Source of the DNA: Nitrospirota bacterium
Lineage (GTDB): Bacteria > Nitrospirota > UBA9217
Reading direction: 5' to 3'
Length of the DNA stretch: 64,000 nucleotides
Assembly (NCBI GenBank): GCA_963818475.1
Contig: CAWFSF010000006.1
Span: 352,001-416,000 of the forward strand
Made by a program: the position numbers and the translations under genes. A model generated the notes under the pieces. The model was given only the letters and a program-made list of their open reading frames with translations, searched no databases and was not told the origin of the DNA. The number at the start of each line of letters is the position of its first letter. Within the stretch, counting starts at the first letter, position 1. Shown here piece by piece: positions 1 through 64,000 of this stretch.

Positions 1-1
1 G

Positions 2-307
2 CGCGCCGAATTTTAACTTTTTTGTCGTTTCGCCAAGGGTTTTCGCAAGCTTTAGCCGGCTTTGGGATATCACCTGCTGCAGGTTGGGTATGTTCGCGTT
101 GTACGCTTTGAGCACGGTTTCGAGCTTTACCGAGTCTTTGCGGATCGCCTGCTGGATCTGTTCGATGCGTTTCGTCAGCCGATTGAAGGCCTGCTGGTTC
201 TTTGTCAGTTTTTTTCTTTTTGCGGCGGAGATCTTCAAATCTAATTTGACGGGTTTTTTACGGCGGGTAGTCTTGTTGTCGAATGAGGAAGGTGTTTGGT
301 CGTCCAT
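2..307 (-). CDS. N-terminal part of a coiled-coil protein running off the window edge, possibly a J-domain-containing protein
   Basis: Manual translation from the ATG at 307 gives MDDQTPSSFDNKTTRRKKPVKLDLKISAAKRKKLTKNQQAFNRLTKRIEQIQQAIRK..., with no stop before the edge. Family call is from recalled resemblance only. Confidence 0.5.
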   Translation of the reverse strand, partial: MDDQTPSSFDNKTTRRKKPVKLDLKISAAKRKKLTKNQQAFNRLTKRIEQIQQAIRKDSVKLETVLKAYNANIPNLQQVISQSRLKLAKTLGETTKKLKFGA

Positions 308-368
308 GGTAATTTTATCTTTGAAGAACTAAAAGCAAAAGAAACACAGACAAGCCGAACATAAACTT

Positions 369-469
369 GCCACGAAGGCACGAAGTCACGAAGAACGAAA
401 AAACCTGTTTAAGATAGTGTTTTAATTAATTAGACTAAGCCTTACTTCGTGTCTTAGTGCCTTCGTGGC
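369..469. repeat. Inverted repeat with ~8-9-nt periodic arms downstream of trpS
   Basis: gccacgaaggcacgaagtcacgaag (369-393) pairs with cttcgtgtcttagtgccttcgtggc (445-469). Confidence 0.75.
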
Positions 470-492
470 AAAAATATTCTTGAGGTTGGCCT

Positions 493-1476
493 CTACAGCT
501 TCATCGCCTCGTTCACTTCCGCCAGGGTCTGCGCGGCTATAACGCGGGCCTTGCGGGAGCCTTCGTGGATGATATCGGTGATCCTTTTCGGGTCGGCGAT
601 CAGCTCCTTCCGGCGCTCCTGCATCGGCTTGAGGTATGCCAGAAGGTGTTTCAGCAGCTCCTTCTTGTCATCGACGCAGCCGATGCCGGCGCGGCGGCAT
701 TCCACGTTGACATGATCGCACCATTCCTTGGGCGCGAAGATCTTGTCGAGCGCGAAGAGCGGGCAGACATCGGGATTACCGGGATCATTCCTGCGTACGC
801 GCGCGGGGTCGGTCACCATGGCCATCACTTTCTTCGTGATGTCCTCGGGGCTGTCAGACATGTTGATCGTATTACCGTAGGTCTTGCTCATCTTGCGGCC
901 GTCGGTGCCGGGCAGCTTGGGATACTCGGTCATGAGCGGCTGCGGCTCCGGAAAGATCTCGCCGTAGAGCTGGTCGAACCTGCGGCCGATCTCCCGCGTC
1001 AGCTCCAGATGGGGCAGCTGATCAACGCCCACGGGCACGAAGTGCGCTTTATAGATGAGAATGTCCGCTGCCTGGAGCACCGGGTAGCCGAGGAAGCCGT
1101 AGGTGTTCATCTCCCGGTCCTGGATCTGGTCCATCTTTTCCTTGTAGGTCGGCACGCGCTCGAGCCAGGGGAGCGGCGTGGACATGGAGAGCAGCACGTG
1201 GAGGACGGCGTGCTCGGGCACGAGGGACTGCTTAAAGAGCACGGCCTTCTCCGGGTCAAGGCCGGCCGAAAGCCAGTCAATGACCATCTCCTTGACGTGC
1301 GTCCGGATCTTCGAGGTGTCGGCATAGTTCGTGGTGAGGGCGTGCCAGTCCGCGATGAAGTAATAGCATTCGTACTGGTCCTGGAGCTTGCGCCAGTTCT
1401 CGAGTGCTCCGAGAAGATTGCCGAGGTGCAGGAGTCCGCTCGGCTGCATTCCGCTTAAAACGCGTTTTTTTGACAT
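493..1476 (-). CDS. trpS: Tryptophan--tRNA ligase
   Basis: SGMQPSGLLHLGN (HIGH-like), GYPVLQAADIL, VPVGVDQLPHLE and KMSKT motifs. Confidence 0.97.
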   Translation of the reverse strand: MSKKRVLSGMQPSGLLHLGNLLGALENWRKLQDQYECYYFIADWHALTTNYADTSKIRTHVKEMVIDWLSAGLDPEKAVLFKQSLVPEHAVLHVLLSMSTPLPWLERVPTYKEKMDQIQDREMNTYGFLGYPVLQAADILIYKAHFVPVGVDQLPHLELTREIGRRFDQLYGEIFPEPQPLMTEYPKLPGTDGRKMSKTYGNTINMSDSPEDITKKVMAMVTDPARVRRNDPGNPDVCPLFALDKIFAPKEWCDHVNVECRRAGIGCVDDKKELLKHLLAYLKPMQERRKELIADPKRITDIIHEGSRKARVIAAQTLAEVNEAMKL

Positions 1477-1506
1477 AGGGTCGGTGTGTGAACTCCTGTT
1501 CGAGAT

Positions 1507-2216
1507 TTACCCTTTAAAGAGATATTGAACGAGTATGGAGAGAATGTCATTCCCGAGAAGAAAATAAAGCGCCGGCAGTATGATCGGCCAGATGATGTAC
1601 CCGAGAATATTGAATGCAAATAACGCCAGGATGATGATCATGCCAAAGGGTTCGAGGCGATAATAGGTCGCCGCAAGTTTTTCCGGAAGGACCCAGTAGA
1701 CGATCCTGCTGCCATCAAGCGGGGGGATCGGGATCAGGTTCAGGATGGCCAGGACGACATTGATGAGAACGCCATAGCCTAACATGAGGGTCAGGGGAAT
1801 CCCGAGCCACTCCCCGGCTGATTGAGGGAGTACCCCCACGAGCAGCGGGAGCACAACGCGAAGAAAGAGGGCGAACATTACGGCCATGACCAGATTGATC
1901 CCCGGTCCTGCCAGCGATGACAGTGCCATGCCCTTCTTGGGATCGTTAAAATTGTAGGGATTGATCGGCACTGGCTTGGCATAGCCGAAGAGCATTCTGC
2001 CGTCCGTGAGCACAGAACAGCATGAGCGGCATTAGTACCGTGCCGAACAGATCGATATGGGAGATGCGGATTCAGGGTCAGCCTGCCCATGTCGCGGGCC
2101 GTGTGGTCGCCAAGCTTGTTCGCGACCCAGCCGTGCGCCACTTCGTGCAGCACGATGGCGAAGATGAGCGGCGGGGCCATGACCGCGATCTTTTGTATGA
2201 TGTTCAGTTCTTCCAT
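1507..2216 (-). CDS. Site-2 protease (M50 family), split by two single-base insertions near 2015 and 2066
   Basis: HEVAHGW in the 5' part and NLIPIPPLDG in the 3' part. Removing two extra bases restores TLNPISHIDLFGTVLMPLMLFVLTDG. Confidence 0.85.
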
Positions 2217-2283
2217 AGGATTAAGTCGACATGCCGGTACTGCTGAAAAAAGCTATTTTTTACAGCGTTTTCGTCGAGCGTTG

Positions 2284-2312
2284 ATAGTAAGGGAAATGAG
2301 AAGGAGTGTCAA
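2284..2312 (-). promoter_or_regulatory. Sigma70-type promoter for the S2P-trpS genes
   Basis: TTGACA-N17-TACTAT on the minus strand. Confidence 0.55.
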
Positions 2313-2336
2313 GAAAAAATAGGCAGCGGGCCTGCA

Positions 2337-4247
2337 TTATTCCTTTACAGGAATGAATCCGTTGCTGTCGATCGTGATCAGGAATACCTTCTTCTGCGCT
2401 TCGCCGGTCCCGTTGAACGTGGTCGTTCCGGAGATGCCGGGGTAGGCGCTGAGCGCTGCAAGGCCTTCCCTGATCGGCTGCCGGCGTGTCCTTATGCTCC
2501 TTGATGAGCGAGAGGACCATCATGGCGGCATCATAGGCCTGGGCTGAAAGGATCATCAGGGTCTTCCTGGTATGCGGAACGGTAGGCTTCCACGAATTCC
2601 TTTACCGCAGGGGCAGTGTTCTCCGGCATGAACCCGTCGGTAAAGACCGCGCCTTCGGCATGGCGGCCGGCGCGTTCGAGCAGGTCCGGCGTATGCCAGT
2701 TGTTGGACCCGATCAGTTTCATGCCCGTGATGTTGTAGAACGCGAGCTGGGGGATGAGGAGGCCCACCCGGTCCGCTGTGCCGGGAAGGTAGAGGGAATC
2801 GAAGCTGGGCGTATAGTCCTGGAAAAGCTTTTTCCGCTCGGCGTCATCCTCCGGGATCTGGATCCTGCGGGAGCGCAGGTCGATCTCCATGACGCGCTTG
2901 ATATAGGGTCCGAAATCGTTGGTTTCCGTGGGGTAGGGGACGGTCGCGAGCACGTCGGCCTTGTTTCTCAGTTCACGGGCAAAGAGGCGCGACAGATCCC
3001 TGCCGTAGGGATCGTCGGGGATACATGATCACGATCTTTTTGAGCTTCTGACCGATGACGTACTGTGCGGCCGCCCGTGCCTGGCTCGCATTCGTGAGCG
3101 CATTTCTGAATATCCAGGGGCTCAGTTCTCCCAGTCCGGCGCCCGAGGCAGCCGGCGTGATGACCGGGACCTGCAGCTTTTGGACGATCGGCGCAAGCGC
3201 TTCCACTTCGCGCGTCAGGAGCGGTCCGATGGCTGCTACTATGCCCTTGGGTGCGAGTTCGGAAAGTGCGGCAGCCGCTTTATCGGGTGATCCTTCGGTG
3301 TCCCTGATAAGGATCTCCACGCGGTTATCGACGTTCTTGAGATTGTAACTGTACACGGCAAGCTGGATGCCCCTGAGCACGCGGTCACCATAGAAGGCGG
3401 CCGGTCCGGTCTGGGGGATGAGCGCGCCCAGGGAGTAGCGCGGCGACGAGAGCTGTGCCGTAGCATCGACCACGAGCATCTCTGCCCGGGTCTTTTCCGG
3501 GTGCGTCGGGAATTTTGCAAGGAAGTCTTTGGCAAGCTTGATGGCGTCACGGTACTTTTTCTGCTCGATCATGAGGCTTGCAAGGCGCAGCAGGGCGAGG
3601 TCGGCGGGATAAGCAACTCCTTCCGACAAGGCCGTGAGGTCGCCTTCCGTAAGGTTCTTGGCCACCATCTCGCGCACCCGCTCCCGGTATCCGGCCTGCT
3701 GTTTCGCGTTCGGCGCAGATTCGGCAAGGTAGACGAATTCCTTCACCGCAGGCAGGTATGCCTCCTTTGCCGCATACGCTGCTGCCAGGACCTCGGCAAT
3801 CCGCACAAGCCTGGCCGGGTCGGTGATCCGGGTCCGGTCCTGCAGGTTCGCTATGGCGAGGTCGTATTCCTTGAGCTCAAAGTAGCAGAGGCCGAGCTTG
3901 TATTTGGCGTCGGTGATGAACGGCGAAGCAGGGTACTTTTCGAGGACATCCTTGTAGTTGCTGAGCGCCTGCTGGTAGTCCCGCTGCGCAAAGTGCACCT
4001 CGCCCATGAGGAACCGCGCCCGGTCCTGGTGCCTGCTTTTGGGGTACAGCACGGTAAAATCATTGGCTGTCTTGAGCGCGTGGTCATATTGTTTTTTGGC
4101 GTAGAAGGCATCTGCCTGGTCCAAAAGCGCCCGGGCGTCCAGCTCCCATGCCGGTTCGGGCGGCAGTTTCGGCGCGCAGCTCGTGAGAACAACGGCGCCA
4201 AGCAGCAGCCCGACCATGAACACTATGAAGGTGCGGCGTAGCAACAT
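2337..4247 (-). CDS. Lipoprotein with N-terminal TPR (BamD/CpoB-like) repeats and a C-terminal LppC/LpoA-like periplasmic-binding fold; split by three +1 frameshifts
   Basis: Lipobox LTSC, TPR repeats, IIGPL-like AAIGPL, and a C-terminal YPGISGTTTFNGTGEAQK in a shifted frame. ORFs 2973-4247, 2531-2953 and part of 2260-2556 join after removing three bases. Confidence 0.75.
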
Positions 4248-4249
4248 CC

Positions 4250-4360
4250 TTACTTCCCTTTCTTTGCAGCGGCTGCGGCAATGGCGGTCTTGCGCTTCAG
4301 CTTCAGCGTCTCTGCCTGGCGTTTCCGTTTGCGGGCGATCTCTTTCTCTCTTTCACGCAT
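4250..4360 (-). CDS. Small, very basic 36-aa protein (DUF6800-like)
   Basis: MREREKEIARKRKRQAETLKLKRKTAIAAAAAKKGK with an AAGGAG RBS and an upstream TTGACA-N17-TATAGT promoter (4410-4438). Confidence 0.6.
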   Translation of the reverse strand: MREREKEIARKRKRQAETLKLKRKTAIAAAAAKKGK

Positions 4361-4612
4361 GGTTGGTATTCTCCTTTCACTGGAATGATCGGTACGGTTC
4401 AGACTGCACACTATAGCGAAGATGGGGCTGTTTGTCAATATGTTCGGGGCGTTCTGGCCGAACGTTCCTGGTCCGAAAGCCGGCGGTTGACGATCGTGAC
4501 ATCGTTCGCCCGGGCGTCTTTGAATCAAGGTGTTTTTGACTTTTTTGTGAATTTTCACTTGATTTATTTTATCCGATGGATTAGATTATACCCCTCATTG
4601 GAAGTCCACGAT

Positions 4613-4688
4613 GGGCGAGTAGCTCAGCTGGGAGAGCACCGCGTTCGCAATGCGGGGGCCGAGGGTTCGATCCCCTTCTCGTCCACCA
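4613..4688 (+). tRNA. tRNA-Ala(CGC)
   Basis: 76-nt cloverleaf with acceptor GGGCGAG/CTCGTCC carrying G3:U70, anticodon loop TT-CGC-AA, GGTTCGAT T-loop and encoded CCA. Confidence 0.95.
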
Positions 4689-4875
4689 TTTTTTATCGTT
4701 CACCGAAAAGCGAAGCCCTGCATGAAAAACCATGCAAGGCTTTTTGTTTGGATGTCCGTATCAGGTGGCTGATCAAATCTTTTGCTTCAGCCTGCAATTG
4801 CTGCAAGGAATTCTTACGGCGCGTCATGATCGGAACTGCAACGATAACTTAACCAGCATTATTCCTGGAGCACTA

Positions 4876-5064
4876 TCATACGAGCGCTTTCGTTGCCTTA
4901 TCCCAGTTGAGTTCTTTCGTGAGAGCATGCGAGGTTACGGCAGCGGCAATCTTTTCGGGTGCGGAAGTGCGTCCGGGGTGTCCGGGACGAGGCGGCAAAC
5001 ATGCGGAAGAAACAAACATGACCACCACCGCTGTCAGTATGAGTGCTTTCCATCCTTGCTTCAT
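4876..5064 (-). CDS. Small putative lipoprotein
   Basis: AGGAGG RBS and a hydrophobic signal ending in SSAC. Confidence 0.5.
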   Translation of the reverse strand: MKQGWKALILTAVVVMFVSSACLPPRPGHPGRTSAPEKIAAAVTSHALTKELNWDKATKALV

Positions 5065-5099
5065 ATAAACCTCCTTTTTGATTTCATTCATAATTCATC

Positions 5100-5750
5100 C
5101 TATGGATTTATCAGAACATCGTTGGATTCGGCTGATCCATCGATGACCACGACCCGCCTGTCTTCTCTGCGAAGCCTGCCTTCCGCAAAAAGCTGGATCG
5201 CGCGGGAATAGATCTTATGCTCCTGCTTGAGAATCCGCTCCGAGAGGCTGTCCTCGGTATCATTGTCCAGGATCGGGACCACGGCCTGGATGATGATGGG
5301 GCCGGTGTCCATGCCTTCGTCAACGAAGTGCACGGTGCAGCCGGAGAACTTCACGCCGTGATCCAGCGCTTTTTGCTGAACATGAAGGCCGGGGAAGGCC
5401 GGCAGCAGGGAAGGGTGGATGTTCAGGATGCGGTGCGGGAAAGCGGCGATCAGCACCGGGGTGATGATGCGCATGAATCCCGCGAGGCAGACAAGTTCCA
5501 CGCCCCGTTTCTGAAGCTCCTGCACGAGAAGCGCGTCGTATGCTTCGCGTTTGCCTTTATAGCCTTTGGCGCTTACATGGACCGCCGGCATGTTGTGTTT
5601 TCTTGCCCGTTCGAGGGAATAGGCATCGGCCTGGTCGCTGATAACAACTGCGATCTCGGCAGCGAGCTGACCGCGCTCGATATTGTCGATGATGGCCTGA
5701 AGGTTCGAGCCCCGTCCCGAGACGAGTACCCCGATGCGGATCTTGTTCAT
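5100..5750 (-). CDS. purN: Phosphoribosylglycinamide formyltransferase
   Basis: VLVSGRGSNLQA, LAGFMRI, NIHPSLLP and SGCTVHFVDEGMDTGPII. Confidence 0.96.
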   Translation of the reverse strand: MNKIRIGVLVSGRGSNLQAIIDNIERGQLAAEIAVVISDQADAYSLERARKHNMPAVHVSAKGYKGKREAYDALLVQELQKRGVELVCLAGFMRIITPVLIAAFPHRILNIHPSLLPAFPGLHVQQKALDHGVKFSGCTVHFVDEGMDTGPIIIQAVVPILDNDTEDSLSERILKQEHKIYSRAIQLFAEGRLRREDRRVVVIDGSAESNDVLINP

Positions 5751-5760
5751 ACTGCCTCAA

Positions 5761-5853
5761 TGCAAAGTGCAAAATGTAAATTTCAAAATGCAAAGGTGTG
5801 GTAAATGGCAGTGCCTTATTTTGCACTTTACACTTTGCAGTTTGCCTTTTGCA
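5761..5853. repeat. 7-nt-periodic inverted-repeat element between purM and purN
   Basis: tgcaaagtgcaaaatgtaaatttcaaaatgcaaa pairs with ttttgcactttacactttgcagtttgccttttgca. Confidence 0.75.
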
Positions 5854-5857
5854 CTCA

Positions 5858-6883
5858 CTATTCCTTGTACTTCACGACCTGCTTCCCTTTTACGATCTCG
5901 CCGATCAGGTAGGCCCGCTCCCCGAGCTTCCGGGCGCGTTTCATGACAGCATCGGCCTGTTTTGCCGGTACTGCCATGATCATGCCGATGCCCATGTTGA
6001 AGTCCCGGTACATCTCCTGATCGTCCACGCCTGCTTTTTCCTGGATCAGAGAGAAAATGGGGTGGATGTCCCAGGTATCCTTGACGATCAGGGCCTGGAC
6101 GCCTTTCGGGAGCATGCGCGGCGTGTTCTCGGTGATGCCGCCGCCGGTTATGTGCGCCATGCCGCGCAGATCGAACTCCTGCAGCAGCGCCAGAATGGTC
6201 TTTGCGTAGATCCGCGTCGGCGTGAGCAGTACCTCTCCCAGCGGCCGGCCGAGGCCGGGAACGATCTTCCTGAGCGGGTAGCCTGCTTCCTCGAGCAGGA
6301 CCTTGCGCGCCAGCGAGTACCCGTTGCTGTGCAGGCCTGAGGACGCAAGTCCGATGAGCTGGTCTCCGGGCTTGATCCGGGAGCCGTCGATGATCTTCTT
6401 TTTTTCGACCACGCCGACGGCAAAGCCTGCCAGGTCGTATTCATCGTTCCCGTAGAATGACGGCATTTCGGCGGTTTCGCCGCCGATCAGGGCGCAGCCG
6501 GACTGCCTGCAGCCTTCGGCAATGCCTTTGATGATGTTGGCGTGCTCCTTCGGCTTCAGCTTGCCCGTGGCAAAATAGTCGAGGAAAAAGAGCGGCTCCG
6601 CGCCCTGGACAATGATGTCGTTCACGCACATGGCGACGAGGTCGATGCCCACGGTGTCGTGCTTTTTGGTGAGGAAGGCGATCTTGAGCTTGGTGCCCAC
6701 GCCGTCCGTGCCGGAGACGAGGACCGGCTGTTTGTATTTTTTGAGGGCAAAGAGCCCGCCGAAGCCGCCGATGTCGGTGAGCACTTCCGGGCGGAACGTT
6801 GACTTGACGTAGGGCTTGATCTTCGACACAAAGAGGTCTCCGGCATCGATGTCAACGCCGGCATCCTTATAGGTAATGGCCAT
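5858..6883 (-). CDS. purM: Phosphoribosylformylglycinamidine cyclo-ligase (AIR synthetase)
   Basis: [31 protein letters not shown] and HITGGG. Start set at MAITY. Confidence 0.96.
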
Positions 6884-6983
6884 GGAGGTTCCCTTCTGAA
6901 AAATTTTGTCGATACTACCTGTAACCGGGGCCGCTGTCAACAGGTTTCAGCCGCAGCAGCGGGGGCCAGGACTGCCGCATCCG

Positions 6984-7463
6984 CTATCTGACTTTTTGCT
7001 CGATGTCCCGAACGGTGGAATTATTCATGAGCTTGAGGAACTGGGGATTCGCCATGAGGGCGGAAATGTCGCCGGCATTCACGGCTTTCATGACCTCGGG
7101 ATCTTCGATGATCTTCAGAAATTCGGGGTCGTTCTGGAGCGACTGGATCTTGCTCATGACCTCCTTGTCGTTCATCATCCTGTCCTGCAGGGTCCTTACG
7201 TCGCGGGCCGTGTTGTCAGGAGCTGTTCCGGAATTGGCAACAGCCGGTGCAGCGACCGGTCTGATGGCGAGGACCTTCGACTCCTCGATCTGAAGGTTGC
7301 CCAGGCTGCCTGAACGTATGGTGTATTTCCCGTTGGTCAGCGATACGACCTCTCCGGTCACGATACTGCCGTCCCTGAGCTCGATCGCCCGGACCTCTCC
7401 GGCGAGGCTTTCTTGTGCCAGGAACAGGGCTGAAAAAAGCGTGAGGAAAATAAAAGTTCTCAT
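6984..7463 (-). CDS. Exported hypothetical protein with an STI1-like DP/NP-rich C-terminus
   Basis: Signal peptide, RBS, and QNDPEF..EDPEVM..ANPQF repeats. Confidence 0.6.
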   Translation of the reverse strand: MRTFIFLTLFSALFLAQESLAGEVRAIELRDGSIVTGEVVSLTNGKYTIRSGSLGNLQIEESKVLAIRPVAAPAVANSGTAPDNTARDVRTLQDRMMNDKEVMSKIQSLQNDPEFLKIIEDPEVMKAVNAGDISALMANPQFLKLMNNSTVRDIEQKVR

Positions 7464-7506
7464 CGGGTACCTCCTGGGTAACTATAGCATAGATGAACGC
7501 TCATTC

Positions 7507-8522
7507 CTACTGATACGTGATCGAACCTTTTCTGACCGCAGGGGCAGCGACAACGCGCAGTTCGCTGAGGCAGAACTCTTTTTTTAACGCAACGATATTT
7601 GAGCGTTTCTGGCCTATGGCAGCAGCAACATCGGAGGGATGGCAGAGGAAACGGGCGGGGCCTGCTCCCGGCGCACGCTGTTGCAACGGCAGCGCGCATC
7701 CGGTCCAGGAGGACCGACGAGTCCACAAGCTGCCTGAACGCCGGATGATAGGGGCCCGCCAGGATGGTGCCGGTTTTTTGAAGCTCCTCGGTCGGTTGGA
7801 GCCCCATGCGGATCACCGCTATGCCGGCGCGCTCGAACTGCAGGAAGGCATTCTTGCACCATTGTACTGCTTCGTCCAGGGATAATGGGGCATATTGCCC
7901 CGAACAATACAGCGCTTCGAGCGGCGTCTCTTTGATCACGAGCGCCGGGTAGATCCGGACGAATTCGGGCCTCATTCCGATCACGCTGTGCACGGTTTCC
8001 ATAAAGGTCCCGGCTGCATCTCCCGGCAAGCCGGGCATCAGCTGCAACCCGATGCTGAATCCCTGTTCGCGAAGCAGGGTGACGGCATGGATGGTGTCGG
8101 CCGCGGTGTGGCCCCGCCCGGAACGCATGAGCACGGAATCATCCATGGATTGAACGCCGAGTTCGATGGTTTCTACCTGATGGTCCCTGAGGAAGGCAAG
8201 GATTTCCCTGCTGATGCAGTCCGGCCTGGTAGAGAGGCGGATCCCTTTGATCCTGCCTGAGGAAATGAACGGTTGGCATGCCTCGAGGTAGCTCTTCTGG
8301 ACCTCGACTCGCCAGGGCGGTGAAGCTGCCGCCATAGAACGCCACCTGGGCCGGTTCCTGCTTTGACCTCTTGTTCAGATAGGCGGTGATCGTATGCGCG
8401 ACGGAGGATGGATCAACAGACGTTCTCTGCCCGGTGATATTCCTTTGATTGCAGAACACGCACTGGTGAGGGCATCCGGAATGGGGAATGAAAAAAGGGA
8501 TGATCATGATCGCTGCGCTCAA
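7507..8522 (-). CDS. Radical SAM protein (Elp3/YhcC-like, often next to rnc); split by two +1 frameshifts
   Basis: IPFFIPHSGCPHQCVFCNQ (CxxxCxxC), AFYGGSFTA, IRLSTRPD, IELGVQS and GPYHPAF. Confidence 0.8.
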
Positions 8523-8578
8523 TTGCGGAATGCGGATTTCGGAATGATTCTGTCCGCAATCCGAAATCAGGGCTTTTG

Positions 8579-9259
8579 CTACGTCAGTTTTTCCAGGGCT
8601 TCCTTCGCAGCTTTCTGCTCGGCTTCTTTTTTGCTCTTGCCTGTTCCACGACCATAGAGCTGCCCCTTGACCATCAGTTCCACGTCGAATTGTTTCTGGT
8701 GGTCAGGGCCGGTCTCGGACACGACGCGGTATTCAGGCAGCAGCTTCAAGCGCTCCTGGCAGCGCTCCTGGAGCGCTGTTTTGTAGTCAAGGGAAGTGCG
8801 TGATGCGCAGGTTCTCTTGATCACGTCTTCGAAAAATCGAAGAATGAAGGTTTCGGCTGTATCCTTGCCGGCATCGAGGTACAATGCGGCGATGAGCGCT
8901 TCAAGGGCGTCCGCCAGCAGCGAGTCCTTGTCGCGTCCGCCGGTCTGCTCTTCGCCCTTGCCGAGCAGCAGGTAGGCGCCGAGCTCCAGGGCACGGCCGA
9001 TCACGGCAAGTGCAGGTTCGCTCACGACCGCTGCTCTGAGCCTCGAGAGGTCTCCTTCGGTCGAGTCGGGGCAGGTCCTCATGAGATGCTCGCTCACGAT
9101 GAGCGAGAGGACGGCATCTCCGAGGAACTCCATCCGTTCGTTGTGGTAGGGGACCTTGTTTTCGTTGGCGAAGGATTTGTGCGTTAAAGCACGTTCAAGG
9201 AGCTGGGGCTCCTTGAACGTGTAGGAGATGCTTTGCTGAAGATCGGCGAGTGTGCGCAT
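8579..9259 (-). CDS. rnc: Ribonuclease III
   Basis: NERMEFLGDAVL signature and dsRBD DYKTALQE...GKSKKEAEQ. Confidence 0.96.
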   Translation of the reverse strand: MRTLADLQQSISYTFKEPQLLERALTHKSFANENKVPYHNERMEFLGDAVLSLIVSEHLMRTCPDSTEGDLSRLRAAVVSEPALAVIGRALELGAYLLLGKGEEQTGGRDKDSLLADALEALIAALYLDAGKDTAETFILRFFEDVIKRTCASRTSLDYKTALQERCQERLKLLPEYRVVSETGPDHQKQFDVELMVKGQLYGRGTGKSKKEAEQKAAKEALEKLT

Positions 9260-9260
9260 C

Positions 9261-10502
9261 TTACTTCCGGAAGCGCTTGAACACCAGGCACGCGTTCGTG
9301 CCGCCGAAACCGAAGGAATTGGACATGACGACATCGACCTGCGCTTTTCGTGCGGTGTGCGGGATGTAGTCAAGGTCGCATTCAGGATCGGGATTTTCAA
9401 GATTGATGGTCGGCGGGAGCACCCCGCGGTCCAGCGCAAGAACGGAGATAACGGCCTCCACGCCGCCCGCTGCACCGAGCAGATGGCCGGTCATGGATTT
9501 CGTGGAACTCACCGGGATCTTGTATGCATGGTCGCCGAACACGGTCTTGATGGCAATGCTCTCGAGTTCGTCGCCGTACTTGGTGGAGGTTCCATGGGCA
9601 TTGATGTAGCCCATGTCCGCCGGCGCAACGCCCGCGTCCTTGATCGCCATCTTCATGCATCGGGCCGCGCCTTCGCCGTTCGGGGCGGGAGAGGTGATAT
9701 GATAGGCATCGCCCGAGGCGCCATAGCCGACCACCTCGGCGTAGATGCGGGCCCCGCGCTTGAGCGCCGATTCCATCTCCTCAAGGACCACCACGCCGGA
9801 GCCTTCTCCCATGATGAAGCCGTCGCGTTCGGCATCGAAGGGGCGGCTTGCGCGCTGCGGTTCATGGTTCCGGGTGGAGAGGGCCTTCATGGCGTTGAAT
9901 CCGCCCACGCCGGTCACACAGATGCACGATTCGGTCCCTCCGGCGATCATGGCATCGGCATCGCCGCGCTGGATCCATTTGAACGCATCGCCGATGGAAT
10001 GGGTTCCCGTGGCGCAGGCCGTGACCACGCTGATGTTGGGGCCTTTGGCGCCGAAGCGCATGGAGATATTTCCCGCTACCTCGTTGATGATCAGCATGGG
10101 GATGTAGAAGGGCGTGATCTTGCGGAAACCGCGCTCGAGATAGACCTTGTGGTACTTCTCGATGGCCGGGAGCCCGCCTATGCCGGCGCTTACAATGACG
10201 CCGACGCGCTCGGCGTTCTCCGGCGTGATCTTGAGTCCCGACATGTCCATGGCCATCTGGCTTGCCGCGATCGCCAGATGAATGAACCGGTCCATTTTTT
10301 TGATCTCTTTGGGCTCGATGTACTTTTCCGGTTCGAAGCCGTGGATCTCTCCCGCGATCTGCGTCGGAATGGTCTTGTCATCGAACTGCGTAATGGGGCC
10401 GATGCCGGACTTGCCGCTGATCAGGCCTTCCCAGCTTGTTTCCGTATCGAGCCCGACGGGCGTGATCATGCCGACACCGGTTACAACAACTCTTCTCTTC
10501 AA
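9261..10502 (-). CDS. fabF: 3-oxoacyl-ACP synthase II
   Basis: [21 protein letters not shown] and [13 protein letters not shown] start after a GGAGG RBS. Confidence 0.96.
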
Positions 10503-10624
10503 AAGAGGATACCTCCTGCGATAATAAATCCGAAAAGCCAAAAAACCTGCTCTCACAGCTGCCGGAGAGGTCTTCTGGCTTTTTGGATTTTGTGAGACGG
10601 ATTGGCTGCGTGACGTTGAATCCG

Positions 10625-10858
10625 TTACTTTTTTGCCTTGATATAGTCGATCGCGTTCTGCACGGTCGCTATCTTTTCCGCATCCTCATCCGGGATCTCA
10701 ACGCCGAATTCTTCCTCGAGCGCCATCACGAGTTCCACGGTATCGAGCGAGTCGGCACCGAGGTCGTTGACGAATGATGCCTCAGGTTTCACATCCGCTT
10801 CCGGAACGCCGAGCTGCTCAGAAATGATCTTTTTTACCTTTGCCACTATCTCTGCCAT
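10625..10858 (-). CDS. acpP: Acyl carrier protein
   Basis: [20 protein letters not shown]. Confidence 0.97.
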
Positions 10859-10939
10859 TGTATTCCTCCTGTGATTATGTCCTTGATAATATAAAAAACA
10901 TGCTTCTCAAACTTGGTGCATTCCAGGGAGCACGCGGAA

Positions 10940-11680
10940 CTACATGTACATGCCGCCGTTCACATGGATGACCTGACCGGATATGTACGATGCCCAGGGT
11001 GATGCAAGGAACCTGACCGCATTTGCAACATCGGCGGGAGTGCCGAGCTTGCCCAGGGGGATCTGCTTCGCGAGCTCTGTTCTGACGGTCTCGGACAGGG
11101 CCTGCGTCATGGCCGTTTCGATGAAGCCGGGGGCCACGGCATTGGCGGTGATGCCGCGATTCGCATATTCCCGGGCGATGGTCTTGGTAAGGCCGATGAG
11201 ACCGGCCTTGGACGCCACATAGTTCGCCTGGCCAGCATTGCCCATGGCGCCCACGATCGAGGCGATGTTGATGATCGTACCCCCGCGCTGCTTGGTCATA
11301 TACTTGAGCGCTGACTTCGTGCACAGGAACGCGCCTTTTAGATTGATGCTGAGCACCAGGTCCCAGTCCTCGTCCTTCATCCGGAGGATAAGCCCGTCGC
11401 GGGTGATTCCGGCGTTGTTCACCAGGATATCGATCCTGCCGAATTTCTCGATGACCTGGTCGATCATGGCGGTCACGTCGGCCGACGCCGCCACGTTCGC
11501 TTTGAGGGCAAGCGATTTTCTGCCGAGCGCTTCAATATCCGCCGCGGTTTTCTGGGCTGCTTCGAGGTTCACATCGCAGATGGCGACGTCAGCACCGTCT
11601 GTTGCGAGCGCCAGTGCAATGTCCCGTCCGATGCCTTGTGCTGCGCCTGTGACCAGTGCTATTTTGCCGTTCAAGCTCAT
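10940..11680 (-). CDS. fabG: 3-oxoacyl-ACP reductase
   Basis: TGAAQGIG, NNAGITRD, YVASK and VNGGMYM; fab operon context. Confidence 0.95.
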   Translation of the reverse strand: MSLNGKIALVTGAAQGIGRDIALALATDGADVAICDVNLEAAQKTAADIEALGRKSLALKANVAASADVTAMIDQVIEKFGRIDILVNNAGITRDGLILRMKDEDWDLVLSINLKGAFLCTKSALKYMTKQRGGTIINIASIVGAMGNAGQANYVASKAGLIGLTKTIAREYANRGITANAVAPGFIETAMTQALSETVRTELAKQIPLGKLGTPADVANAVRFLASPWASYISGQVIHVNGGMYM

Positions 11681-11766
11681 GCGATCGCTCCTGCCGGATT
11701 GTGCGTGGTGTTCTGTCCCGTGTTATTTTTTCGAGCAGCTGCCGCGGTCGGGTGTCTGTCAGACTG

Positions 11767-12703
11767 CTATGAAACGCCGATGGCATGCAGCGCATCGTTC
11801 ATGCTCTTTTGGTCTTCTACGTTCAGGATCTTTGCTTCCTTGGCGATCCGCTTCACCAGTCCGGAAAGTACCCTGCCGGGGCCTACCTCGATGAAGGTGT
11901 CGACGCCGTCGGCTGTCATGCGGTTTGATCGAGTCTTCCCAGAAGAGCGGAGCGCTGATTTGTTTGATGAGCGAAGGTCTCAGGTCAGACGCTTTCTGTA
12001 TGTACCGCGCATCGGCATTATTTACGATCGGTATCGTGAGATCGCTGATGCTGATGTGCTCAAGTTCCTTTGCCAGCCGGTCGCCTGCCGCCTGCATCAT
12101 GGCGCAGTGTGATGGCACGCTTACCGCAAGCGGCACCACCTTTTTCGCCCCGCGGGCTTTGGCGAGTTCCATGGCCGCTTCCACGGCTTTTTTCTCGCCG
12201 GCGATCACGATCTGGCCCGGGGAGTTGTAATTTGCAGGGGCAACTATACCATTTTCGGAAGCGTCAAGGCAAGTTTTTTCTACGTCCTGCCGCTCCATGC
12301 CGAGAATGGCCGCCATGAGTCCGGCGCCTTCAGGAACGGCCTCCTGCATATAGCGGCCGCGCTTCTGCACGAGCGCAACGGCATCTTTGAGGGTCAGGCC
12401 TCCGGCACAGGTGATGGCCGTATACTCGCCGAGACTATGGCCTGCAGCAGCCACGGCAACAACTCCCCGGCGCTCGAGCGGCCTCAGCATGGCGATGCTC
12501 GACGCAAGGATGGCGGGCTGGGTATTTTCCGTCAGGTTCAGTTTCTCGACAGGGCCCTGGGTGCACAGGTGCGCAAGGTCGAAGCCAAGCACCGTGCTCG
12601 CGGCTTCGAAGACCTCGCGGGATTCCCCGAAGTTCTCATAGAATTCTTTGGCCATGCCCACGTACTGCGAACCCTGGCCGGGAAAGAGGAATGCGATTTT
12701 CAT
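11767..12703 (-). CDS. fabD: Malonyl-CoA:ACP transacylase with one +1 frameshift near 11922
   Basis: FPGQGSQ, GHSLGEY and PSHC. The conserved FIEVGPGRVLSGL continues in the shifted frame. Confidence 0.92.
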
Positions 12704-12799
12704 AGGTATGACAGCCCACCCTTTTTGACAGGATAGCAGGATGTTTTCAGCGGAGGTTTTCTCTATCGCGACGATCCTGGTATTGCTGTGCCGATTCTT

Positions 12800-13993
12800 T
12801 TAGCCCTGTAGTTCCTTGAATTTTTTGATCATGACCGGCAGAACCTCGAGCACATCACCCACGATGCCGTAGGTGGCAACGCTGAAGATGGGCGCATCGG
12901 GGTCCTTGTTGATCGCGACGATGACATCGGACGACTGCATGCCTGCCACGTGCTGGATGGCACCGGATATGCCGCACGCGATATAGAGTTTGGGGCAAAC
13001 GGTCTTGCCGGTCTGGCCTACCTGGTGCGAGTAGGGGATCCAGCCCTCATCCACTGCGCCGCGCGTTGCAGCAACGGCTCCGCCCAGGACCTTGGCAAGT
13101 TCTTCGAGGAGGTGAAAGTTCTTGATGCCGCCCATGCCGCGGCCGCCGGCCACAATAATGTTCGCTTCGCAGATGTTCACGGTCTCGCCCAGCTCTTCCA
13201 CGGTCTTTATGACCCTGGTGCGGACATCACCGGCCTGCGTGAACTTCACCTCGATGATGTCGCCGGTGCGGGCATCATCGCGCGGAGCCGGCTTCATGAC
13301 CTTGTGCCTGACCGTCGCCATCTGCGGCCGGTGGTTGGGGGAAACGATGGTGGCCATGATGTTGCCGCCGAAGGCAGGCCGGGTCTGGTGCAGGTTGCCG
13401 GTCTCGGGGTCGATATCGAGCATGGTGCAGTCTGCCGTAAGTCCGGTGTAGAGCTTTGCCGCTACCTTGGGAATGAACGAACGGCCGATCGCCGTTGCTC
13501 CGGCGAGAATGATCTCCGGTTTGTGGAGCGTTGCGAGGGTGGTGAGCACGGCGCTGTAGGAATCGTCGTTAAAGTCCTTGAGGGCGGGATCATCGGCCAG
13601 GTAGACGACGTCGGCCCCGTACGCGATAAGGTCTTTGGCCTTCTCCTTGATGCCGTGGCCGATGAATACGGCTGAAAGTTTTGCCTGACGCTTATCAGCC
13701 AGCTTTCTTCCCTCTCCGAGCAGCTCAAGCGCTACGCTTGAGATGCTTCCCTTGTGCTGCTCAGCAAAGACCCAGACGCCTTTGAACGCTGAAAGGTCCT
13801 TTGCTGCAGCAACTGCCTCTTCGCCGGTCCGTTCTATGGCCTTGAATTCGCAGGCCTCGATGCACGCGCCGCAGAGGGTGCAGCTTTCCGTGATAAAGGC
13901 CTTGCCGCTGCGCATCTCAATGGCGCCAAAGGGGCAGACGGAGACACAGGTCTCGCAGCCGGTGCAGGTGTTTGATATGACTTGAACGCTCAC
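12800..13993 (-). CDS. etfA: Electron transfer flavoprotein alpha subunit with an N-terminal 2x[4Fe-4S] ferredoxin domain
   Basis: [12 protein letters not shown] and [11 protein letters not shown], then [25 protein letters not shown] and [11 protein letters not shown]. Confidence 0.93.
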
Positions 13994-14082
13994 AGGAAGC
14001 TCCTTGTTAATAATGATGCAGGATTCATGATGCATGTCTCGTCGTGAAATATCCTGGATCTTGCATCCTGAATCATGCGTCG

Positions 14083-14868
14083 TTAAATCAACGACTGTTC
14101 TTTCAACTTTTTCACGACCTGCTCCACCTGCTGTTCGATCGTCCCGGACAAAATCTCCCGCTGACCGCGGGGGGCGGGCGGGAATATCCGAACGACCTTC
14201 GTGGGCGAACCCTTGAGGCCGAGCATGTTCTCGTCAGCGCCGATATCCTTGGCCGTCATCGTCGTGACCTTGAGGCTTTTGGCCTTCATTTTGCCCTTCA
14301 GCGACGGCAGCCGAGGCTGGTTGATCTCCTTGACCACGGTTATCAGTGCCGGGAGAGAGGACTCCACCACATCGTATCCGTCGTCCATCATGCGCTCGAC
14401 GGTCATTTTACCGTCGGCTATGGCCGTTATTTTCTTGATGTAGGCGATGAAGGGAATGCCGAGCATGTCCGCGGTCTCGGGGCCGACCTGGGCCGTGTCG
14501 CCGTCGATCGCCTGTTTTCCCGCGATAACGAGGTCGTAGCAGCCGATCTTCTTTATTCCCTGGGCAAGGGTGTAGGATGTGGCCCACGTGTCGGCTCCGG
14601 CAAAAGCCCGGTCCGAAAACAGAACGACATCGTCAACGCCCATGGCCACGGCCTCTTTAAGCGCATCGGCGGCCTGCGGCGGTCCCATGGTCACGGCCGT
14701 CACCTTGCCGCCGTGCTGTTCGCGCAAACGAAGCGCCTCTTCAATGGCGAACATATCAAAGGGGTTGATGATGCTCGGGACACCGTCACGGATGAGCGTG
14801 TTCGTTTCCCGGTTGATCTTCACTTCTGACGTGTCCGGAACCTGTTTGACCAGAACGATGATATTCAT
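14083..14868 (-). CDS. etfB: Electron transfer flavoprotein beta subunit
   Basis: KQVPDT, NPFD, GADTWATS and GKQAIDGDTAQVGP. Confidence 0.94.
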   Translation of the reverse strand: MNIIVLVKQVPDTSEVKINRETNTLIRDGVPSIINPFDMFAIEEALRLREQHGGKVTAVTMGPPQAADALKEAVAMGVDDVVLFSDRAFAGADTWATSYTLAQGIKKIGCYDLVIAGKQAIDGDTAQVGPETADMLGIPFIAYIKKITAIADGKMTVERMMDDGYDVVESSLPALITVVKEINQPRLPSLKGKMKAKSLKVTTMTAKDIGADENMLGLKGSPTKVVRIFPPAPRGQREILSGTIEQQVEQVVKKLKEQSLI

Positions 14869-15012
14869 CTGCATCTCCAAAATTCCAAATAACAAATCAC
14901 AAATTTCAAATAAACTCCAGATCTCAATTACCCAAATTCGAAACGTTTTATACTTGTTATTTCGATATTGGAATTTATTTGCGATTTGGTGCTTGTGATT
15001 TTGAGCTTGTTT

Positions 15013-16170
15013 TTACTTCTGCCTCGTGGCTTCCTTGATCATATCGAGGGCGATGACATTGCGCTGGATCTGGTTCGTTCCCTCATAGATCTGGAGGATC
15101 TTGGCATCGCGCATCATCTTTTCGACAGGGTACTCTTTCATATAGCCCGAACCGCCCATGATCTGGACAGCGTCGGTTGTGACCTTCATGCCCGTGTCGG
15201 TGGCGAAGAGCTTTGCCATGGCGGAAGCGCGGGAAAAGTCCTTGGCTCCGCTGTCCATCATGCGGGCAACTGCGTAGACCAGCGCTCGTGCAGCCTCGGT
15301 CTGGGTCTGCATATCCGCGAGCATGTGCTGTATGGCCTGGAAGGAGGTGATGGGCTGGCCGAACTGGACCCTGCTTTTTGCAAACTTGATGCACTCGTCG
15401 ATGGCGCCCTGGGCCACGCCCACGCCCTGGGCTCCCACGCCCGCACGGGAGCAGTCGAGGGTCTTCATGGCCACGATAAAGCCCATGCCTTCCCTGGCGA
15501 TCAGGTTTTCCTTGGGGATGCGGCAGTTGTTGAAGATGAGCTCGGTCGTTGATGATGCGCGGATGCCCATCTTGTTCTCTTTTTTGCCGAAGGTGAATCC
15601 GGGCGTGCCTTTTTCCACGATAAAGCACGAGGCGCCGCGGGCGCCCTTGGACTTGTCGGTGATGGCGATGACCGTGTATATCTGTGCCTCGCCGCCGTTC
15701 GTGATCCACTGTTTCGTGCCGTTCAGGACATATTCATTTCCTTCGAGCTTAGCCGTGGTCTGTACGCCGCCGGCATCGCTGCCCGCGTTCGCTTCGGTCA
15801 GGCCGAATGCCGCGAGGTTCTTTCCTGATGCGATGTCGGGCAGATACTTCTTCTTCTGTGCGTCGGAACCGTGGAGCAGAATGGGGTACGTGCCGAGCGC
15901 GTTGGCCGCATAGCTGGTGGAAACTCCGACGCAGGCCTTCGATATCTCCTCGATGGCGATATAGAGATCGAGGCTCTTTTTGCCGAGGCCGCCGTATTCT
16001 TCGGGAATATAAATACCGAAGAGGTCCGCCTGGGCCATTGCCTTCATGATATCCGTCGGGAACTTGTTCTGTTCATCCAACTCTGCCCGCACCGGCACGA
16101 TCTTCTCTACCGCGATCTGTCGTGCGAGATCGCGTATCATGATCTGATCCTCTGTCAACAAATAGTCCAT
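15013..16170 (-). CDS. Acyl-CoA dehydrogenase family protein (Bcd/CarC-like)
   Basis: FGLTEANAGSD, NGTKQWITNG, KMGIRAS, RVQFGQPI and IYEGTNQIQR (catalytic Glu). Confidence 0.93.
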   Translation of the reverse strand: MDYLLTEDQIMIRDLARQIAVEKIVPVRAELDEQNKFPTDIMKAMAQADLFGIYIPEEYGGLGKKSLDLYIAIEEISKACVGVSTSYAANALGTYPILLHGSDAQKKKYLPDIASGKNLAAFGLTEANAGSDAGGVQTTAKLEGNEYVLNGTKQWITNGGEAQIYTVIAITDKSKGARGASCFIVEKGTPGFTFGKKENKMGIRASSTTELIFNNCRIPKENLIAREGMGFIVAMKTLDCSRAGVGAQGVGVAQGAIDECIKFAKSRVQFGQPITSFQAIQHMLADMQTQTEAARALVYAVARMMDSGAKDFSRASAMAKLFATDTGMKVTTDAVQIMGGSGYMKEYPVEKMMRDAKILQIYEGTNQIQRNVIALDMIKEATRQK

Positions 16171-16243
16171 TACATCCTCCGGATTGCAGTAAATTTTTAT
16201 ATAATATATGAACCCAGATAAATTCTATAAAAAAGGCCCATCC

Positions 16244-17224
16244 CTACCACCGAACGAGCGCCGAGGCCCAGGTCAGGCCGCCGCCGAAAGCCTCGAACAG
16301 GATGAGGTGATTGTCCTTGATCCTGCCGTCGCGGACCGCTTCGTCCAGCGCCATAGGGATCGAGGCCGCCGAGGTATTTCCATACTTGGGAAGAGTGAGC
16401 ACGACCTTTTCCATGGGCATGTTCAGGCGCTGCGCCATGGCCTGGATGATCCGCAGATTTGCCTGGTGTGGAACGAGAAAATCGATCTCCTCCGGTTTTA
16501 CCTTGTTGTGCTCAAGCGCCTCTTGGGCGACGCCTTCGAGCGCCCGGACCGCAGCCTTGAAGGTTTCATTGCCTTTCATCCGGATGAAGTGCATCCGCCT
16601 GCGGATCGTATCGTGGGACGGCGGGTGCGAGGCGCCGCCTGCCGGAACATAGAGCAGGTCCCCGAAGGCGCCGTCGGAATGCAGATGCGTAGAAAGGATC
16701 CCGCGCTTGCCCGCATGCCGCTGGATCACGACCGCTCCTGCCCCGTCTCCGAAGAGGATGCAGGTCGTGCGGTCCTCCCAGTCGGTGAACCGCGACAGGA
16801 CCTCGGCCCCTACGAGGAGGATGTTCTTGTAAGCACCGGACTTAATGAACGCATCGGCCATGGACATTCCGAAGATGAACCCTGAACAGGCGGCAGCGAT
16901 ATCAAAGGCCGCTGCATTCTTCGCCCCGAGCTTTTCCTGCAGCACGCATCCCATGCTCGGCAGGATGGTATCGGGCGTCATCGTGGCAACCAGAATGAGG
17001 TCCAGGTCCTGGGCTCCGATCCCCGCGGCTTTCAGCGCTTTTTTGCCTGCTTCATAGGCAAGGTCGGACGTGGTCTGGCCCTTTTCCGCTATCCGGCGTT
17101 CCTTGATACCAGTGCGCTCAGTGATCCAGGCGTCGCTCGTATCGACGAGTTTTTCCAGGTCCTGGTTGGTGATGATCTTTTTCGGGGCGAACGAGCCCGT
17201 TCCTGTTATCCGCGCGTGGATCAT
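16244..17224 (-). CDS. fabH: 3-oxoacyl-ACP synthase III
   Basis: AACSGF, PHQANLRI and YGNTSAAS. Confidence 0.95.
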   Translation of the reverse strand: MIHARITGTGSFAPKKIITNQDLEKLVDTSDAWITERTGIKERRIAEKGQTTSDLAYEAGKKALKAAGIGAQDLDLILVATMTPDTILPSMGCVLQEKLGAKNAAAFDIAAACSGFIFGMSMADAFIKSGAYKNILLVGAEVLSRFTDWEDRTTCILFGDGAGAVVIQRHAGKRGILSTHLHSDGAFGDLLYVPAGGASHPPSHDTIRRRMHFIRMKGNETFKAAVRALEGVAQEALEHNKVKPEEIDFLVPHQANLRIIQAMAQRLNMPMEKVVLTLPKYGNTSAASIPMALDEAVRDGRIKDNHLILFEAFGGGLTWASALVRW

Positions 17225-18234
17225 TTTGCTTTCGCAAGCTCCATATTCTTTTCGATGTCCTCGTGGATATGCTTGTTGACCTCGCTCTTTGCAAGCTCCG
17301 CGGCAACGCGGACGGCATTCTTGATCGCCCGGTCAGAGGACCGGCCGTGGCTGATGATGCTGATGCCATTGATGCCGATGAGGGGCGCGCCGCCGTATTC
17401 AGCGTAGTCAATGCGCCGTTTGAGCGACCGGAAGGCCGGCCGCATCATGAAATAGCCGAGCTTTCGGATCAGGTTGTCGCCGATATTCTCGCGGATGATG
17501 AGCCCGATGGTCTCGGCAACGGCTTCGGAGATCTTGAGCACCACATTACCGATAAAGCCGTCACAGACCACGACATCGGCATTGCCGCTCATGACGTCGC
17601 GGCCCTCCACATTGCCGATGAAGTTGAGCGACGTTTCCGTCAGAAGTTTGAACGCTTCCTTCGTCAGTTCATTTCCCTTGGTCGCTTCTTCACCGATGGA
17701 AAGGAGGCCCACCCTGGGGTTCATGTTCTTCAGAAGGTATTTCGAGTAGACCTCGCCCATGATGGCGAACTGCAGGAGGTGGTTCGGCTTGCAGTCCACA
17801 TTCGCGCCGACATCCAGAATGATGCACGTGCCTTTCATGGTCGGCATGATCGTGGCGATAGCCGGCCGCTCGATCCCCTCAAGCTTGCCAAGGACGAAGA
17901 GCGAGGTGGCCATGGCCGCTCCGGTATGCCCTGCACTGATCACCGCGACCGCTTCACCGCTCTTGACGAGTTCATTGGCGACACGGATCGAGGAGTCTTT
18001 TTTCCTGCGGAAGACCGTGGCGGGAGAATCGAGCATATCCACCACCTCGGTTGCATTCCGTATCTCCAGGGGAAGCGCCTTTGTGTTATGGTGTTTGTTG
18101 AGCTCTTCCTGGATTGCCTGCTCGATCCCCACAAGGATGATGCCGACGCCGAATTCCTTTGCCGCCTGGACTGCACCGGCAACAACGGCATGGGGCGCAT
18201 TATCCCCGCCCATAGCATCAACAGCGATCTTCAT
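17221..18234 (-). CDS. plsX: Phosphate acyltransferase
   Basis: IAVDAMGGDNAP, LDVGANVD and VVCDGFIGNVVLK. Confidence 0.96.
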   Translation of the reverse strand: MKIAVDAMGGDNAPHAVVAGAVQAAKEFGVGIILVGIEQAIQEELNKHHNTKALPLEIRNATEVVDMLDSPATVFRRKKDSSIRVANELVKSGEAVAVISAGHTGAAMATSLFVLGKLEGIERPAIATIMPTMKGTCIILDVGANVDCKPNHLLQFAIMGEVYSKYLLKNMNPRVGLLSIGEEATKGNELTKEAFKLLTETSLNFIGNVEGRDVMSGNADVVVCDGFIGNVVLKISEAVAETIGLIIRENIGDNLIRKLGYFMMRPAFRSLKRRIDYAEYGGAPLIGINGISIISHGRSSDRAIKNAVRVAAELAKSEVNKHIHEDIEKNMELAKAK

Positions 18235-18313
18235 ACGGACTCCCTACAATATAAAAGGCAAAGAGTTATACCGAGAACACAGTATCATCCCTTTGCCTTT
18301 GAGCGCACGAACG

Positions 18314-18496
18314 TTATATCTGCTGGACGGTGATGACTTCGCGGCCATTGTAGGTACCGCAGGAGATGCAGGCGTGGTGAGGTTTTTTGACCTCCTGGCA
18401 CTGCGGGCAGATCCCGACGCTGGGGGCTTTCAGGTGCTTATGGGTGCGCCTTTTGTCTCTGCGTGACTTGGATGTTTTGTGTTTTGGATTAGCCAT
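18314..18496 (-). CDS. rpmF: 50S ribosomal protein L32
   Basis: MANPKHKTSKSRRDKRRTH...CPQC...PHHACISCGTY. Confidence 0.96.
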   Translation of the reverse strand: MANPKHKTSKSRRDKRRTHKHLKAPSVGICPQCQEVKKPHHACISCGTYNGREVITVQQI

Positions 18497-18514
18497 GTTT
18501 CTATCGTGCTCCTT

Positions 18515-19030
18515 CTATTTTTTGAATATGTCCTTTAGTACGGAAAAGGCTCCGAATGTTCCTTGATCATCACGCTTGCAGTTACACTCCGCTTCATTGA
18601 GGTCCTTGCCGCAGAGGGGGCAGAGACCTTTGCAATTCGCATCATGAAGCGGCACCATGGGAACGGCGATGAGCAGCTGTTCCTTGATAATGGCAACGGG
18701 CTCGATCTCCTCGCCCTGATAAAATTCCGTATCAAGCTCGGACCGGTCGAGCTCATGTTCAGCCCCGGTCTTCACGGTACTTGCCGGCGCCAGTTCAACG
18801 CTTACGTCTGCATCGATCCTGTACGGAAAGGATTTCAGGCAGCGGCTGCATTCGAGCAGGGGTTCAGCTTGCAGCCGGCCAGCAACATGAAGCAGTCCCG
18901 CTCCCGACGGCTTGAAGTTCAGCACCGCCGTAAAAGCCGTTGATGCTGTCCCTTGGTCGAACAGATCGAGCTTGTGGGCAAGCTCCAGGGTAAGCCCCTC
19001 TGGCGGTATGTCGTTGATCTTAATAGCCAT
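18515..19030 (-). CDS. yceD: YceD/DUF177 family protein
   Basis: ECSRCL and CKGLCPLCG; located upstream of rpmF. Confidence 0.88.
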   Translation of the reverse strand: MAIKINDIPPEGLTLELAHKLDLFDQGTASTAFTAVLNFKPSGAGLLHVAGRLQAEPLLECSRCLKSFPYRIDADVSVELAPASTVKTGAEHELDRSELDTEFYQGEEIEPVAIIKEQLLIAVPMVPLHDANCKGLCPLCGKDLNEAECNCKRDDQGTFGAFSVLKDIFKK

Positions 19031-19060
19031 TTTAACTGCTCCAGGGGCTGTAAGTCTCGA

Positions 19061-19089
19061 ATTATATAGAGAACATCCCGTTTTGTCAA
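19061..19089 (-). promoter_or_regulatory. Consensus sigma70 promoter heading the yceD-rpmF-plsX-fab operon
   Basis: Perfect TTGACA-N17-TATAAT on the minus strand. Confidence 0.7.
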
Positions 19090-19171
19090 GAAAAAAGACT
19101 TTTTATCAGAAGGGCCCAACCGGGTCCGCTTTTGCGCCTCGTTCGTGTTCCATTGCCGGACCGAGGGAATT

Positions 19172-20404
19172 TCATTGGGTATGTATCACGGCTTCATTGG
19201 GGCCGCCGCCCTTGACCCTGCTGAGAAGAACCAGGCCGATGACGAAAAAGGCTGCAATGGAGAGGATGGCCGGACGCTGGCTTTTGAAGGTTGCTGAGAT
19301 CATACCGAAGACAAGCGGCCCGGCGATGGCCGAGGATTTTCCGACAAGAGCGTAGACCCCGAAGTACTCCGCTTCCCGGCCGCTGGGGACGAACTGGGTG
19401 AAGAACGCGCGCGTACCGGCCTGCACACTGCCGAGGCCAAGGCCTGCAGTGCAGGCGAGCATCCAGAATTGGGGCTTGGCCTGGACGAAGAAGGCAGCTA
19501 CGGCAACCACTGTCCAGAGGAGCAGGGAAAGGAGAACCACTTTTTTAGGCCCCCAGGTATCGGTGGGCCTTGAAAGGAAAAATGCGCCAGCCAATGCTGT
19601 CACCTGGACCGCAAGATAGAGCCCGATCAGTTCGCCCTGGTTGAAACCGAAGGTCGTGGCCGCAAGGCTGCTTGAAAAAATGATTACCGTATTGACCCCA
19701 TCCTCATAGATGAGGTAGGCAAGCAGAAATTTTCGTGCTTCACGCTGCTGCAGGATCTCCTTCAGGGTTGCCACGGCACGCTGGAAACCTCTGATGCTGG
19801 CCTGGAAAGGCGAGACCACGACGGTCGCATCACGGGGCAGGAACAATAATGCCGGCAACGAGAAGACCGCAAAGAAAAGGGCGACCATGGGCCAGATAAG
19901 GTAGAGATGGCCGGTCTTTGCCAGCGGCAGGGCAATGAGCAGGGAAAGGATGGAGCCTGCATACCCGACACCGAAGCCCCACCCCGAGACCCTGCCTTGG
20001 TACTCCTTCGGCGCGATCTGGGGAAGAAAGGAGTTGTAAAAGACGAGCCCGCCTTCCATGCCGATGTTGGCCAGGACGATGAGAAAAAAACCGAGCAGAG
20101 CTGCGCCGGGGGTGATCAGGGAGAATCCCGCCACGGCAATGATGCAGGTGAAAGTGTACACGGCGAGGAGCCGCTTCCTGCGGCCGGCATAGTCTGCAAT
20201 GCCGCCGAGAAAGGGTGAGGTGAGGGAAACGATCAGCATGCTGAGGGAGATTGCCCGTCCCCACCAGAGGTCTCCCTGGCCGGCCGTGTTCCCGACAATG
20301 ACATTGATATAGTAGACCTGGAAGATGACCGCAGCGATCACGGCAGAGTAGCTTGAGTTGGCAAAATCGAAAAGGCACCAGCTGATGATCTGTTTTTTGT
20401 TCAT
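19172..20404 (-). CDS. MFS transporter (UMF1/Atg22-like)
   Basis: WCLFDFANS, FYNSFLPQI and GRVSGWGFGVGYAG; about 12 TM segments. Confidence 0.85.
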   Translation of the reverse strand: MNKKQIISWCLFDFANSSYSAVIAAVIFQVYYINVIVGNTAGQGDLWWGRAISLSMLIVSLTSPFLGGIADYAGRRKRLLAVYTFTCIIAVAGFSLITPGAALLGFFLIVLANIGMEGGLVFYNSFLPQIAPKEYQGRVSGWGFGVGYAGSILSLLIALPLAKTGHLYLIWPMVALFFAVFSLPALLFLPRDATVVVSPFQASIRGFQRAVATLKEILQQREARKFLLAYLIYEDGVNTVIIFSSSLAATTFGFNQGELIGLYLAVQVTALAGAFFLSRPTDTWGPKKVVLLSLLLWTVVAVAAFFVQAKPQFWMLACTAGLGLGSVQAGTRAFFTQFVPSGREAEYFGVYALVGKSSAIAGPLVFGMISATFKSQRPAILSIAAFFVIGLVLLSRVKGGGPNEAVIHTQ

Positions 20405-20633
20405 GATGGCCATGGTATACCAATCGCTCCCGAAGTGCAAGGGGACGGCCTGACAGGCGCTGCGCGAGATAATCCCGCTCGGCAAAGACCTGTATTTGTT
20501 AACTTCAACAGCGATTTTATCACCAAATCACCTGGCAATATGGAGTCTTGCGTCCATGCTGAAACAGTCTGCTCTGCCTGCCCTCTTCCTCGTCCTGCCC
20601 GGTTTTGGAGCGCGCCATGCATCCGCAAGTATG

Positions 20634-22018
20634 TTAAGGAGCAGTAGTTCTCTCTATTGCAGCGTAAACGATCTCCACCATGCGCTTCAGGTATTTTGTT
20701 GACATCGTGAGCGGCGGCATGAGCACGATGACGTTGCCCAGCGGCCGGATGATGAGCCCCCGTTTTCTGCATTCCAGAACGACCCGGATCCCGGCCTTGT
20801 CTTCGAGGGGGTAGGGTCGTTTCGTCTTCTTGTCCCTGACCAGTTCAATGCCGACCATAAAGCCTTTTTGCCGGACATCTCCCACATGTTGAAGTTCCCT
20901 TAATGCCAGCAGTTGTTGTGACAGGAACGCGATCTTGGGCTGGAGTCTCGATAAAGTGCTTTCCGAATGGAACAGGTCGATATTGGCGATCGCGGCAGCG
21001 CAGGCCAGCGGATTGCCAGTATAGGTGTGGCCGTGAAAGAATGTTCTTAGATCACGGTATTCTCCCAAAAAGCCCTCGGTATATCCTGTTCGTCGTGAGC
21101 GTTGCCGCCAGCGGCAGATACCCCCCGGTAATGCCTTTGGCAACGCAGAGGATATCGGGAGCGACGTCCTCGTGCTCGCAGGAGAACATCTTCCCGGTCC
21201 TGCCGAAGCCGGTCGCGACCTCATCGGCGATCAGCAGAATATTGTGCTTTGTGCAGAGTTGCCTGATCTTTTTCAGATATCCCGGAGGCTGCATGAGCAT
21301 GCCTGCCGCGCCCTGGACCAGCGGCTCGATGATGAGTGCCGCTGTTTCATGGCAATATTTCCTGATCACCCGGCCAGCCTGTTCCGCGCAGAACAACCCG
21401 CAGTCCGGGTAGGCCTTGCCGAAGGCGCAGCGGTAACAGTGCGGGGTCGGGATCTTGCGGGTCTTGAACAGCAGCGGCCGGTAGATCTCATGGAAGAGGT
21501 CGATGCCGCCGACGCTCACGGAGCCGATGGTGTCGCCGTGATACGATTCGGCAAGGGAAATGAAACCGGTCTTCCGGCGATAGACGGGTTTTTGCTGCTG
21601 CCAGAATTGGAATGCTATCTTCAGCGCGATCTCGACGGCCGTGGACCCGCTGTCGGAATAGAATACTTTTGCCAATCCCCGGGGGGCGATCGACACCAGT
21701 TTCTCAGCCCAGCAGGACCGCCGGCACGTTGGACAGGCCGAGCAGGGTGGAGTGGGCGATCTTCTTCAGCTGGGAAGCGACGGCTGCGTCGATCTCCTTC
21801 TTCCGATGGCCGTGGACCGTGACCCAGAGCGATGAGACCCCGTCAAGGTACTGCCTGCCCCGGATGTCGGTGAGAACGCAGCCCTTGCCGCTTTCGACGA
21901 TGAGCTGCGAACCTTTTTCCCATTCCTGCATCTGGGTGAAGGGGTGCCAGAGGTACTGTTTATCCAGCTTTTCGATGTGGCGGGCGGAGCTTTTTCTTTC
22001 GGCAGGTGTTTTGATCAC
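20634..22018 (-). CDS. bioA: Adenosylmethionine-8-amino-7-oxononanoate aminotransferase; two +1 frameshifts
   Basis: [52 protein letters not shown] and [12 protein letters not shown] across three frames. Confidence 0.9.
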
Positions 22019-22259
22019 CGACTGTTCTCCTTCGTGTCCGTGCTGAGGAATCCCGCAGCAAGAGTTTTCGATTACGTCGAACTGCGCCGGGAACCGGGGA
22101 TTTTCTGCAGAGCTTTGCAGCCTGCTATAGGCTGCTTATTATATTTCAACAACCCTGTTTGTCAATCATAAAAAGTGCTTGAAAAGCCTGGCTTATTTCT
22201 GGTACAATACGTTTTGCTGACTGTGATCCCTTGAGTTCATCCGGAGGATGTGCATCATT

Positions 22260-23756
22260 ATGATAAGCAAAAAGAGATGGTATGTTGCCGCTTTTTTGTT
22301 GCTCGTTATCGGGATTCTCGTCGGCCTTATCCTTGCATCGCGTTTTGGCATCATGACACAGCTCACTGCCAAAAGTCAGGTGTCGTCCAGATCTGTCGAC
22401 ACGCTGACACAGTTGAGTGAGGCGCTGTCGGAAGTGGCTGCGGTATCGACCCCTTCGGTCGTTAATATCTCAACAACGCGGGTCATTAATTCACGGGATG
22501 AGGCGCCCTTCGATTTTTTTGACGATCCCTTTTTCAGGCGGTTCTTCGGCGACCAGTTTCCGCACCCGGATGTCCCGAAGGAACGCAAGGAGCAGAGCCT
22601 CGGGTCCGGGGTCATCGTTTCAGAGGACGGGTACATCGTTACAAACAATCATGTGATCGAAAAGGCGCAGGAGATCAAGGTCCTGCTGGGCGATAAACGG
22701 GATTTCAAGGCAAAGCTTATCGGGGCAGATCCGAAGACCGACATTGCGGTCATCAAGATCGATGCAAGAGGGCTGCCCGCGCTTCCCTGGGGGGATGCAA
22801 ACAAGCTGAAGGTCGGCGAGATCGTGTTCGCCATCGGGAATCCTTTCGGCCTGAACCAGACGGTGACCATGGGCGTGATCAGCGCCGTGGGACGGGCCAA
22901 TGTCGGTATTGCCGACTACGAAGATTTTATCCAGACAGACGCAGCCATCAACCCCGGGAATTCCGGGGGAGCGCTGCTCAATGCCCGGGGCGAACTGGTC
23001 GGCGTCAATACCGCGATCATCTCGCGGACGGGGGGCTACCAGGGGATCGGTTTTGCGGTGCCGAGCAGCATGGCCCGTCAGGTCATGGACAGCCTGGTCA
23101 AATACAAAAAAGTCGTCCGGGGCTGGCTCGGAGTGAGCATTCAGGAGGTGACATCCGATCTTGCCGAGGAGTTCGGCGTCAGGAACCTCAGGGGAGCACT
23201 GGTCAGCCGTGTCATGAAGGGAAGTCCTGCAGACAAGGCTGGCATCAAACAGGGCGACGTTATTCTCCAGTACAACGGCAAAGACATAGAGGACACGGGA
23301 CATCTGAGGAATATGGTATCCCAGACCCCCATCGGCTCGAAAGTGAAGATCAGGCTGCTCCGGCAGAAAAAGGAAGTCGAGGTCGAGGTCGCGGTGTCCG
23401 AGCTGCCCAAGAATCTGGCAGACGCGCCGTTACCGCCGGACGAGGAACCGGGGAGTCGTCAGGAAAGCAGTGCCCTTGCCGGCCTGGTCGTACGGGAACT
23501 GACGCCTGAGCTCGCCGGCCATTTCGGGCTCGACGAGAGCGAGAAGGGGGTCGTGATCGTCAAGATCGATCCGGACAGCAAGGCCTACGAGGCCGGCATC
23601 CGGCCCGGCGACATTATTCTCCAGATCAACCAGAAGAACACCCCGACTTTGGAAGCATATAAAAAAGCTGCAGGCGCGATCCGGTCCAAAGACAGGATCC
23701 TGCTGCTGGTCCGGCGGAAAGGCGAGGACCTGTTCGTTACGCTGAGGCCGGAATAA
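22260..23756 (+). CDS. Do/DegQ family periplasmic serine endoprotease with two PDZ domains
   Basis: SLGSGVI, TNNHV and TDAAINPGNSGG. Confidence 0.93.
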   Translation: MISKKRWYVAAFLLLVIGILVGLILASRFGIMTQLTAKSQVSSRSVDTLTQLSEALSEVAAVSTPSVVNISTTRVINSRDEAPFDFFDDPFFRRFFGDQFPHPDVPKERKEQSLGSGVIVSEDGYIVTNNHVIEKAQEIKVLLGDKRDFKAKLIGADPKTDIAVIKIDARGLPALPWGDANKLKVGEIVFAIGNPFGLNQTVTMGVISAVGRANVGIADYEDFIQTDAAINPGNSGGALLNARGELVGVNTAIISRTGGYQGIGFAVPSSMARQVMDSLVKYKKVVRGWLGVSIQEVTSDLAEEFGVRNLRGALVSRVMKGSPADKAGIKQGDVILQYNGKDIEDTGHLRNMVSQTPIGSKVKIRLLRQKKEVEVEVAVSELPKNLADAPLPPDEEPGSRQESSALAGLVVRELTPELAGHFGLDESEKGVVIVKIDPDSKAYEAGIRPGDIILQINQKNTPTLEAYKKAAGAIRSKDRILLLVRRKGEDLFVTLRPE

Positions 23757-23844
23757 CGCATCATTTCGTGCGGCCTGCTCCGTCCCCGAACGGCCGTACC
23801 CTTTCCTCGTTGTTCGATCTTACATAAAAGGAGGTGAAACAATC

Positions 23845-24850
23845 ATGGGACTTATCCTTATTCGAATGCTGTTTATGGGCGTCGGCACACTGCTTGGCTA
23901 CTATGTCACGACGACGCAGCTGGAAGGCCAGGTCAGCAAATCGGAGGGGATGGCGATAGGATTCGGGGTTGCCGTACTCATCATTCTTACGGAATTTCTT
24001 GTTCAGACGGGTTTCATTGAAGGTCATTGTCGGAGGGATCCTCGGCTTCATCCTGGGGCTGACCTCTGCGAACATTATCGCCGCCCCCCTCAAGCTGGTC
24101 CCGCTCGAACGGAGCATCGTCAATTTCATTCTGCTGCTGATGAACGGTTTTTTCGGGTACCTCGGCATCACCATCGGCGTCAGGGAGGGTGAACGGTTCA
24201 ATCCCTCGAACATCAAGAAGCTTTTTAAGAGCGGGGCGGACGAGAACATCAAGATCATGGACACCAGCGTGATCATCGACGGCCGGATCGCCGACGTTTG
24301 CGAGACGGAGTTTCTCGATGGCACCATCATTATTCCGCAGTTCATCCTGCACGAACTCCAGCATATTGCGGATTCGTCGGACTCGCTGAAGCGCGCCCGC
24401 GGCCGTCGAGGTCTCGATATCCTGCACCGGATCCAGAAAATGAGCCACATGGAAGTCCGGATCGTTGAAGATGATTTCCCGAAGATCCGGGAAGTGGACA
24501 GTAAACTTATCGCCCTGGCCAAGAAGCTCAGTGCTAAGGTGATCACCAACGATTTCAACCTGAACAAGGTTGCGGAGCTTCAGGGCGTCAAGGTGCTGAA
24601 CATCAATGACCTGTCCAATGCAGTCAAGCCGGTGGCGCTGCCGGGTGAGAGCATGCGCGTCTTTGTGCTGAAAGAAGGCAAGGAGCCGGGCCAGGGAGTC
24701 GCCTACCTTGATGACGGTACAATGATCGTCGTCGAGAACGGCCGGAAGTATATCAATAAAAATGTGGAAGTGGCTGTCACGAGCGTGCTCCAGACCGCGG
24801 CTGGCAGGATGATCTTTACCAAGCTCAAGGAAGATGTGGAGCATGAATAA
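23845..24850 (+). CDS. PIN/TRAM domain membrane protein (YacL-like); one +1 frameshift near 23996
   Basis: DTSVIIDGRI, RARGRRGLDIL, TNDFNLNKVA and YLDDGTMIVVE. Confidence 0.88.
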
Positions 24851-25017
24851 GGGGGAACGGCAAACACGAAACACGAAATACCAAGTATCAAATAACAAAT
24901 AAGCACCAATAACCAAAGCATCAAGTCTCAAACGTTTTGGTAATTGGAGCTTTGAAATTGGTTCCTATTTGGGATTTGTATATTGAGATTTGGAATTTGT
25001 ATTTTGAGGGAGGGTTC

Positions 25018-25761
25018 ATGTCAGGTCATTCAAAGTGGGCAACAACGAAGCATAAAAAAGCTGCTACTGATGCAAAACGAGGAAAGATCTTCACGAAGAT
25101 CGGCAAAGAGATCACCGTTGCTGCCAGACTGGGCGGCGGCGACCCCGACGGCAACCCGCGTCTCAGGACCGCGGTCGCCAAAGCGAAATCGGTCAGTCTG
25201 CCTGCCGAGAACATCAAGCGGGCGATCCAGAAGGGTACGGGCGAACTGCCGGGGGTATCGTACGAGGAAATAACCTACGAGGGATACGGACCGGGCGGCG
25301 TTGCGGTCATTACCGAGGCCCTGACGGACAACCGGAACAGGACCGTTTCCGAGATCCGGAATATTTTCAGCAAGGCCGGCGGCAATATGGGCGAAGCGGG
25401 CTGCGTTTCCTGGATGTTCCACAAAAAAGGATATCTGGTCGTTAGCAACACCAAAGCCAACGAGGACCAGCTGATGACGCTGGCACTGGATGCCGGTGCC
25501 GAGGACATGCAGGTTGAGGACGAAAACTTCGTCATCACTACGGCGCTCAGCGACTTCGAAAAAGTGAAGAAGGCGCTGGAGGATGCGGCCGTGCCGCTGG
25601 ACCTCGCGGAGGTCACCATGATCCCGCAGACCTATGTAAAGCTCGACGGTAAAGAGGCGCAGCAGATGCTGCGGCTGGTTGATACGCTCGAGGATAATGA
25701 TGATGTCCAGAACGTGTACGCGAACTTCGATATTCCTGACGAGATCCTGAATGCTGAGTAG
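25018..25761 (+). CDS. yebC: YebC/PmpR family protein
   Basis: [22 protein letters not shown] and [10 protein letters not shown]. Confidence 0.94.
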
Positions 25762-25845
25762 GGCCGGCCGATTTACGGCAGCAGGACCCGCGCTCTTGTG
25801 CCGGGCGGTTCCGCTGCCCGGTTTCAGACGCAGGGGGGAGAGGGC

Positions 25846-26409
25846 ATGAGGGTTCTGGGGATCGATCCGGGGACATTGACGAGCGGCTACGGGATCGTTG
25901 CCGAAGAGGACCATCGGCTGTTCCATGTAGCGTCGGGAGGCATCAGCCCCTCGGCAAAGCAGCCGCTCCCGAAGCGGCTCGTAAAGATATATGAAGAGAT
26001 CGAGAAGATCATCGAAAAGTACCGTCCGAATTGCGTGGTGGTGGAGGACCTCTTTGTTTCCAAGAACATGCAGTCGGCGCTCAAGCTCGGCCATGCCCGT
26101 GGCGTGGCCATCCTTGCGGCAATGAACGCGGGGTTGCCGGTCTTCGAGTATGCTCCGACGGAGGTCAAACAGGCCGTTGTCGGCACCGGGAAAGCTGAAA
26201 AAAAACAGGTGCAGCTAATGGTGAAAACACTGCTGAGCCTGCCGAAGGTCCCGCATCCGGTTGATGCTGCCGACGCCCTGGCTGCCGCTATCTGTCATAT
26301 TCATTCCTCGCGGCTCAGGGAAATACTCAAGAATCCTGCATCTCTCCGGCACGGCGGCAGGAGTGTCGGTCCGCGGGGCGCAATCGTTCGCAAGCCCCAG
26401 GCAGACTGA
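25846..26409 (+). CDS. ruvC: Holliday junction resolvase
   Basis: LGIDPG, LGHARGV and DAADALAAAICH. Confidence 0.95.
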   Translation: MRVLGIDPGTLTSGYGIVAEEDHRLFHVASGGISPSAKQPLPKRLVKIYEEIEKIIEKYRPNCVVVEDLFVSKNMQSALKLGHARGVAILAAMNAGLPVFEYAPTEVKQAVVGTGKAEKKQVQLMVKTLLSLPKVPHPVDAADALAAAICHIHSSRLREILKNPASLRHGGRSVGPRGAIVRKPQAD

Positions 26410-26410
26410 G

Positions 26411-27010
26411 ATGATCGCGTCGCTCTCCGGCAGGCTTACGCGCAAAGCCGCCGATTATGTCATCATCGACGTTGCCGGCGTCGGGTATCAGGTTTTCGTA
26501 CCGCTCTCCACGTATTACCGCATGCCGGACGAGGGTGCTGCGGCGAGCCTTCATATTCATACTCATCTGCGTGAGGACATGCTTGCCCTCTACGGATTCT
26601 CGGAGCAGGCGGAGAAGGACCTTTTCCTGATCCTGCTGGGGGTATCCGGCATCGGCCCCAAACTTGCGCTCACGATCCTTTCCAGCTTGTCCGCCGAAGA
26701 GATCGCTGTTGCCATTCAGTCTTCGGACGACCAAAAGCTCAATGCCATACCCGGTATCGGCAAGAAGACCGCTGCCCGATTGATCCTCGAGCTGAAGGAC
26801 AAGGTCAAGCATCTGGTGACCGCCTCAGCAGCGGCCGGACATCAGCAGCAGGCCGACATTGATGTGGATGACGCCGTGTCGGCGCTGATGAACCTGGGGT
26901 ATAAACGAAACCTTGCGGAGGATGCGGTGCAGATGGTCTTGCGCAGTCACCCGGGCCTTTCCGTGGAGAACCTCATCCGCGAAGGGCTGCAAGCGTTACG
27001 GAGGAGATAA
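26411..27010 (+). CDS. ruvA: Holliday junction branch migration protein
   Basis: GVGYQV, LYGF, GVSGIGPKLA and PGIGKKTAARLILELK. Confidence 0.95.
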   Translation: MIASLSGRLTRKAADYVIIDVAGVGYQVFVPLSTYYRMPDEGAAASLHIHTHLREDMLALYGFSEQAEKDLFLILLGVSGIGPKLALTILSSLSAEEIAVAIQSSDDQKLNAIPGIGKKTAARLILELKDKVKHLVTASAAAGHQQQADIDVDDAVSALMNLGYKRNLAEDAVQMVLRSHPGLSVENLIREGLQALRRR

Positions 27011-27090
27011 GGCAGGTCAAGGGCCGTCGCACGGTGCGAAAACTCCGGCCACGAACCATTTCCCATGCCACTGAAAATTTGAGGTAACCA

Positions 27091-28107
27091 GTGACGAAAC
27101 GAATCGTAGAGCCTGCGCAGGATGAAGGTGATTTCCAGCTCGACCGGAGCCTGCGGCCCGTCCGTTTCAGCGATTTTGTAGGGCAGGACCGGATCAAGGA
27201 GAATTTGCAGGTTTTCATCGACGCGGCCAGGGGCAGGGGCGAAGCGCTGGACCATGTGCTGTTTTGCGGCCCGCCAGGGCTGGGAAAGACCACACTGGCG
27301 AACATCATCGCAAGGGAACTCGGGGTGAACATAAAGTCCACGTCCGGCCCGGTGCTTGAACGCGCCGGCGATCTGGCGGCCATCCTGACCAATCTGCAGC
27401 AAGGCGATGTTCTCTTTATCGATGAGATCCACCGCCTCAACCGTGTTGTTGAAGAGGTGCTGTATCCGGCCATGGAGGACTTTCAGCTCGATATTATCAT
27501 CGGTCAGGGTCCCGGCGCCCGCTCCATAAAGCTCGACCTGCCCTATTTTACGCTCGTGGGCGCCACAACCCGTACCGGCCTGCTCACCTCCCCGCTTCGT
27601 GACCGCTTCGGTGTGATCGACCGGCTGAGCTTCTACTCGCCTGACGAACTGCGGACGGTCGTAGAACGCTCGGCAGCGCTGCTGCAGGTAACGATCGAGC
27701 AGGAGGCTGCCGCGGTCATCGCCGGCAGATCGCGCGGGACCCCCCGGATAGCGAATCGGTTGCTGCGGCGGGTGCGGGACTTTGCGCAGGTGCAGGGCGA
27801 CGGCAGCGTGACCGTGACGGTGGTGAAGAACGCCATGCAGCGGCTTGAGGTCGACGAACGGGGTTTTGACGAAATGGACCGCCGGCTGCTGCTTGCGATC
27901 ATCGATAAGTTCGACGGCGGCCCCGTCGGGCTCGAGACGCTTGCAGCGGCGTTGAATGAGGAAAAGGATACGCTTGAAGATGTCTACGAACCGTTCCTGA
28001 TCCAGGAGGGGTTTCTCGACCGGACCCCCCGCGGCAGGCAGGCGACGAGACTGGCATATGAGTATTTCGGCAAGAAGCGGTCCCCTTCGCAGGAACGGCT
28101 GCTGTAG
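27091..28107 (+). CDS. ruvB: Holliday junction helicase
   Basis: [19 protein letters not shown] and [18 protein letters not shown]. Confidence 0.97.
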
Positions 28108-28194
28108 GCCGCGTCATGGCTGTCAGTGACTGCTCTTCAAGCGCCTGTTCGACGGGCAGGAAAACCATCATAGTGGACCAGCAGGAGCAATAAA

Positions 28195-28599
28195 ATGATC
28201 GGCCAGCATACCAGGACAGTTGTGCTTGCGCTCATTGTCATCCTGCTTGCCGGTATGGCCTACGAGCGGAACAGTGTGTGGCATACGCTTTTGACCCTCT
28301 GGCAGGATGCGGCGGCCAAATCCCCCGGGAAGTCGCGTGTGCATAATAACCTGGGGAACTGCTACATTCTTGCAGGCAAGCCTTTTAAGGGGATCGAAGC
28401 ATACCAGCGTGCCGTGGCCCTGGACAGCAATAACCTCGAGGCGTACTACAACCTCGGCGTCAACTATGAAAATGTGGGCATCATGAATCGGGCGCTCTAT
28501 TATTACGACCGGTTCTGCAAGACCGCACCGTCCTCGTACCGCGAGCAGCAGGAGCATGCCTGTAAACGCGTTGCTGAACTGACCCGCAGCGCGAGGTGA
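28195..28599 (+). CDS. Membrane-anchored TPR protein resembling the C-terminal tail of TMTC-type proteins
   Basis: One TM helix followed by RNSVW..LWQDAAAKSPGKSRVHNNLG and TPRs. Confidence 0.75.
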   Translation: MIGQHTRTVVLALIVILLAGMAYERNSVWHTLLTLWQDAAAKSPGKSRVHNNLGNCYILAGKPFKGIEAYQRAVALDSNNLEAYYNLGVNYENVGIMNRALYYYDRFCKTAPSSYREQQEHACKRVAELTRSAR

Positions 28600-28632
28600 A
28601 TAAGATCAAAGGTCCCGTATCAGGAGTCCGAC

Positions 28633-29175
28633 ATGAAGATTTTTTTTCATATATGCTGCGCTCCCTGCGCACTCTACCCCTATTACCGCATGAAGGAGGA
28701 AGGGCTCGAGCCTGTCGGATATTTTTATAATCCGAACATCCACCCCTACCTTGAATACAAAAAACGGCTTGATACGGTAAAGGAATTCGCCGGCCGGGCC
28801 GGGCTCGATGTGATCTATCGGGATGGCTATGACCTTGACGAATTTCTCGTCCGGGTTTCCGGCCGGGGACCGGGGCGCTGCGAGCAGTGTTACCGCATGA
28901 GGCTCGGTGCCGCCGGCACAGCCGCACGGGAACGAGGGTTCCCGGCAATGACCACATCGCTTCTGTACAGCAAATATCAGAAACATGACCTGATCACCGG
29001 CATCGGGAAGGAAATGGCGGCTGAGCACGGGATCGAGTTCTATTACGAGGACTTCCGGCGCGGTTGGCGGGAGGGTATTGTGGAATCAAAGGCCATGGGA
29101 CTCTACCGACAGCAGTACTGCGGGTGCATTTACAGCGAGCTGGACCGCTACCGAAAATCAGGGGTGAACGAATAG
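28633..29175 (+). CDS. queH: Epoxyqueuosine reductase QueH (DUF208)
   Basis: HICCAPC, FYNPNIHP, RCEQCYRMRL and YRQQYCGC. Confidence 0.9.
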   Translation: MKIFFHICCAPCALYPYYRMKEEGLEPVGYFYNPNIHPYLEYKKRLDTVKEFAGRAGLDVIYRDGYDLDEFLVRVSGRGPGRCEQCYRMRLGAAGTAARERGFPAMTTSLLYSKYQKHDLITGIGKEMAAEHGIEFYYEDFRRGWREGIVESKAMGLYRQQYCGCIYSELDRYRKSGVNE

Positions 29176-29200
29176 GGACGGGTTTTAAACCCGCCCCTGC
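29173..29200. repeat. GTAG-type REP-like palindrome (second copy at 40054-40082)
   Basis: tagggacgggttttaaacccgcccct resembles gtagaggcgggtttaaaacccgaccct. Confidence 0.55.
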
Positions 29201-29251
29201 CTACTTGCCCTGAAAACAAACGTATTGCTCTGCATACCACACGACGCCAGC

Positions 29252-30352
29252 ATGTTTAAAAAATATTTATTCCTATCCATCGTCATTGCTTCTGTCCTGT
29301 CCCTGATGCCGGCGGGAGCGCTCTGCACGGAGAATATCCGCGTGGCCATAGCCGACAACCAGCGGAAGATAGCACTCACGTCCCCCTCCGGATTGGTGGT
29401 GGAGGGGCGAGCCTCTTTGCAGGGTGAACGGGCGATGACCGTGAGTGCGGCGTCGGTCGGTTCCCGGCCGATGCGCGTGCGGTCTGCAGGCGAGTTCATC
29501 CGGGTGAACGGGAAGAACTACCGGGGTTGGGTGGAGCTGAGAAAAAAAAAGAACGGCCTTCTCCTGGCGATCAATGAATTGGATATTGAGCTCTATCTGC
29601 TTGGAGTGGTTGCATCCGAGATCCCTTATGACTGGCATCGCGAGACGCTGAAGGCCCAGGCCGTGGCTTCGCGGACCTATGCGCTGTACCAAAAGCGGAT
29701 GGCAAAAGGTAAACTCTATCACGTGCTTGCCACGGAGAACAGCCAGATGTATAACGGCAGGATCGGCGAGCGGCCGACCACTTCCCAGGCAGTGCGGGAG
29801 ACGGCGGGCCAGGTCCTGGTGTACGGCGGGGAGCTGATCCCCGCTTTTTACCATTCAAGCTGCGGCGGACATACGGAAGACGCTTCAAAGCTGTGGGCTG
29901 TCAGGGAACCCTACCTCCAGGGCGTCGACTGCGAATGCCAGGATATATCAAAATACGGCCAGTGGGAGCGGCAGTTCAGTGTTGACGCAATCGCCCATGC
30001 GCTTCGCAAGCGCGGCTACCCTGTGCTGCAAATCACCTCTGCGACCCTGGGCGCGATCACGCCTGCCGGCAGGGTGAGGGACGTGGTCATCGGGCATACC
30101 CGCGGCGCCACCGTGGTCCCCGCCGAGACGCTTCGTGCCGCTGTCGGAAATGCCGTGATCCCCAGTGTGTTCTTCGAGCTGGAACTGTCGCAGTCGGGGC
30201 GGGAGCTGGTGTTCTCCGGCAGGGGGATGGGGCATGGTGTGGGATTGTGCCAGTGGGGCGCCGAGGAAATGGCTCGGCGTAATTTCGGTTACCAGGCGAT
30301 CCTCGGCCACTACTACCCCGGGACAGGGATCGCCGCGAGGGAGGAACTGTGA
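29252..30352 (+). CDS. SpoIID/LytB domain lytic transglycosylase
   Basis: YLLGVVASE, LKAQAVASRTYA, YHSSCGGHTE and GHGVGLCQWGA. Confidence 0.9.
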   Translation: MFKKYLFLSIVIASVLSLMPAGALCTENIRVAIADNQRKIALTSPSGLVVEGRASLQGERAMTVSAASVGSRPMRVRSAGEFIRVNGKNYRGWVELRKKKNGLLLAINELDIELYLLGVVASEIPYDWHRETLKAQAVASRTYALYQKRMAKGKLYHVLATENSQMYNGRIGERPTTSQAVRETAGQVLVYGGELIPAFYHSSCGGHTEDASKLWAVREPYLQGVDCECQDISKYGQWERQFSVDAIAHALRKRGYPVLQITSATLGAITPAGRVRDVVIGHTRGATVVPAETLRAAVGNAVIPSVFFELELSQSGRELVFSGRGMGHGVGLCQWGAEEMARRNFGYQAILGHYYPGTGIAAREEL

Positions 30353-30412
30353 TCGCCGCCTGCGGCATGACGGCCGCGACGTCATCTCAGCGGCGCCAAT
30401 GCGTTATTTCTC

Positions 30413-31150
30413 ATGATGAAAACTGCGCTCAAGAATAGTCTCGCGACGCTGGTGATCGTTGCCGTCATCATTGGCTACGCTGCGGCCGCCTACCTGCGGA
30501 ACAGCATTTACTTGACTCCGGTAACGCTCTGGGGAGCGACGGCTGCCGTGGCATGGCATAAACAGCGTCCCCACGAGAATTATGGCCAAGCGCTCTCGGC
30601 CGCAGGTTTCTATAAGGAGGCGCTGCGGGAGTTCAGGATCGTGCAGTCTATGCCGGAAGACGGCAGCGTCCCGGTGCGCGACCTGTACCGCGAAATCGGC
30701 GTGGTCTACTTCAGATTGGACATGATCGATGAAGCCGTCGTTGCCTGGAAAAAGGGGTTGGTTTACGCTGACTATGATCCGAGCCTCATGAATAATCTGG
30801 CTCTGGCATTTTTGAAAAAGGGTCAGTATGCCGAGGCTGAAGCATATGCAAAACAGGGATTGATCCTGGACGCTGCCATGCCCACACTGCTGAACACCTT
30901 GGGAGAAGTGGCCATGCAGAATCAAGACTATGGGCGGGCCGTGGATTACTTCCTCAAGGTCATGGAGATAAATCCCGATGATTCCTCGGGTGCATGGAAT
31001 GCCTCCCTTGCCTATGCACAGGACGGGCAATACGAAAAAGCACTGCAATTTGTGAACCGGTACCTTGCCCGGGAATCGGCGCAGCAGAACCCGCAGCAGG
31101 CGCTTGAGCTGCTGAATTACCTTAATGAAAAAAAGCGGGACAGCCAATGA
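30413..31150 (+). CDS. Membrane-anchored TPR protein (TMTC-tail-like paralog 2)
   Basis: TM helix, RNSIY..TLW....WHKQRPHENYG and TPRs. Confidence 0.75.
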   Translation: MMKTALKNSLATLVIVAVIIGYAAAAYLRNSIYLTPVTLWGATAAVAWHKQRPHENYGQALSAAGFYKEALREFRIVQSMPEDGSVPVRDLYREIGVVYFRLDMIDEAVVAWKKGLVYADYDPSLMNNLALAFLKKGQYAEAEAYAKQGLILDAAMPTLLNTLGEVAMQNQDYGRAVDYFLKVMEINPDDSSGAWNASLAYAQDGQYEKALQFVNRYLARESAQQNPQQALELLNYLNEKKRDSQ

Positions 31151-31214
31151 TGGTATCTGCAGAGCGCTGTTCCCCCTCTTTGGTGTTGTTCCTGTGCTGC
31201 AGCGAGATCGGTCA

Positions 31215-31940
31215 ATGAAGATGCGTTCCCACCCCCTGTCCGCCACGCTTGCGTTGTTCATCCTGCTCTGTTGTCTGCCCGTATCCATCGCCAGAAACAG
31301 CCTTTACCGGACGCCGCCCAGGCTTTGGGCTGCAACGGCAGCGGCCTCGCCGCATAAACAGCGGCCTCACCTGAACTTCGGTCACGCGCTCGAGGCGGCC
31401 GGGTTCCATGAGCAGGCGCTGCAGGAGTTCCGAACCGTTCTCTCGATCCCCAGGGACAATAGCATTGAAATGCAGAACGTATACCGGGAGATGGGCAATA
31501 TTTATTTGGCGGCCGGACGATATGACGAGGCGACTGCAGCGTACCGGGTCGGCTTGCGCTACGTGCCGTCAGACCCGACGATCCTGAATAACCTGGCGAT
31601 CGTATTGCTGAAACAAAAACGATTTGAGGAAGCGGCTGAACAGGCTGAAGCGGCAGTTGCCGCGGACCCATCGATGTTTAACGCTTTGAACACCCTGGGC
31701 CAGATCTACGTGTCCCAGGGCGCCATTGACAAGGGGATCCCCTTTTTGAAGGCAGCGATCGAAAAGGCGCCGGAATATGCTTCACCCTATATGAACCTGG
31801 CGCTTGCTTTTGAACGGAAGGGCGACTACGAAACAGCCTATCGGTACGCGAGCGCCTACGCAAAGGCTGATACGAGCCCTGCCGGCCGCAAGAGGGCTGC
31901 ACCGCTGCTGGATCGATTGCAAAATAAAACGCAAAAATAA
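31215..31940 (+). CDS. Membrane-anchored TPR protein (TMTC-tail-like paralog 3)
   Basis: TM helix, RNSLY..RLW....SPHKQRPHLNFG and TPRs. Confidence 0.75.
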   Translation: MKMRSHPLSATLALFILLCCLPVSIARNSLYRTPPRLWAATAAASPHKQRPHLNFGHALEAAGFHEQALQEFRTVLSIPRDNSIEMQNVYREMGNIYLAAGRYDEATAAYRVGLRYVPSDPTILNNLAIVLLKQKRFEEAAEQAEAAVAADPSMFNALNTLGQIYVSQGAIDKGIPFLKAAIEKAPEYASPYMNLALAFERKGDYETAYRYASAYAKADTSPAGRKRAAPLLDRLQNKTQK

Positions 31941-32092
31941 GCTTTGATGTGTTCGTAGAAAGTCCTTTAAGCCGTCTTTGCGAGCAAAGCGAAGCAATCT
32001 CGCAGTTTGTAACCGCCTAAAAAAACGAGATTGCCGCGTCGCTCCGCTCCTCGCAATGACGGCAGAGGAGACTTCTTACGAGACCATCAAGC
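31941..32092. mobile_element. Nested non-autonomous palindromic element (MITE/REP-like)
   Basis: Outer IR ttgatgtgttcgtagaaagtc / gacttcttacgagaccatcaa. Inner IR gtctttgcgag..gcaatctc / gagattgc..ctcgcaatgac. Confidence 0.65.
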
Positions 32093-32151
32093 TTCCTTGT
32101 CGTGTTGACTGCCTTGTTCCCATGCATTTGCCGCAGAGGATATCATCGAGT

Positions 32152-32847
32152 ATGCTGGAAAAAAACCGAACCTATGGGCTCCTCGTCTTCTCCGCCTTTC
32201 TTGTGCTGCTCCTGACACTGGCGACGGTGACGCGGAACCGCGCCTTTCGCGACACCGTCAGTTTCTGGGCGGATGCCACGGAAAAATCGCCGGGAAAGCA
32301 GCGGACGCACCATAACTATGGCTGTGCCCTGTCCGATGCCGGTTTGCATGACGCTGCTTTGCGTGAGTTCAGAACGACGCTGGCCATGAAGCCGGACGGG
32401 AGCGTACTGTTAGGGTATCTGCTGATCGAGATGGGAATTTCCTATTACCACCTTGAACAGTACGACAATGCCATAAGCACCTGGCAGGAAGCACTGAGGC
32501 ATGAACCGGACAACGCCGAAGTGCTCAATGACCTGGCCATGGCGTTCCTCAAAAAGAAGAGATTTGCCGATGCTCGCGCGTATGCGGAACGGGCGCTGAC
32601 GATAGATCCATCGATGGCGGACACGTGGAATACACTGGGACAGATCCAGCTTGCCCAGGGTGATCCCGAGGGGGCGATCCGTTCTTTGCTGCTGGCCCTG
32701 GAAAAAGAGCCCGACGTGGCATCACGATATTGGGACGTTATCGAGATATTTGAAAAAACAGGCCGCGATGCTTTGGCCCGTGAGTATGCAGACAGGGCGA
32801 AAACGCTGGAGCAGGAGGCCTGGTCCAGGCAGCGGGCACTCAAGTGA
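32152..32847 (+). CDS. Membrane-anchored TPR protein (TMTC-tail-like paralog 4)
   Basis: TM helix, RNRAF...FWADATEKSPGKQRTHHNYG and TPRs. Confidence 0.75.
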   Translation: MLEKNRTYGLLVFSAFLVLLLTLATVTRNRAFRDTVSFWADATEKSPGKQRTHHNYGCALSDAGLHDAALREFRTTLAMKPDGSVLLGYLLIEMGISYYHLEQYDNAISTWQEALRHEPDNAEVLNDLAMAFLKKKRFADARAYAERALTIDPSMADTWNTLGQIQLAQGDPEGAIRSLLLALEKEPDVASRYWDVIEIFEKTGRDALAREYADRAKTLEQEAWSRQRALK

Positions 32848-32914
32848 AAAACTTTTTGGCCGCAGATTACGCAGATGGACGCAGATTTTAATAACATCAT
32901 TCAGGGTTTTGTTT

Positions 32915-33163
32915 TAACAGGTTATTGAAAAAGGCGAAAAACCACTAGATTTGTCATTCTGAGCGTAGCGAAGAATCTCGGTTTTACAACAACTTCAGAT
33001 CCTTCACTTCGTTCAGGATGACCCTTTAACAGGTTGTTGAAAAAGTGTTTTGAGTGGTTCGACATGCTCACCACGAACGAATTAAAATCAATCATTTCAA
33101 TGTTCCCTCCGTTCGCCCTGAGCTTGTCGAAGGGTTAATAGAGGGTTTTTCAACAGCCTGCTA
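32915..33163. mobile_element. Cluster of nested MITE/REP-like palindromes
   Basis: taacaggtt(a/g)ttgaaaaa occurs twice with the IR tttttcaacagcctgcta. Internal pairs: gtcattctgagcgtagcgaagaatct / agatccttcacttcgttcaggatgac and ttcgacatgctcaccacgaacg / cgttcgccctgagcttgtcgaa. Confidence 0.65.
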
Positions 33164-33534
33164 AACCTAAAAACGGCATTTGGACAGGTCAGAATCGGAA
33201 ACATCTGATTACCAGAAGTAGGCGCTTCTAAGCGACGCGGATAAATTCTAAAGCAAAGCTTTATCCGTCCGCTTCACATGGGTTTGACTCACTCCTTCGC
33301 ATCCTACGTTTTCGCGGTCACAATGCCTGCAAATAACTGCAATTTGTTGCGTATACCCTGAAAATACCCTGACTTGAAAAATGAAAATTGAAATCAAATA
33401 CTTGAATGTCCACCATAGCTTTCTGCTCACCTCAAATTAAAATTTTGGATTGACAAAAAAATATAAATAATGATACTGCGCAAAGTCATAATAGGCCGAA
33501 TATCACGCATTCGAAAAATCATCAGGAGGGGACT

Positions 33535-36500
33535 ATGAAAAGGATTGGCTGGTTCGGTATTGTTTGGATCGCAGCATTTTTTGTATGTGCTCTGACCGTT
33601 CACGCAGCTTGGGTGCCATCGGGATTGGAAGGGAAAAATGTTTTGTCCGTTGCTGAAGATCCGACGACGGTGACGGCATGGTTTGCGGGTACGGCAGACG
33701 GAGAACTGTATAAATCAACCGACGGCACAAACTGGGCAGTCTTAAATACGGGCATCCCTGCAGGGGCGGCGATACAAGCCATTACGATCGATCCCGTCAA
33801 TGCTGCAACGATGTACGCGGGCACTGCCGGGCAGGGCGTTTACGTATCGCTTGATGCGGGTAATACCTGGGCCGGTTCCGGACTTGCCGAAATGTCGGTA
33901 CGAAGCATAGAGATAGACCCTTACAATACTTCGATACTGTTTGCAGCCACGAACAGCGGAATATTCAAAAGCATTGATTCCGGCGTGAACTGGCAGCAAA
34001 TTACATCCGCCGCAATCGAATCCACGGATATCAGGAAAATCACTTTTAATCCGCGGGATCTGACATTAACACCCGCTCCCACACAAACGGATATTTTGTA
34101 TTCTGCGGCAACGGGCACGGGCGGTCTGTATAAAAGCACGGACGCGGGCGCGACCTGGACCAAAATCAGTACCGGGCTTTCCAGTCCAAACTTTACCACC
34201 GTCGCAGTAGATCCGAGCCAACCGGCTAATGTATATGCAGGTACAGCCGATGCGGGGATGTATAAGAGCGCAGATGCGGGCAGCACCTGGACGCAGATCA
34301 ACACCGGGCTCGGCAGTCAGAATATATTGAAGATCACCTTTTATCCTTACGGTCCCACGAGCATCCTGGTAGGGACGCAGTCTGAAGGTATTTACCGGAC
34401 GGACACATCCGGCAACAGCTGGTATGTGTGGAATAGTGGAAATGCAGCGACGAAAGTAAATGCAATAATCTTCCTTACGCCGCAGAATAGTTCGATTTTT
34501 GCGGGGACTTCCAACGGGGTGGTTTCTTTCGATAACTTAAAAGCAGATTTGGTCATAACTTCAGTCAGCACGGACGTCTCGACAGCGGAGACGGGCCAAA
34601 CGGTGACGGTGACGGCGACGGTGAAGAACCAGGGCCAGTGGGCCGCAGGCAATTTCTACGTGCCGATCTACCTGTCCACGGACAATGCGATTACGTCTTC
34701 GGACTTGTACGTGACGAATGTATCGGTGATGAGCCTTGCTGCGGGAGCGGAGGCGACGGTGACGGCCGTATTTACGGTGCCGGTGATGAACAGCGGGACG
34801 TACTACGCCGGGGCAATAGCGGACGGGGGTTTTAAAGATTACGGCGTATTGTACGGTAACAACTTCGTGACTGAGTCGGACGAGACGAACAACGCATTAG
34901 CAGGCAACATGATAACGCTTACCCGGCTGTATGCGGATCTCATCATAAAGCCGTCGTCGGTCAGCACGGACGTCTCGACAGCGGAGACGGGCCAAACGGT
35001 GACGGTGACGGCGACGGTGAAGAACCAGGGCCAGTGGGCTGCAGGCAATTTCTACGTGCCGATCTACCTGTCCACGGACAATGCGATTACGTCTTCGGAC
35101 TTGTACGTGACGAATGTATCGGTGATGAGCCTTGCTGCGGGAGCGGAGGCGACGGTGACGGCCGTATTTACGGTGCCGGTGATGAACAGCGGGACGTACT
35201 ACGCCGGGGCAATAGCGGACGGGGGTTTTAAAGATTACGACGTATTGTACGGTAACAACTTCGTGACTGAGTCGGACGAGACGAACAACGCATTAGCAGG
35301 CAACATGATAACGCTTACCCGGCTGTATGCGGATCTCATCATAAAGCCGTCGTCGGTCAGCACGGACGTCTCGACAGCGGAAACGGGCCAAACGGTGACG
35401 GTGACGGCGACGGTGAAGAACCAGGGCCAGTGGGCTGCAGGCAATTTCTACGTGCCGATCTACCTGTCCACGGACAATGCGATTACGTCTTCGGACTTGT
35501 ACGTGACGAATGTATCGGTGATGAGCCTTGCTGCGGGAGCGGAGGCGACGGTGACGGCCGTATTTACGGTGCCGGTGATGAACAGCGGGACGTACTACGC
35601 CGGGGCAATAGCGGACGGGGGTTTTAAAGATTACGACGTATTGTACGGTAACAACTTCGTGACTGAGTCGGACGAGACGAACAACGCATTAGCAGGCAAC
35701 ATGATAACGCTTACCCGGCTGTATGCGGATCTCATCATAAAGCCGTCGTCGGTCAGCACGGACGTCTCGACAGCGGAGACGGGCCAAACGGTGACGGTGA
35801 CGGCGACGGTGAAGAACCAGGGCCAGTGGGCTGCGGGCAATTTCTACGTGCCGATCTACCTGTCCACGGACAATGCGATTACGTCTTCGGACTTGTACGT
35901 GACGAATGTATCGGTGATGAGCCTTGCTGCGGGAGCGGAGGCGACGGTGACGGCCGTATTTACGGTGCCGGTGATGAACAGCGGGACGTACTACGCCGGG
36001 GCAATAGCGGACGGGGGTTTTAAAGATTACGGCGTATTGTACGGTAACAACTTCGTGACTGAGTCGGACGAGACGAACAACACGCTCGCGGGCAACACCA
36101 TAGCTATCGGCACGATCAACTCTTACTTTGTGACTCCCTTCGCAGGGGTTAATGGGGGCATCAGCCCCGCAGCGACTCAGGCAATAGATTCCGGACAAAG
36201 TACGCAGTTCACGATTACGCCGGACACAGGTTATCACATCGCCTCGGTGACCGGGTGCGGGGGTACTCTCGATGGAAGCACTTACACCACAGGCGCGATC
36301 ACGGGTGATTGCACGATCACAGCCGCGTTTGCAATCAACACGTACACGATCACTGCCGGGGCAGGACCCAACGGCACCATCGATCCCGCTGGGAATATCA
36401 CGATGAATCACGGCGAGAACCAGACCTTCGCGATTATACCCGCCGATGCCAGATATCATGTCGCCGATGTTGTGGTTGACGGCGTATCTGTCGGGCCTGT

Positions 36501-37275
36501 GACAAGTTATACGTTCACCAACGTGACCGCAAACCATACGATCTCCGCGACGTTTGCAATTAACACGTACACGATCACTGCCGGGGCAGGACCCAACGGC
36601 ACCATCGATCCCGCTGGGAATATCACGGTGAATCACGGCGAGAACCAGACCTTCGCGATTATACCCGCCGATGCCAGATATCATGTCGCCGATGTTGTGG
36701 TTGACGGCGCATCAGTCGGACCTGTGTCGAGTTACACGTTCACCAACGTGACCGCAAACCATACGATCTCCGCGACGTTTGCGATCAACACGTACACGAT
36801 CGTTGCTGAGGCCGGGGCCAATGGAAGCATCTCCCCCTACGGGAACATCACGGTGACTGACGGTGGCAGCCAGACATTCACGGTCACGCCTGCTTCGGGC
36901 TATAACATTGTTGATGTGCTGGTGGACGGGGTCTCAGTCGGGTCGGTGACTAGCTATACCTTCACAGCCGTGAATGCCGGGCATATTATCTTTGCTTCCT
37001 TTGACCGCGGGGCATCCGGTTCCTGCACGCCGACCATATCGCCCAGGAGCAGTCTATTCAATGGAGCAGGAGGCACAGGCAGTATTACCGTGAACGTGGA
37101 CAGCCAATGCGGCTGGACCGCCGCAAGCGATAACAGCTGGATAACGGTTACGAATGGAAGCGGCACAGGCAGCGCGACCCTGACTTACTCAGTCTCTGAG
37201 AACCAGACGTCGGCTCGCAGGGTCGGCACTATAACCATTTCCGGCCAGACATTTTCAGTCATGCAGCTGCGTTGA
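33535..37275 (+). CDS. Large secreted surface protein: BNR/VPS10-like beta-propeller, 4 CARDB-like Ig repeats, InlB-B-like repeats and a C-terminal BACON-like domain
   Basis: Signal peptide, repeated YKSxDxGxxW, four repeats of ADL..TATVKNQG..ESDETNN, GANGSISP/YTFTNVTANHTI repeats and WTAASDNSWITV..RVGTITI. Confidence 0.85.
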   Translation: MKRIGWFGIVWIAAFFVCALTVHAAWVPSGLEGKNVLSVAEDPTTVTAWFAGTADGELYKSTDGTNWAVLNTGIPAGAAIQAITIDPVNAATMYAGTAGQGVYVSLDAGNTWAGSGLAEMSVRSIEIDPYNTSILFAATNSGIFKSIDSGVNWQQITSAAIESTDIRKITFNPRDLTLTPAPTQTDILYSAATGTGGLYKSTDAGATWTKISTGLSSPNFTTVAVDPSQPANVYAGTADAGMYKSADAGSTWTQINTGLGSQNILKITFYPYGPTSILVGTQSEGIYRTDTSGNSWYVWNSGNAATKVNAIIFLTPQNSSIFAGTSNGVVSFDNLKADLVITSVSTDVSTAETGQTVTVTATVKNQGQWAAGNFYVPIYLSTDNAITSSDLYVTNVSVMSLAAGAEATVTAVFTVPVMNSGTYYAGAIADGGFKDYGVLYGNNFVTESDETNNALAGNMITLTRLYADLIIKPSSVSTDVSTAETGQTVTVTATVKNQGQWAAGNFYVPIYLSTDNAITSSDLYVTNVSVMSLAAGAEATVTAVFTVPVMNSGTYYAGAIADGGFKDYDVLYGNNFVTESDETNNALAGNMITLTRLYADLIIKPSSVSTDVSTAETGQTVTVTATVKNQGQWAAGNFYVPIYLSTDNAITSSDLYVTNVSVMSLAAGAEATVTAVFTVPVMNSGTYYAGAIADGGFKDYDVLYGNNFVTESDETNNALAGNMITLTRLYADLIIKPSSVSTDVSTAETGQTVTVTATVKNQGQWAAGNFYVPIYLSTDNAITSSDLYVTNVSVMSLAAGAEATVTAVFTVPVMNSGTYYAGAIADGGFKDYGVLYGNNFVTESDETNNTLAGNTIAIGTINSYFVTPFAGVNGGISPAATQAIDSGQSTQFTITPDTGYHIASVTGCGGTLDGSTYTTGAITGDCTITAAFAINTYTITAGAGPNGTIDPAGNITMNHGENQTFAIIPADARYHVADVVVDGVSVGPVTSYTFTNVTANHTISATFAINTYTITAGAGPNGTIDPAGNITVNHGENQTFAIIPADARYHVADVVVDGASVGPVSSYTFTNVTANHTISATFAINTYTIVAEAGANGSISPYGNITVTDGGSQTFTVTPASGYNIVDVLVDGVSVGSVTSYTFTAVNAGHIIFASFDRGASGSCTPTISPRSSLFNGAGGTGSITVNVDSQCGWTAASDNSWITVTNGSGTGSATLTYSVSENQTSARRVGTITISGQTFSVMQLR
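34564..36081 (+). repeat. Near-identical 396-bp tandem repeat (3 full copies plus a partial 4th) encoding CARDB-like domains
   Basis: Units start at 34564, 34960, 35356 and 35752 and differ by only a handful of SNPs. Confidence 0.95.
36328..36801 (+). repeat. 225-bp tandem duplication (InlB-B-like domains)
   Basis: tttgc(a/g)at(c/t)aacacgtacacgatc recurs at 36328, 36553 and 36778. Confidence 0.85.
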
Positions 37276-37352
37276 TTTGGAAACTAAAATGTGCTGGATG
37301 TCGAGATTTTGAACACTACTTTTTGTTGAGCTGGAGACCGTAAATCACAAAT

Positions 37353-37388
37353 GAAGCGCCCTCGCTAGTCGGGGGCGCTTCTGTTTTG
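37353..37388 (+). terminator. Intrinsic terminator after the surface-protein gene
   Basis: gaagcgccctcg-cta-gtcgggggcgcttc followed by tgtttt. Confidence 0.6.
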
Positions 37389-37540
37389 GTGTGCTGAGCA
37401 TGTTCGAGAGCTTGGAGTTTGCAAGTCCTCTACCCAGCCTGGGCAAAAATGAGCAGGCTGTGCGCATTATCGCTCATTGCGATAGCCTTTACAGTCACTA
37501 CCATTTTAAATTATTATTGTTTTTCAATTAATTACTACTA

Positions 37541-37556
37541 TGGCACGGGTATTGCT
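37541..37556 (+). promoter_or_regulatory. Sigma54 (-24/-12) promoter with an upstream IHF-like site at 37522-37534
   Basis: TGGCAC-GGGTA-TTGCT (GG-N10-GC) and TTTCAATTAATTA. Confidence 0.8.
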
Positions 37557-37810
37557 TAATTTACCCTACTATTGATACTTTAGTCCGTCATTGTTGAAGT
37601 TGCTGGAAAAATTCCCGCCAGAATACTGGCGAAATTGAATCCAAAAACAGAAATTATCGTGAAAGGGGGCGATAGCTGCCTGTGGCAGCAACATCATTTT
37701 CTTTAGCATGAAGGTGGCAGCTTTGTTATTTTTGATAAGGTCCGGCAAGTATTAAGGGCGGGGGATCAGAATTTTTTAGTTGTAAACTAAACCTGATAAC
37801 GAGGGAAAAA

Positions 37811-38479
37811 ATGAAAAAAATGATCGTTGTAACAGTAGCACTGGCTTTTGTGCTCTTGAGCGCCGGAGCGGCACTGGCCGCTCTCGCGGGCAGCAAGCAC
37901 GACATGAGGACCTACCTGACAGGTCAGACGGGTGGATACGACGAAGTCTGCGTCTATTGCCACACGCCGCACAGCGCATCAATGACAGCTCAGCTCTGGA
38001 ACCATACGGCTTCCTCAGTAGGTTCCTACCAGACCTATACAAACACCTGGGGAACCTTGCAATCCGTTCCAGGAACCCCCGGCAATGGGTCGCTGCTCTG
38101 CTTAAGCTGTCATGACGGCACCGTTGCTGTTGATAACCTGGTCAATCCGCCGAACAGCGGCTCCCAGGGGAGTAATGACGGCGGCGGCGAACTTAATGCT
38201 TCTAAATATATCACTTCCGGAAGAGCTTCAAATTTTAGCACCGATCTCAGGAACGACCACCCGATCGGCTTCGCGTATAACGCCTCCCTCGTAACTAACG
38301 ACGGCGGACTTGTTGATGCGAATACCGTTGGAAATAGCACCTATGTGCGTATTATCAATGGTATTGGCGGTACTGTAGAGTGTGCAACCTGCCACGATGC
38401 TCACAATACAACGGTTCCACCGTTCCTGCGGAGCTCCAACGCGGCATCAGCGCTCTGCACCCGTTGCCACACTAAGTAA
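37811..38479 (+). CDS. Secreted tetraheme c-type cytochrome, OmcE-like
   Basis: Signal peptide; SKHD, CVYCHTPH, LWN, CLSCHDG, DLRNDHPI, ECATCHDAH, PFLR and CTRCHTK, the same motif order as recalled for Geobacter OmcE. Confidence 0.85.
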   Translation: MKKMIVVTVALAFVLLSAGAALAALAGSKHDMRTYLTGQTGGYDEVCVYCHTPHSASMTAQLWNHTASSVGSYQTYTNTWGTLQSVPGTPGNGSLLCLSCHDGTVAVDNLVNPPNSGSQGSNDGGGELNASKYITSGRASNFSTDLRNDHPIGFAYNASLVTNDGGLVDANTVGNSTYVRIINGIGGTVECATCHDAHNTTVPPFLRSSNAASALCTRCHTK

Positions 38480-38505
38480 GCAGAAGATACGAATGTTACA
38501 GTTCA

Positions 38506-38534
38506 AGAGGGGAGGAGACTCCCCTCTTTTTTTT
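38506..38534 (+). terminator. Intrinsic terminator after cytochrome gene 1
   Basis: aagaggggag-gaga-ctcccctctt followed by a T-run. Confidence 0.7.
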
Positions 38535-38940
38535 GGATTATGGCAGGTCGTTTGGCGCGGCAAAAGGTACTAAAAAAGTTTTGACTTTACTGTGACGGAG
38601 TGATAATCTGCTACGCTGGGTTGTAATTGAGGCGTGTAAATGGAGTTATGAATCATCCTTAAACGTTATTGCCATTGCGATGTGGAGCAGCTTCCATAGC
38701 CCAAAGCAGGATCGGTCGGGGTAAACCAGGACACTACAGGATGCGTACGCAGCGCCCTCGTTTATCGGGGGTTGTAAGGCGGCTAATTGTAACAATTGTA
38801 CCGCGGCGCCTCGTAGAAAAAGAGTATTGGGTTATGATTTCATTTCACTCGTAGGAAGAAGTTCATACACGCCCAAGCTCCCTGTATTCCCCGTATCCAT
38901 CTCTGGTCAACTGCCGTTATCAGATTCAAGAGGAATAGAA

Positions 38941-40002
38941 ATGCCTATTCGTGCGATACTTATACTTCTGATGCTTCTCGCTGGATGCGCGACAAAAGCG
39001 CCGCAACAAGAGCTGCTCGCGTGGCCTTCGCTGCCGGCTCTGCCGCGGGTCGCCTATGTGGCGAGCTACCGGGGATCGATCGATTTTTTCAAGCCCAAGT
39101 TTTGGGATAGTATTTTGGGGAGCGACGAAGTAAGAAAAAAAGACCTCAACAAGCCCTTTGGCGTGTCTGTGTATGGCGACAGAATTTATGTTTCCGATAC
39201 AGGGTTCGGCTATGTCGCCGTGATTGACACAAAAGAACGGAAGGTGTCCTACCTCGGCGCCAGCGGGAGGGCTGTTTTGAAACAGCCCTTTGGGGTCGCA
39301 GCTGCAGCTGATGGGACGATCTATGTTGCCGACGGAAAGCAGAAAAGTATCTACGCATTTAACCAGAACGGCGAGCTCCTGTCGGCTTTTGGCGATACCG
39401 GTGAGTTCAGCAGGCCGGCAGGGATCGCTGTCAACAGCGGACTGGGAAGGCTCTATGTGTGTGATGTTGCGGCGAACGCGGTCTTTGCCTTCTCCCTTAA
39501 GGGGGAGCGACTCTTCGAGTTTAAAAAAGGGGAGGAATCCGGAGACGGGGTTTTCAATTCGCCGACCCACATTGCCATTGACCGGAGAAATGGAAATGTG
39601 CTTGTTGCTGATACAAATAATTTCAGGGTGCAGGTTTTTGACAAAGACGGTACCTACTTGAGGAAATTCGGGCAGCTGGGCGACGGTCCCGGAGATTTCA
39701 GCAGGCCCAAGGGCATCGCTGTCGACTCCGAAGGCCATGTTTATGTGGCAGATGCGGCTTTTAATAATTTCCAGATATTCGATGACATGGGCCGGCTGCT
39801 GCTGACCGTAGGGCAACTGGGCAACGGAGCTGGAAATTTTCTACTGCCTGGCGGCATGTATATTGACGGTCAAGACAGGATCTATGTCGCTGATACCCTT
39901 AACAGGAGGGTCGAGGTGTTTCAATACATGAGCGATTCCTGGCAGCTGGCGCATCCTGAGGAGTTCAAAAAATACCTGCTTCCCGATACTGTGGCAGAGT
40001 GA
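38941..40002 (+). CDS. NHL-repeat six-bladed beta-propeller lipoprotein
   Basis: Lipobox LAGC and repeats such as FSRPKGIAVDSEGHVYVAD and FNSPTHIAID. Confidence 0.88.
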   Translation: MPIRAILILLMLLAGCATKAPQQELLAWPSLPALPRVAYVASYRGSIDFFKPKFWDSILGSDEVRKKDLNKPFGVSVYGDRIYVSDTGFGYVAVIDTKERKVSYLGASGRAVLKQPFGVAAAADGTIYVADGKQKSIYAFNQNGELLSAFGDTGEFSRPAGIAVNSGLGRLYVCDVAANAVFAFSLKGERLFEFKKGEESGDGVFNSPTHIAIDRRNGNVLVADTNNFRVQVFDKDGTYLRKFGQLGDGPGDFSRPKGIAVDSEGHVYVADAAFNNFQIFDDMGRLLLTVGQLGNGAGNFLLPGGMYIDGQDRIYVADTLNRRVEVFQYMSDSWQLAHPEEFKKYLLPDTVAE

Positions 40003-40124
40003 CAGGTTCTCGCCACCTGAAGAGGTTGAAACTCTTGTGCTGCATATCCGCTAGTAGAGGCGGGTTTAAAACCCGACCCTCCCTTCTGTCCATTTTTTGC
40101 GCCTGGTGTCGGGACTGGGGTAGT

Positions 40125-41045
40125 ATGAATAAATTATTATTAGTACTTATCATGCTTTTTTATGCGTTCCCACTGCAGGCCGACGGCAATGTGGTTGCAA
40201 GGGTTAACGGTGCTGCAATTTACTCGTTGCAGCTTGATATTGCTGTGCGTCAGCTTATCACCACCTCTACATTTCATGGGAGTCTTTCTGATGAAAAACG
40301 CCATGAATTCCAGGAACAGGCCCTTCAGGATCTTATCATCCGCGAACTGAAATATCAGGATGCAGTGGCTCGAGGATTTAATCCTGATAAAAATCTGGTA
40401 AAAACAAAGATAGCGGAAATTAAGAACAAATTTAATTCTGGAAAGGAATATAGAAAAGCGCTGTCCGAAGCAGGGCTTTCGGAAGACGATATACGCTCAG
40501 ATGTGGAAAAGAACCTTGTTATCGAAGGCGCGATCAATAAAATCGTAGTGGACGCGGCACGCTGGAATGATGCCGAGCTCAAGGCGTACTACGATTCGAA
40601 TGCCGATAAATTTACGCAACCGGAAAGCGTAAAACTGAGGATCATATCGTGTGCGGCTGAAAAAAAAGCAGCTGAGGCGTTGACCTTGATACGTTCAAAC
40701 GAAGCTTTTGGTGCGGTCGCAGCCAAAATGTCCGAGGATAATTATCGGACAAGGGGGGGCGATATCGGATATATTCATCGGGACAGGATCTACCCGGAGC
40801 TGGAAAACGAAGCTTTCAGGATGAAGCCGGGAGAGGTGAGCGGTCTGATACGCGCTGAAGGAATGTGGTTCATCATCAAGGTCGAAGAGAAAATCCCCGA
40901 GCGCCGGATCGCATTCGAGGAGGCAAAGGATAAACTCAAAAAAGAGCTCGAGGCAAGACGTTCCACTGAGATGCTCGAGAAATGGAGCCAGGAACTCAGG
41001 GCAAAGGCAAAGATAGAAATTCTGCTTAACAACGAAAAAAAATAA
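40125..41045 (+). CDS. SurA/PrsA-like parvulin peptidyl-prolyl isomerase
   Basis: VVARVNG, FGAVAAKMSED, RGGDIGY and GEVSGLIRAEGMWFIIKV. Confidence 0.85.
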   Translation: MNKLLLVLIMLFYAFPLQADGNVVARVNGAAIYSLQLDIAVRQLITTSTFHGSLSDEKRHEFQEQALQDLIIRELKYQDAVARGFNPDKNLVKTKIAEIKNKFNSGKEYRKALSEAGLSEDDIRSDVEKNLVIEGAINKIVVDAARWNDAELKAYYDSNADKFTQPESVKLRIISCAAEKKAAEALTLIRSNEAFGAVAAKMSEDNYRTRGGDIGYIHRDRIYPELENEAFRMKPGEVSGLIRAEGMWFIIKVEEKIPERRIAFEEAKDKLKKELEARRSTEMLEKWSQELRAKAKIEILLNNEKK

Positions 41046-41242
41046 AAGAGGTACCTGGCGGCGAATGAATTATCTTATGGCGAAAGCAGGCGTAACCCCT
41101 CATATTTAGTATCCCTCCCCAATAAATTCTCCTTCTGTATGGTTCGTGCTCTATGGTGAGCGAATGTGCGCACGACGTTGCATTTCCCATTGATTAGTAA
41201 TGATAACTAATTGAAATGTAATAAAAATTTTACGGCTATTAT

Positions 41243-41258
41243 AGGCATGTTAATTGCT
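41243..41258 (+). promoter_or_regulatory. Sigma54 promoter with an upstream IHF-like site at 41204-41216
   Basis: AGGCAT-GTTAA-TTGCT (GG-N10-GC). Confidence 0.65.
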
Positions 41259-41292
41259 TGTATATCTATAGTAGAAATACTGCGACTACATC

Positions 41293-43220
41293 GTGAAAGT
41301 TATGTGCTTGTATAAAATATTATATAAAATATTATATTTATCAATAATTTCCGTTCTTCTTCTTGGACCGGGACGCGCAGATGCTTATCGCGTTTCAGGC
41401 TTAGCAGCATTTACCTATACTGTTGATGAGTCTCGAACAGGAGATCGGAAAACTTCTTCACATTATTTTACCCAGGATTATAACGTCGGGTTCCAAAATC
41501 ATATCTGGGATCCGCGGTTTCTAAGATTTCACGCGGGAATCGGATATAACGTTATCACTGGTTCGACTGAAAACAAAAGCCTGACTTATGACCTTGGTAT
41601 GAACTTCTTCAGTGGCATGATGATATCCTGGAACTTGTTCGATAGAAAATCTACAAGCAAGGTGTCGACCAGAGGAAATGACTACGATCTAATGACGAGT
41701 TCCTATGGCGGATCCTTGGACCTTAATCTCAGCCGCATGGCAGGGCGGCGAAGGAATAATAACAACAACAACAACAACAACAACAATAACAACAACAATA
41801 ACTTTAATAATAACATAACAATAATAACAACAACAACAATAATAATAACAACAATAACAACGGAAGCCGGTTCCGTTTCCCTCTCCCTGATATTGAACTT
41901 TCCTTCGGACATGTTGAGTCTGAAGCACAGAATGCGCTGAATCCGATCCGTGAATCGCGTGACAACGCTGGCCTGTCTATGAAATACCGCTTTACTTCAC
42001 GGGGCGATCTGAACATAGGTCAGACCGTGGAAACGTATAAGAACTTCATTACCGGAGGAACCTATGATACGAAGTCCACGGACTTTTCATCAAAAATTCT
42101 TGTGTCCCCTGGTGCTGACCTGGTGGTGAGTGGCAACCGGCTTGACCGGACAATCACGGGCATTCCCGGGTTTGGTGCTGATAAAAGATTGCAGTCCAAG
42201 GTAGCCCTTAATTTTAAGGAGCGGGAAGGAATATCGTATGGCTACACGTATGACTTCAGCGATTCTCAGACGCCCAGCGATGAACTGACCCGCCACGATG
42301 CCGCGGCCACGGTGTCGTACCTGATCAATAGTGACCTGTCTTTGCGCGGAAACCTCAATTATAGCGTAGCGGACTATTTCATCAAAGCCACGGAAGAGAG
42401 ACAGAACCTGGAGACCGGAGGTGCTCAGACTGGGGTGGCCTACCGGAAAATCCATACGCCGGATTTTCTCGGGCCATTTGTAATGGACACTAATTATGGA
42501 TTCAATACGGGCTATTCGAAGGTCACTGGCCAGGTCAGTGAGGATACGGGGGGAGGCCTGTATTATGAAAACACCGCGGGTCTCTTATTCACGAGCAAGG
42601 GATGGACAAAGGATAGATTGTCCGCGGGTTACAATATCTCCAGCAAAAGAGACCGGTCGCCTCTTAGTAACAATGCCCGGCGGGAGAATTTTAGATTTGA
42701 TGCTTCCACATTCCGGATTCCTCAGACAACCGTGCAAGCCAATATCTCCTATAGTTCCATCGAAAATAGCAGTGCCGCCAACTATAGTGAGTTGATATAT
42801 GGATATCAAAAAAATCCGATTGCCGAACGCAGAGATCTTACCTACCAGGTGACCGCGCTTTACCTGGTCTCGCCTTCCCTGAACATTGATGTCGGAGCCT
42901 CGAAACAGCGTACTTCGGACGCTGCCTCACTTTCTACCTTGCAGCCTACTAATGCAGCGATGATCGAACAACTGGCATATATTGGCGCCCACTATGTAAA
43001 TGCTATTAGCCGCAGTCTGGTGTACCGGGCAGATGTCCGTGATGAATTCCGAAGCACATCCGGGGAAAGAATAGAAAGACGCAATGTCGAAATGAACCTC
43101 GATTACCGCATCAGGCAGGTTCTGGTAAATTTTAAATACCGCTGGAACGCGTCGATGCCTGACAACGGTCTTACTACCTACGTGCAGAGCTATTATGTGA
43201 AATTGTCGAGGCCGTTCTAA
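41293..43220 (+). CDS. Putative outer-membrane beta-barrel (~640 aa) with a poly-Asn tract; frame broken inside the tract at about 41815
   Basis: Signal peptide, amphipathic beta-strands and a C-terminal YYVKLSRPF BAM-type signature. ORFs 41293-41940 and 41979-43220 join if one A is added at 41815. Confidence 0.7.
41755..41861 (+). repeat. (AAY)n trinucleotide microsatellite
   Basis: 16 Asn codons, TTT, 3 Asn codons, an orphan AT, then 15 Asn codons. Confidence 0.95.
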
Positions 43221-43568
43221 GGAGAGTGCTCGCATCGCTCCAACAAGCAAGCATGTCGTTGCCGATCCGGCATCCGCTGAGGATCAGCAGAAACATTATC
43301 CTTTGGGTCCTGTTTACATGTGAGATAGGGCTTCCGGCAGACATCATTATATTGCCACCTCAATGCCTCCCGCATCCTGCGAACGTATAAGGCGTTTTCC
43401 GATTACTGACAGCACTTTCATCGCCTGAGCAATGCTGGCATGCGCCGGTTATATTCGTTCGAGCACATGGTAGATATAGGCTTCCAGGCGTATCTCAAGT
43501 GTGGATAACGACGGATTGTTCCTTGTACAAAGGCTTCACTTTGGCGGGAATGTGGGTGAATAAACGGG

Positions 43569-44327
43569 ATGATCCACGGAAAAAAACTCATTGTTGTCAT
43601 GCCTGCCTATAACGCGGAAAAAACGCTTCGGCAGACCTATGCGGAGCTGCCTCATGAGTATGTTGATGAGGTCATTCTGGTGGATGATGCCTCCGGGGAT
43701 AATACGACCACGGTTGCCCATGATCTTGGCATCACCACAATCGTGCATGCTGAAAACAGAGGATACGGTGCAAACCAGAAGACCTGCTATCGGGAGGCGC
43801 TGAAGCTGGGCGCTGACATCGTGGTGATGGTCCACCCCGATTATCAGTATTCACCTCGGCTGGTAACCGCCATGGCATCCATGATCACTTCGGGGCATTA
43901 TGATGTTGCACTGGGATCAAGGATCCTGTGCGGCGGGACCTGGCAGGGAGGAATGCCCCTGTACAAATATATAGCCAATCGTTTTCTCACGCTGGTCGAG
44001 AACGTGATGCTCGGCATCAAATTATCCGAGTTCCATACCGGCTACCGCGCCTTCAGCCGGAAAGTGCTCCTTGCTCTGCCCTTAGGGGAAAATTCCGATG
44101 ATTTTGTTTTTGATAACGAGATGCTTGCCCAGTCGGTATACCGGGGGTTCAGGATCGGCGAGATAAGCTGTCCCACGAAATATTTTGACGATGCTTCCTC
44201 GATCTCGTTCACGCGCAGCGTTCACTACGGATTCGGTGTCCTGGGGACGTCGGGAAAATTTGTGCTTCAGAAGCTCGGTCTCGCAAAATTTGCCCTGTTT
44301 AGCAGCACCGGGAAAAAACTGTGCTGA
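43569..44327 (+). CDS. GT2 glycosyltransferase (DPM1-like)
   Basis: [33 protein letters not shown] and HTGYRAF. Confidence 0.88.
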
Positions 44328-44550
44328 TGCAACCCGCTCCGCACTCGCCAGCATGGCGCCTTCCGTGATCAGAACGACGAAAGACGCTCGCATCGTGCAG
44401 CACCGCCCTCATGCCCTCCTTCAGGCGTTCTTACCGGCAATGCTTGTCCAGCGCCAACCGCATCCGTCTCTCTGAGATCCCCGACCGGTCCCGACGGCCG
44501 GTATTCCAGATGCTGTTTGACAGCTCATTCGGTCACATGTCGCTTTCTGG

Positions 44551-45327
44551 CTAGTTCGTTTTTTGCTCTGCCGGTTTGGTCGGCAGCGGCTGCGGCGCCG
44601 GCGCTGCTGCTGTCCCGGTCGGAGCCGAAGCCGGCGTGGGTTGCTGGACCGCAACCGGATTCTGGACTGCCAAGTCGATCGTGGCCGGAGCCTGTATAAT
44701 GATGATGGTCTTCTGATCTCTGATCTTAAACCCGCGATCAGGCAACGCTGCCGGATATGCCGCTGCAACGAGCGATTCCTGGTTGATGCCACCTTTTTCT
44801 ACCAGATATTTTACCAGGGCGGTTGACCGTTCCGATGCAAGGATTCGCGCGTCTTTTGCCGGGATCTTTTTTTTGCCCTTGCCGCGAGCTGCGACCGGCA
44901 GGGTCATATTGCCGATGATGATCTCCCGGTCTTTCAAAACGGGATTTTTGAGCAGATTTGCAAGCTTCTGGAGCAGTGGGACGCTGTCTTTGGAAAAAGT
45001 GACCGAACGGTCCAGATAGAGCATGTTCTCAGAGATGTTCACGATGACCTGGGTGTCGGCAGCCTGCACTTCTGCCGTGCCCGCGTTCGTTTCAACGCTC
45101 AGCTCTTTTTTTGCAGCCTCGACGACCGGGGCGACCCAAGCTGTCGTTTTTTTCGCTGCTTCTTTGCACTTTTTGAGGTCTCTCTTTGCTTTCTCGAATT
45201 CCGGCATGCCGGCTTTCAGCTGCTGGTTTTCCGCGGTCATGGGTGCTGCAATGGTAAAATAATAAAACGCCGCGGCACCGAGAACGGCTGCGAGCAATGC
45301 TCCCAGGATGTATGTTACGATCTTCAT
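44551..45327 (-). CDS. Membrane-anchored OmpA/MotB-like protein
   Basis: N-terminal TM and coiled coil; LASERSTALVKYLVEKGGI..LVAAAY resembles a degenerate OmpA_C domain. Confidence 0.6.
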   Translation of the reverse strand: MKIVTYILGALLAAVLGAAAFYYFTIAAPMTAENQQLKAGMPEFEKAKRDLKKCKEAAKKTTAWVAPVVEAAKKELSVETNAGTAEVQAADTQVIVNISENMLYLDRSVTFSKDSVPLLQKLANLLKNPVLKDREIIIGNMTLPVAARGKGKKKIPAKDARILASERSTALVKYLVEKGGINQESLVAAAYPAALPDRGFKIRDQKTIIIIQAPATIDLAVQNPVAVQQPTPASAPTGTAAAPAPQPLPTKPAEQKTN

Positions 45328-45385
45328 GACAATCTCCTTCGTGCGCGGGATGATGAGCAGCGGCCGGAGCTGCCAACCGGAACAC

Positions 45386-46579
45386 TCACTGCAATCGTGC
45401 AAACGCTTTTTCGATCCGGTCAAGCCCCTTCTGGATATTTTCCATGGATGTTGCGTAGGACAGCCTGATATAGGCCTCAGCGCCGAATGCATCGCCCGAC
45501 ACCAGCGCCACCTGCGCATCTTCGAGCAAATAGGTAGCGAGGTCGGCCGAACCCTTAAGGGTTTTTCCGTTCACGCTCTTGCCGAACAGCCGTGAGACAT
45601 CGGGAAACGCGTAAAATGCGCCGACTGGCATGAGACAGGAGACACCCTTCATGGCGTTCAAGCGCTCCACCATGAAGCGCCGTCTTTTATCGAATTCGAT
45701 ATTCATGGTCGCAATAAAGTCCTGAGGCCCCCTGAGCGCCTCGACAGCCGCTTTCTGTGATATGGAGCAAGGGTTCGAGGTGCTCTGGCTCTGAATGTTC
45801 GCCATGGCGGACAGGACATCCGTCGGGCCGGCTGCATAGCCGATGCGCCAGCCGGTCATGGCATGCGACTTGGAAACGCCGTTCACCACGATGGTGAGGT
45901 CCTTGATGTCCTTGCCCAGCGATGCTATGCTGCAATGGTTGAAGCCGTCATAGAGGAGCTTTTCGTATATTTCGTCGGAGATCACATAGAACTGGTGCCG
46001 AACGGCAACTGCCGCGATCTCTTCGAGCGTTTTTCTGTCGTATGCAAGGCCGGTCGGGTTCGAAGGGCTGTTGAGCACCAGCGCCTTGGTCTTTTTGGTC
46101 ACGGACTGTTCGAGTTTTTTTGCCGTCAGCGTGAAACCTTCCTCGGCGGTCGTCTCCACGATGACCGGCGTGGCATCGTTCAAAATCACCTGGTCAGGAT
46201 AGGAAACCCAGTAGGGGGCCGGGATAATGACCTCGTCGCCCGGATCGAACAGCGCTTCAGCAATATTGTACAGGCTGTGCTTGGCGCCGCAGGAAATGAG
46301 GACCTGCGGTCGCTCGTAGGCCAGGTTGTTGTCTTTTTTAAACTTATCGATCACCGCGTCCTTCAGCTCATCGGTGCCGCCTGCCGGCGTATATTTGGTA
46401 AAGCCCGACTGGATCGCCTTGATCCCGGCTTGTTTCACGTTCTCAGGCGTGTCGAAATCCGGCTCGCCGACGCCGAAATCGACCACATCGATTCCCTGTG
46501 CTTTCATGGCCTTGGCTTTGGCTGCTGTTGCCAGGGTCGGGGACGGCTTAATAGCCATAGCTCGCTTTGCAATGCCCAT
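45386..46579 (-). CDS. PLP-dependent class I aminotransferase (aspartate aminotransferase-like)
   Basis: GEPDFDTP, NSPSNPTG, SDEIYE and SKSHAMTGWRIGY. Confidence 0.92.
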   Translation of the reverse strand: MGIAKRAMAIKPSPTLATAAKAKAMKAQGIDVVDFGVGEPDFDTPENVKQAGIKAIQSGFTKYTPAGGTDELKDAVIDKFKKDNNLAYERPQVLISCGAKHSLYNIAEALFDPGDEVIIPAPYWVSYPDQVILNDATPVIVETTAEEGFTLTAKKLEQSVTKKTKALVLNSPSNPTGLAYDRKTLEEIAAVAVRHQFYVISDEIYEKLLYDGFNHCSIASLGKDIKDLTIVVNGVSKSHAMTGWRIGYAAGPTDVLSAMANIQSQSTSNPCSISQKAAVEALRGPQDFIATMNIEFDKRRRFMVERLNAMKGVSCLMPVGAFYAFPDVSRLFGKSVNGKTLKGSADLATYLLEDAQVALVSGDAFGAEAYIRLSYATSMENIQKGLDRIEKAFARLQ

Positions 46580-46770
46580 GCTTATGGTGCCCTTTCTATC
46601 TAAAACAGAGTGAAATATGGAGTATCAAAAGTTGTCTAAGTGCTTGAATTTTTATCATACCGAACCGTCAAAGTCAAATGGTTTCTTGGATCGCAGGCGC
46701 ATGCATTGGTCAAAGTGGGCCTATTCTCAGTCCAAGAGCATCAAGGGCCTCTACGACCTGCAGGGAGCGC

Positions 46771-46809
46771 AAAAAAAGCCCAGCTTCGTCCGGGGACGAA
46801 GCTGGGCTT
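46771..46809 (-). terminator. Intrinsic terminator after the LysM gene
   Basis: aagcccagcttcgtcc/ggacgaagctgggctt hairpin with a T7 tail on the minus strand. Confidence 0.75.
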
Positions 46810-46833
46810 GACATGCGAACAGCTGAATACGCG

Positions 46834-48105
46834 TTATTTGATGAGCTCGACCCTGTCGCCTTTGGCGATGGTGTCCTTACTGCTCTTTACCAGCGCGGTA
46901 GCCGTTGTGTCCTTGACCAGGACCACCTGTGCCTCACCAATGATCTTTCTCGGGAAGCCTTTTTTTAGCGGGTCAATGAAGACCATGAAACGGTCGCCCG
47001 GTTTTACGCCGTCATTGCCGCCTTTGTCCAGAAAGAGCAGGTCGAACGTTCCATTGATCGAGCGGCTGTCCATGACCTCCATGACGTGCCCGTCGATGCT
47101 CCGGCCATCGTTCTGCGGGACCGAGTAGATGAGCATCGGTTCCTGATAGGGCGCTAACAGGCTGCCTTTGGAGATGGTGTCGAAGGAGAGGGAGATCTGC
47201 GCTGTGAGGTAGGCGGCGCCGGGAGCCTTTTCGATCACCTGGAGTATGCCGAGAACCTTGATCAGGCGGCCCATTTTTTTGCCGGTTTGGGGGTGCTTCA
47301 CTTTCTTCACCGGAGCTACGATAAGGTATTTGTCCCCGATATTCACGTTCTCCGGCGCGTTCACCTTGATAAAGACGATATCGTCGTAACCAAGCATGGA
47401 TTTCGGCTCCAATGCCCCGGCAATGGATTCCTCCCAGGTGTCGGTGCTCACATAGCTTGCGCTGAGCATGGTGTACTTGTCAATGAGGGGATGCACGGCC
47501 CCTTGCTCCAGGATGAGTCCGCGCTTGACCGGTTCCTCTGCTTGTGCCGGTGCAGCGGTCGGAGGAGCGGGTGTTGCAGTTGCAGGCGGTGCTTTGGTGC
47601 CAGCCTTTTCTGCTCCCTCCGGCGGTGCGGCCTCTGCTGGCGCCTGCATGGCACGCTCAAGCATGGCAAGGCTCGGTATGGTGAGCTTGTTCCCGGGATA
47701 GATCAGATCGGGATTCTTGATAAAAGGATTTTCCTTCCAGATGAGCGGCCACAGGAACGGGTCTTTGAGCAAACTGTTCGAGATGTCCCAGAGCGTATCG
47801 CCCTTGACGACGATATAGATGCCGCTTTCCGGCGCAGCCGATTCAGTTTTTTCCGGTGTAGCCGTTTCCGTTTTTTCCGGTGTAGCCGTTTCCGTTTTTT
47901 CCGGTGTAGCCGTTTCCGTTTTTTCCGGTGTAGCCGTTTCCGTTTTTTCCGGTGCAGCCGTTTCCGTTTTTTCCGGTGCAGCCGTTTCCATTTTTTCTGT
48001 CGCAGCCGATTCCGTTTTTTCCTGGAGCCGGGCGGTGGACGGGAACAGCATGATAGTGGTTGTGATCACAAGAGTGAAAACGAGGGTATGCGACCTTTTG
48101 GTCAT
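46834..48105 (-). CDS. LysM peptidoglycan-binding protein (TsaP-like architecture) with an N-terminal 8-aa repeat
   Basis: YIVVKGDTLWDIS..DPFLWPLIWKENPFIKNPDLIYPG and a C-terminal GVKPGDRF FlgT_C-like region. Confidence 0.82.
   Translation of the reverse strand: MTKRSHTLVFTLVITTTIMLFPSTARLQEKTESAATEKMETAAPEKTETAAPEKTETATPEKTETATPEKTETATPEKTETATPEKTESAAPESGIYIVVKGDTLWDISNSLLKDPFLWPLIWKENPFIKNPDLIYPGNKLTIPSLAMLERAMQAPAEAAPPEGAEKAGTKAPPATATPAPPTAAPAQAEEPVKRGLILEQGAVHPLIDKYTMLSASYVSTDTWEESIAGALEPKSMLGYDDIVFIKVNAPENVNIGDKYLIVAPVKKVKHPQTGKKMGRLIKVLGILQVIEKAPGAAYLTAQISLSFDTISKGSLLAPYQEPMLIYSVPQNDGRSIDGHVMEVMDSRSINGTFDLLFLDKGGNDGVKPGDRFMVFIDPLKKGFPRKIIGEAQVVLVKDTTATALVKSSKDTIAKGDRVELIK
47829..48020 (-). 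repeat. 24-bp tandem repeat, about 8 copies (EKTETA[T/A]P)
   Basis: ccggtgtagccgtttccgtttttt repeated. Confidence 0.9.
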
Positions 48106-48627
48106 TCCTGCCTCCTGATCTTCTTTTGCCGGCCGGCTTGCCGGTTCTGTTTTGCAGCAACTCTCTTCTGCTCGAGGCGGGCTTCAGGTTGGGCTCGGCC
48201 TGTGCCTCTCTGCTCTACCAGTCTTCCCGCGCCTTCATCCTTATCAAAACAGGTCAATAGTTGTGGTTGATTCGTCACGTTACTGTTGGTGGCATGCTGG
48301 AGTTTTTGAAGTTCGAGAAGCTGTTTTAGCAGGATGATGACCTCGTTCTTTCGAGGATATAGTTGCCGCTGTTGAGCAGGCGTATACGCTGTCAAGAGCA
48401 GGCCGGCAAGCGCCTTATCGGCAGAGCAGACCAGCGTGTTCTTTCTGAACTCAGCAGTCCCCCTGTCCGTCTCACCTCACTCATCTGATACCAAATTCCG
48501 CCAAGCCGACTGACGCAAATCAGATGATGGCTTGCTGTAAGATAGCTGAGAAACCTCTTGTTTGTCAAGAGAATTAATCATATCAGGAACTTGCTTTTGC
48601 AGTATCTTTTTGGTATTCTGCCCTACC

Positions 48628-50808
48628 ATGACGACGCGGCAAAAAGAACAGCAGACGGGGTTCAAGGCAGTGCTCTACCTTCTGGGGTTCATGTTCTTGA
48701 CCGCGGTCGCCGTAGTGCTGCAGCTCAGGTTCAGGGGGTTTGAAGGACCCCTCTCGGACAGCCTCCTCATTATCGTCCTGATCAATGCCAATTTCCTGCT
48801 GCTGGCGGCGGTCATCGTCATGATCGCCCGCAGTCTCTGGAAACTGTCGATCGAGAGGAAGCAACGGGTGCTGGGGGCCAGGTTCAGGACCAAGCTGGTC
48901 ACCGCCTTCGTCAGCCTGTCGTTCATTCCGCCGGTCCTGCTGTTCATCATCGGCAGCGGCATGTTCACCAGCAGCATCGAGCGGCTCTTTAACCTCAGGA
49001 TCGAGAACTCGCTCAAAGCCTCCCGTTCCGTTGCCCAGGCATATTACGACCTCCTCGATAAAAAGGCGCTCGCCTTCGGCAGGGAGATCAGCAGGCAAAT
49101 GGCTGAGGAACAGCTGCTGAACCGCTTTGAACGGCCGGTGCTCAAGGAGTATCTTGCCCGCAAAGCGGCCGAGTACGACCTGGGCGGGATCGAGCTCATT
49201 ACCGCCTCCCGTGAACGGGCGGTTACCGTTGTTACGGGACAATTCCCGGCGAAAACGTTCAGCGCCACTTCCTCCGAGCTGGCCGCGCAGGCATTATCCG
49301 GCAGGCCCGCCTCCGGCATCATCGAGTTGGGGAGGCGGGGGCAGATCGTACGCACCGTGGTCCCGCTCCGTGCCTCCGCCGAGGACCGTCAGGTGACGGC
49401 GCTGATCAGCATCAGCTACTATGTACCCGAGAACCTTGCATCAAAAGCGGCTGAGAGCAGCACAGGATATTCGCAATACCGGGCGCTGCGGACCGAAAAG
49501 GAACCGATCAAGCTGGCCTATCGGCTCGGGTTTCTCGCGGTAACGCTGTCCCTGCTTCTCGCCGCCATCTGGGTCGCGCTCCGCGTGGCGGCCGGAATCA
49601 CCGTTCCGATCCAAAAGCTGGCCGAAGGGACGGCTGCAGTAGCAGCCGGCCGGTTCGATTACCACATCGACGAAGCGCCGGGAGACGAGGTCGGGGTACT
49701 GATCAACTCATTCAACAAAATGACGAGCGACCTGAAGCATTCCCGGGAGCGCCTGGAGCAGGAGGTCGCGTACAAGGAAACCATCCTTTCGAACATCGAT
49801 ACCGGTGTTGTGTCCATGGACCGCGCCGGCCGGATCACCACCATCAATCGGGCTGCCTCGGACATTCTGAGCGTCCAGGATCAGGATGTACTCTTCAAAC
49901 GATATGACGAGGCTTTCAGCTTTATCGAACTGGGACCGGTGCGCACGTTGTTCAGCAGACTTGAGAAAGGGCCGGGCCAGGCGGAGGAGGAACTGTCGCT
50001 GACAGTGCGCGGCAGGGTCCTGACGCTCCGCATGAGGGTCACGATGCTGCGGGACAGCGGCGGGGCGCTGGTCGGATCGGTCATCACCTTTGACGATCTG
50101 ACGGAGCTGCTCAGGGCGAAAAAGGCGGAGACCTGGCAGGATGTGGCCCGCAGGATCGCTCACGAGTTTAAAAATCCGCTCACTCCCATCAAGCTCTCGG
50201 CCGAACGCCTGCGGAAAAAACATGCCGAGGGCGCTGCGGATTTCGATGCGGTTTTCGATGATTGCAGCCGCACAATCGTTCAGGAAGCAGATGCTCTGCG
50301 AAAGTTGGTCGATGAGTTCGCGAACTTTGCCCGGATGCCGAGTTCGAATCCTGTGCCGCAGCCGCTCCACCTGGTCCTGGAGAGCGTCATATCGCTTTAC
50401 GCCGGTGCGCATAAGGACATCTCCTTTGTGAGCCGGTTCCAGGCCGATATGCCCGATGTGCTGCTGGACCGGGAGCAGGTGAAGCGGGTGTTCATCAATC
50501 TCTTCGAAAATTCCGTTGAGGCCATGGGCGGCAAGGGCACGATCTGGATCACGACGGCCATGAACGCCTCGGGCAGGGCGCTGGTGGAGGTAGCGGACAG
50601 CGGGCCCGGCATCGCGCCCGAGGATGTCCCGCGGGTGTTCGAACCGGATTTCTCCCGGAAGAAAAAGAATGGCGGTCTCGGGCTGGCCATCGTGCACAAG
50701 ATCATCGCCGACCACGGCGGCTCGATCCGTTTTGAGCAGAACACACCAAGGGGTGCACGCTTTATTATAGAACTCGCTGTCAGGGACAGGGAAGTTCAGA
50801 GTTCATAG
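48628..50808 (+). CDS. NtrY-like HAMP/PAS sensor histidine kinase
   Basis: GARFRTKLV, HAMP, PAS, WQDVARRIAHEFKNPLTPIKLSAERL and GGLGLAIV. Confidence 0.9.
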   Translation: MTTRQKEQQTGFKAVLYLLGFMFLTAVAVVLQLRFRGFEGPLSDSLLIIVLINANFLLLAAVIVMIARSLWKLSIERKQRVLGARFRTKLVTAFVSLSFIPPVLLFIIGSGMFTSSIERLFNLRIENSLKASRSVAQAYYDLLDKKALAFGREISRQMAEEQLLNRFERPVLKEYLARKAAEYDLGGIELITASRERAVTVVTGQFPAKTFSATSSELAAQALSGRPASGIIELGRRGQIVRTVVPLRASAEDRQVTALISISYYVPENLASKAAESSTGYSQYRALRTEKEPIKLAYRLGFLAVTLSLLLAAIWVALRVAAGITVPIQKLAEGTAAVAAGRFDYHIDEAPGDEVGVLINSFNKMTSDLKHSRERLEQEVAYKETILSNIDTGVVSMDRAGRITTINRAASDILSVQDQDVLFKRYDEAFSFIELGPVRTLFSRLEKGPGQAEEELSLTVRGRVLTLRMRVTMLRDSGGALVGSVITFDDLTELLRAKKAETWQDVARRIAHEFKNPLTPIKLSAERLRKKHAEGAADFDAVFDDCSRTIVQEADALRKLVDEFANFARMPSSNPVPQPLHLVLESVISLYAGAHKDISFVSRFQADMPDVLLDREQVKRVFINLFENSVEAMGGKGTIWITTAMNASGRALVEVADSGPGIAPEDVPRVFEPDFSRKKKNGGLGLAIVHKIIADHGGSIRFEQNTPRGARFIIELAVRDREVQSS

Positions 50809-50886
50809 TTCGGAGTTGCACTGCACCGCTGACTGTGTGTCTCAGCTCCGAACTCCATGCTCCGAACATAATTTAAGGGGGTCACA

Positions 50887-51255
50887 TTGGATACACCGTC
50901 AACGATACTGGTCGGGATCATCGTCGTGTTTGCACTGGTGAAGGTAATCGGGTACCTGGGTCGTCTGGGCATCAAGCAGATAAGTCCCCGGGAGCTTGAT
51001 CAGAAAAAAGGTATCATGCTGATCGATGTCCGCACGGACAGGGAGTATAGCCAGGGACACATCCCCGGCGCGGTCCATGTGCCGCTCTCCGAGGTCGGCA
51101 CCCGGATCAAAAAAGTGAAGAAGGACAAGGAACTCGTTGTGTACTGCCGGAGCGGCAACCAGAGCATCTGGGCGATCAAACGCCTGATGGGCATGGGCTA
51201 CACTCATCTCTACAACCTGAAGGGCGGCTATAGTGCCTGGAAGCGAATTCATTGA
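50887..51255 (+). CDS. Rhodanese-like domain protein
   Basis: IDVRT..EY..GHIPGA, VYCRSG and LKGGYSAW. Confidence 0.88.
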   Translation: MDTPSTILVGIIVVFALVKVIGYLGRLGIKQISPRELDQKKGIMLIDVRTDREYSQGHIPGAVHVPLSEVGTRIKKVKKDKELVVYCRSGNQSIWAIKRLMGMGYTHLYNLKGGYSAWKRIH

Positions 51256-51890
51256 CGAACTGAAGCGCGACTATCGCGCCAAACGGCCGCAGATCGTCAA
51301 ACGGCTTGCGGAGTTCAAAGAGGCGTACCGGAAGGGCGATACCGTTATCTTCGAGGAATTGTGCTACTGTATCCTGACCGCAGGAAGCAGCGCCAAGATG
51401 GGGATGCGAACGGTCGAGGCGCTTCGCGATCTTCTGCAGCAGGGGACGCAAGAAGAGCTGCAGCAGCGTGCCCGTGCAAGCCGCGTGCGGTTCTGGCGCG
51501 TCAGGCCGTCCTACATCGTGCAGACGCGGGAACGTCTCCGGGAGCGCTGCGGTCTCCAGCATGCAGTCCTTTATCGAGTCCTTTGAAAACCCCGAAGCTT
51601 TGCGGGATTTTTTCGCATCGGACAAGGGGATCAAGGGCCTGGGGTATAAGGAAGCGAGCCACTTTCTGCGGAACATCGGATTGAGCGGCTATGCGATCCT
51701 GGACAAGCACATTCTGAACAGCCTGCGCGAAATGGGTGTCATTGGAAAGCGGATGCGGCCGCCTGCGACACGCGCCCGTTATCTTGCCATAGAAAAAAAA
51801 CTGGCCCGTTTCTCCCGCGAGATCGGGATCGACATGGACCACCTGGACCTGCTCCTGTGGTCGCGAAAAACCGGAGAGATACTGAAATAG
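51233..51890 (+). CDS. ogg: N-glycosylase/DNA lyase (8-oxoguanine DNA glycosylase, Ogg2-type); one +1 frameshift near 51557
   Basis: FEELCYCILTA, IKGLGYKEASHFLRNIG, AILDKHIL, LDLLLW and a C-terminal GEILK. Confidence 0.85.
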
Positions 51891-51948
51891 GTTTTGGAAT
51901 GCGGATGACGGATGATGCGTCTGATCAGGCGCAGACGAGGAGCTACCA

Positions 51949-52245
51949 ATGAGCGATAGCGGTCTGAAAAAAGCGGTCATCATCGGTGCGGTGCTTGGCG
52001 CCATGGTGAGCCTTGGCACCGCGCTTGCCATGGATTATGTCCTGTCGGACTCGCTCCAGGGGACTTGGCGGCAAGCTGCGGCAAAGGATGTGACAAAAAT
52101 CTTCGGCGCCTCCTGCGGGCAGAACTGGTGGGCGGTCTCGCTGGTCCTGGTGTTCGTCATGTCGTTCCTGGCAGCTTTTGGTGCTGTTCTGGGCGTTGTG
52201 GCCGGCGTGATCATGAACCGGTTCTTCAAGTTGGTGCTCAAATAA
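51949..52245 (+). CDS. Small two-TM membrane protein
   Basis: AGGAG RBS and two hydrophobic helices. Confidence 0.65.
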   Translation: MSDSGLKKAVIIGAVLGAMVSLGTALAMDYVLSDSLQGTWRQAAAKDVTKIFGASCGQNWWAVSLVLVFVMSFLAAFGAVLGVVAGVIMNRFFKLVLK

Positions 52246-52402
52246 ACGAAGCAGTTGGTGCGGTTCACGGCGGTCGGTTCCAGCGCGGACAGAATAGGCC
52301 AAAACGATATCGTATCTCCTTGAATCAAAACGGGATAGTTCCCGGGTTGCAGCAGGGGAACCGGCGTCAGTGGGCCGGTATGCTCAGTGAGGTCACGAAG
52401 AC

Positions 52403-53635
52403 GTGCTTTTCAATATTATCAAACGATCGTTCATGAATCAGAAAAAGGCCATGGCCGTCATGGTCGTGTCGGTGGCGGTGGGAACTGCGATCGCAGCCTC
52501 GCTGCTGTCGCTTTCGTTCGACATCGCCGCAAAGGTCTCGAAGGAACTCCGGTCCTATGGAGCGAACATCGTTGTGCAGCCAAAGGTAACTGGTCTTGCC
52601 GGTCTCAGCGGCCAGAAGCGCTATCTCCGGGAGCAGGACGTCGTCAAAGCAAAGACCATTTTCTGGAAGCACAATATTCTTGGCGTCGTGCCGATCCTGA
52701 CCGTGCCTGACGAAAAGCTGGCCGCGGTGGTGCTCGGTACCTGGTATCACAAGACCCTGCCGGTTCCGGGCGAGAAAAACGGTTTTGACACGGGTATCTC
52801 GAGCGTGATGCCCTGGTGGTCGATCGACGGCGCCTGGCCCCAGGGTGATGAAGAAGTCCTTGCAGGCGTCAGCCTTGCACAAAAGCGCGGGCTTAAGCTT
52901 CATGATACGGTCACGGTCCTGGGCCGCCGCCTCAAAATATCCGGCATACTGACAACAGGCGGGAAGGAAGACGACATGGTTGTCGGGGAACTGGCATCGG
53001 TCCAGCGCTTGTCCGGTCTTGAGGGAAAGCTCTCCCAGGTGTTCGTGAGCGCGCTCACGACTCCCATGGATGCTTTTGCCTATAAAGATCCCAACACGAT
53101 GACCAAAAAAGAATATGAAAAATGGTACTGCACCGGATACGTCACCTCGATCGCAAAGCAGCTTGAGGAAGAGAATGTGTTCGCCGGTTCGATCGCGAGG
53201 CCGATCTGGCCTGTGGCCGAGACCGAAGGCCGGGTCTTGAACAGGCTTGAGATGCTGATCGGACTCTTGACCGCCGTGTCGCTCCTGGCCGCGGCGCTCG
53301 GCGTATCAACGACCATGATCATGAGCCTGCTGCGGAGGATCGACGAAGTGGCGCTCATGAAGGCCATCGGAGCCGACCGTATATCGACCGTGACCATTTT
53401 CATGACCGAAGCGCTGCTGATCGGGCTTGCCGGCGGCATCATCGGCTACTTTCTGTCGCTCGGCATCTCGCAATATCTCGGCTACGAGGTGTTCGGCGCC
53501 GCGCTGGAGCAGAAAAGCATTCTTTTCCCGATCAGCGTCAGCGTCTCGGTGCTCATCTCGATGATGGGGGTGTATTTGCCGATCCGGCGGGCGCTCTCGA
53601 TCAAGCCTGCCATCGTCCTGAAAGGGGGCCAATAG
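52403..53635 (+). CDS. MacB/FtsX-type ABC permease (Fet-cluster-like)
   Basis: ELRSYGANIVVQP, EKWYCTGYVTSIA and EVALMKAIGA. Confidence 0.85.
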   Translation: MLFNIIKRSFMNQKKAMAVMVVSVAVGTAIAASLLSLSFDIAAKVSKELRSYGANIVVQPKVTGLAGLSGQKRYLREQDVVKAKTIFWKHNILGVVPILTVPDEKLAAVVLGTWYHKTLPVPGEKNGFDTGISSVMPWWSIDGAWPQGDEEVLAGVSLAQKRGLKLHDTVTVLGRRLKISGILTTGGKEDDMVVGELASVQRLSGLEGKLSQVFVSALTTPMDAFAYKDPNTMTKKEYEKWYCTGYVTSIAKQLEEENVFAGSIARPIWPVAETEGRVLNRLEMLIGLLTAVSLLAAALGVSTTMIMSLLRRIDEVALMKAIGADRISTVTIFMTEALLIGLAGGIIGYFLSLGISQYLGYEVFGAALEQKSILFPISVSVSVLISMMGVYLPIRRALSIKPAIVLKGGQ

Positions 53636-53979
53636 TTCCAAATCGCAGTCCAAATACAGCCTCTCAACACCGGCGCGAGACGTCACCATTGCCATGGCTG
53701 GATACTTTTGCTGAAATCGTAGTAAACTTTTTTAGCCACATAAGCCACAAAAGACACAGAAATAATCTTTGTTTTTTCCGCAGCAAGAGAACGCAGAGAG
53801 CACAAAGAAGGGGAAAGCGGTTTGTATTTTCTGAGATCTTTGCGTTCTTTAGCGGCCAACCTGAATGGTTACTGTTTTTAAGGTTTTACTCTGTACTTAT
53901 GTGAATTATGACGGCAAATTTGAGTTCTTGCGAGTTTCTCAAGTTTGAATATTTGACAATTTAGAACTGGAAATTTCTT

Positions 53980-55059
53980 ATGAAAAACTGGTTCCTCTAT
54001 TTTCTAAAAAGATCGGTATCCGAGCGCAAGGGCCGGTTCATTATTGCGGCTTCAGCCGTGATGCTGACCGTTTCCGTCGTAACATCGCTGGCAACGCTCT
54101 CGCTCGGGATCAGGGACAAAATGGGCATTGAGCTCAAGCAGTATGGCGCGAATATGATCATTACCGGCAGCTCCGGAAAAGAGCTCGACCTCACCGTTGC
54201 GAACGGGATCGTGGCCATGAAAGAATATGTCAAAGGCGCGTCCTTCCAGATCTATGGAAGTGCCATGGTGAAGAACGCGGCAGTTGAGGTCATTGGAGCG
54301 GAGCCTGCGAAGATGACGGGCTATCGGCTGTATGGAACGCTACCCCGGGAATCAGACGAGATGATGGTCGGGGTCAATCTCAAGGATGCCTTGAAAATAA
54401 AACAAGGGGATATCCTGCGGTTTGACGGTTCCCCTGTGGAATTCCGGGTGACCGCGTTGTTCGAAAAGGGTTCAGATGAGGACTCCACGCTGGTAATGCC
54501 GATCGAAGGGGCCCGGCAGCTGCTGGGCGTGGCCGGCGTGAGCGCCATCCTTTTGAACGCGGATACGAAGTCGCTGCCAAAAGCTGAGGCGGCGTTCCTC
54601 CTGAGCTATCCGTTCATCGAGGTCAAAACACTCAGGCAGGTCGCCGTTGCAGAAGAACGCATCCTCGGCAGGATCCAGCTGCTCATGCTCCTGGTAACCG
54701 GCGTCGTGCTCTTTTCCTCGATCATCGCCCTGGGAAGCACCATGGGGGCCAATGTGATCGAGCGGAGGGAGGAGATCGGCGTCATGAAATCGCTGGGAGC
54801 AACGCGGAAGCATATCCGGGATTTTTTCATGTCCGAAGCGGCAGGCGCCGGCCTGGTCGGCGCGCTGGCCGGTTATCTCGCCGGCATTGTGTCGGCCGAG
54901 GTCGTATCGAAGACCGCCTTTGGGTCCTTTATCCCGGTGAACCTGCTGGTGGCCCCGCTCGCTGTTCTGCTCGGTGTGTTCATCGCGATCCTTTCAACGT
55001 ACCTGCCTGTTCGCGACGCCATGAAAGTCGTTCCTGCGCAGATCCTGCGCGGGGAGTGA
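53980..55059 (+). CDS. MacB/FtsX-type ABC permease
   Basis: ELKQYGANMII, ERREEIGVMKSLGA and PAQILRGE. Confidence 0.85.
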   Translation: MKNWFLYFLKRSVSERKGRFIIAASAVMLTVSVVTSLATLSLGIRDKMGIELKQYGANMIITGSSGKELDLTVANGIVAMKEYVKGASFQIYGSAMVKNAAVEVIGAEPAKMTGYRLYGTLPRESDEMMVGVNLKDALKIKQGDILRFDGSPVEFRVTALFEKGSDEDSTLVMPIEGARQLLGVAGVSAILLNADTKSLPKAEAAFLLSYPFIEVKTLRQVAVAEERILGRIQLLMLLVTGVVLFSSIIALGSTMGANVIERREEIGVMKSLGATRKHIRDFFMSEAAGAGLVGALAGYLAGIVSAEVVSKTAFGSFIPVNLLVAPLAVLLGVFIAILSTYLPVRDAMKVVPAQILRGE

Positions 55060-55166
55060 TTGATGCAAAAAGGGTGAATAGGGAGAAGGCTGAAGGTGGA
55101 AGTTGAATATGCGTCAGCTTTCAGCCTGATCTCCTGAGTAGTTACGAAAAAAATGAGGTATGCCCA

Positions 55167-55835
55167 ATGGCGATCATTTCAATAACCGAACTGTCAAAGC
55201 ATTATGATACAACGTCAGCGCTGAAGGGCGTGAACTGCGAGATCGAACAGGGAGAGTGGGTAAGCCTTGTCGGCCCCTCGGGGTCCGGCAAGAGCACGCT
55301 GCTCAATATTGTCGGAGGCCTTGACCAGCCCTCAGAAGGGGGGATCAGCATCAACGGCACCGACATCAATGCGCTGCGCGACGATGAGCTCGCCCGCTTC
55401 CGGCGGGAAACCATCGGATTCGTGTTCCAGCAGTCGCACCTGATCCCCTACCTCGATGCTACGGAAAACGTGATGCTGGCCCAGTATTTTCACAGCATTC
55501 CCGACCGGGCCGAGGCCGAGGACGCGCTCAGGCGCGTAGGGCTCGGGCACCGGCTCGGCCACCGCCCGTCACAGCTCTCCGGCGGAGAGCAGCAACGGGT
55601 CTGTATCGCCCGCGCGCTCATCAACAACCCCTCCTTGCTGCTGGCCGACGAGCCGACGGGCAATCTCGACCGGTCGAACACCAAGAACATCCTCGAACTG
55701 ATGAAGGACCTCCATGCGCAGGAAGGCTTCACGATCGTCGTGGTGACCCATGACCCTTTTGTGTCGCAATGGGCAGGCCGGATACTCTCCATGGAGGACG
55801 GAAGGATAATCAGGGATGAGCCCGTTCATCGGTGA
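55167..55835 (+). CDS. ABC transporter ATP-binding protein (LolD/MacB-like)
   Basis: GPSGSGKST, LSGGEQQR and LADEPTGNLD. Confidence 0.93.
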   Translation: MAIISITELSKHYDTTSALKGVNCEIEQGEWVSLVGPSGSGKSTLLNIVGGLDQPSEGGISINGTDINALRDDELARFRRETIGFVFQQSHLIPYLDATENVMLAQYFHSIPDRAEAEDALRRVGLGHRLGHRPSQLSGGEQQRVCIARALINNPSLLLADEPTGNLDRSNTKNILELMKDLHAQEGFTIVVVTHDPFVSQWAGRILSMEDGRIIRDEPVHR

Positions 55836-57207
55836 CGCCTTCGTCATAGGGGTAAAAGAGGGCATACCGCTCTATCTCAGCGCCGGCCTCGTACTTGCGT
55901 ATGGCAGGAAAGAGCGTCTCGCGTCTCTGACGATGCCTCTGGTTGCGGGCGTGCTTGCTGTTCTGCTGACGTCTTTCGCGGTGTTGAACACCGGCGTTAC
56001 TCCCGAGTTCAGGGATATCATCGTTAAGATGGTCGGCTACGTCTTCGGGCTGTTCTTTCTGTTTTCCCTCGGCGCTTTGTACCATACAACGGGGACCGAT
56101 CTGCTCGGGCCGCTGAAAGCGCTTTCCCAAAAAAGAACGGTTATGGTCCCGGTCATCCTTCTGCTTACCCTGCTGTATTGTGCACCCGATATGGCGGGAT
56201 CGTCCCTGTACGTTGCGGACCTGTACTCCATGGCGGAAGGGAACAAGAGCGTGTTTCTTGCCGCCGCTGGGGGGTTCGGCCTGGCGGTCCTGCTTACCCA
56301 CGTTGTTGCAACGCGGATCAGATTCGACGTGATGCGCTTTTTCGATTTGCCCCAGGTATTATTGTCTCTAGCACTCATGAAACTGATCGCCGGCGGCGTG
56401 CGGGGTTTCGCCGAACTGTCCCTGATCCCGTCAATGCAGTCGGGATTGATGAAGCTCATTCATGATATGGTGCATCAGACCTTCGTGTTCCTTCTGGTCC
56501 CGGATCATCCGCTTCTCTCCACGACGACCTGGAGCTTTATCGGTTTCCTGTTCGGTCCGGCCGTGGGCCTGTGGCTTTCCCTCGGCATCATGCTCCTGCC
56601 GCTCATCATCTTCATAAAAATGCATTTCACCGAAGCGGTTGCTCTCCCTGCGGAGATCAGCGTTCCTGCACGAAAGAGGATCTTCATCAGGGCCGTCCGC
56701 GACCAGCGCATCATGAAATCCATCCCGGTGTTCTTGTTCATGGTATTCATCGTGAGCACGTGGTTCGCGCAAAAGGGAGAGCAGGCCGATCGCTTGTACA
56801 CGCCGCAACCGAGGCCGATCATGGCAGAGAATGGAAAAGTGACCATCCCGCTCCAGTCGACCCTGGATGATCTGCGCGACGGGGCACTGCATAAGTTCTC
56901 AGTAACAGTGGCAGGGGAAGAGGTGCGGCTTTTGATCATGAAAAAACCGGATGGCACGCTCGCGGTCTGTCTCGATGCCTGCGAGATCTGCCAACCTGAA
57001 GGGTATGGCCAGGCCCCGGAACATGTTGTGTGCCTTTATTGCAAGACGCCCATTCTGTTCGCTTCGCTCGGCAAACCGGGCGGATGCAATCCCATCCCCC
57101 TTGCCGCACTGGTCACGGAGAAGGATGTGCAGGTCGATCTTGCAGAGATCTCCGGACAGTGGGCGAAGGTAAAAAGCGGCGATGCGAAAGGAATGGTCAC
57201 GCAATGA
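55816..57207 (+). CDS. Polytopic membrane protein with FTR1-like TMs and a C-terminal DUF2318 Fe-S domain
   Basis: KEGIP (degenerate REGxE) and DACEIC..VCLYC..GGCNPIPL. Confidence 0.78.
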   Translation: MSPFIGDAFVIGVKEGIPLYLSAGLVLAYGRKERLASLTMPLVAGVLAVLLTSFAVLNTGVTPEFRDIIVKMVGYVFGLFFLFSLGALYHTTGTDLLGPLKALSQKRTVMVPVILLLTLLYCAPDMAGSSLYVADLYSMAEGNKSVFLAAAGGFGLAVLLTHVVATRIRFDVMRFFDLPQVLLSLALMKLIAGGVRGFAELSLIPSMQSGLMKLIHDMVHQTFVFLLVPDHPLLSTTTWSFIGFLFGPAVGLWLSLGIMLLPLIIFIKMHFTEAVALPAEISVPARKRIFIRAVRDQRIMKSIPVFLFMVFIVSTWFAQKGEQADRLYTPQPRPIMAENGKVTIPLQSTLDDLRDGALHKFSVTVAGEEVRLLIMKKPDGTLAVCLDACEICQPEGYGQAPEHVVCLYCKTPILFASLGKPGGCNPIPLAALVTEKDVQVDLAEISGQWAKVKSGDAKGMVTQ

Positions 57208-58220
57208 AGCTTCCGCACAAGCTCATTTCTTTTATTGCTTCCAGGACCGTTACCCTGTGGCTTATCGGCCTGTTCATCGTTTATTATCTGACGAAGGCTG
57301 TCTGGTCGAAGGAAGCTTTTGGAGCGTTTATTTCCCATCTGGGAAATCATGCGGTATTCAGGCTGCTGTACGCGGTTTTCTTCCTGAACGTGACTTGCAG
57401 GGCGTCAGCTGCCCTGAAGCGGTCCTGGCCGTGCAAACCCCGTTTTTTTTTGCGCCTTCCCTTGTACCTGGGATTGATCATTTTCCTTTTCTCCTTGTTC
57501 ATGAGCTTGAATGTCCGGAAAACCCTGTGGTCTCCGCCGTTGGGAGAAGGAGATCCGGTGGTAATTCCCTGGGAAGCGGAACAGTTGCAGGTCGTTCAGG
57601 TCGAGCCGGCGCTCAAAAAAAAGGCGCTCAGGGCCGAGGGGTCCGCGATTTTTGATTATGAGCCTATTGTTACCCTGCAGGACGCTGTTGGTAAACGGTT
57701 CAGCGTGGGAGCTTTTCCTCCAACACAGATACATTCAACGTATCTTCATATACTGCAATTCGGCATTGGTCCTGGTGTGGAACTGAAAAAGGACGGGGAG
57801 GTGGTTTCTCAAGGCTATGTGGCGCTGAATCTCACTCCCTTTGGTGTGGTGGACACCTTTCAGCTCCAACCCTATCACTATCAGTTTTATATCAGCGTTG
57901 TTCCGAACGGGACTGTCAAAAAAGGGAGGGAAATTGCCCGAAACTATGACCTTGAGAAACCACGGTATCACCTCGAGATCGTGGCGGGAGATCGTGCCAT
58001 CTATGCGGGAGACGTGGAAACGGGCAGGGAAATGGCATTCGATGGCCAGATGACAGTGCGTTTTATTGCACCCTCTGACTGGGTGCTCCTCGATATCGTT
58101 CATGATCCCTTCCTTTTCTGGTTCGTAGGCGGGATCTTGCTGCTTGTTGCCGGAGCACTGCTTTACCCGTTGTCTCTGCTTATGAAAAAGTGCGACAGCG
58201 AATTAAAAAATGCAGCTTGA
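57204..58220 (+). CDS. ResB/Ccs1-like membrane protein
   Basis: Three N-terminal TMs (FLNVTC), a large periplasmic beta region and a HDP-TM C-terminus. Confidence 0.55.
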   Translation: MKLPHKLISFIASRTVTLWLIGLFIVYYLTKAVWSKEAFGAFISHLGNHAVFRLLYAVFFLNVTCRASAALKRSWPCKPRFFLRLPLYLGLIIFLFSLFMSLNVRKTLWSPPLGEGDPVVIPWEAEQLQVVQVEPALKKKALRAEGSAIFDYEPIVTLQDAVGKRFSVGAFPPTQIHSTYLHILQFGIGPGVELKKDGEVVSQGYVALNLTPFGVVDTFQLQPYHYQFYISVVPNGTVKKGREIARNYDLEKPRYHLEIVAGDRAIYAGDVETGREMAFDGQMTVRFIAPSDWVLLDIVHDPFLFWFVGGILLLVAGALLYPLSLLMKKCDSELKNAA

Positions 58221-58401
58221 AAATAAGAAGTTGCCCTTAGACATGATTTTTTTGTTTTTTCATGAATTAAATGCTCAGTAGATAGAAAACCAACAGTATT
58301 TTGAGCATAATCACTCATAATTTGAGACTTTAGGATGTTTTTTCCGTTATATTTTAAAACCAATATAAATAAGTTATTGATATAAAAGGCCAATGATGTC
58401 G

Positions 58402-58417
58402 TGGTATGTGTATTGCA
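58402..58417 (+). promoter_or_regulatory. Sigma54 promoter with a consensus IHF site at 58370-58382
   Basis: TGGTAT-GTGTA-TTGCA; TATCAATAACTTA on the minus strand. Confidence 0.72.
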
Positions 58418-58505
58418 TATTAACATTGCAACAATCATAAAAGGGCAATAGTTGTATGACGATAAATTGCTCTTTAAGTAGTTGAATTTATTTAGGAGTA
58501 TTGAA

Positions 58506-59261
58506 ATGTCAAGAAAAAGCATGCTGGTTAATCTGATGATAATATGTTTTATGTTTACCTTCTCAGGTATGGCTTCCGGTGGCACTATTGCCGGCAGCAA
58601 GCATGACTTTTCGAAGAACGAATTGCCAATTGTAACCTATTTTGCCGGAAACTTCACGTCCGGAGGTGATGAAATCAGAGAGACGTGCGTGTTCTGCCAC
58701 ACCCCGCATGCTGCTTCGACAGCGGTGACAGGGTTTCTCTGGAACCGGACCGGTTCTTCTGTGGCTAACTATGATATGTACACCAGCACAACGCTTTCCG
58801 TCGTCCCTGACTCGAGGCCGACCGGCTTGACGCTTATGTGCATGAGCTGTCATGACGGCGTAACCTCCATAGCGGTTGGAACGCTTATAAATGCGCCCGG
58901 GGCAGGCCCTGTTGACCTGGTCGCTCCTGGTGCCTATCAGTTTATCGGCGAGATTTACTACCCCAGTCCTTTTTTCGGTGGTGAATGGCAGGCGAATATC
59001 GGCAACCTTACCCCGGATGGCACCTTCGGCACGAGGGCGAACCTTAGTGATGACCACCCGGTATCGTTTACGTGGAATAATAATGTCCCCGGCATTTTCG
59101 ATCCAGGCGAGTGGACGGGAGTTGGTGCGACAGCGCTCAAACTTTTTAATAACAGGATGGAATGCTCCACGTGTCACAATGTGCATGATAACACAAACGC
59201 GCCTTTTTTAAGGATGTCGAATGCTGATAGCGCTATGTGCACAACGTGCCACGACAAGTAA
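58506..59261 (+). CDS. Secreted tetraheme c-type cytochrome, OmcE-like paralog 2
   Basis: SKHDFS, CVFCHTPH, LWNR, CMSCHDG, LSDDHPV, ECSTCHNVHDNTNAPFLR and CTTCHDK. Confidence 0.87.
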   Translation: MSRKSMLVNLMIICFMFTFSGMASGGTIAGSKHDFSKNELPIVTYFAGNFTSGGDEIRETCVFCHTPHAASTAVTGFLWNRTGSSVANYDMYTSTTLSVVPDSRPTGLTLMCMSCHDGVTSIAVGTLINAPGAGPVDLVAPGAYQFIGEIYYPSPFFGGEWQANIGNLTPDGTFGTRANLSDDHPVSFTWNNNVPGIFDPGEWTGVGATALKLFNNRMECSTCHNVHDNTNAPFLRMSNADSAMCTTCHDK

Positions 59262-59317
59262 CGACGGCTTCGGTGAAACTGGGCGATCCTGATTTTAAAG
59301 CTACCTCGGAGGTGTGT

Positions 59318-62056
59318 ATGAACCGGAAAAGATATCTGATGGTCGCAGTTATCCTGGCAGCATTGTTTTTTCTCCTGTCGGGTGCCGGCTATGCAGCCCC
59401 TGCGCTAATCGGTGCTATTACGGATACTGTGTATCGTCCGGCATGCCTCGCCATAGATTCCCAGGGAAACCTCTATGTGTCCGAGACGTCGAACGATATG
59501 TTTAAGGTTTATAATCGAAAAGGCAAGCTGCTTAAACAGTTCTCGGTCCAGCGTCCGATGGGTGTGGCGGTGGACGCCTCCGGATATATCTATATAGGAT
59601 CGGCAACCAGGGGCGCTGTTGATATTTATGCTCCGGATTACAAATATGTACGCAGTCTTGGCGCGGGCCAGGGCGAAATCGTCCGGCCGATGTCCATTGC
59701 CGTTGACGGCGGAAAGGTGTACGTCCTTGACAGCGACACAAGCATGGTCCGTATCTACGATTCGTCAACAGCTCAGTTCCTGTTCAGCTTCGGCGGCAGC
59801 GGCAGCACGGACGGTCTTTTTAACGTGCCAACTGCCGTTGCCGTAAATGACGCTACGAACGAGATCTTTGTTGCCGATCTTCGGAAGACACTGGATAGTA
59901 CCGGCGTACTCATCAATGGCGCAAAAATACAGGTATTTGACAAGGCGGGCGCATTCAAGAGATCTTTTGGTACTTACGGTTTCGAGGCGGGAAAGATCGG
60001 CAAACCGGTAGGCCTGGCTTTGGATGGTTCCGGCAATATTTTTATTTGCGACCTTATTCAGGGCGCGGTCCTTTCCTTTGATGCGGCAACAGGAGCGTTC
60101 AACAATACCGCACTCTATAAAGCTGAAAGCTCGAAGCCCCTGGGCGTAGCAATCGGAAAAAACAAGATCGCTTATGTATCGTTAGCGAACTACCTCAGGA
60201 GTATTGACGTCTACGGTCTTGATGGATTCACGACCATGGATGAGGCGCCGGCCGCCCTGACCTTCGAAAGCAAACAGCTGACCGCGAACGCCGAAGCCCA
60301 GACTGTCACGATCACCAACACGGGAAATGGTTCTTTAGGATGGACCGCAGCGGCTGATAGCAACTGGATAACATTGGGTGCCGCGAGCGGGACCGCAGGC
60401 CCGAACAGCACGAGCAGCCTTGCCATTGGTACGAATAACGCGGACCTGACGGCCGGCACGTACCAGGGCGTGGTAACGGTAACGTCTGATTTCGGCCAGA
60501 TAGACAGGATTCCCGTAACGTTTACGGTAACTCCTGCGGCAACGATCGGCTTCAGCAATGGATCGGTCGCGGTTGCCGCCAAAAAGGGCAAAACGCCCGA
60601 TGCTCAACCAATAACGATCACGGTACAGAATGCAGAATCGCTGCCGTGGTCCGCTTCCTCTGATTCCTCCTGGCTTCTCATTTCCCCGGCCAATGGCACG
60701 GCAACCGCAGCATCAGCTCTCTCTATTAATATGGCGGGTGTCAATCCCGGAACGCATACCGGCCATATCACGCTTTCCGCGCCGACTGCCATAGGAGACG
60801 GCAGCAAGATGACCGTCACCCTCACGGTGACCGCAGGTACGAAGATCAGCGTGGCTTCGAACATTCCGGAGGCCAGGTTTACCGTCGTAAGCACAGCCGC
60901 TACCTATACGGGCTCCGGCGTGGCATGGAGCGTCGAGGACGTTCCGCTGGGAGATTACACTGTTACCTTTGATGCGGTAAGCGGATATCGGAAGCCCCTT
61001 GCCCAAACAAAAAGCCTGACTGATACGGAAATTGCACTGTCGGGAAACTACCGTTCTCATGCCGATATCGCAAGCCGCACGAATATCATTGTCGGCAAAG
61101 GCGCGCATCCGAACAATGACTCCAGGGTCAGGATATACAGGAACGACGGCGCCCCGGCTGCTGATATCATGGCTTTCGGTTTGGACAGCAGATTCGGGAC
61201 CAATGTAACATCAGCTGATATCGACGGAGATGGGATTGCAGAGCTTATCGCGGAAAGCGGCGCTGGTGCGGACAAGCCATCCGTTGTGCGAGTGCTCAAA
61301 TCCGATGGAACAACGCTGGTTGAGCTTGCGCCCTTTACTGCGCCCGGCAGGGCCAATGTGGCCGCAGGTGATCTGAACGGCGATGGCAGGGCGGAGCTCG
61401 TGGTCGCCCCGGCGGATAATGATATGAACGCCTTGGTCAAGGTGTATACCTACAGGGCGGACACGAAGGAGATGGTGGCAACGGGGATCGAGCTTACCGC
61501 TCTTGGATACGATCAGGCGGTAGCGGTTGCCGTTGCGGATACCGACGGCAGTCCTGCGTCGAAGCTCGTTACCGCGTCTCATATGGTTATGAGCGTCTGG
61601 ACGATCGATGCCTCGAAGGGCGTCGGAAGCTGGTCAGCCTCACTCATGAATGATTTTAAAATCCTCGGCAGAGGCAACAAGGTTTCGCTCTCGGCCGGCG
61701 ATATTGATGGTGACGGCAGGGATGAACTTATTGCCGGCGATGGGGCAGGTGTGGCCAATGCCTCATCATCGAATGCGCCATCAGGGGTCATGATCTTCAA
61801 AACCGATGGCGCCATGGCGGGGAATTTTGCTCCCGCCGCTAACTTCCCGAACGGGATGAGCGTGGCGGCAGCCGACCTGACCGGCGATGGTATCGCTGAA
61901 GTGATCGTCGGTTCCGGGGTGGATCAGCGCACTGGAGGACGTAAATCTTCAAGCGTCATGATATTTGACGCGTCAGGAAAGCTTTTGAATACCATAACGC
62001 CCGACGCAAGTTCGCAAAGCGGTCTGAACGTCACGGTTGGAGAGATGGGATTATGA
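59318..62056 (+). CDS. Secreted NHL propeller + two BACON-like Ig domains + FG-GAP repeat protein
   Basis: NHL repeats, WTAAADSNWITL/WSASSDSSWLLI, and repeated DIDGDG/DLNGDG/DLTGDG Ca-binding motifs. Confidence 0.82.
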   Translation: MNRKRYLMVAVILAALFFLLSGAGYAAPALIGAITDTVYRPACLAIDSQGNLYVSETSNDMFKVYNRKGKLLKQFSVQRPMGVAVDASGYIYIGSATRGAVDIYAPDYKYVRSLGAGQGEIVRPMSIAVDGGKVYVLDSDTSMVRIYDSSTAQFLFSFGGSGSTDGLFNVPTAVAVNDATNEIFVADLRKTLDSTGVLINGAKIQVFDKAGAFKRSFGTYGFEAGKIGKPVGLALDGSGNIFICDLIQGAVLSFDAATGAFNNTALYKAESSKPLGVAIGKNKIAYVSLANYLRSIDVYGLDGFTTMDEAPAALTFESKQLTANAEAQTVTITNTGNGSLGWTAAADSNWITLGAASGTAGPNSTSSLAIGTNNADLTAGTYQGVVTVTSDFGQIDRIPVTFTVTPAATIGFSNGSVAVAAKKGKTPDAQPITITVQNAESLPWSASSDSSWLLISPANGTATAASALSINMAGVNPGTHTGHITLSAPTAIGDGSKMTVTLTVTAGTKISVASNIPEARFTVVSTAATYTGSGVAWSVEDVPLGDYTVTFDAVSGYRKPLAQTKSLTDTEIALSGNYRSHADIASRTNIIVGKGAHPNNDSRVRIYRNDGAPAADIMAFGLDSRFGTNVTSADIDGDGIAELIAESGAGADKPSVVRVLKSDGTTLVELAPFTAPGRANVAAGDLNGDGRAELVVAPADNDMNALVKVYTYRADTKEMVATGIELTALGYDQAVAVAVADTDGSPASKLVTASHMVMSVWTIDASKGVGSWSASLMNDFKILGRGNKVSLSAGDIDGDGRDELIAGDGAGVANASSSNAPSGVMIFKTDGAMAGNFAPAANFPNGMSVAAADLTGDGIAEVIVGSGVDQRTGGRKSSSVMIFDASGKLLNTITPDASSQSGLNVTVGEMGL

Positions 62057-62085
62057 GGCGCTTAAAGCACGAAGGAGCGGGGACT

Positions 62086-64000
62086 ATGAAGAAATCGAAT
62101 TACACACTGATCTCACTCGTACTACTGGTAGGAATGTACTGTGCTGCAAGCGTGTCATACGCGCTCGATGCGCCGCATAACCCCGCTAACACCGCGGTCC
62201 CAGTCGTCTGCAATAAGTGCCACTACCCCGCGGGTCAGGTGCCGGGCTGGGTGACGAGAACTCCTCCGGTAGGCAGCACGTACCTGAACGAGCTCTGCAT
62301 AGTTTGTCATTCTTCAAATAGCGGCTTCGTCGCGAACGCGAAGTCTGAGGACGTCCTCACCCATTCAAGCTATGTGACCCTTCCCACGAATACTAACATC
62401 CCCGTCTATCTCATGGAATGCCGCAACTGCCATAACCCGCATACGCAGGACCAGATGAGGGCAAATCCCTCCCTGGGTGATATTGAGTCAGGTGTTACGT
62501 CCGCCGTATTTGCTTCCTCGCTGACAGACAGCACTAAAAACTGGGTGGTAAACCGGTTTAAGGATGCATTGCTGCTGCCGAATGGGGCTTACGTGTCGAA
62601 TGCATATGTGATCACGGGTAATACCGCGACTACGCTTAACGTCATCGGCCCCATGAACATAAAGTCTCCCTATGCAGGCGCAGGTACAACCTATAAGATC
62701 AAATATGGCAAACTGGTGAAGACGTCTGTCAAATTACCGGCCGGCGGCACAATGCCCGTCACATTCGTGTCCAATACCGGGGCCAATTCCTTTGTAAACA
62801 CGCCGACCGTGAATGGGGTATGTCAGGTATGCCACACCCTTACCAAGGGCTTCAAAAGAGACGGATCCATGAGTTGGTCAGGTCATGCCGGTCAACCAGG
62901 CGCTAATTGCACCGAGTCCTGCCATCTGCACAAGAACGGGTTCAAAGGCCTTCTTGGCCTGGGCGCTGGTTGCAACGCCTGCCACGGCGCTCCGCCAACA
63001 GACTCAACGCTAATCACTGTTGATAAAAATCAGGTGGGCGTCACCTCACAGTCTAACGGCGCCGGCGCTCACGCGATACACACGGCACTTGACCCTGTCA
63101 ACACCTGCGTAAACTGTCATCTCGGCGGCATGGCTCCGCTGCTTGGAGCGACTGAGGCTGGCAACAAAATAACCATGGGCTTTTCCTTGGCGACCGTTAC
63201 TATCCCTGGCACCTATGATGGTGAATCCGGACGGACCACTTTTGATTATGAGCAAAAAGGAACGACTGTTGTTACCAGAAACAATAACTTTACCTGTACG
63301 AACCTGTATTGTCACAGCAATGTGCAGACGGGAACCGGCGGTACTGCCTCTGCTGCTACCTCAACGCCGAGCTGGTACAATACAGCAAGCGGCCAGTGCG
63401 GCACCTGCCACTTGGGAGATGGCGTACAGGGCAACGCGAGCCTGATCAGTACGGGAAGCCATACCAAGCATGTGACCCTGGCAACCTATAACTTTTCCTG
63501 CGGCCAGTGCCATAATAACGCCGGCACCGGGAACGCGAACCACGTTGACAATAATATTCAAGTATCGCTCCTTGGCACCGGCGCTTACAGTCAGGTGCCC
63601 AATACCCCGAAAAACGGCTACGGCAACTGCTCGACGAGCTATTGCCACAGCACCGGCCAGTCTTCGACGGGCGGCTTACCGGCAACCTACGTCACGGCCA
63701 CCTGGGGCACCACGCTGGGCTGCAACGGCTGCCATGTGAACATGAACTCCAGCCCCGTTGCTCCGGGCAGCCACATCAGCCATGTCCAGTCCGCGCCCAA
63801 CTACGCGTGTTCGGTCTGTCACAATGGTTATACTGCGTCTGCGGTCAATCCTTCTACCCACGTAAAAAATGGTTCCATCGATGTCGCGATTACCGGCTAT
63901 GGCGCTGGCGCGTATTACACAGGCGGCACGACCAGCGGCAATCACGCCAGCGGCGGAGGATACGGCACCTGTAACGCATCGATGTGCCACGGCAGCAAGT
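62086..64000 (+). CDS. Large secreted multiheme c-type cytochrome (CxxCH/CxxxxCH type), partial at the window end
   Basis: Manual translation gives an open frame of more than 630 codons after an AAGGAG RBS, with a signal peptide, 10 CxxCH, 1 CxxxCH and 3 CxxxxCH. Absent from the ORF track because no stop codon is in the window. Confidence 0.9.
   Translation, partial: MKKSNYTLISLVLLVGMYCAASVSYALDAPHNPANTAVPVVCNKCHYPAGQVPGWVTRTPPVGSTYLNELCIVCHSSNSGFVANAKSEDVLTHSSYVTLPTNTNIPVYLMECRNCHNPHTQDQMRANPSLGDIESGVTSAVFASSLTDSTKNWVVNRFKDALLLPNGAYVSNAYVITGNTATTLNVIGPMNIKSPYAGAGTTYKIKYGKLVKTSVKLPAGGTMPVTFVSNTGANSFVNTPTVNGVCQVCHTLTKGFKRDGSMSWSGHAGQPGANCTESCHLHKNGFKGLLGLGAGCNACHGAPPTDSTLITVDKNQVGVTSQSNGAGAHAIHTALDPVNTCVNCHLGGMAPLLGATEAGNKITMGFSLATVTIPGTYDGESGRTTFDYEQKGTTVVTRNNNFTCTNLYCHSNVQTGTGGTASAATSTPSWYNTASGQCGTCHLGDGVQGNASLISTGSHTKHVTLATYNFSCGQCHNNAGTGNANHVDNNIQVSLLGTGAYSQVPNTPKNGYGNCSTSYCHSTGQSSTGGLPATYVTATWGTTLGCNGCHVNMNSSPVAPGSHISHVQSAPNYACSVCHNGYTASAVNPSTHVKNGSIDVAITGYGAGAYYTGGTTSGNHASGGGYGTCNASMCHGSK

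Follow-up and report, generated by a model that had tools for sequence, protein, structure and literature searches.

A candidate ferredoxin-reducing enoyl-ACP reductase of the ACAD/EtfAB type encoded in the fab operon of a Nitrospirota bacterium

The window analyzed here is the whole 64,000-nt stretch from a Nitrospirota bacterium (UBA9217; assembly GCA_963818475.1, contig CAWFSF010000006.1, positions 352,001-416,000, forward strand), and its gene identities were assigned from Pfam and NCBIfam profiles. It carries an operon in the order yceD-rpmF-plsX-fabH-ACAD-etfB-etfA-fabD-fabG-acpP-fabF-rnc (Table 1), where ACAD is a flavoprotein of the acyl-CoA dehydrogenase fold; all the genes of this order, which had been claimed in an earlier sequence-only reading, were found by the profiles, co-oriented on the minus strand. 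Positions 12800-16170 run exactly from etfA through ACAD. The short spacers described in that reading measure 0-144 nt between ORFs, the upper value presupposing an etfB start at Met10; this start, near 14868, is the probable one because homology begins at that residue. The consensus sigma-70 promoter that it reported lies directly upstream of yceD and is the only perfect match among five promoter-like sites in the region, a number that shows no excess over shuffled sequences (mean 4.9). As that reading also stated, neither FabI, FabK, FabL and FabV nor beta-oxidation genes occur in the window, where 40 further ORFs were scanned. The other window genes are housekeeping genes (trpS, purN, purM, htrA, ruvAB and others).

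Table 1 Positions of the promoter and genes of the fab operon in the window.
Feature	Positions	Strand	Support
sigma-70 promoter TTGACA-17-TATAAT	19061..19089	-	12/12 hexamer matches
yceD (first operon gene)	18515..19030	-	PF02620, 88.6 bits
rpmF (ribosomal protein L32)	18314..18496	-	PF01783; TIGR01031, 79 bits
plsX (phosphate acyltransferase)	17221..18234	-	TIGR00182, 396.9 bits (cut-off 243)
fabH (beta-ketoacyl-ACP synthase III)	16244..17224	-	TIGR00747, 452 bits (cut-off 292)
ACAD (Bcd-like acyl-CoA-dehydrogenase-fold flavoprotein, 385 aa)	15013..16170	-	three Acyl-CoA_dh domains (Pfam)
etfB (Etf small subunit)	14083..14895	-	CarD 6FAH_B, 264 bits
etfA (Etf large subunit, 411 aa)	12800..14035	-	ETF + ETF_alpha + N-terminal Fer4
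etfA ferredoxin-like 2x[4Fe-4S] domain	about 13826-14005	-	Fer4 dicluster models, residues ~11-70
fabD (malonyl-CoA:ACP transacylase)	11759..12703	-	TIGR00128, 296.8 bits (cut-off 261)
fabG (3-oxoacyl-ACP reductase)	10940..11680	-	TIGR01830, 338 bits (cut-off 298)
acpP (acyl carrier protein)	10625..10858	-	TIGR00517, 122.6 bits
fabF (beta-ketoacyl-ACP synthase II)	9261..10556	-	TIGR03150, 667.6 bits (cut-off 494); homology from ~residue 20
rnc (RNase III)	8579..9475	-	TIGR02191, 274 bits; listed ORF overlaps fabF, homology from residue 79

The ACAD possesses the three-domain fold (N, M, and C; Pfam), and its YEGT motif is conserved, with E363, G364, and T365 invariant in 79 sequences; we take E363 of this C-terminal motif to be the catalytic Glu/base of ACADs. 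Its best PDB match is the C. difficile Bcd (5OL2_C, 422 bits). The best NCBIfam match is the acryloyl-CoA reductase AcrC (479.6 bits), but this score lies below the curated cut-off of 640, and the ACAD was not taken as an AcrC equivalog. Public databases name it a butyryl-CoA or acyl-CoA dehydrogenase, and at least 7,900 clusters (90% identity) match it at E <= 1e-100, a threshold that admits ordinary ACAD paralogs too. By Pfam and NCBIfam, the folds of the trio are ACAD and ETF only, with no reductase fold of the SDR (FabI/L/V) or NMO (FabK) type. The ACAD is better conserved than any other gene of the operon: over 20 distant fab-linked loci, its mean identity is 69.5%, and those of PlsX, AcpP, and the Fab proteins are 46-64%. 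The DSL serine motif of acpP is invariant in 21 sequences.

Bcd-EtfAB and CarCDE complexes reduce enoyl-thioesters with NADH while bifurcating electrons to ferredoxin. By similarity, the Etf pair of the trio is of this bifurcating type and closest to CarDE. EtfB scored 208-264 bits against five bifurcating Etfs and 62-101 bits against non-bifurcating ones, with CarD as the top match, and EtfA scored 290-430 and 130-157 bits, respectively. For EtfA, the best match was CarE (6FAH_A) at 430 bits, with an alignment that begins at residue 16 and thus covers the ferredoxin-like domain. This CarE-type domain, absent from the sequence-only reading, is retained by almost all of 38 EtfA homologs that were inspected. 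Five complete genomes each encode one EtfA, including those without linkage among the ACAD, etf, and fab genes. In PMC6349859, where homologous genes of Margulisbacteria and Saganbacteria were analyzed, bifurcation was judged unlikely on account of an AMP-binding domain in the Etf.

The search of the whole genome (91% complete) that had been suggested from the sequence alone identified no FabI, FabL, FabV, or true FabK. The FabK model TIGR03151 gave a top score of only 95 bits (cut-off 453), and the best match of an E. coli FabI query was FabG itself (44 bits). Of 13 SDR candidates, one was FabG and another was the SDR domain of a PKS-like ORF; the remaining 11 were checked by NCBIfam, and none was FabI or FabL. 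The single NMO protein of this genome matched H. pylori FabX (7E1Q) with 197 bits and FabK with 62 bits. It retains the residues described as essential for FabX (PMC8626469), namely the catalytic His and three cysteines of the cluster. By these similarities, it is FabX-like and not a true FabK. A second ACAD and matches to ECH and 3HCDH were found elsewhere in the genome, outside the window.

We then compared 80 related loci encoding ACADs with 67-96% identity. The ACAD was fab-linked in 35 of them, with both fab and etf neighbors in 28 and fab neighbors only in 7, while the trio stood away from fab genes in 14 and the ACAD had neither etf nor fab neighbors in 31. The synteny recurs in relatives from at least six phyla, in MAGs labeled Nitrospirota, Actinomycetota, Margulisiibacteriota/Saganbacteria, Desulfobacterota-type, Omnitrophota, and Planctomycetota, and the ACAD tree requires at least six changes of the fab + etf context label on well-supported branches. 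Only one of the 35 genomes with a fab-linked ACAD encodes FabI, and none has a FabK over the curated cut-off, though NMO-family genes scoring 140-320 bits in the FabK model search were found in 15. Among the 15 genomes with a stand-alone trio that were searched, FabI was found in five and a true FabK in one. NMO genes that lack the Cys cluster and resemble real FabK occur in G020 (260 bits) and in L081, where the gene adjoins the trio.

The anti-correlation with known reductases expected from the sequence-only reading was seen in two phyla. In a sample of 151 Nitrospirota genomes (>= 85% complete), in which related genomes are non-independent samples, a single-copy ACAD ortholog with at least 72% identity was found in 80, FabI (185-284 bits) in 54, and FabK over the cut-off in 4. 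None of the 80 ortholog carriers encodes FabI (>= 185 bits) or a FabK over the cut-off. FabV was found in none of the 151 genomes by a search run without a positive control. The FabI/ACAD split in this phylum may track an aerobe/anaerobe split. Among 131 Desulfobacterota genomes, 63 encode the ortholog, which is present in only 1 of 19 FabI carriers compared to 62 of 112 non-carriers; 34 of these 63 lack both FabI and any NMO match (E <= 1e-35), and NMO-family genes accompany the ortholog in 28. Hence, no canonical reductase consistently accompanies the arrangement, whether in the window's own genome, in the fab-linked set, or in the Nitrospirota carriers.

We propose, with a probability of roughly 0.65, that FAS-II in this organism relies on the ACAD-EtfB-EtfA trio as its enoyl-ACP reductase, which would probably be driven by NADH and reduce ferredoxin, and that the trio plays the same role in many other anaerobes. 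That the trio may replace the usual reductase, as the sequence-only reading put it, is supported by distribution and synteny, but "replace" is too strong for lineages where FabK-like NMO genes coexist with it. We infer that the ACAD would bind trans-2-enoyl-ACP over a range of chain lengths and that its FAD would reduce the double bond; like Bcd and CarC, it would thus run opposite to the direction usual for a dehydrogenase. The CarDE-like EtfAB would accept a hydride from NADH at the bifurcating FAD; one electron would pass downhill by way of the second FAD and reach the ACAD, and the other would pass uphill across EtfA's two [4Fe-4S] clusters and reach ferredoxin or flavodoxin. The net reaction per elongation cycle would be 2 NADH + enoyl-ACP + oxidized Fd -> 2 NAD+ + acyl-ACP + reduced Fd.

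In an unlikely alternative, the trio would be an ordinary Bcd/EtfAB that serves energy or redox metabolism by acting on short enoyl-CoA such as crotonyl-CoA, and its location within the fab operon would be incidental or due to growth co-regulation. However, the Omnitrophota chromosome G023, complete at 1.14 Mb, encodes a single ACAD, within a fab cluster (fabG-acpP-fabF-ACAD-etfB-x-etfA), and FabZ, but no crotonase, real 3HCDH, or FabI; its only SDR match to the FabL model is FabG. G024 and G014 also encode one ACAD each and no crotonase or true 3-hydroxyacyl-CoA dehydrogenase, and crotonase-fold genes are missing from 37 of the 80 Nitrospirota carriers. In addition, no crt, hbd, or thl was found among 30 ORFs neighboring the stand-alone trio at 7 loci, the fab linkage recurs across phyla as described above, and a CoA-specific trio would leave these genomes without any enoyl-ACP reductase. 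These observations have to be set against the nearest solved relative of the ACAD being a CoA-specific Bcd, the database name of butyryl-CoA dehydrogenase, the published reading of the Margulisbacteria and Saganbacteria genes along these lines (PMC6349859), and the 14 loci where the trio is free of fab genes. In the window's organism, a CoA substrate is conceivable because its genome also encodes ECH, 3HCDH, and another ACAD.

It is rather improbable that the trio has an unrelated redox role and that the true reductase went unrecognized, whether as a divergent SDR, as an MDR, or as a FabX-like Fe-S NMO that a low-potential donor drives backward. No ortholog of this ACAD, FabI, or NMO match at the thresholds used was found in ten complete genomes of Nitrospirota family f16 or in 14 of the 131 Desulfobacterota genomes, and other unrecognized reductases must therefore exist. 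Moreover, at three loci (L072, L049, and L082) the operon that encodes the trio also has a Cys-cluster NMO gene between acpP and fabF, and G023 encodes one MDR protein. That protein is Tdh-like, however, and G024 has no MDR match. No NMO-family protein was found in G023, G024, G014, or G016 beyond weak TIM-barrel matches, the only one in G023 being GuaB3; Nitrospirota family f15 has no NMO protein in 10 of 10 genomes (E <= 1e-20). Such a reductase would also leave unexplained why the ACAD is the best conserved gene of the operon and why FabI is excluded. An oxidative acyl-ACP dehydrogenase with the Etf as acceptor, serving FabX-like backtracking toward unsaturated fatty acids or another acyl-ACP modification, is very improbable: ACADs normally dehydrogenate, FabX performs a backward dehydrogenation within FAS-II (PMC8626469), and carrier-protein-acting ACAD families exist in NCBIfam (MbtN, RedW, and PigA, weak matches here), but the backtracking role is already filled because a FabX-like gene is present in the window's genome and many carriers, NMO-less carriers (f15 and G023) would still be without a reductase, and the Etf appears by similarity to be of the NADH-using bifurcating type, not quinone-linked.

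The proposed reductase resembles several known systems in part. In many anaerobes, fabK is located between fabH and fabD, so the trio occupies a frequent position of fabK, with the same proposed reaction, and its distribution is complementary to those of FabI and true FabK. Unlike FabI, FabL, and FabV (SDR) and FabK (FMN TIM barrel), it has an unrelated fold and consists of three subunits, which are predicted to carry three flavins and two Fe-S clusters, to use 2 NADH, and to reduce ferredoxin. With Bcd-EtfAB (C. difficile 5OL2; A. fermentans 4L1F/4KPU), it shares similarity in the ACAD (422 and 401 bits), EtfB (208-236 bits), and EtfA (294-321 bits) and the proposed chemistry, NADH reduction of an enoyl-thioester coupled to ferredoxin reduction. 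It differs in being encoded in the fab operon and not with crt, hbd, and thl, in having the sole ACAD of genomes without beta-oxidation or butyrate genes, in the extra 2x[4Fe-4S] domain of EtfA, and in its proposed anabolic role on ACP-bound substrates of all chain lengths. The caffeyl-CoA reductase-Etf complex CarCDE of Acetobacterium woodii (6FAH) provides the top solved match for both Etf subunits, including the CarE ferredoxin domain, but the ACAD is nearer to Bcd than to CarC (422 vs 317 bits), and the context is FAS-II and not caffeate respiration. MbtN, RedW, and PigA are a precedent for an ACAD fold taking carrier-protein-bound acyl groups; they are dehydrogenases of secondary metabolism and not FAS-II reductases, and the ACAD falls far under their cut-offs (89.7/700, 257/650, and 250/500 bits, respectively). 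FabX of H. pylori, an FMN/[4Fe-4S] acyl-ACP dehydrogenase/isomerase, is likewise a FAS-II flavoenzyme with an Fe-S cofactor at the enoyl/acyl step, and FabX-like genes co-occur with the trio; it differs by its NMO fold, its oxidative direction, and its role in unsaturated fatty acid synthesis beside FabI (PMC8626469).

In agreement with the sequence-only reading, no such reductase class was found in a full-text literature search, and the terms "acyl-CoA dehydrogenase", "electron transfer", "ferredoxin", and "bifurcat" are absent from a 2022 review of reductase classes (PMC9260719). Many anaerobes lack a recognizable enoyl-ACP reductase, which constitutes an annotation gap; for Eggerthella lenta, a genome-scale model study (PMC10234575) reports no annotated gene for it and suggests that "a novel enzyme family" may act. 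If our proposal is true, the trio would supply a single-copy candidate for the missing reductase and add an unrelated fold to the known classes, and genes read as "Bcd/EtfAB" energy metabolism in metagenome papers such as PMC6349859 would be re-assigned. More tentatively, this three-subunit flavin and Fe-S complex might form a widespread further class and be the only FAS-II reductase of much of the anaerobic Nitrospirota, Desulfobacterota, Omnitrophota, and Margulisiibacteriota as well as of other phyla, each elongation cycle yielding reduced ferredoxin by bifurcation. The very exergonic enoyl reduction would then be harnessed for low-potential ferredoxin, changing the energy accounting of lipid synthesis for organisms near the thermodynamic limit, and an anabolic pathway would feed energy conservation or CO2 fixation.

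Open reading frame (ORF) listing and Pfam and NCBIfam searches bore out the gene order given by the sequence-only reading, an unbroken run of 12 co-oriented minus-strand genes, and the interval it singled out, 12800-16170, is exactly the trio of an acyl-CoA-dehydrogenase-fold protein (ACAD) and the electron-transfer flavoprotein (Etf) subunits EtfB and EtfA. The claimed promoter is also present, as a perfect TTGACA-17-TATAAT directly upstream of yceD, and the window indeed has no FabI/K/L/V or beta-oxidation genes, its 40 other larger ORFs being housekeeping. We consider this trio to be the enoyl-ACP reductase of type II fatty-acid synthesis (FAS-II), with a probability of roughly 65%.

Features of the fab operon and its surroundings in the window, with the mean identity to the window's proteins in 20 distant fab-linked loci.
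Feature	Position	Strand	Mean identity
BioA-like ORF, 196 aa	20634-21224	-	
promoter	19089-19061	-	
yceD	18515-19030	-	
rpmF	18314-18496	-	
plsX	17221-18234	-	51%
fabH	16244-17224	-	52%
terminator-like hairpin	16259-16236	-	
promoter-like site	16231-16203	-	
ACAD-fold protein, 385 aa	15013-16170	-	69.5%
etfB	14083-14895	-	58%
etfA, 411 aa	12800-14035	-	56%
fabD	11759-12703	-	46%
fabG	10940-11680	-	57%
acpP	10625-10858	-	64%
fabF	9261-10556	-	57%
rnc	8579-9475	-	

The 73-nt fabH-ACAD spacer carries a terminator-like hairpin and then a promoter-like site (9/12), a pair not above chance by shuffles (19 terminator-like sites vs 12.7 ± 3.8 in shuffles). Upstream, the 196-aa ORF matches BioA in its C-terminal part only (model positions 263-418 of 419) and may be a split gene, a frameshift or a mis-assembly. 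A single sediment metatranscriptome contained short contigs on acpP, fabG, ACAD and plsX (69 of 110 pieces 90-95% alike); none bridged two operon genes and such libraries can contain DNA, giving no support for co-transcription.

The ACAD protein, named butyryl-CoA or acyl-CoA dehydrogenase in databases, possesses all three ACAD domains. Its top NCBIfam model is AcrC (479.6 bits, under the cut-off of 640), and its top solved relative is the butyryl-CoA dehydrogenase (Bcd) of the bifurcating Clostridium difficile Bcd-EtfAB complex (5OL2_C, 422 bits), whereas CarC scores lower (317 bits). The caffeyl-CoA reductase complex supplies the best solved matches of both Etf subunits, CarD for EtfB (264 bits) and CarE for EtfA (430 bits); the top five matches are all bifurcating Etfs, compared to 62-101 bits (EtfB) and 130-157 bits (EtfA) for the non-bifurcating ones. 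EtfA also shares with CarE an N-terminal 2x[4Fe-4S] ferredoxin-like domain that the sequence-only reading had missed. These nearest characterised enzymes are CoA-specific, which, like the database names, weighs against the enoyl-ACP reductase reading. Nine ACAD positions (D49, G82, I113, A127, Q154, E161, F194, K197, and K351) set 79 orthologs apart from 14 paralogs, each being conserved in 90% or more of the former but in no more than 15% of the latter; K197 and K351 are changed in most of these paralogs, and A127 is Pro in 11 of them.

The trio had been suggested to replace the known reductases, and a search of its whole genome (4.66 Mb, 7 contigs, 91% complete, 6% contamination) agrees with this: no recognisable FabI, FabK, or FabL was found. 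The FabK model reached 95 bits at most (cut-off 453), the sole match of E. coli FabI was FabG (44 bits), and of the 13 SDR-like ORFs recovered by a FabG-seeded profile, 11 were scanned further with NCBIfam, where FabI and FabL models were not among the best matches. FabV (PF12241) gave no match either, an absence that lacks a positive control, as 14 control genomes were likewise silent.

The genome encodes one protein of the NMO flavoprotein family, which holds FabK and FabX (contig C5, 228120-229145; locus L099). It matches 7E1Q over its full length with 197 bits, against 62 bits to FabK, which rules it out as a FabK; 7E1Q is Helicobacter pylori FabX, whose cluster was destroyed by mutation of C300, C308, and C320 (PMC8626469). 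The catalytic His and the cysteines aligned with these three, out of four cluster cysteines, are kept, suggesting that an anaerobic Nitrospirota makes unsaturated fatty acids by backtracking. Because this sole NMO protein is FabX-like and the FabI/K/L/V searches were negative, the genome encodes a candidate enzyme for unsaturation, yet no recognisable enoyl-ACP reductase. The L099 neighbours are non-fab genes, with a CCG/Fer4 Fe-S protein ~3.5 kb off. Elsewhere in the genome (C6, 1402092-1409579), a PKS-like ORF of 2495 aa combines an SDR domain with two NMO-type (PfaD/FabK-like) stretches and could encode a synthase of polyunsaturated fatty acids or of polyketides.

Mapping the window's 12 proteins on 80 loci, one genome per species, with ACADs 67-96% identical, showed that the synteny is kept in relatives, as the proposal had anticipated: the ACAD is fab-linked in 35 loci from several phyla, adjoining fab and etf genes in 28 and fab genes only in 7. 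Several of the latter lie at contig ends, and etf genes are truly missing from two (L054 and L077). At the other loci the ACAD adjoins etfBA only (14/80) or stands alone (31/80), and in many genomes the trio lies apart from fab genes, a further point against the reductase reading. Fab-linked loci occur in Nitrospirota, Actinomycetota, Margulisiibacteriota/Saganbacteria, Desulfobacterota-type MAGs, one Pseudomonadota-labelled MAG, and Omnitrophota and Planctomycetota-labelled MAGs, the last two with the order fabG-acpP-fabF-ACAD-etfBA. The ACAD tree broadly follows phyla, with at least six changes of the fab+etf label forced by well-supported branches. Two loci carry additional ORFs: one of 282 aa without a match in Pfam or NCBIfam lies between etfB and etfA on a complete Omnitrophota chromosome (L059, 9040-9888), and in L022 (8165-11126) an insert of ~3 kb separates ACAD from etfB and contains four small ORFs, of which one has a SEC-C motif. 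This insert aside, the fab operon of L022, a Nitrospirota locus, is syntenic.

The predicted anti-correlation with known reductases was then followed through two phyla, in counts where related genomes are not independent samples. Among 151 Nitrospirota genomes (at least 85% complete), an ACAD ortholog (at least 72% identity) occurs in 80, from 14 families and always as one copy; FabI (185-284 bits) occurs in 54, from 7 families, and FabK over the cut-off in 4. None of the 80 ortholog genomes encodes FabI or a true FabK; FabV was found in 0/151 (PF12241, without positive control). Family f5 combines FabI with NMO matches of 80-96 bits, and family f15 has the ACAD in 10/10 genomes and no NMO matches at E ≤ 1e-20. 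Five complete genomes each encode one EtfA, 1-6 kb from the ACAD in four and 380 kb in one, with fabH adjoining in family f1 only.

The 14 remaining Nitrospirota genomes belong to families f16 (n = 10), f1 (n = 2, incomplete), f8, and f20 (n = 1 each). The ten of f16 (G114, G126, G134, G146, G152, G158, G173, G179, G182, and G188), near-complete and nine of them in one contig, showed no ACAD, no FabI above 60 bits, no NMO protein at E ≤ 1e-20, and no FabV, the FabV search again being without positive control. Their FabI matches are weak SDRs only, the best reductase lead being a ~270-aa SDR that shares 25-34% identity with a portion of E. coli FabI.

In 131 Desulfobacterota genomes (at least 90% complete), the ortholog (at least 57% identity) is present in 63. 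Here the expected exclusion of FabI held for all but one of the 19 FabI genomes, the overlap involving a weak FabI (188 bits). NMO matches at E ≤ 1e-35 occur in 69/131, many of these genomes having more than one paralog. Both FabI and NMO matches are missing from 34 carriers, and 14 non-carriers lack ortholog, FabI, and NMO alike. Because genomes with neither the trio nor a detectable reductase exist, absence of the known reductases is no proof. The Nitrospirota FabI/ACAD pattern may partly follow oxygen physiology, which the Desulfobacterota result argues against as the whole explanation.

A reductase census covered 50 of the 80 genomes, all 35 fab-linked ones and 15 with a stand-alone trio. 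FabI above 200 bits was found in 1 of 35 fab-linked genomes (G031) and 5 of 15 with a stand-alone trio, and FabK over the cut-off in 0 and 1, respectively, so that 6/15 stand-alone trios coexist with FabI or FabK, which also counts against the proposal. Full-length NMO matches (140-320 bits) occur in 15 fab-linked genomes and partial ones (roughly 90-110 bits) in 10, with none at E ≤ 1e-10 in the other 10. Six NMO genes were read. Three lie between acpP and fabF in an operon shared with ACAD-etfBA (L072, 12197-13171; L049, 12167-13147; L082, 6309-7271); their CxxCxxxCxxxxC near residue 260 may mark a third, Fe-S-containing NMO type besides FabK and FabX. The G011 gene has the FabX-type CxxxCxxxC...C, and those of G020 (260 bits) and L081, having no Cys cluster, look like true FabK. 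FabK-like NMO genes coexist with the ACAD ortholog in some carriers, again evidence against.

The main alternative is a CoA-dependent Bcd. Homologs in Margulisbacteria/Saganbacteria were read as putative Bcd/EtfAB of energy metabolism, in a paper that doubts their bifurcation and raises an AMP-versus-FAD point (PMC6349859). Beside stand-alone trios, no crt, hbd, or thl was found (30 ORFs, 7 loci), those of Bacillota having housekeeping neighbours, and no crotonase-fold gene was found in 37 of the 80 Nitrospirota carriers. The complete Omnitrophota chromosome G023 (1.14 Mb) encodes a single ACAD, inside the fab cluster, with FabZ and one Tdh-like MDR protein; crotonase was not found, 3HCDH matches were Rossmann-level only, and the FabL model matched FabG only. 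A weak NMO match there is GuaB3, leaving no NMO protein. In genomes G024 and G014, too, the ACAD is the only one and no crotonase was found. If the trio were not the enoyl-ACP reductase, FAS-II in these three genomes would have none, and a Bcd in them would be without a crotonyl-CoA source. Being single-copy and slower-evolving than the other fab-operon proteins, the ACAD is more in keeping with an essential housekeeping function than with an accessory fermentative one.

As an enoyl-ACP reductase, the ACAD would reduce enoyl-ACP, and EtfAB would bifurcate NADH electrons, one to the ACAD and the second via the Fe-S domain of EtfA to ferredoxin or flavodoxin. With the enoyl/acyl thioester couple near -10 mV, NADH reduction of the enoyl thioester is strongly exergonic, enough to drive the reduction of ferredoxin. 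We infer the ACP substrate, its chain-length range, the NADH donor, and the ferredoxin acceptor; the full bifurcating version is somewhat less probable than an even bet.

No ACAD/Etf enoyl-ACP reductase was found described in openly accessible full texts, supplements aside, and a 2022 review of reductase classes does not contain the terms "acyl-CoA dehydrogenase," "electron transfer," "ferredoxin," or "bifurcat" (PMC9260719). A paper on a metabolic model of Eggerthella lenta notes that an enoyl-ACP reductase is missing there and raises the possibility of a novel family (PMC10234575); no Eggerthella protein was among the best 120 matches of an Actinomycetota ACAD. Gene identities, context, likeness to bifurcating complexes, and distribution were observed directly, and the genome search, synteny, and distribution are all consistent with the original interpretation. 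If it is true, Bcd/CarCDE-type machinery would have shifted to an anabolic, ACP-based pathway, and the trio would represent a new enoyl-ACP reductase class.

Follow-up and report, generated by a model that had tools for sequence, protein, structure and literature searches.

The locus described here spans positions 37541 to 43220 of the window, by which we mean the whole stretch of 64,000 nucleotides that was analysed. It comprises a small tetrahaem cytochrome gene with its own promoter and terminator, followed by genes for an NHL lipoprotein, a PPIase and a large outer-membrane protein, an ensemble that a preliminary description had proposed to be a compact filament-biogenesis locus (subunit, propeller, foldase, secretion pore). 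Its features are:

37541..37556, plus strand: sigma-54 (-24/-12) promoter consensus, TGGCAC-N5-TTGCT, the sole exact match in 64 kb
37568..37810, plus strand: presumed long 5' leader on the cytochrome transcript, from the promoter position and folding
37811..38479, plus strand: OmcE-family tetrahaem cytochrome gene, 222 aa, likely filament subunit, from ORF and PDB homology
38505..38536, plus strand: intrinsic terminator, 10-bp GC-rich stem and T8, from scan and folding
38581..38609, plus strand: TTGACT-N17-TAATCT, a candidate promoter of sigma-70 type serving the helper genes, from conservation with the related locus L001 (TGATAAT kept)
38941..40002, plus strand: six-bladed NHL beta-propeller lipoprotein, 353 aa, Pfam NHL
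40125..41045, plus strand: periplasmic parvulin PPIase chaperone resembling SurA/PEB4/PrsA, 306 aa, from Pfam and PDB matches
41302..41940, plus strand: 5' portion of the gene for the large outer-membrane protein (signal peptide, first strands), profile E=2.9e-63
41761..41861, plus strand: (AAC/AAT)34 tract, Asn-rich loop, with a single-base frame slip near 41815-41820, by sequence reading
41817..43220, plus strand: 3' portion of the gene for the large outer-membrane protein, ending ...KLSRPF, profile E=2e-149

The cytochrome carries four CxxCH motifs (CVYCH, CLSCH, CATCH and CTRCH) and, as had been noted before, four extra His in the contexts KHD (H30), TPH (H54), DHP (H150) and CHxxH (H198). 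In an alignment of 49 four-haem homologues none of the 8 Cys and 8 His varies, H30 being kept in 48/49 with the lone gap due to truncation at a contig end, and a second alignment (A2, 48 rows) agrees. Searched against all PDB chains, the cytochrome matched over its full length 9YUQ (9yuq_N, E=2.3e-34) and 7TFS (7tfs_A, E=7.8e-28), with ~40% identity to the solved OmcE subunits, and the A2 family profile found full-length matches to 9YUQ (3e-55) and 7TFS (1e-46) and to no others, OmcS giving a local match only (E=1.6e-5). 7TFS is the OmcE filament subunit from G. sulfurreducens (GSU0618), and 9YUQ, from D. soudanensis, is described as a bundle of 16 chains, each subunit having 198 residues, with His-haem ligation between chains (10.64898/2026.02.26.708365; PMC13712944, both available in part). 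No monomeric (periplasmic) cytochrome was matched over its full length in this sequence search of all PDB chains, so that the check on structural relatives returned two OmcE filaments. The four CxxCH motifs and four distal His also follow one another as in Geobacter OmcE, in line with the preliminary description, and the inter-subunit His, the loss of which had been raised as an objection, must be among H30, H54, H150 and H198 because all four OmcE-type non-CxxCH haem-ligating His are present and invariant. Eight His for four haems suit a monomeric bis-His cytochrome equally well, and the His count alone is therefore no proof of a filament. Among the homologues the surface loops vary fast over a fixed haem core, a pattern also reported for OmcE filaments in the available text of PMC13712944. 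An AlphaFold2 monomer model of the cytochrome had a pLDDT of 43.3 and a pTM of 0.27, too low for it to be of use.

The sigma54 promoter said to precede the cytochrome is borne out by TGGCACGGGTATTGCT (37541-37556, plus strand), the window's only exact match to TGGCAC-N5-TTGCW, for which the chance expectation is 0.05 (at least one match in 5/100 shuffles); with one mismatch allowed there are 3 matches against 2.7 expected, i.e. not above chance. In 7/75 related loci the motif occurs in the 500 nt preceding the OmcE-like gene (0.54 expected, ~13-fold), and in 3/29 loci it precedes a leading NHL gene (0.21 expected). Placing the transcription start from the promoter position would leave a long leader, and the stretch 37568-37813 folds with -67.4 kcal/mol (z = -2.46), a value equalled by 0/200 shuffles. 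No Rfam family matched 37568-37810.

A terminator of its own had likewise been ascribed to the cytochrome gene, and indeed a 10-bp stem (38505-38528) followed by T8 begins 26 nt past the stop codon; the 66-nt terminator stretch folds with -23.4 kcal/mol (z = -3.5; 0/200 shuffles fold equally well), and an identical hairpin lies 3' of the orthologue in L001. Terminators follow the subunit gene in 15/47 loci versus 4/386 control ORFs, and were found after 1/35 NHL, 0/30 PPIase and 0/30 barrel genes. The block at 38581-38609 is kept between the window and L001 despite just 57% identity between the flanking cytochromes, and may be the promoter of the helper genes; it is absent from the list of the consensus promoter scan. 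Because this promoter-like block is conserved right behind the terminator, the arrangement suggests two separately driven units rather than simple read-through attenuation. The earlier proposal that the terminator yields an excess of subunit transcript is supported by the enrichment of terminators in this comparison.

The two genes behind this block encode what the preliminary description had called an NHL lipoprotein and a SurA/PpiC foldase, and domain searches agree with both designations. The NHL protein, which likely starts at ATG 38941 (MPIRAILILLMLLAGC) and ends at 40002, contains NHL repeats (Pfam, 1.1e-32) and a lipobox, LLAGC, that we read in its N-terminus; its nearest PDB matches are NHL propellers (TRIM71, E=1.4e-58). 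The PPIase (likely start 40125, end 41045) has SurA_N_3 (7e-13) and Rotamase_2 (7e-21) domains and matches Cbf2/PEB4 (1.3e-12) and SurA (6e-11) in the PDB.

A large outer-membrane protein gene does follow, as claimed, but its reading frame is interrupted: ORF 41302-41940 and the piece open over 41817-43220 differ in frame, with the slip inside the 34-unit AAC/AAT (poly-Asn) tract. The 5' piece corresponds to positions 4-186 and the 3' piece to positions 153-622 of one 622-position family profile; the N-terminus of the former resembles the intact relatives P0002 to P0007, the latter is 65% identical to P0002 (635 aa), and neither half has other stops. Intact relatives span 616-665 aa, 15/15 aligned full-length relatives are intact, and an Asn-rich, Arg-flanked loop occupies the tract site in 50/50 close family members examined. 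Two similar breaks occur in bioA elsewhere in the window (single-base slips at short one-base runs), which makes an assembly error the probable cause of the frame break; if the break were real, the pore would be lost, and the broken frame in the sequence as given counts against a filament locus. Several indirect signs predict that the protein is a beta-barrel: the C-terminal ...RPF, its terminal Phe being invariant in the family, language-model neighbours that are outer-membrane barrels (0.93), a crude strand-alternation scan, and an OMP_b-brl match in 1/15 family members (2e-4). It has no significant PDB match.

Out of 129 confirmed relatives we retained 80 loci for a synteny survey that counted partners within 6 kb, and found NHL genes in 53, PPIase genes in 34, barrel genes in 39, all three in 24 and none in 20. 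The 20/80 loci lacking a partner count against the filament-locus reading, though many of them are on short contigs or have variants with five or more haems. When flanks of at least 5 kb on each side were required, the 24 small four-haem loci had NHL in 20, PPIase in 18, barrel in 20, all three in 14 and none in 1, compared with NHL in 6, PPIase in 2, barrel in 1 and none in 7 of the 13 loci with other cytochrome types. Loci with all four genes together come from Pseudomonadota, Acidobacteriota and Nitrospirota, the genes being mostly on the same strand and within ~1-3 kb, and the glycosyltransferase and CARDB surface-protein gene that flank the window's cluster accompany 0/80 loci. A profile of the window's barrel family built without any locus sequence (A3) matches barrels in 10 loci, and this family aligns at the N-terminus with the 752-aa barrel of a canonical Geobacteraceae OmcE cluster (L013) with an hhalign probability of 92.9%. 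These counts are strong evidence that NHL, PPIase and barrel homologues usually accompany OmcE-like genes across several phyla, and co-occurrence of the neighbours with the cytochrome elsewhere (partners in 23/24 well-flanked four-haem loci) is what the preliminary description had asked of such a survey.

The known OmcE clusters (GSU0618/7TFS; WTL/9YUQ) are the closest precedent: beyond the full-length homology and common motif order, the subunit gene adjoins genes for a beta-propeller lipoprotein of NHL type and a large barrel in them as in the window, and L013 has the published layout. OmcE homologues with propeller and barrel are reported from five phyla, including Nitrospirota, in the available part of PMC13712944 (2026, mBio), so that the locus layout is already known from other bacteria, the locus here is a further example, and the idea of a filament locus is no longer new. 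The named closest matches are Nitrospirota; judged from these, the host is Nitrospirota-like and not Geobacter, in keeping with the non-Geobacter lineage suspected at the outset. According to the same text, the smallest Desulfuromonadia OmcE clusters always have two multihaem cytochromes and two propellers, whereas the cluster in the window has no multihaem cytochrome pair and one propeller, both counting against the filament-locus reading. The window further differs in a PPIase gene, which goes unmentioned in the available text of PMC13712944, in its genomic neighbourhood, and in the Asn-rich loop of its barrel subfamily.

In the osc (omcS companion) cluster of G. sulfurreducens, OscH presumably has a prolyl isomerase domain, with OscE/F/G channel-like and OscD propeller-like. 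OscH is proposed for OmcS folding and OscE/F/G for secretion (Shen 2025, as summarised in the accessible part of PMC13194489), giving the same cast of folding factor, secretion proteins, propeller-like protein and filament cytochrome, although the likeness is by roles alone, the window having an OmcE-type subunit and a smaller kit of three helper genes. A prolyl isomerase is also encoded with the nanowire cytochrome in the omcZ operon (OmcZ, protease OzpA, prolyl isomerase) and is described as needed for OmcZ nanowire expression in Shewanella (10.64898/2026.07.18.739370, available in part), and PPIase helpers have therefore already been reported for both OmcS and OmcZ nanowires (PMC13194489; 10.64898/2026.07.18.739370). 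OmcZ differs in being octahaem, proteolytically matured and without inter-subunit His ligation (PMC12307469). It may also self-assemble without a porin.

Pili are known to have a subunit gene expressed in excess of the machinery. In chaperone-usher pili (Pap, Fim, CupE) the logic of periplasmic chaperone, outer-membrane barrel and neighbour-completing subunit is the same, an analogy drawn in the available text of PMC13712944. In the window's system, subunits would be linked by His-haem ligation instead of by donor-strand exchange, and Pfam revealed no PapD-like chaperone or usher domain among the window proteins or barrel families.

Homology, haem ligands and co-occurrence thus support the earlier reading, and we consider it likely that a Nitrospirota-like bacterium here encodes, on its chromosome, an extracellular cytochrome filament of the OmcE type. 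An enhancer-binding activator would turn on the sigma-54 promoter, and the cytochrome precursor would be exported by Sec and gain four haems in the periplasm, where the PPIase chaperone may hold the loop-rich holo-protein assembly-competent. The lipoprotein propeller with the large barrel could then form the outer-membrane exit and anchor, at which subunits would add head-to-tail, each giving one His to its neighbour's haem, and the terminator with the separate promoter-like block would provide much more subunit than machinery. The roles of NHL protein, PPIase and barrel are suggested by analogy only with the OmcS and OmcZ work; a porin model is favoured in the accessible text of PMC13712944.

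An unlikely alternative is that no polymer forms and that a monomeric or small-oligomer tetrahaem cytochrome, periplasmic or on the outer surface, docks in or on the barrel as a porin-cytochrome conduit, with propeller and PPIase as maturation factors. A large outer-membrane barrel gene adjoining multihaem cytochromes is indeed also the layout of such conduits (MtrAB/MtoAB/PioAB, PCC3/4), which are described as frequent among the same iron-cycling groups (PMC5566968, available in part); many homologous loci come from Gallionellaceae and other iron oxidisers, in which conduits are the accepted model, and the eight His satisfy four haems without a neighbour. However, no structural relative other than filament subunits aligns over the full length, Pfam gives no match to MtrB or another porin-cytochrome family for the barrel families, and the cytochrome is a small OmcE-type tetrahaem protein, not a periplasmic deca-haem rod. 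The fast-varying loops over a fixed core argue in the same direction, and because a dedicated terminator lies directly 3' of the subunit gene in a third of the loci, bulk expression of a structural subunit is suggested. That the three neighbours are general envelope-biogenesis genes standing beside the cytochrome by chance of position is very improbable: domains of the SurA-like PPIase and NHL propeller kinds are widespread and serve many roles, but the synteny counts, with the recurrence of all four genes and the absence of the flanking genes from other loci, argue against it.

Doubtful, too, and slightly more so than a conduit, is decay of the locus, with the barrel a true pseudogene, the kit dead and a second OmcE-like locus at 58.5-64 kb in use. 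The barrel gene is split, GC3 is 0.42-0.55 in the PPIase and barrel genes versus 0.72-0.76 in housekeeping genes, and 20 kb from the cytochrome gene there is a paralogue that keeps every haem ligand. Yet the barrel halves are well conserved, the like slips in bioA point to assembly error, promoter, terminator and the other three genes are intact, and the second locus runs past the window edge. Between 12.8 and 58.4 kb of the window no CxxCH ORF was found besides the cytochrome at 37811-38479. The paralogue at the second locus adjoins genes for a 939-aa NHL protein and a cytochrome of at least 10 haem motifs.

The stretch from 37541 to 43220 is probably an OmcE-type filament locus, judging by its sequence, and the reading of it as a cytochrome-filament biogenesis locus that was put forward in the preliminary description is supported by homology, ligand conservation, gene company and promoter and terminator signals. 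The features discussed here are the following.

37541-37556, + strand: exact match to the sigma-54 consensus, TGGCACGGGTATTGCT
37568-37813, + strand: 5' leader of the cytochrome gene, about 245 nt between the sigma-54 site and the start codon
37811-38479, + strand: OmcE-type tetrahaem cytochrome ORF, 222 aa, four CxxCH
38505-38536, + strand: intrinsic terminator by scan and folding, a GC-rich hairpin with a 10-bp stem, then T8
38581-38609, + strand: promoter-like TTGACT-N17-TAATCT (TTGACT...TGATAAT block), conserved in the Nitrospirota locus L001; it lies in the 400-nt gap (+ strand) between terminator and NHL gene
38941-40002, + strand: NHL-repeat beta-propeller lipoprotein, likely start 38941, lipobox LLAGC
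40125 (likely start), + strand: PPIase, SurA-like N-domain and parvulin rotamase domain
41302-41940, + strand: large outer-membrane protein gene, 5' piece (ORF)
41761-41861, + strand: AAC/AAT tract of 34 units, site of a frame slip
41817-43220, + strand: large outer-membrane protein gene, 3' piece, an open frame ending ...KLSRPF
58482-59261, + strand: second OmcE-like cytochrome, 259 aa, with all four CxxCH and the four distal His
59237-62056, + strand: NHL/BACON/FG-GAP protein, 939 aa, its start overlapping the second cytochrome
20637-22135, - strand: bioA in three frames (22135-21707, 21765-21055 and 21230-20637)

We aligned the 222-aa cytochrome with 48 small four-haem homologues drawn from related loci and found that the Cys and His of its four haem-binding motifs (CVYCH, CLSCH, CATCH and CTRCH) are kept in 49/49 sequences. 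H51, H54, H101, H150, H195, H198, H220 and the eight Cys are likewise present in all 49, and H30 in 48, the single gap being a truncation at a contig end; the invariant residues are unchanged in the 48-row alignment A2, which omits the two truncated rows L001 and L058. As they are invariant in both alignments, the four extra His previously pointed out are conserved distal ligands. H30, H54, H150 and H198 line up with His of the two solved OmcE filament structures, and on this alignment the subunit-bridging His of OmcE must be among these four. One of these structures is 7TFS, the OmcE filament of G. sulfurreducens (PMC13712944); the other, 9YUQ, is described as a D. soudanensis OmcE bundle of 16 chains of 198 residues with 64 bis-His haems, in which histidines ligate haems of the adjacent chain (PMC13712944; 10.64898/2026.02.26.708365), the model covering 198 of 218 residues (10.64898/2026.02.26.708365).

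A sequence search of every PDB chain matched cytochrome residues 1-222 to 9yuq_N (E=2.3e-34) and residues 6-222 to 7tfs_A (E=7.8e-28), the only full-length matches among all PDB chains. A profile of the 48 homologues also matched only these two at full length (3.1e-55 for 9YUQ, 1.1e-46 for 7TFS), followed by short local matches to OmcS and one other chain, and the proposed relationship to OmcE is thus borne out by full-length homology to both solved filament subunits. At its N-terminus the protein has a hydrophobic stretch, MKKMIVVTVALAFVLLSAGAALA, which lines up with the start of the 9YUQ and 7TFS precursors and, by reading, would serve as an export signal. An AlphaFold2 monomer computed without haems from the 48-row alignment (pLDDT 43.3, pTM 0.27) was too poor for a fold search. 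The family is large, with 1832 clusters at E≤1e-10 among 5403 candidates, all bearing generic names such as 'cytochrome c3 family'. Closest relatives of the cytochrome are 61-68% identical versus 93-97% for RuvB, which suggests that the subunit is diverging far more rapidly than the core genes, chiefly in two loop regions.

According to a speculation in the text of PMC13712944, an 'anchor' subunit that terminates the filament would carry nine His. The window's cytochrome does have nine, the extra one being H65 (LWNH), and its paralogue at 58482-59261 has eight. Of 12 close relatives, 8 have His at residue 65 and 4 have Arg, which is also the residue found there in both solved OmcEs and in the paralogue; because close relatives alternate between His and Arg here, a ligand role for H65 is unlikely, and we dropped the 'anchor' reading in favour of a basic position. 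The paralogue itself is 38% identical to the first cytochrome (E=1e-41) and matches 7TFS at 3.7e-22 and 9YUQ at 2.8e-20. The gene after that for the 939-aa protein encodes a cytochrome with 10 or more CxxCH and continues past the window end at 63999, and no terminator or sigma-54 motif belonging to the locus at 58482-63999 was found. Two or more small OmcE-like genes occur in 17 of 67 related loci.

The gene company of the cytochrome was surveyed in 80 loci kept from 129 confirmed relatives, against which the window's proteins were compared by tblastn (E≤1e-5).

Partner genes of OmcE-like cytochromes in related loci
All kept loci, partners at most 6 kb away (n=80): NHL 53, PPIase 34, barrel 39, all three 24, none 20
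At least 5 kb on both sides, small four-haem gene (n=24): NHL 20, PPIase 18, barrel 20, all three 14, none 1
At least 5 kb on both sides, five-haem or larger relative (n=13): NHL 6, PPIase 2, barrel 1, all three 1, none 7

Thus 23/24 well-flanked four-haem loci have at least one partner, so that the neighbours do co-occur with the cytochrome elsewhere, and the partner genes mostly share its strand at a distance of 1-3 kb. Since counterparts of the two genes flanking the window's cluster, a GT2 glycosyltransferase and a 1246-aa CARDB/BACON protein, were found in 0/80 loci, we take the unit to be four genes: cytochrome, NHL, PPIase and barrel. The NHL repeats and lipobox of the second gene and the SurA-like and parvulin domains of the third agree with the lipoprotein and SurA/PpiC foldase of the preliminary description. 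The NHL protein is 36% identical to the NHL gene product of the Geobacteraceae locus L013, which carries a canonical OmcE cluster and has the arrangement published in PMC13712944, laid out as two multihaem cytochromes, NHL, OmcE-like gene, second NHL and a 752-aa barrel, without PPIase. The PPIase-bearing layout is found in the window, the Nitrospirota locus L059, Acidobacteriota and a 29-member proteobacterial clade, in which 24/29 have the PPIase and the remaining five are short contigs. A tree of the cytochromes places both paralogues of the window on the same side of a split (SH-aLRT 98%) as Geobacteraceae, Deferribacterota, Desulfosudis and Acidobacteriota. Among the 79 loci whose ORF held the match, four CxxCH were counted in 49, five in 19, eleven in 5, six in 2, and 2, 3, 10 and 18 in one locus each; the five-haem cytochromes fit the 'possible new OmcE nanowire family' proposed in the text of PMC13712944.

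Compared with the Desulfuromonadia OmcE cluster, to which two multihaem cytochromes and a second propeller belong (PMC13712944), the window is alike in the beta-propeller lipoprotein beside the subunit gene, but it is without the second propeller and the two multihaem cytochromes: only one NHL gene was seen within 37.5-43.2 kb, and the region from 12.8 to 58.4 kb has no further CxxCH-containing ORF. It also resembles, at the domain level only, the osc kit, the companion cluster described for OmcS by Shen et al. 2025 (via PMC13194489), in its prolyl-isomerase chaperone, large outer-membrane protein and NHL propeller, whereas its subunit is OmcE-type rather than hexahaem OmcS-type, OmcS (6ef8) giving a local match at E=1.6e-5. 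Two other kinds of outer-membrane system were considered. A chaperone-usher pilus system would call for PapD-like chaperone and PapC/FimD-like usher domains, and no Pfam or NCBIfam match to either was found in the four genes or the barrel relatives. An MtrAB-type porin-cytochrome conduit is likewise disfavoured, as the barrel has no match to MtrB-like porins or the porin-cytochrome family and the cytochrome's only strong relatives are OmcE filaments.

The locus as an OmcE-type filament cluster is not of a new kind, because both PMC13712944 (preprint October 2025, mBio August 2026), whose text chooses OmcE homologues by a large barrel and a propeller lipoprotein and reports five phyla including Nitrospirota, and the osc kit already describe such layouts. 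Three regularities are apparently new: the PPIase gene goes with most OmcE-like genes outside Desulfuromonadia, a terminator lies directly 3' of the subunit gene in a third of loci, and sigma-54 motifs recur upstream of OmcE-like genes. The main text of PMC13712944 contains none of 'isomerase', 'PPIase', 'SurA', 'RpoN' and 'terminator', and in the literature searched we found neither a PPIase in OmcE-type clusters, a post-subunit terminator or the sigma-54 motif, nor any link of sigma-54 to omcE, though figures and supplements may show the first three (e.g. PMC13712944 Fig. 4D for the PPIase).

The promoter and terminator ascribed to the cytochrome gene are both present. The sigma-54 site at 37541-37556 is the only exact match in the 64 kb (0.05 expected by chance; at least one match in 5/100 shuffles), and a scan allowing one mismatch gave a count no higher than chance. 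Across related loci, TGGCAY-N5-TTGC occurs at most 500 nt upstream of the cytochrome gene in 7/75 (0.54 expected) and upstream of a leading NHL gene in 3/29 (0.21 expected). Promoters of the sigma-54 type require an enhancer-binding ATPase; the window shows no obvious gene for one, and a histidine kinase of the AtoS/ZraS/NtrB type is encoded at 48562-50808. The leader is more stably folded than every one of 200 shuffles (z = -2.46), and neither it nor the intergenic gap matched a riboswitch or any other Rfam family. A hairpin with T-run at most 150 nt 3' of the OmcE-like gene is found in 15/47 loci versus 4/386 other + strand ORFs, a control set that contains some spurious ORFs, and the helper genes as controls gave 1/35 (NHL), 0/30 (PPIase) and 0/30 (barrel). 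Locus L001 has exactly the same hairpin as the window, and conservation extends into the block 3' of it, the stretch 38540-38790 corresponding to L001:600-860. This includes the promoter-like 38581-38609, which, from the comparison of these two sequences, may be a separate sigma-70-type promoter driving the helper genes. A second block shared with L001 (about 38710-38780) contains AGCGCCCTCG...CGGGGG, a GC-rich element of hairpin-like form similar to the terminator at 37353-37381.

The terminator counts, the promoter-like block and the sigma-54 counts together indicate that the subunit is expressed apart from the machinery, probably at a higher level. The excess of subunit anticipated in the preliminary description is therefore upheld in that respect, but its mechanism looks like two transcription units rather than attenuation alone.

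The outer-membrane barrel reported earlier could be only partly confirmed because of a frame break: the gene is present and its family conserved, but it lies in two frames rather than one open frame. The two frames differ by one base, with the slip inside the AAC/AAT tract, and the pieces fit consecutive parts (4-186 and 153-622 of 622) of one family profile. All 15 of the full-length relatives aligned are intact and both window halves are well conserved. The bioA gene is otherwise well conserved too (TIGR00508, E=4.8e-86 and 2.9e-38; Aminotran_3 on the N-terminal piece), and at both of its junctions, as at that of the barrel gene, a short homopolymer run has changed in length by a single base. 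With three such slips hitting conserved genes within 64 kb, we lean towards an assembly error as the cause of the barrel's frame break. A periplasmic-binding-protein gene at about 2260-4247 (- strand) looks split too, and it and the split bioA suggest indel errors in the assembly.

The protein encoded by this gene is named by no family in Pfam, NCBIfam or PDB, the best PDB profile match having E=0.37. A word-indexed search with the 3' part returned 18 proteins, one being the window's own 413-aa piece; full-length relatives have 616-665 aa, are 33-65% identical and are all named 'hypothetical', and an exhaustive profile search reached 227 representatives at E≤1e-3, 111 at ≤1e-10 and 59 at ≤1e-30. 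Family members begin with a signal-like segment and end in an invariant Phe, and 1/15 members touches OMP_b-brl at 2e-4. Language-model neighbours are unnamed proteins of about 600 aa (0.97-0.98), with porin/barrel clusters at 0.93. A crude strand scan gave 21 segments with alternating hydrophobicity and 14.7% of windows above the 95th percentile of shuffles, and a parallel single-sequence scan gave 0.107-0.117 for barrel proteins versus 0.02-0.07 for three non-barrel proteins. From these features we infer an outer-membrane beta-barrel. Searching the 80 loci by tblastn with both halves found almost nothing (the N-terminal half in L059 only) and single-sequence HMM searches added L013 only; barrels in the loci were identified by clustering large ORFs and by family profiles. 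The profile of A3, the alignment of the window's barrel family, matches barrels in 10 loci; this family aligns with the 752-aa barrel of L013 at 92.9% probability over 167 N-terminal columns only, and two other barrel groups among the loci align with each other at 92.7%. All 50 close barrel relatives examined carry an Asn-rich, Arg-flanked loop (5-25 Asn in 23-48 residues) at the same site, which is absent from the other two barrel groups, and 0/237 background ORFs reach 8 Asn per 25 residues. Judged by this comparison the poly-Asn tract is not a random insertion; that the loop is a gate or plug is a guess.

Cytochromes of this type are exported by Sec and then receive their haems in the periplasm. 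By analogy, the PPIase would chaperone the loop-rich holo-cytochrome, as has been proposed for OscH in OmcS folding (PMC13194489), and a prolyl isomerase is reported to be needed for OmcZ nanowire expression in Shewanella (10.64898/2026.07.18.739370). The barrel would be the exit and anchor of the filament, a porin model being favoured in the text of PMC13712944, and the propeller lipoprotein might have a guiding or gating role on the periplasmic side of the outer membrane. Both PMC13712944 and PMC12307469 describe the assembly of cytochrome nanowires and their passage through the outer membrane as an open question. We raise, tentatively and as rather unlikely in its entirety, the possibility that the four genes (OmcE-like subunit, NHL lipoprotein, SurA-like PPIase and a 600-750-aa barrel) are a self-sufficient, portable, usher-like machine that would export a cytochrome wire and polymerise it independently of pili and ATP, with the ratio of subunit to machine set by the terminator and the separate helper promoter, and the Asn-rich loop a gate or plug in Nitrospirota barrels. 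If so, the PPIase-bearing version and not that of Geobacter would be the common natural form, occurring in iron-oxidising Gallionellaceae, Burkholderiales, Acidobacteriota and Nitrospirota, and many wires would therefore carry electrons into cells as well as out. The locus brings no new principle, but its layout of one subunit and three helper genes in 5.7 kb is among the most compact, and with its own promoter and terminator this makes it a practical candidate for minimal reconstitution.

The window is chromosomal (trpS, purNM, fab genes, plsX, degP, ruvCAB and aspC are present), and its named closest relatives are Nitrospirota, in accord with the non-Geobacter lineage suspected before. RuvB shares 85% identity with a protein from a Nitrospirota MAG (up to 97% among other matches), the named barrel relatives are Nitrospirae or Nitrospirota, and the best locus, L001 from a Nitrospirota MAG, has a cytochrome 57% and an NHL protein 76% identical to the window's. 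The set of candidate nanowire loci from uncultured Nitrospirota thereby grows, a point of relevance to the iron and sulfur cycles of sediments and aquifers. GC3 in the cluster (cytochrome 0.58, NHL 0.59, PPIase 0.49, barrel 0.42-0.55) is lower than in ruvB (0.75), degP (0.72) and the kinase gene (0.76).

Of the two flanking genes, the GT2 glycosyltransferase at 43569-44327 (+ strand), 3' of the barrel gene, is of the polyprenyl-phosphate hexose transferase type; freshwater OmcE clusters are linked to glycosylation gene sets in the text of PMC13712944. The other, at 33535-37275 (+ strand), encodes the 1246-aa secreted protein with BNR/Sortilin-like, four CARDB and BACON domains, and holds a 396-nt repeat in 3.8 copies at 99% identity and a 225-nt repeat in 2.1 copies.
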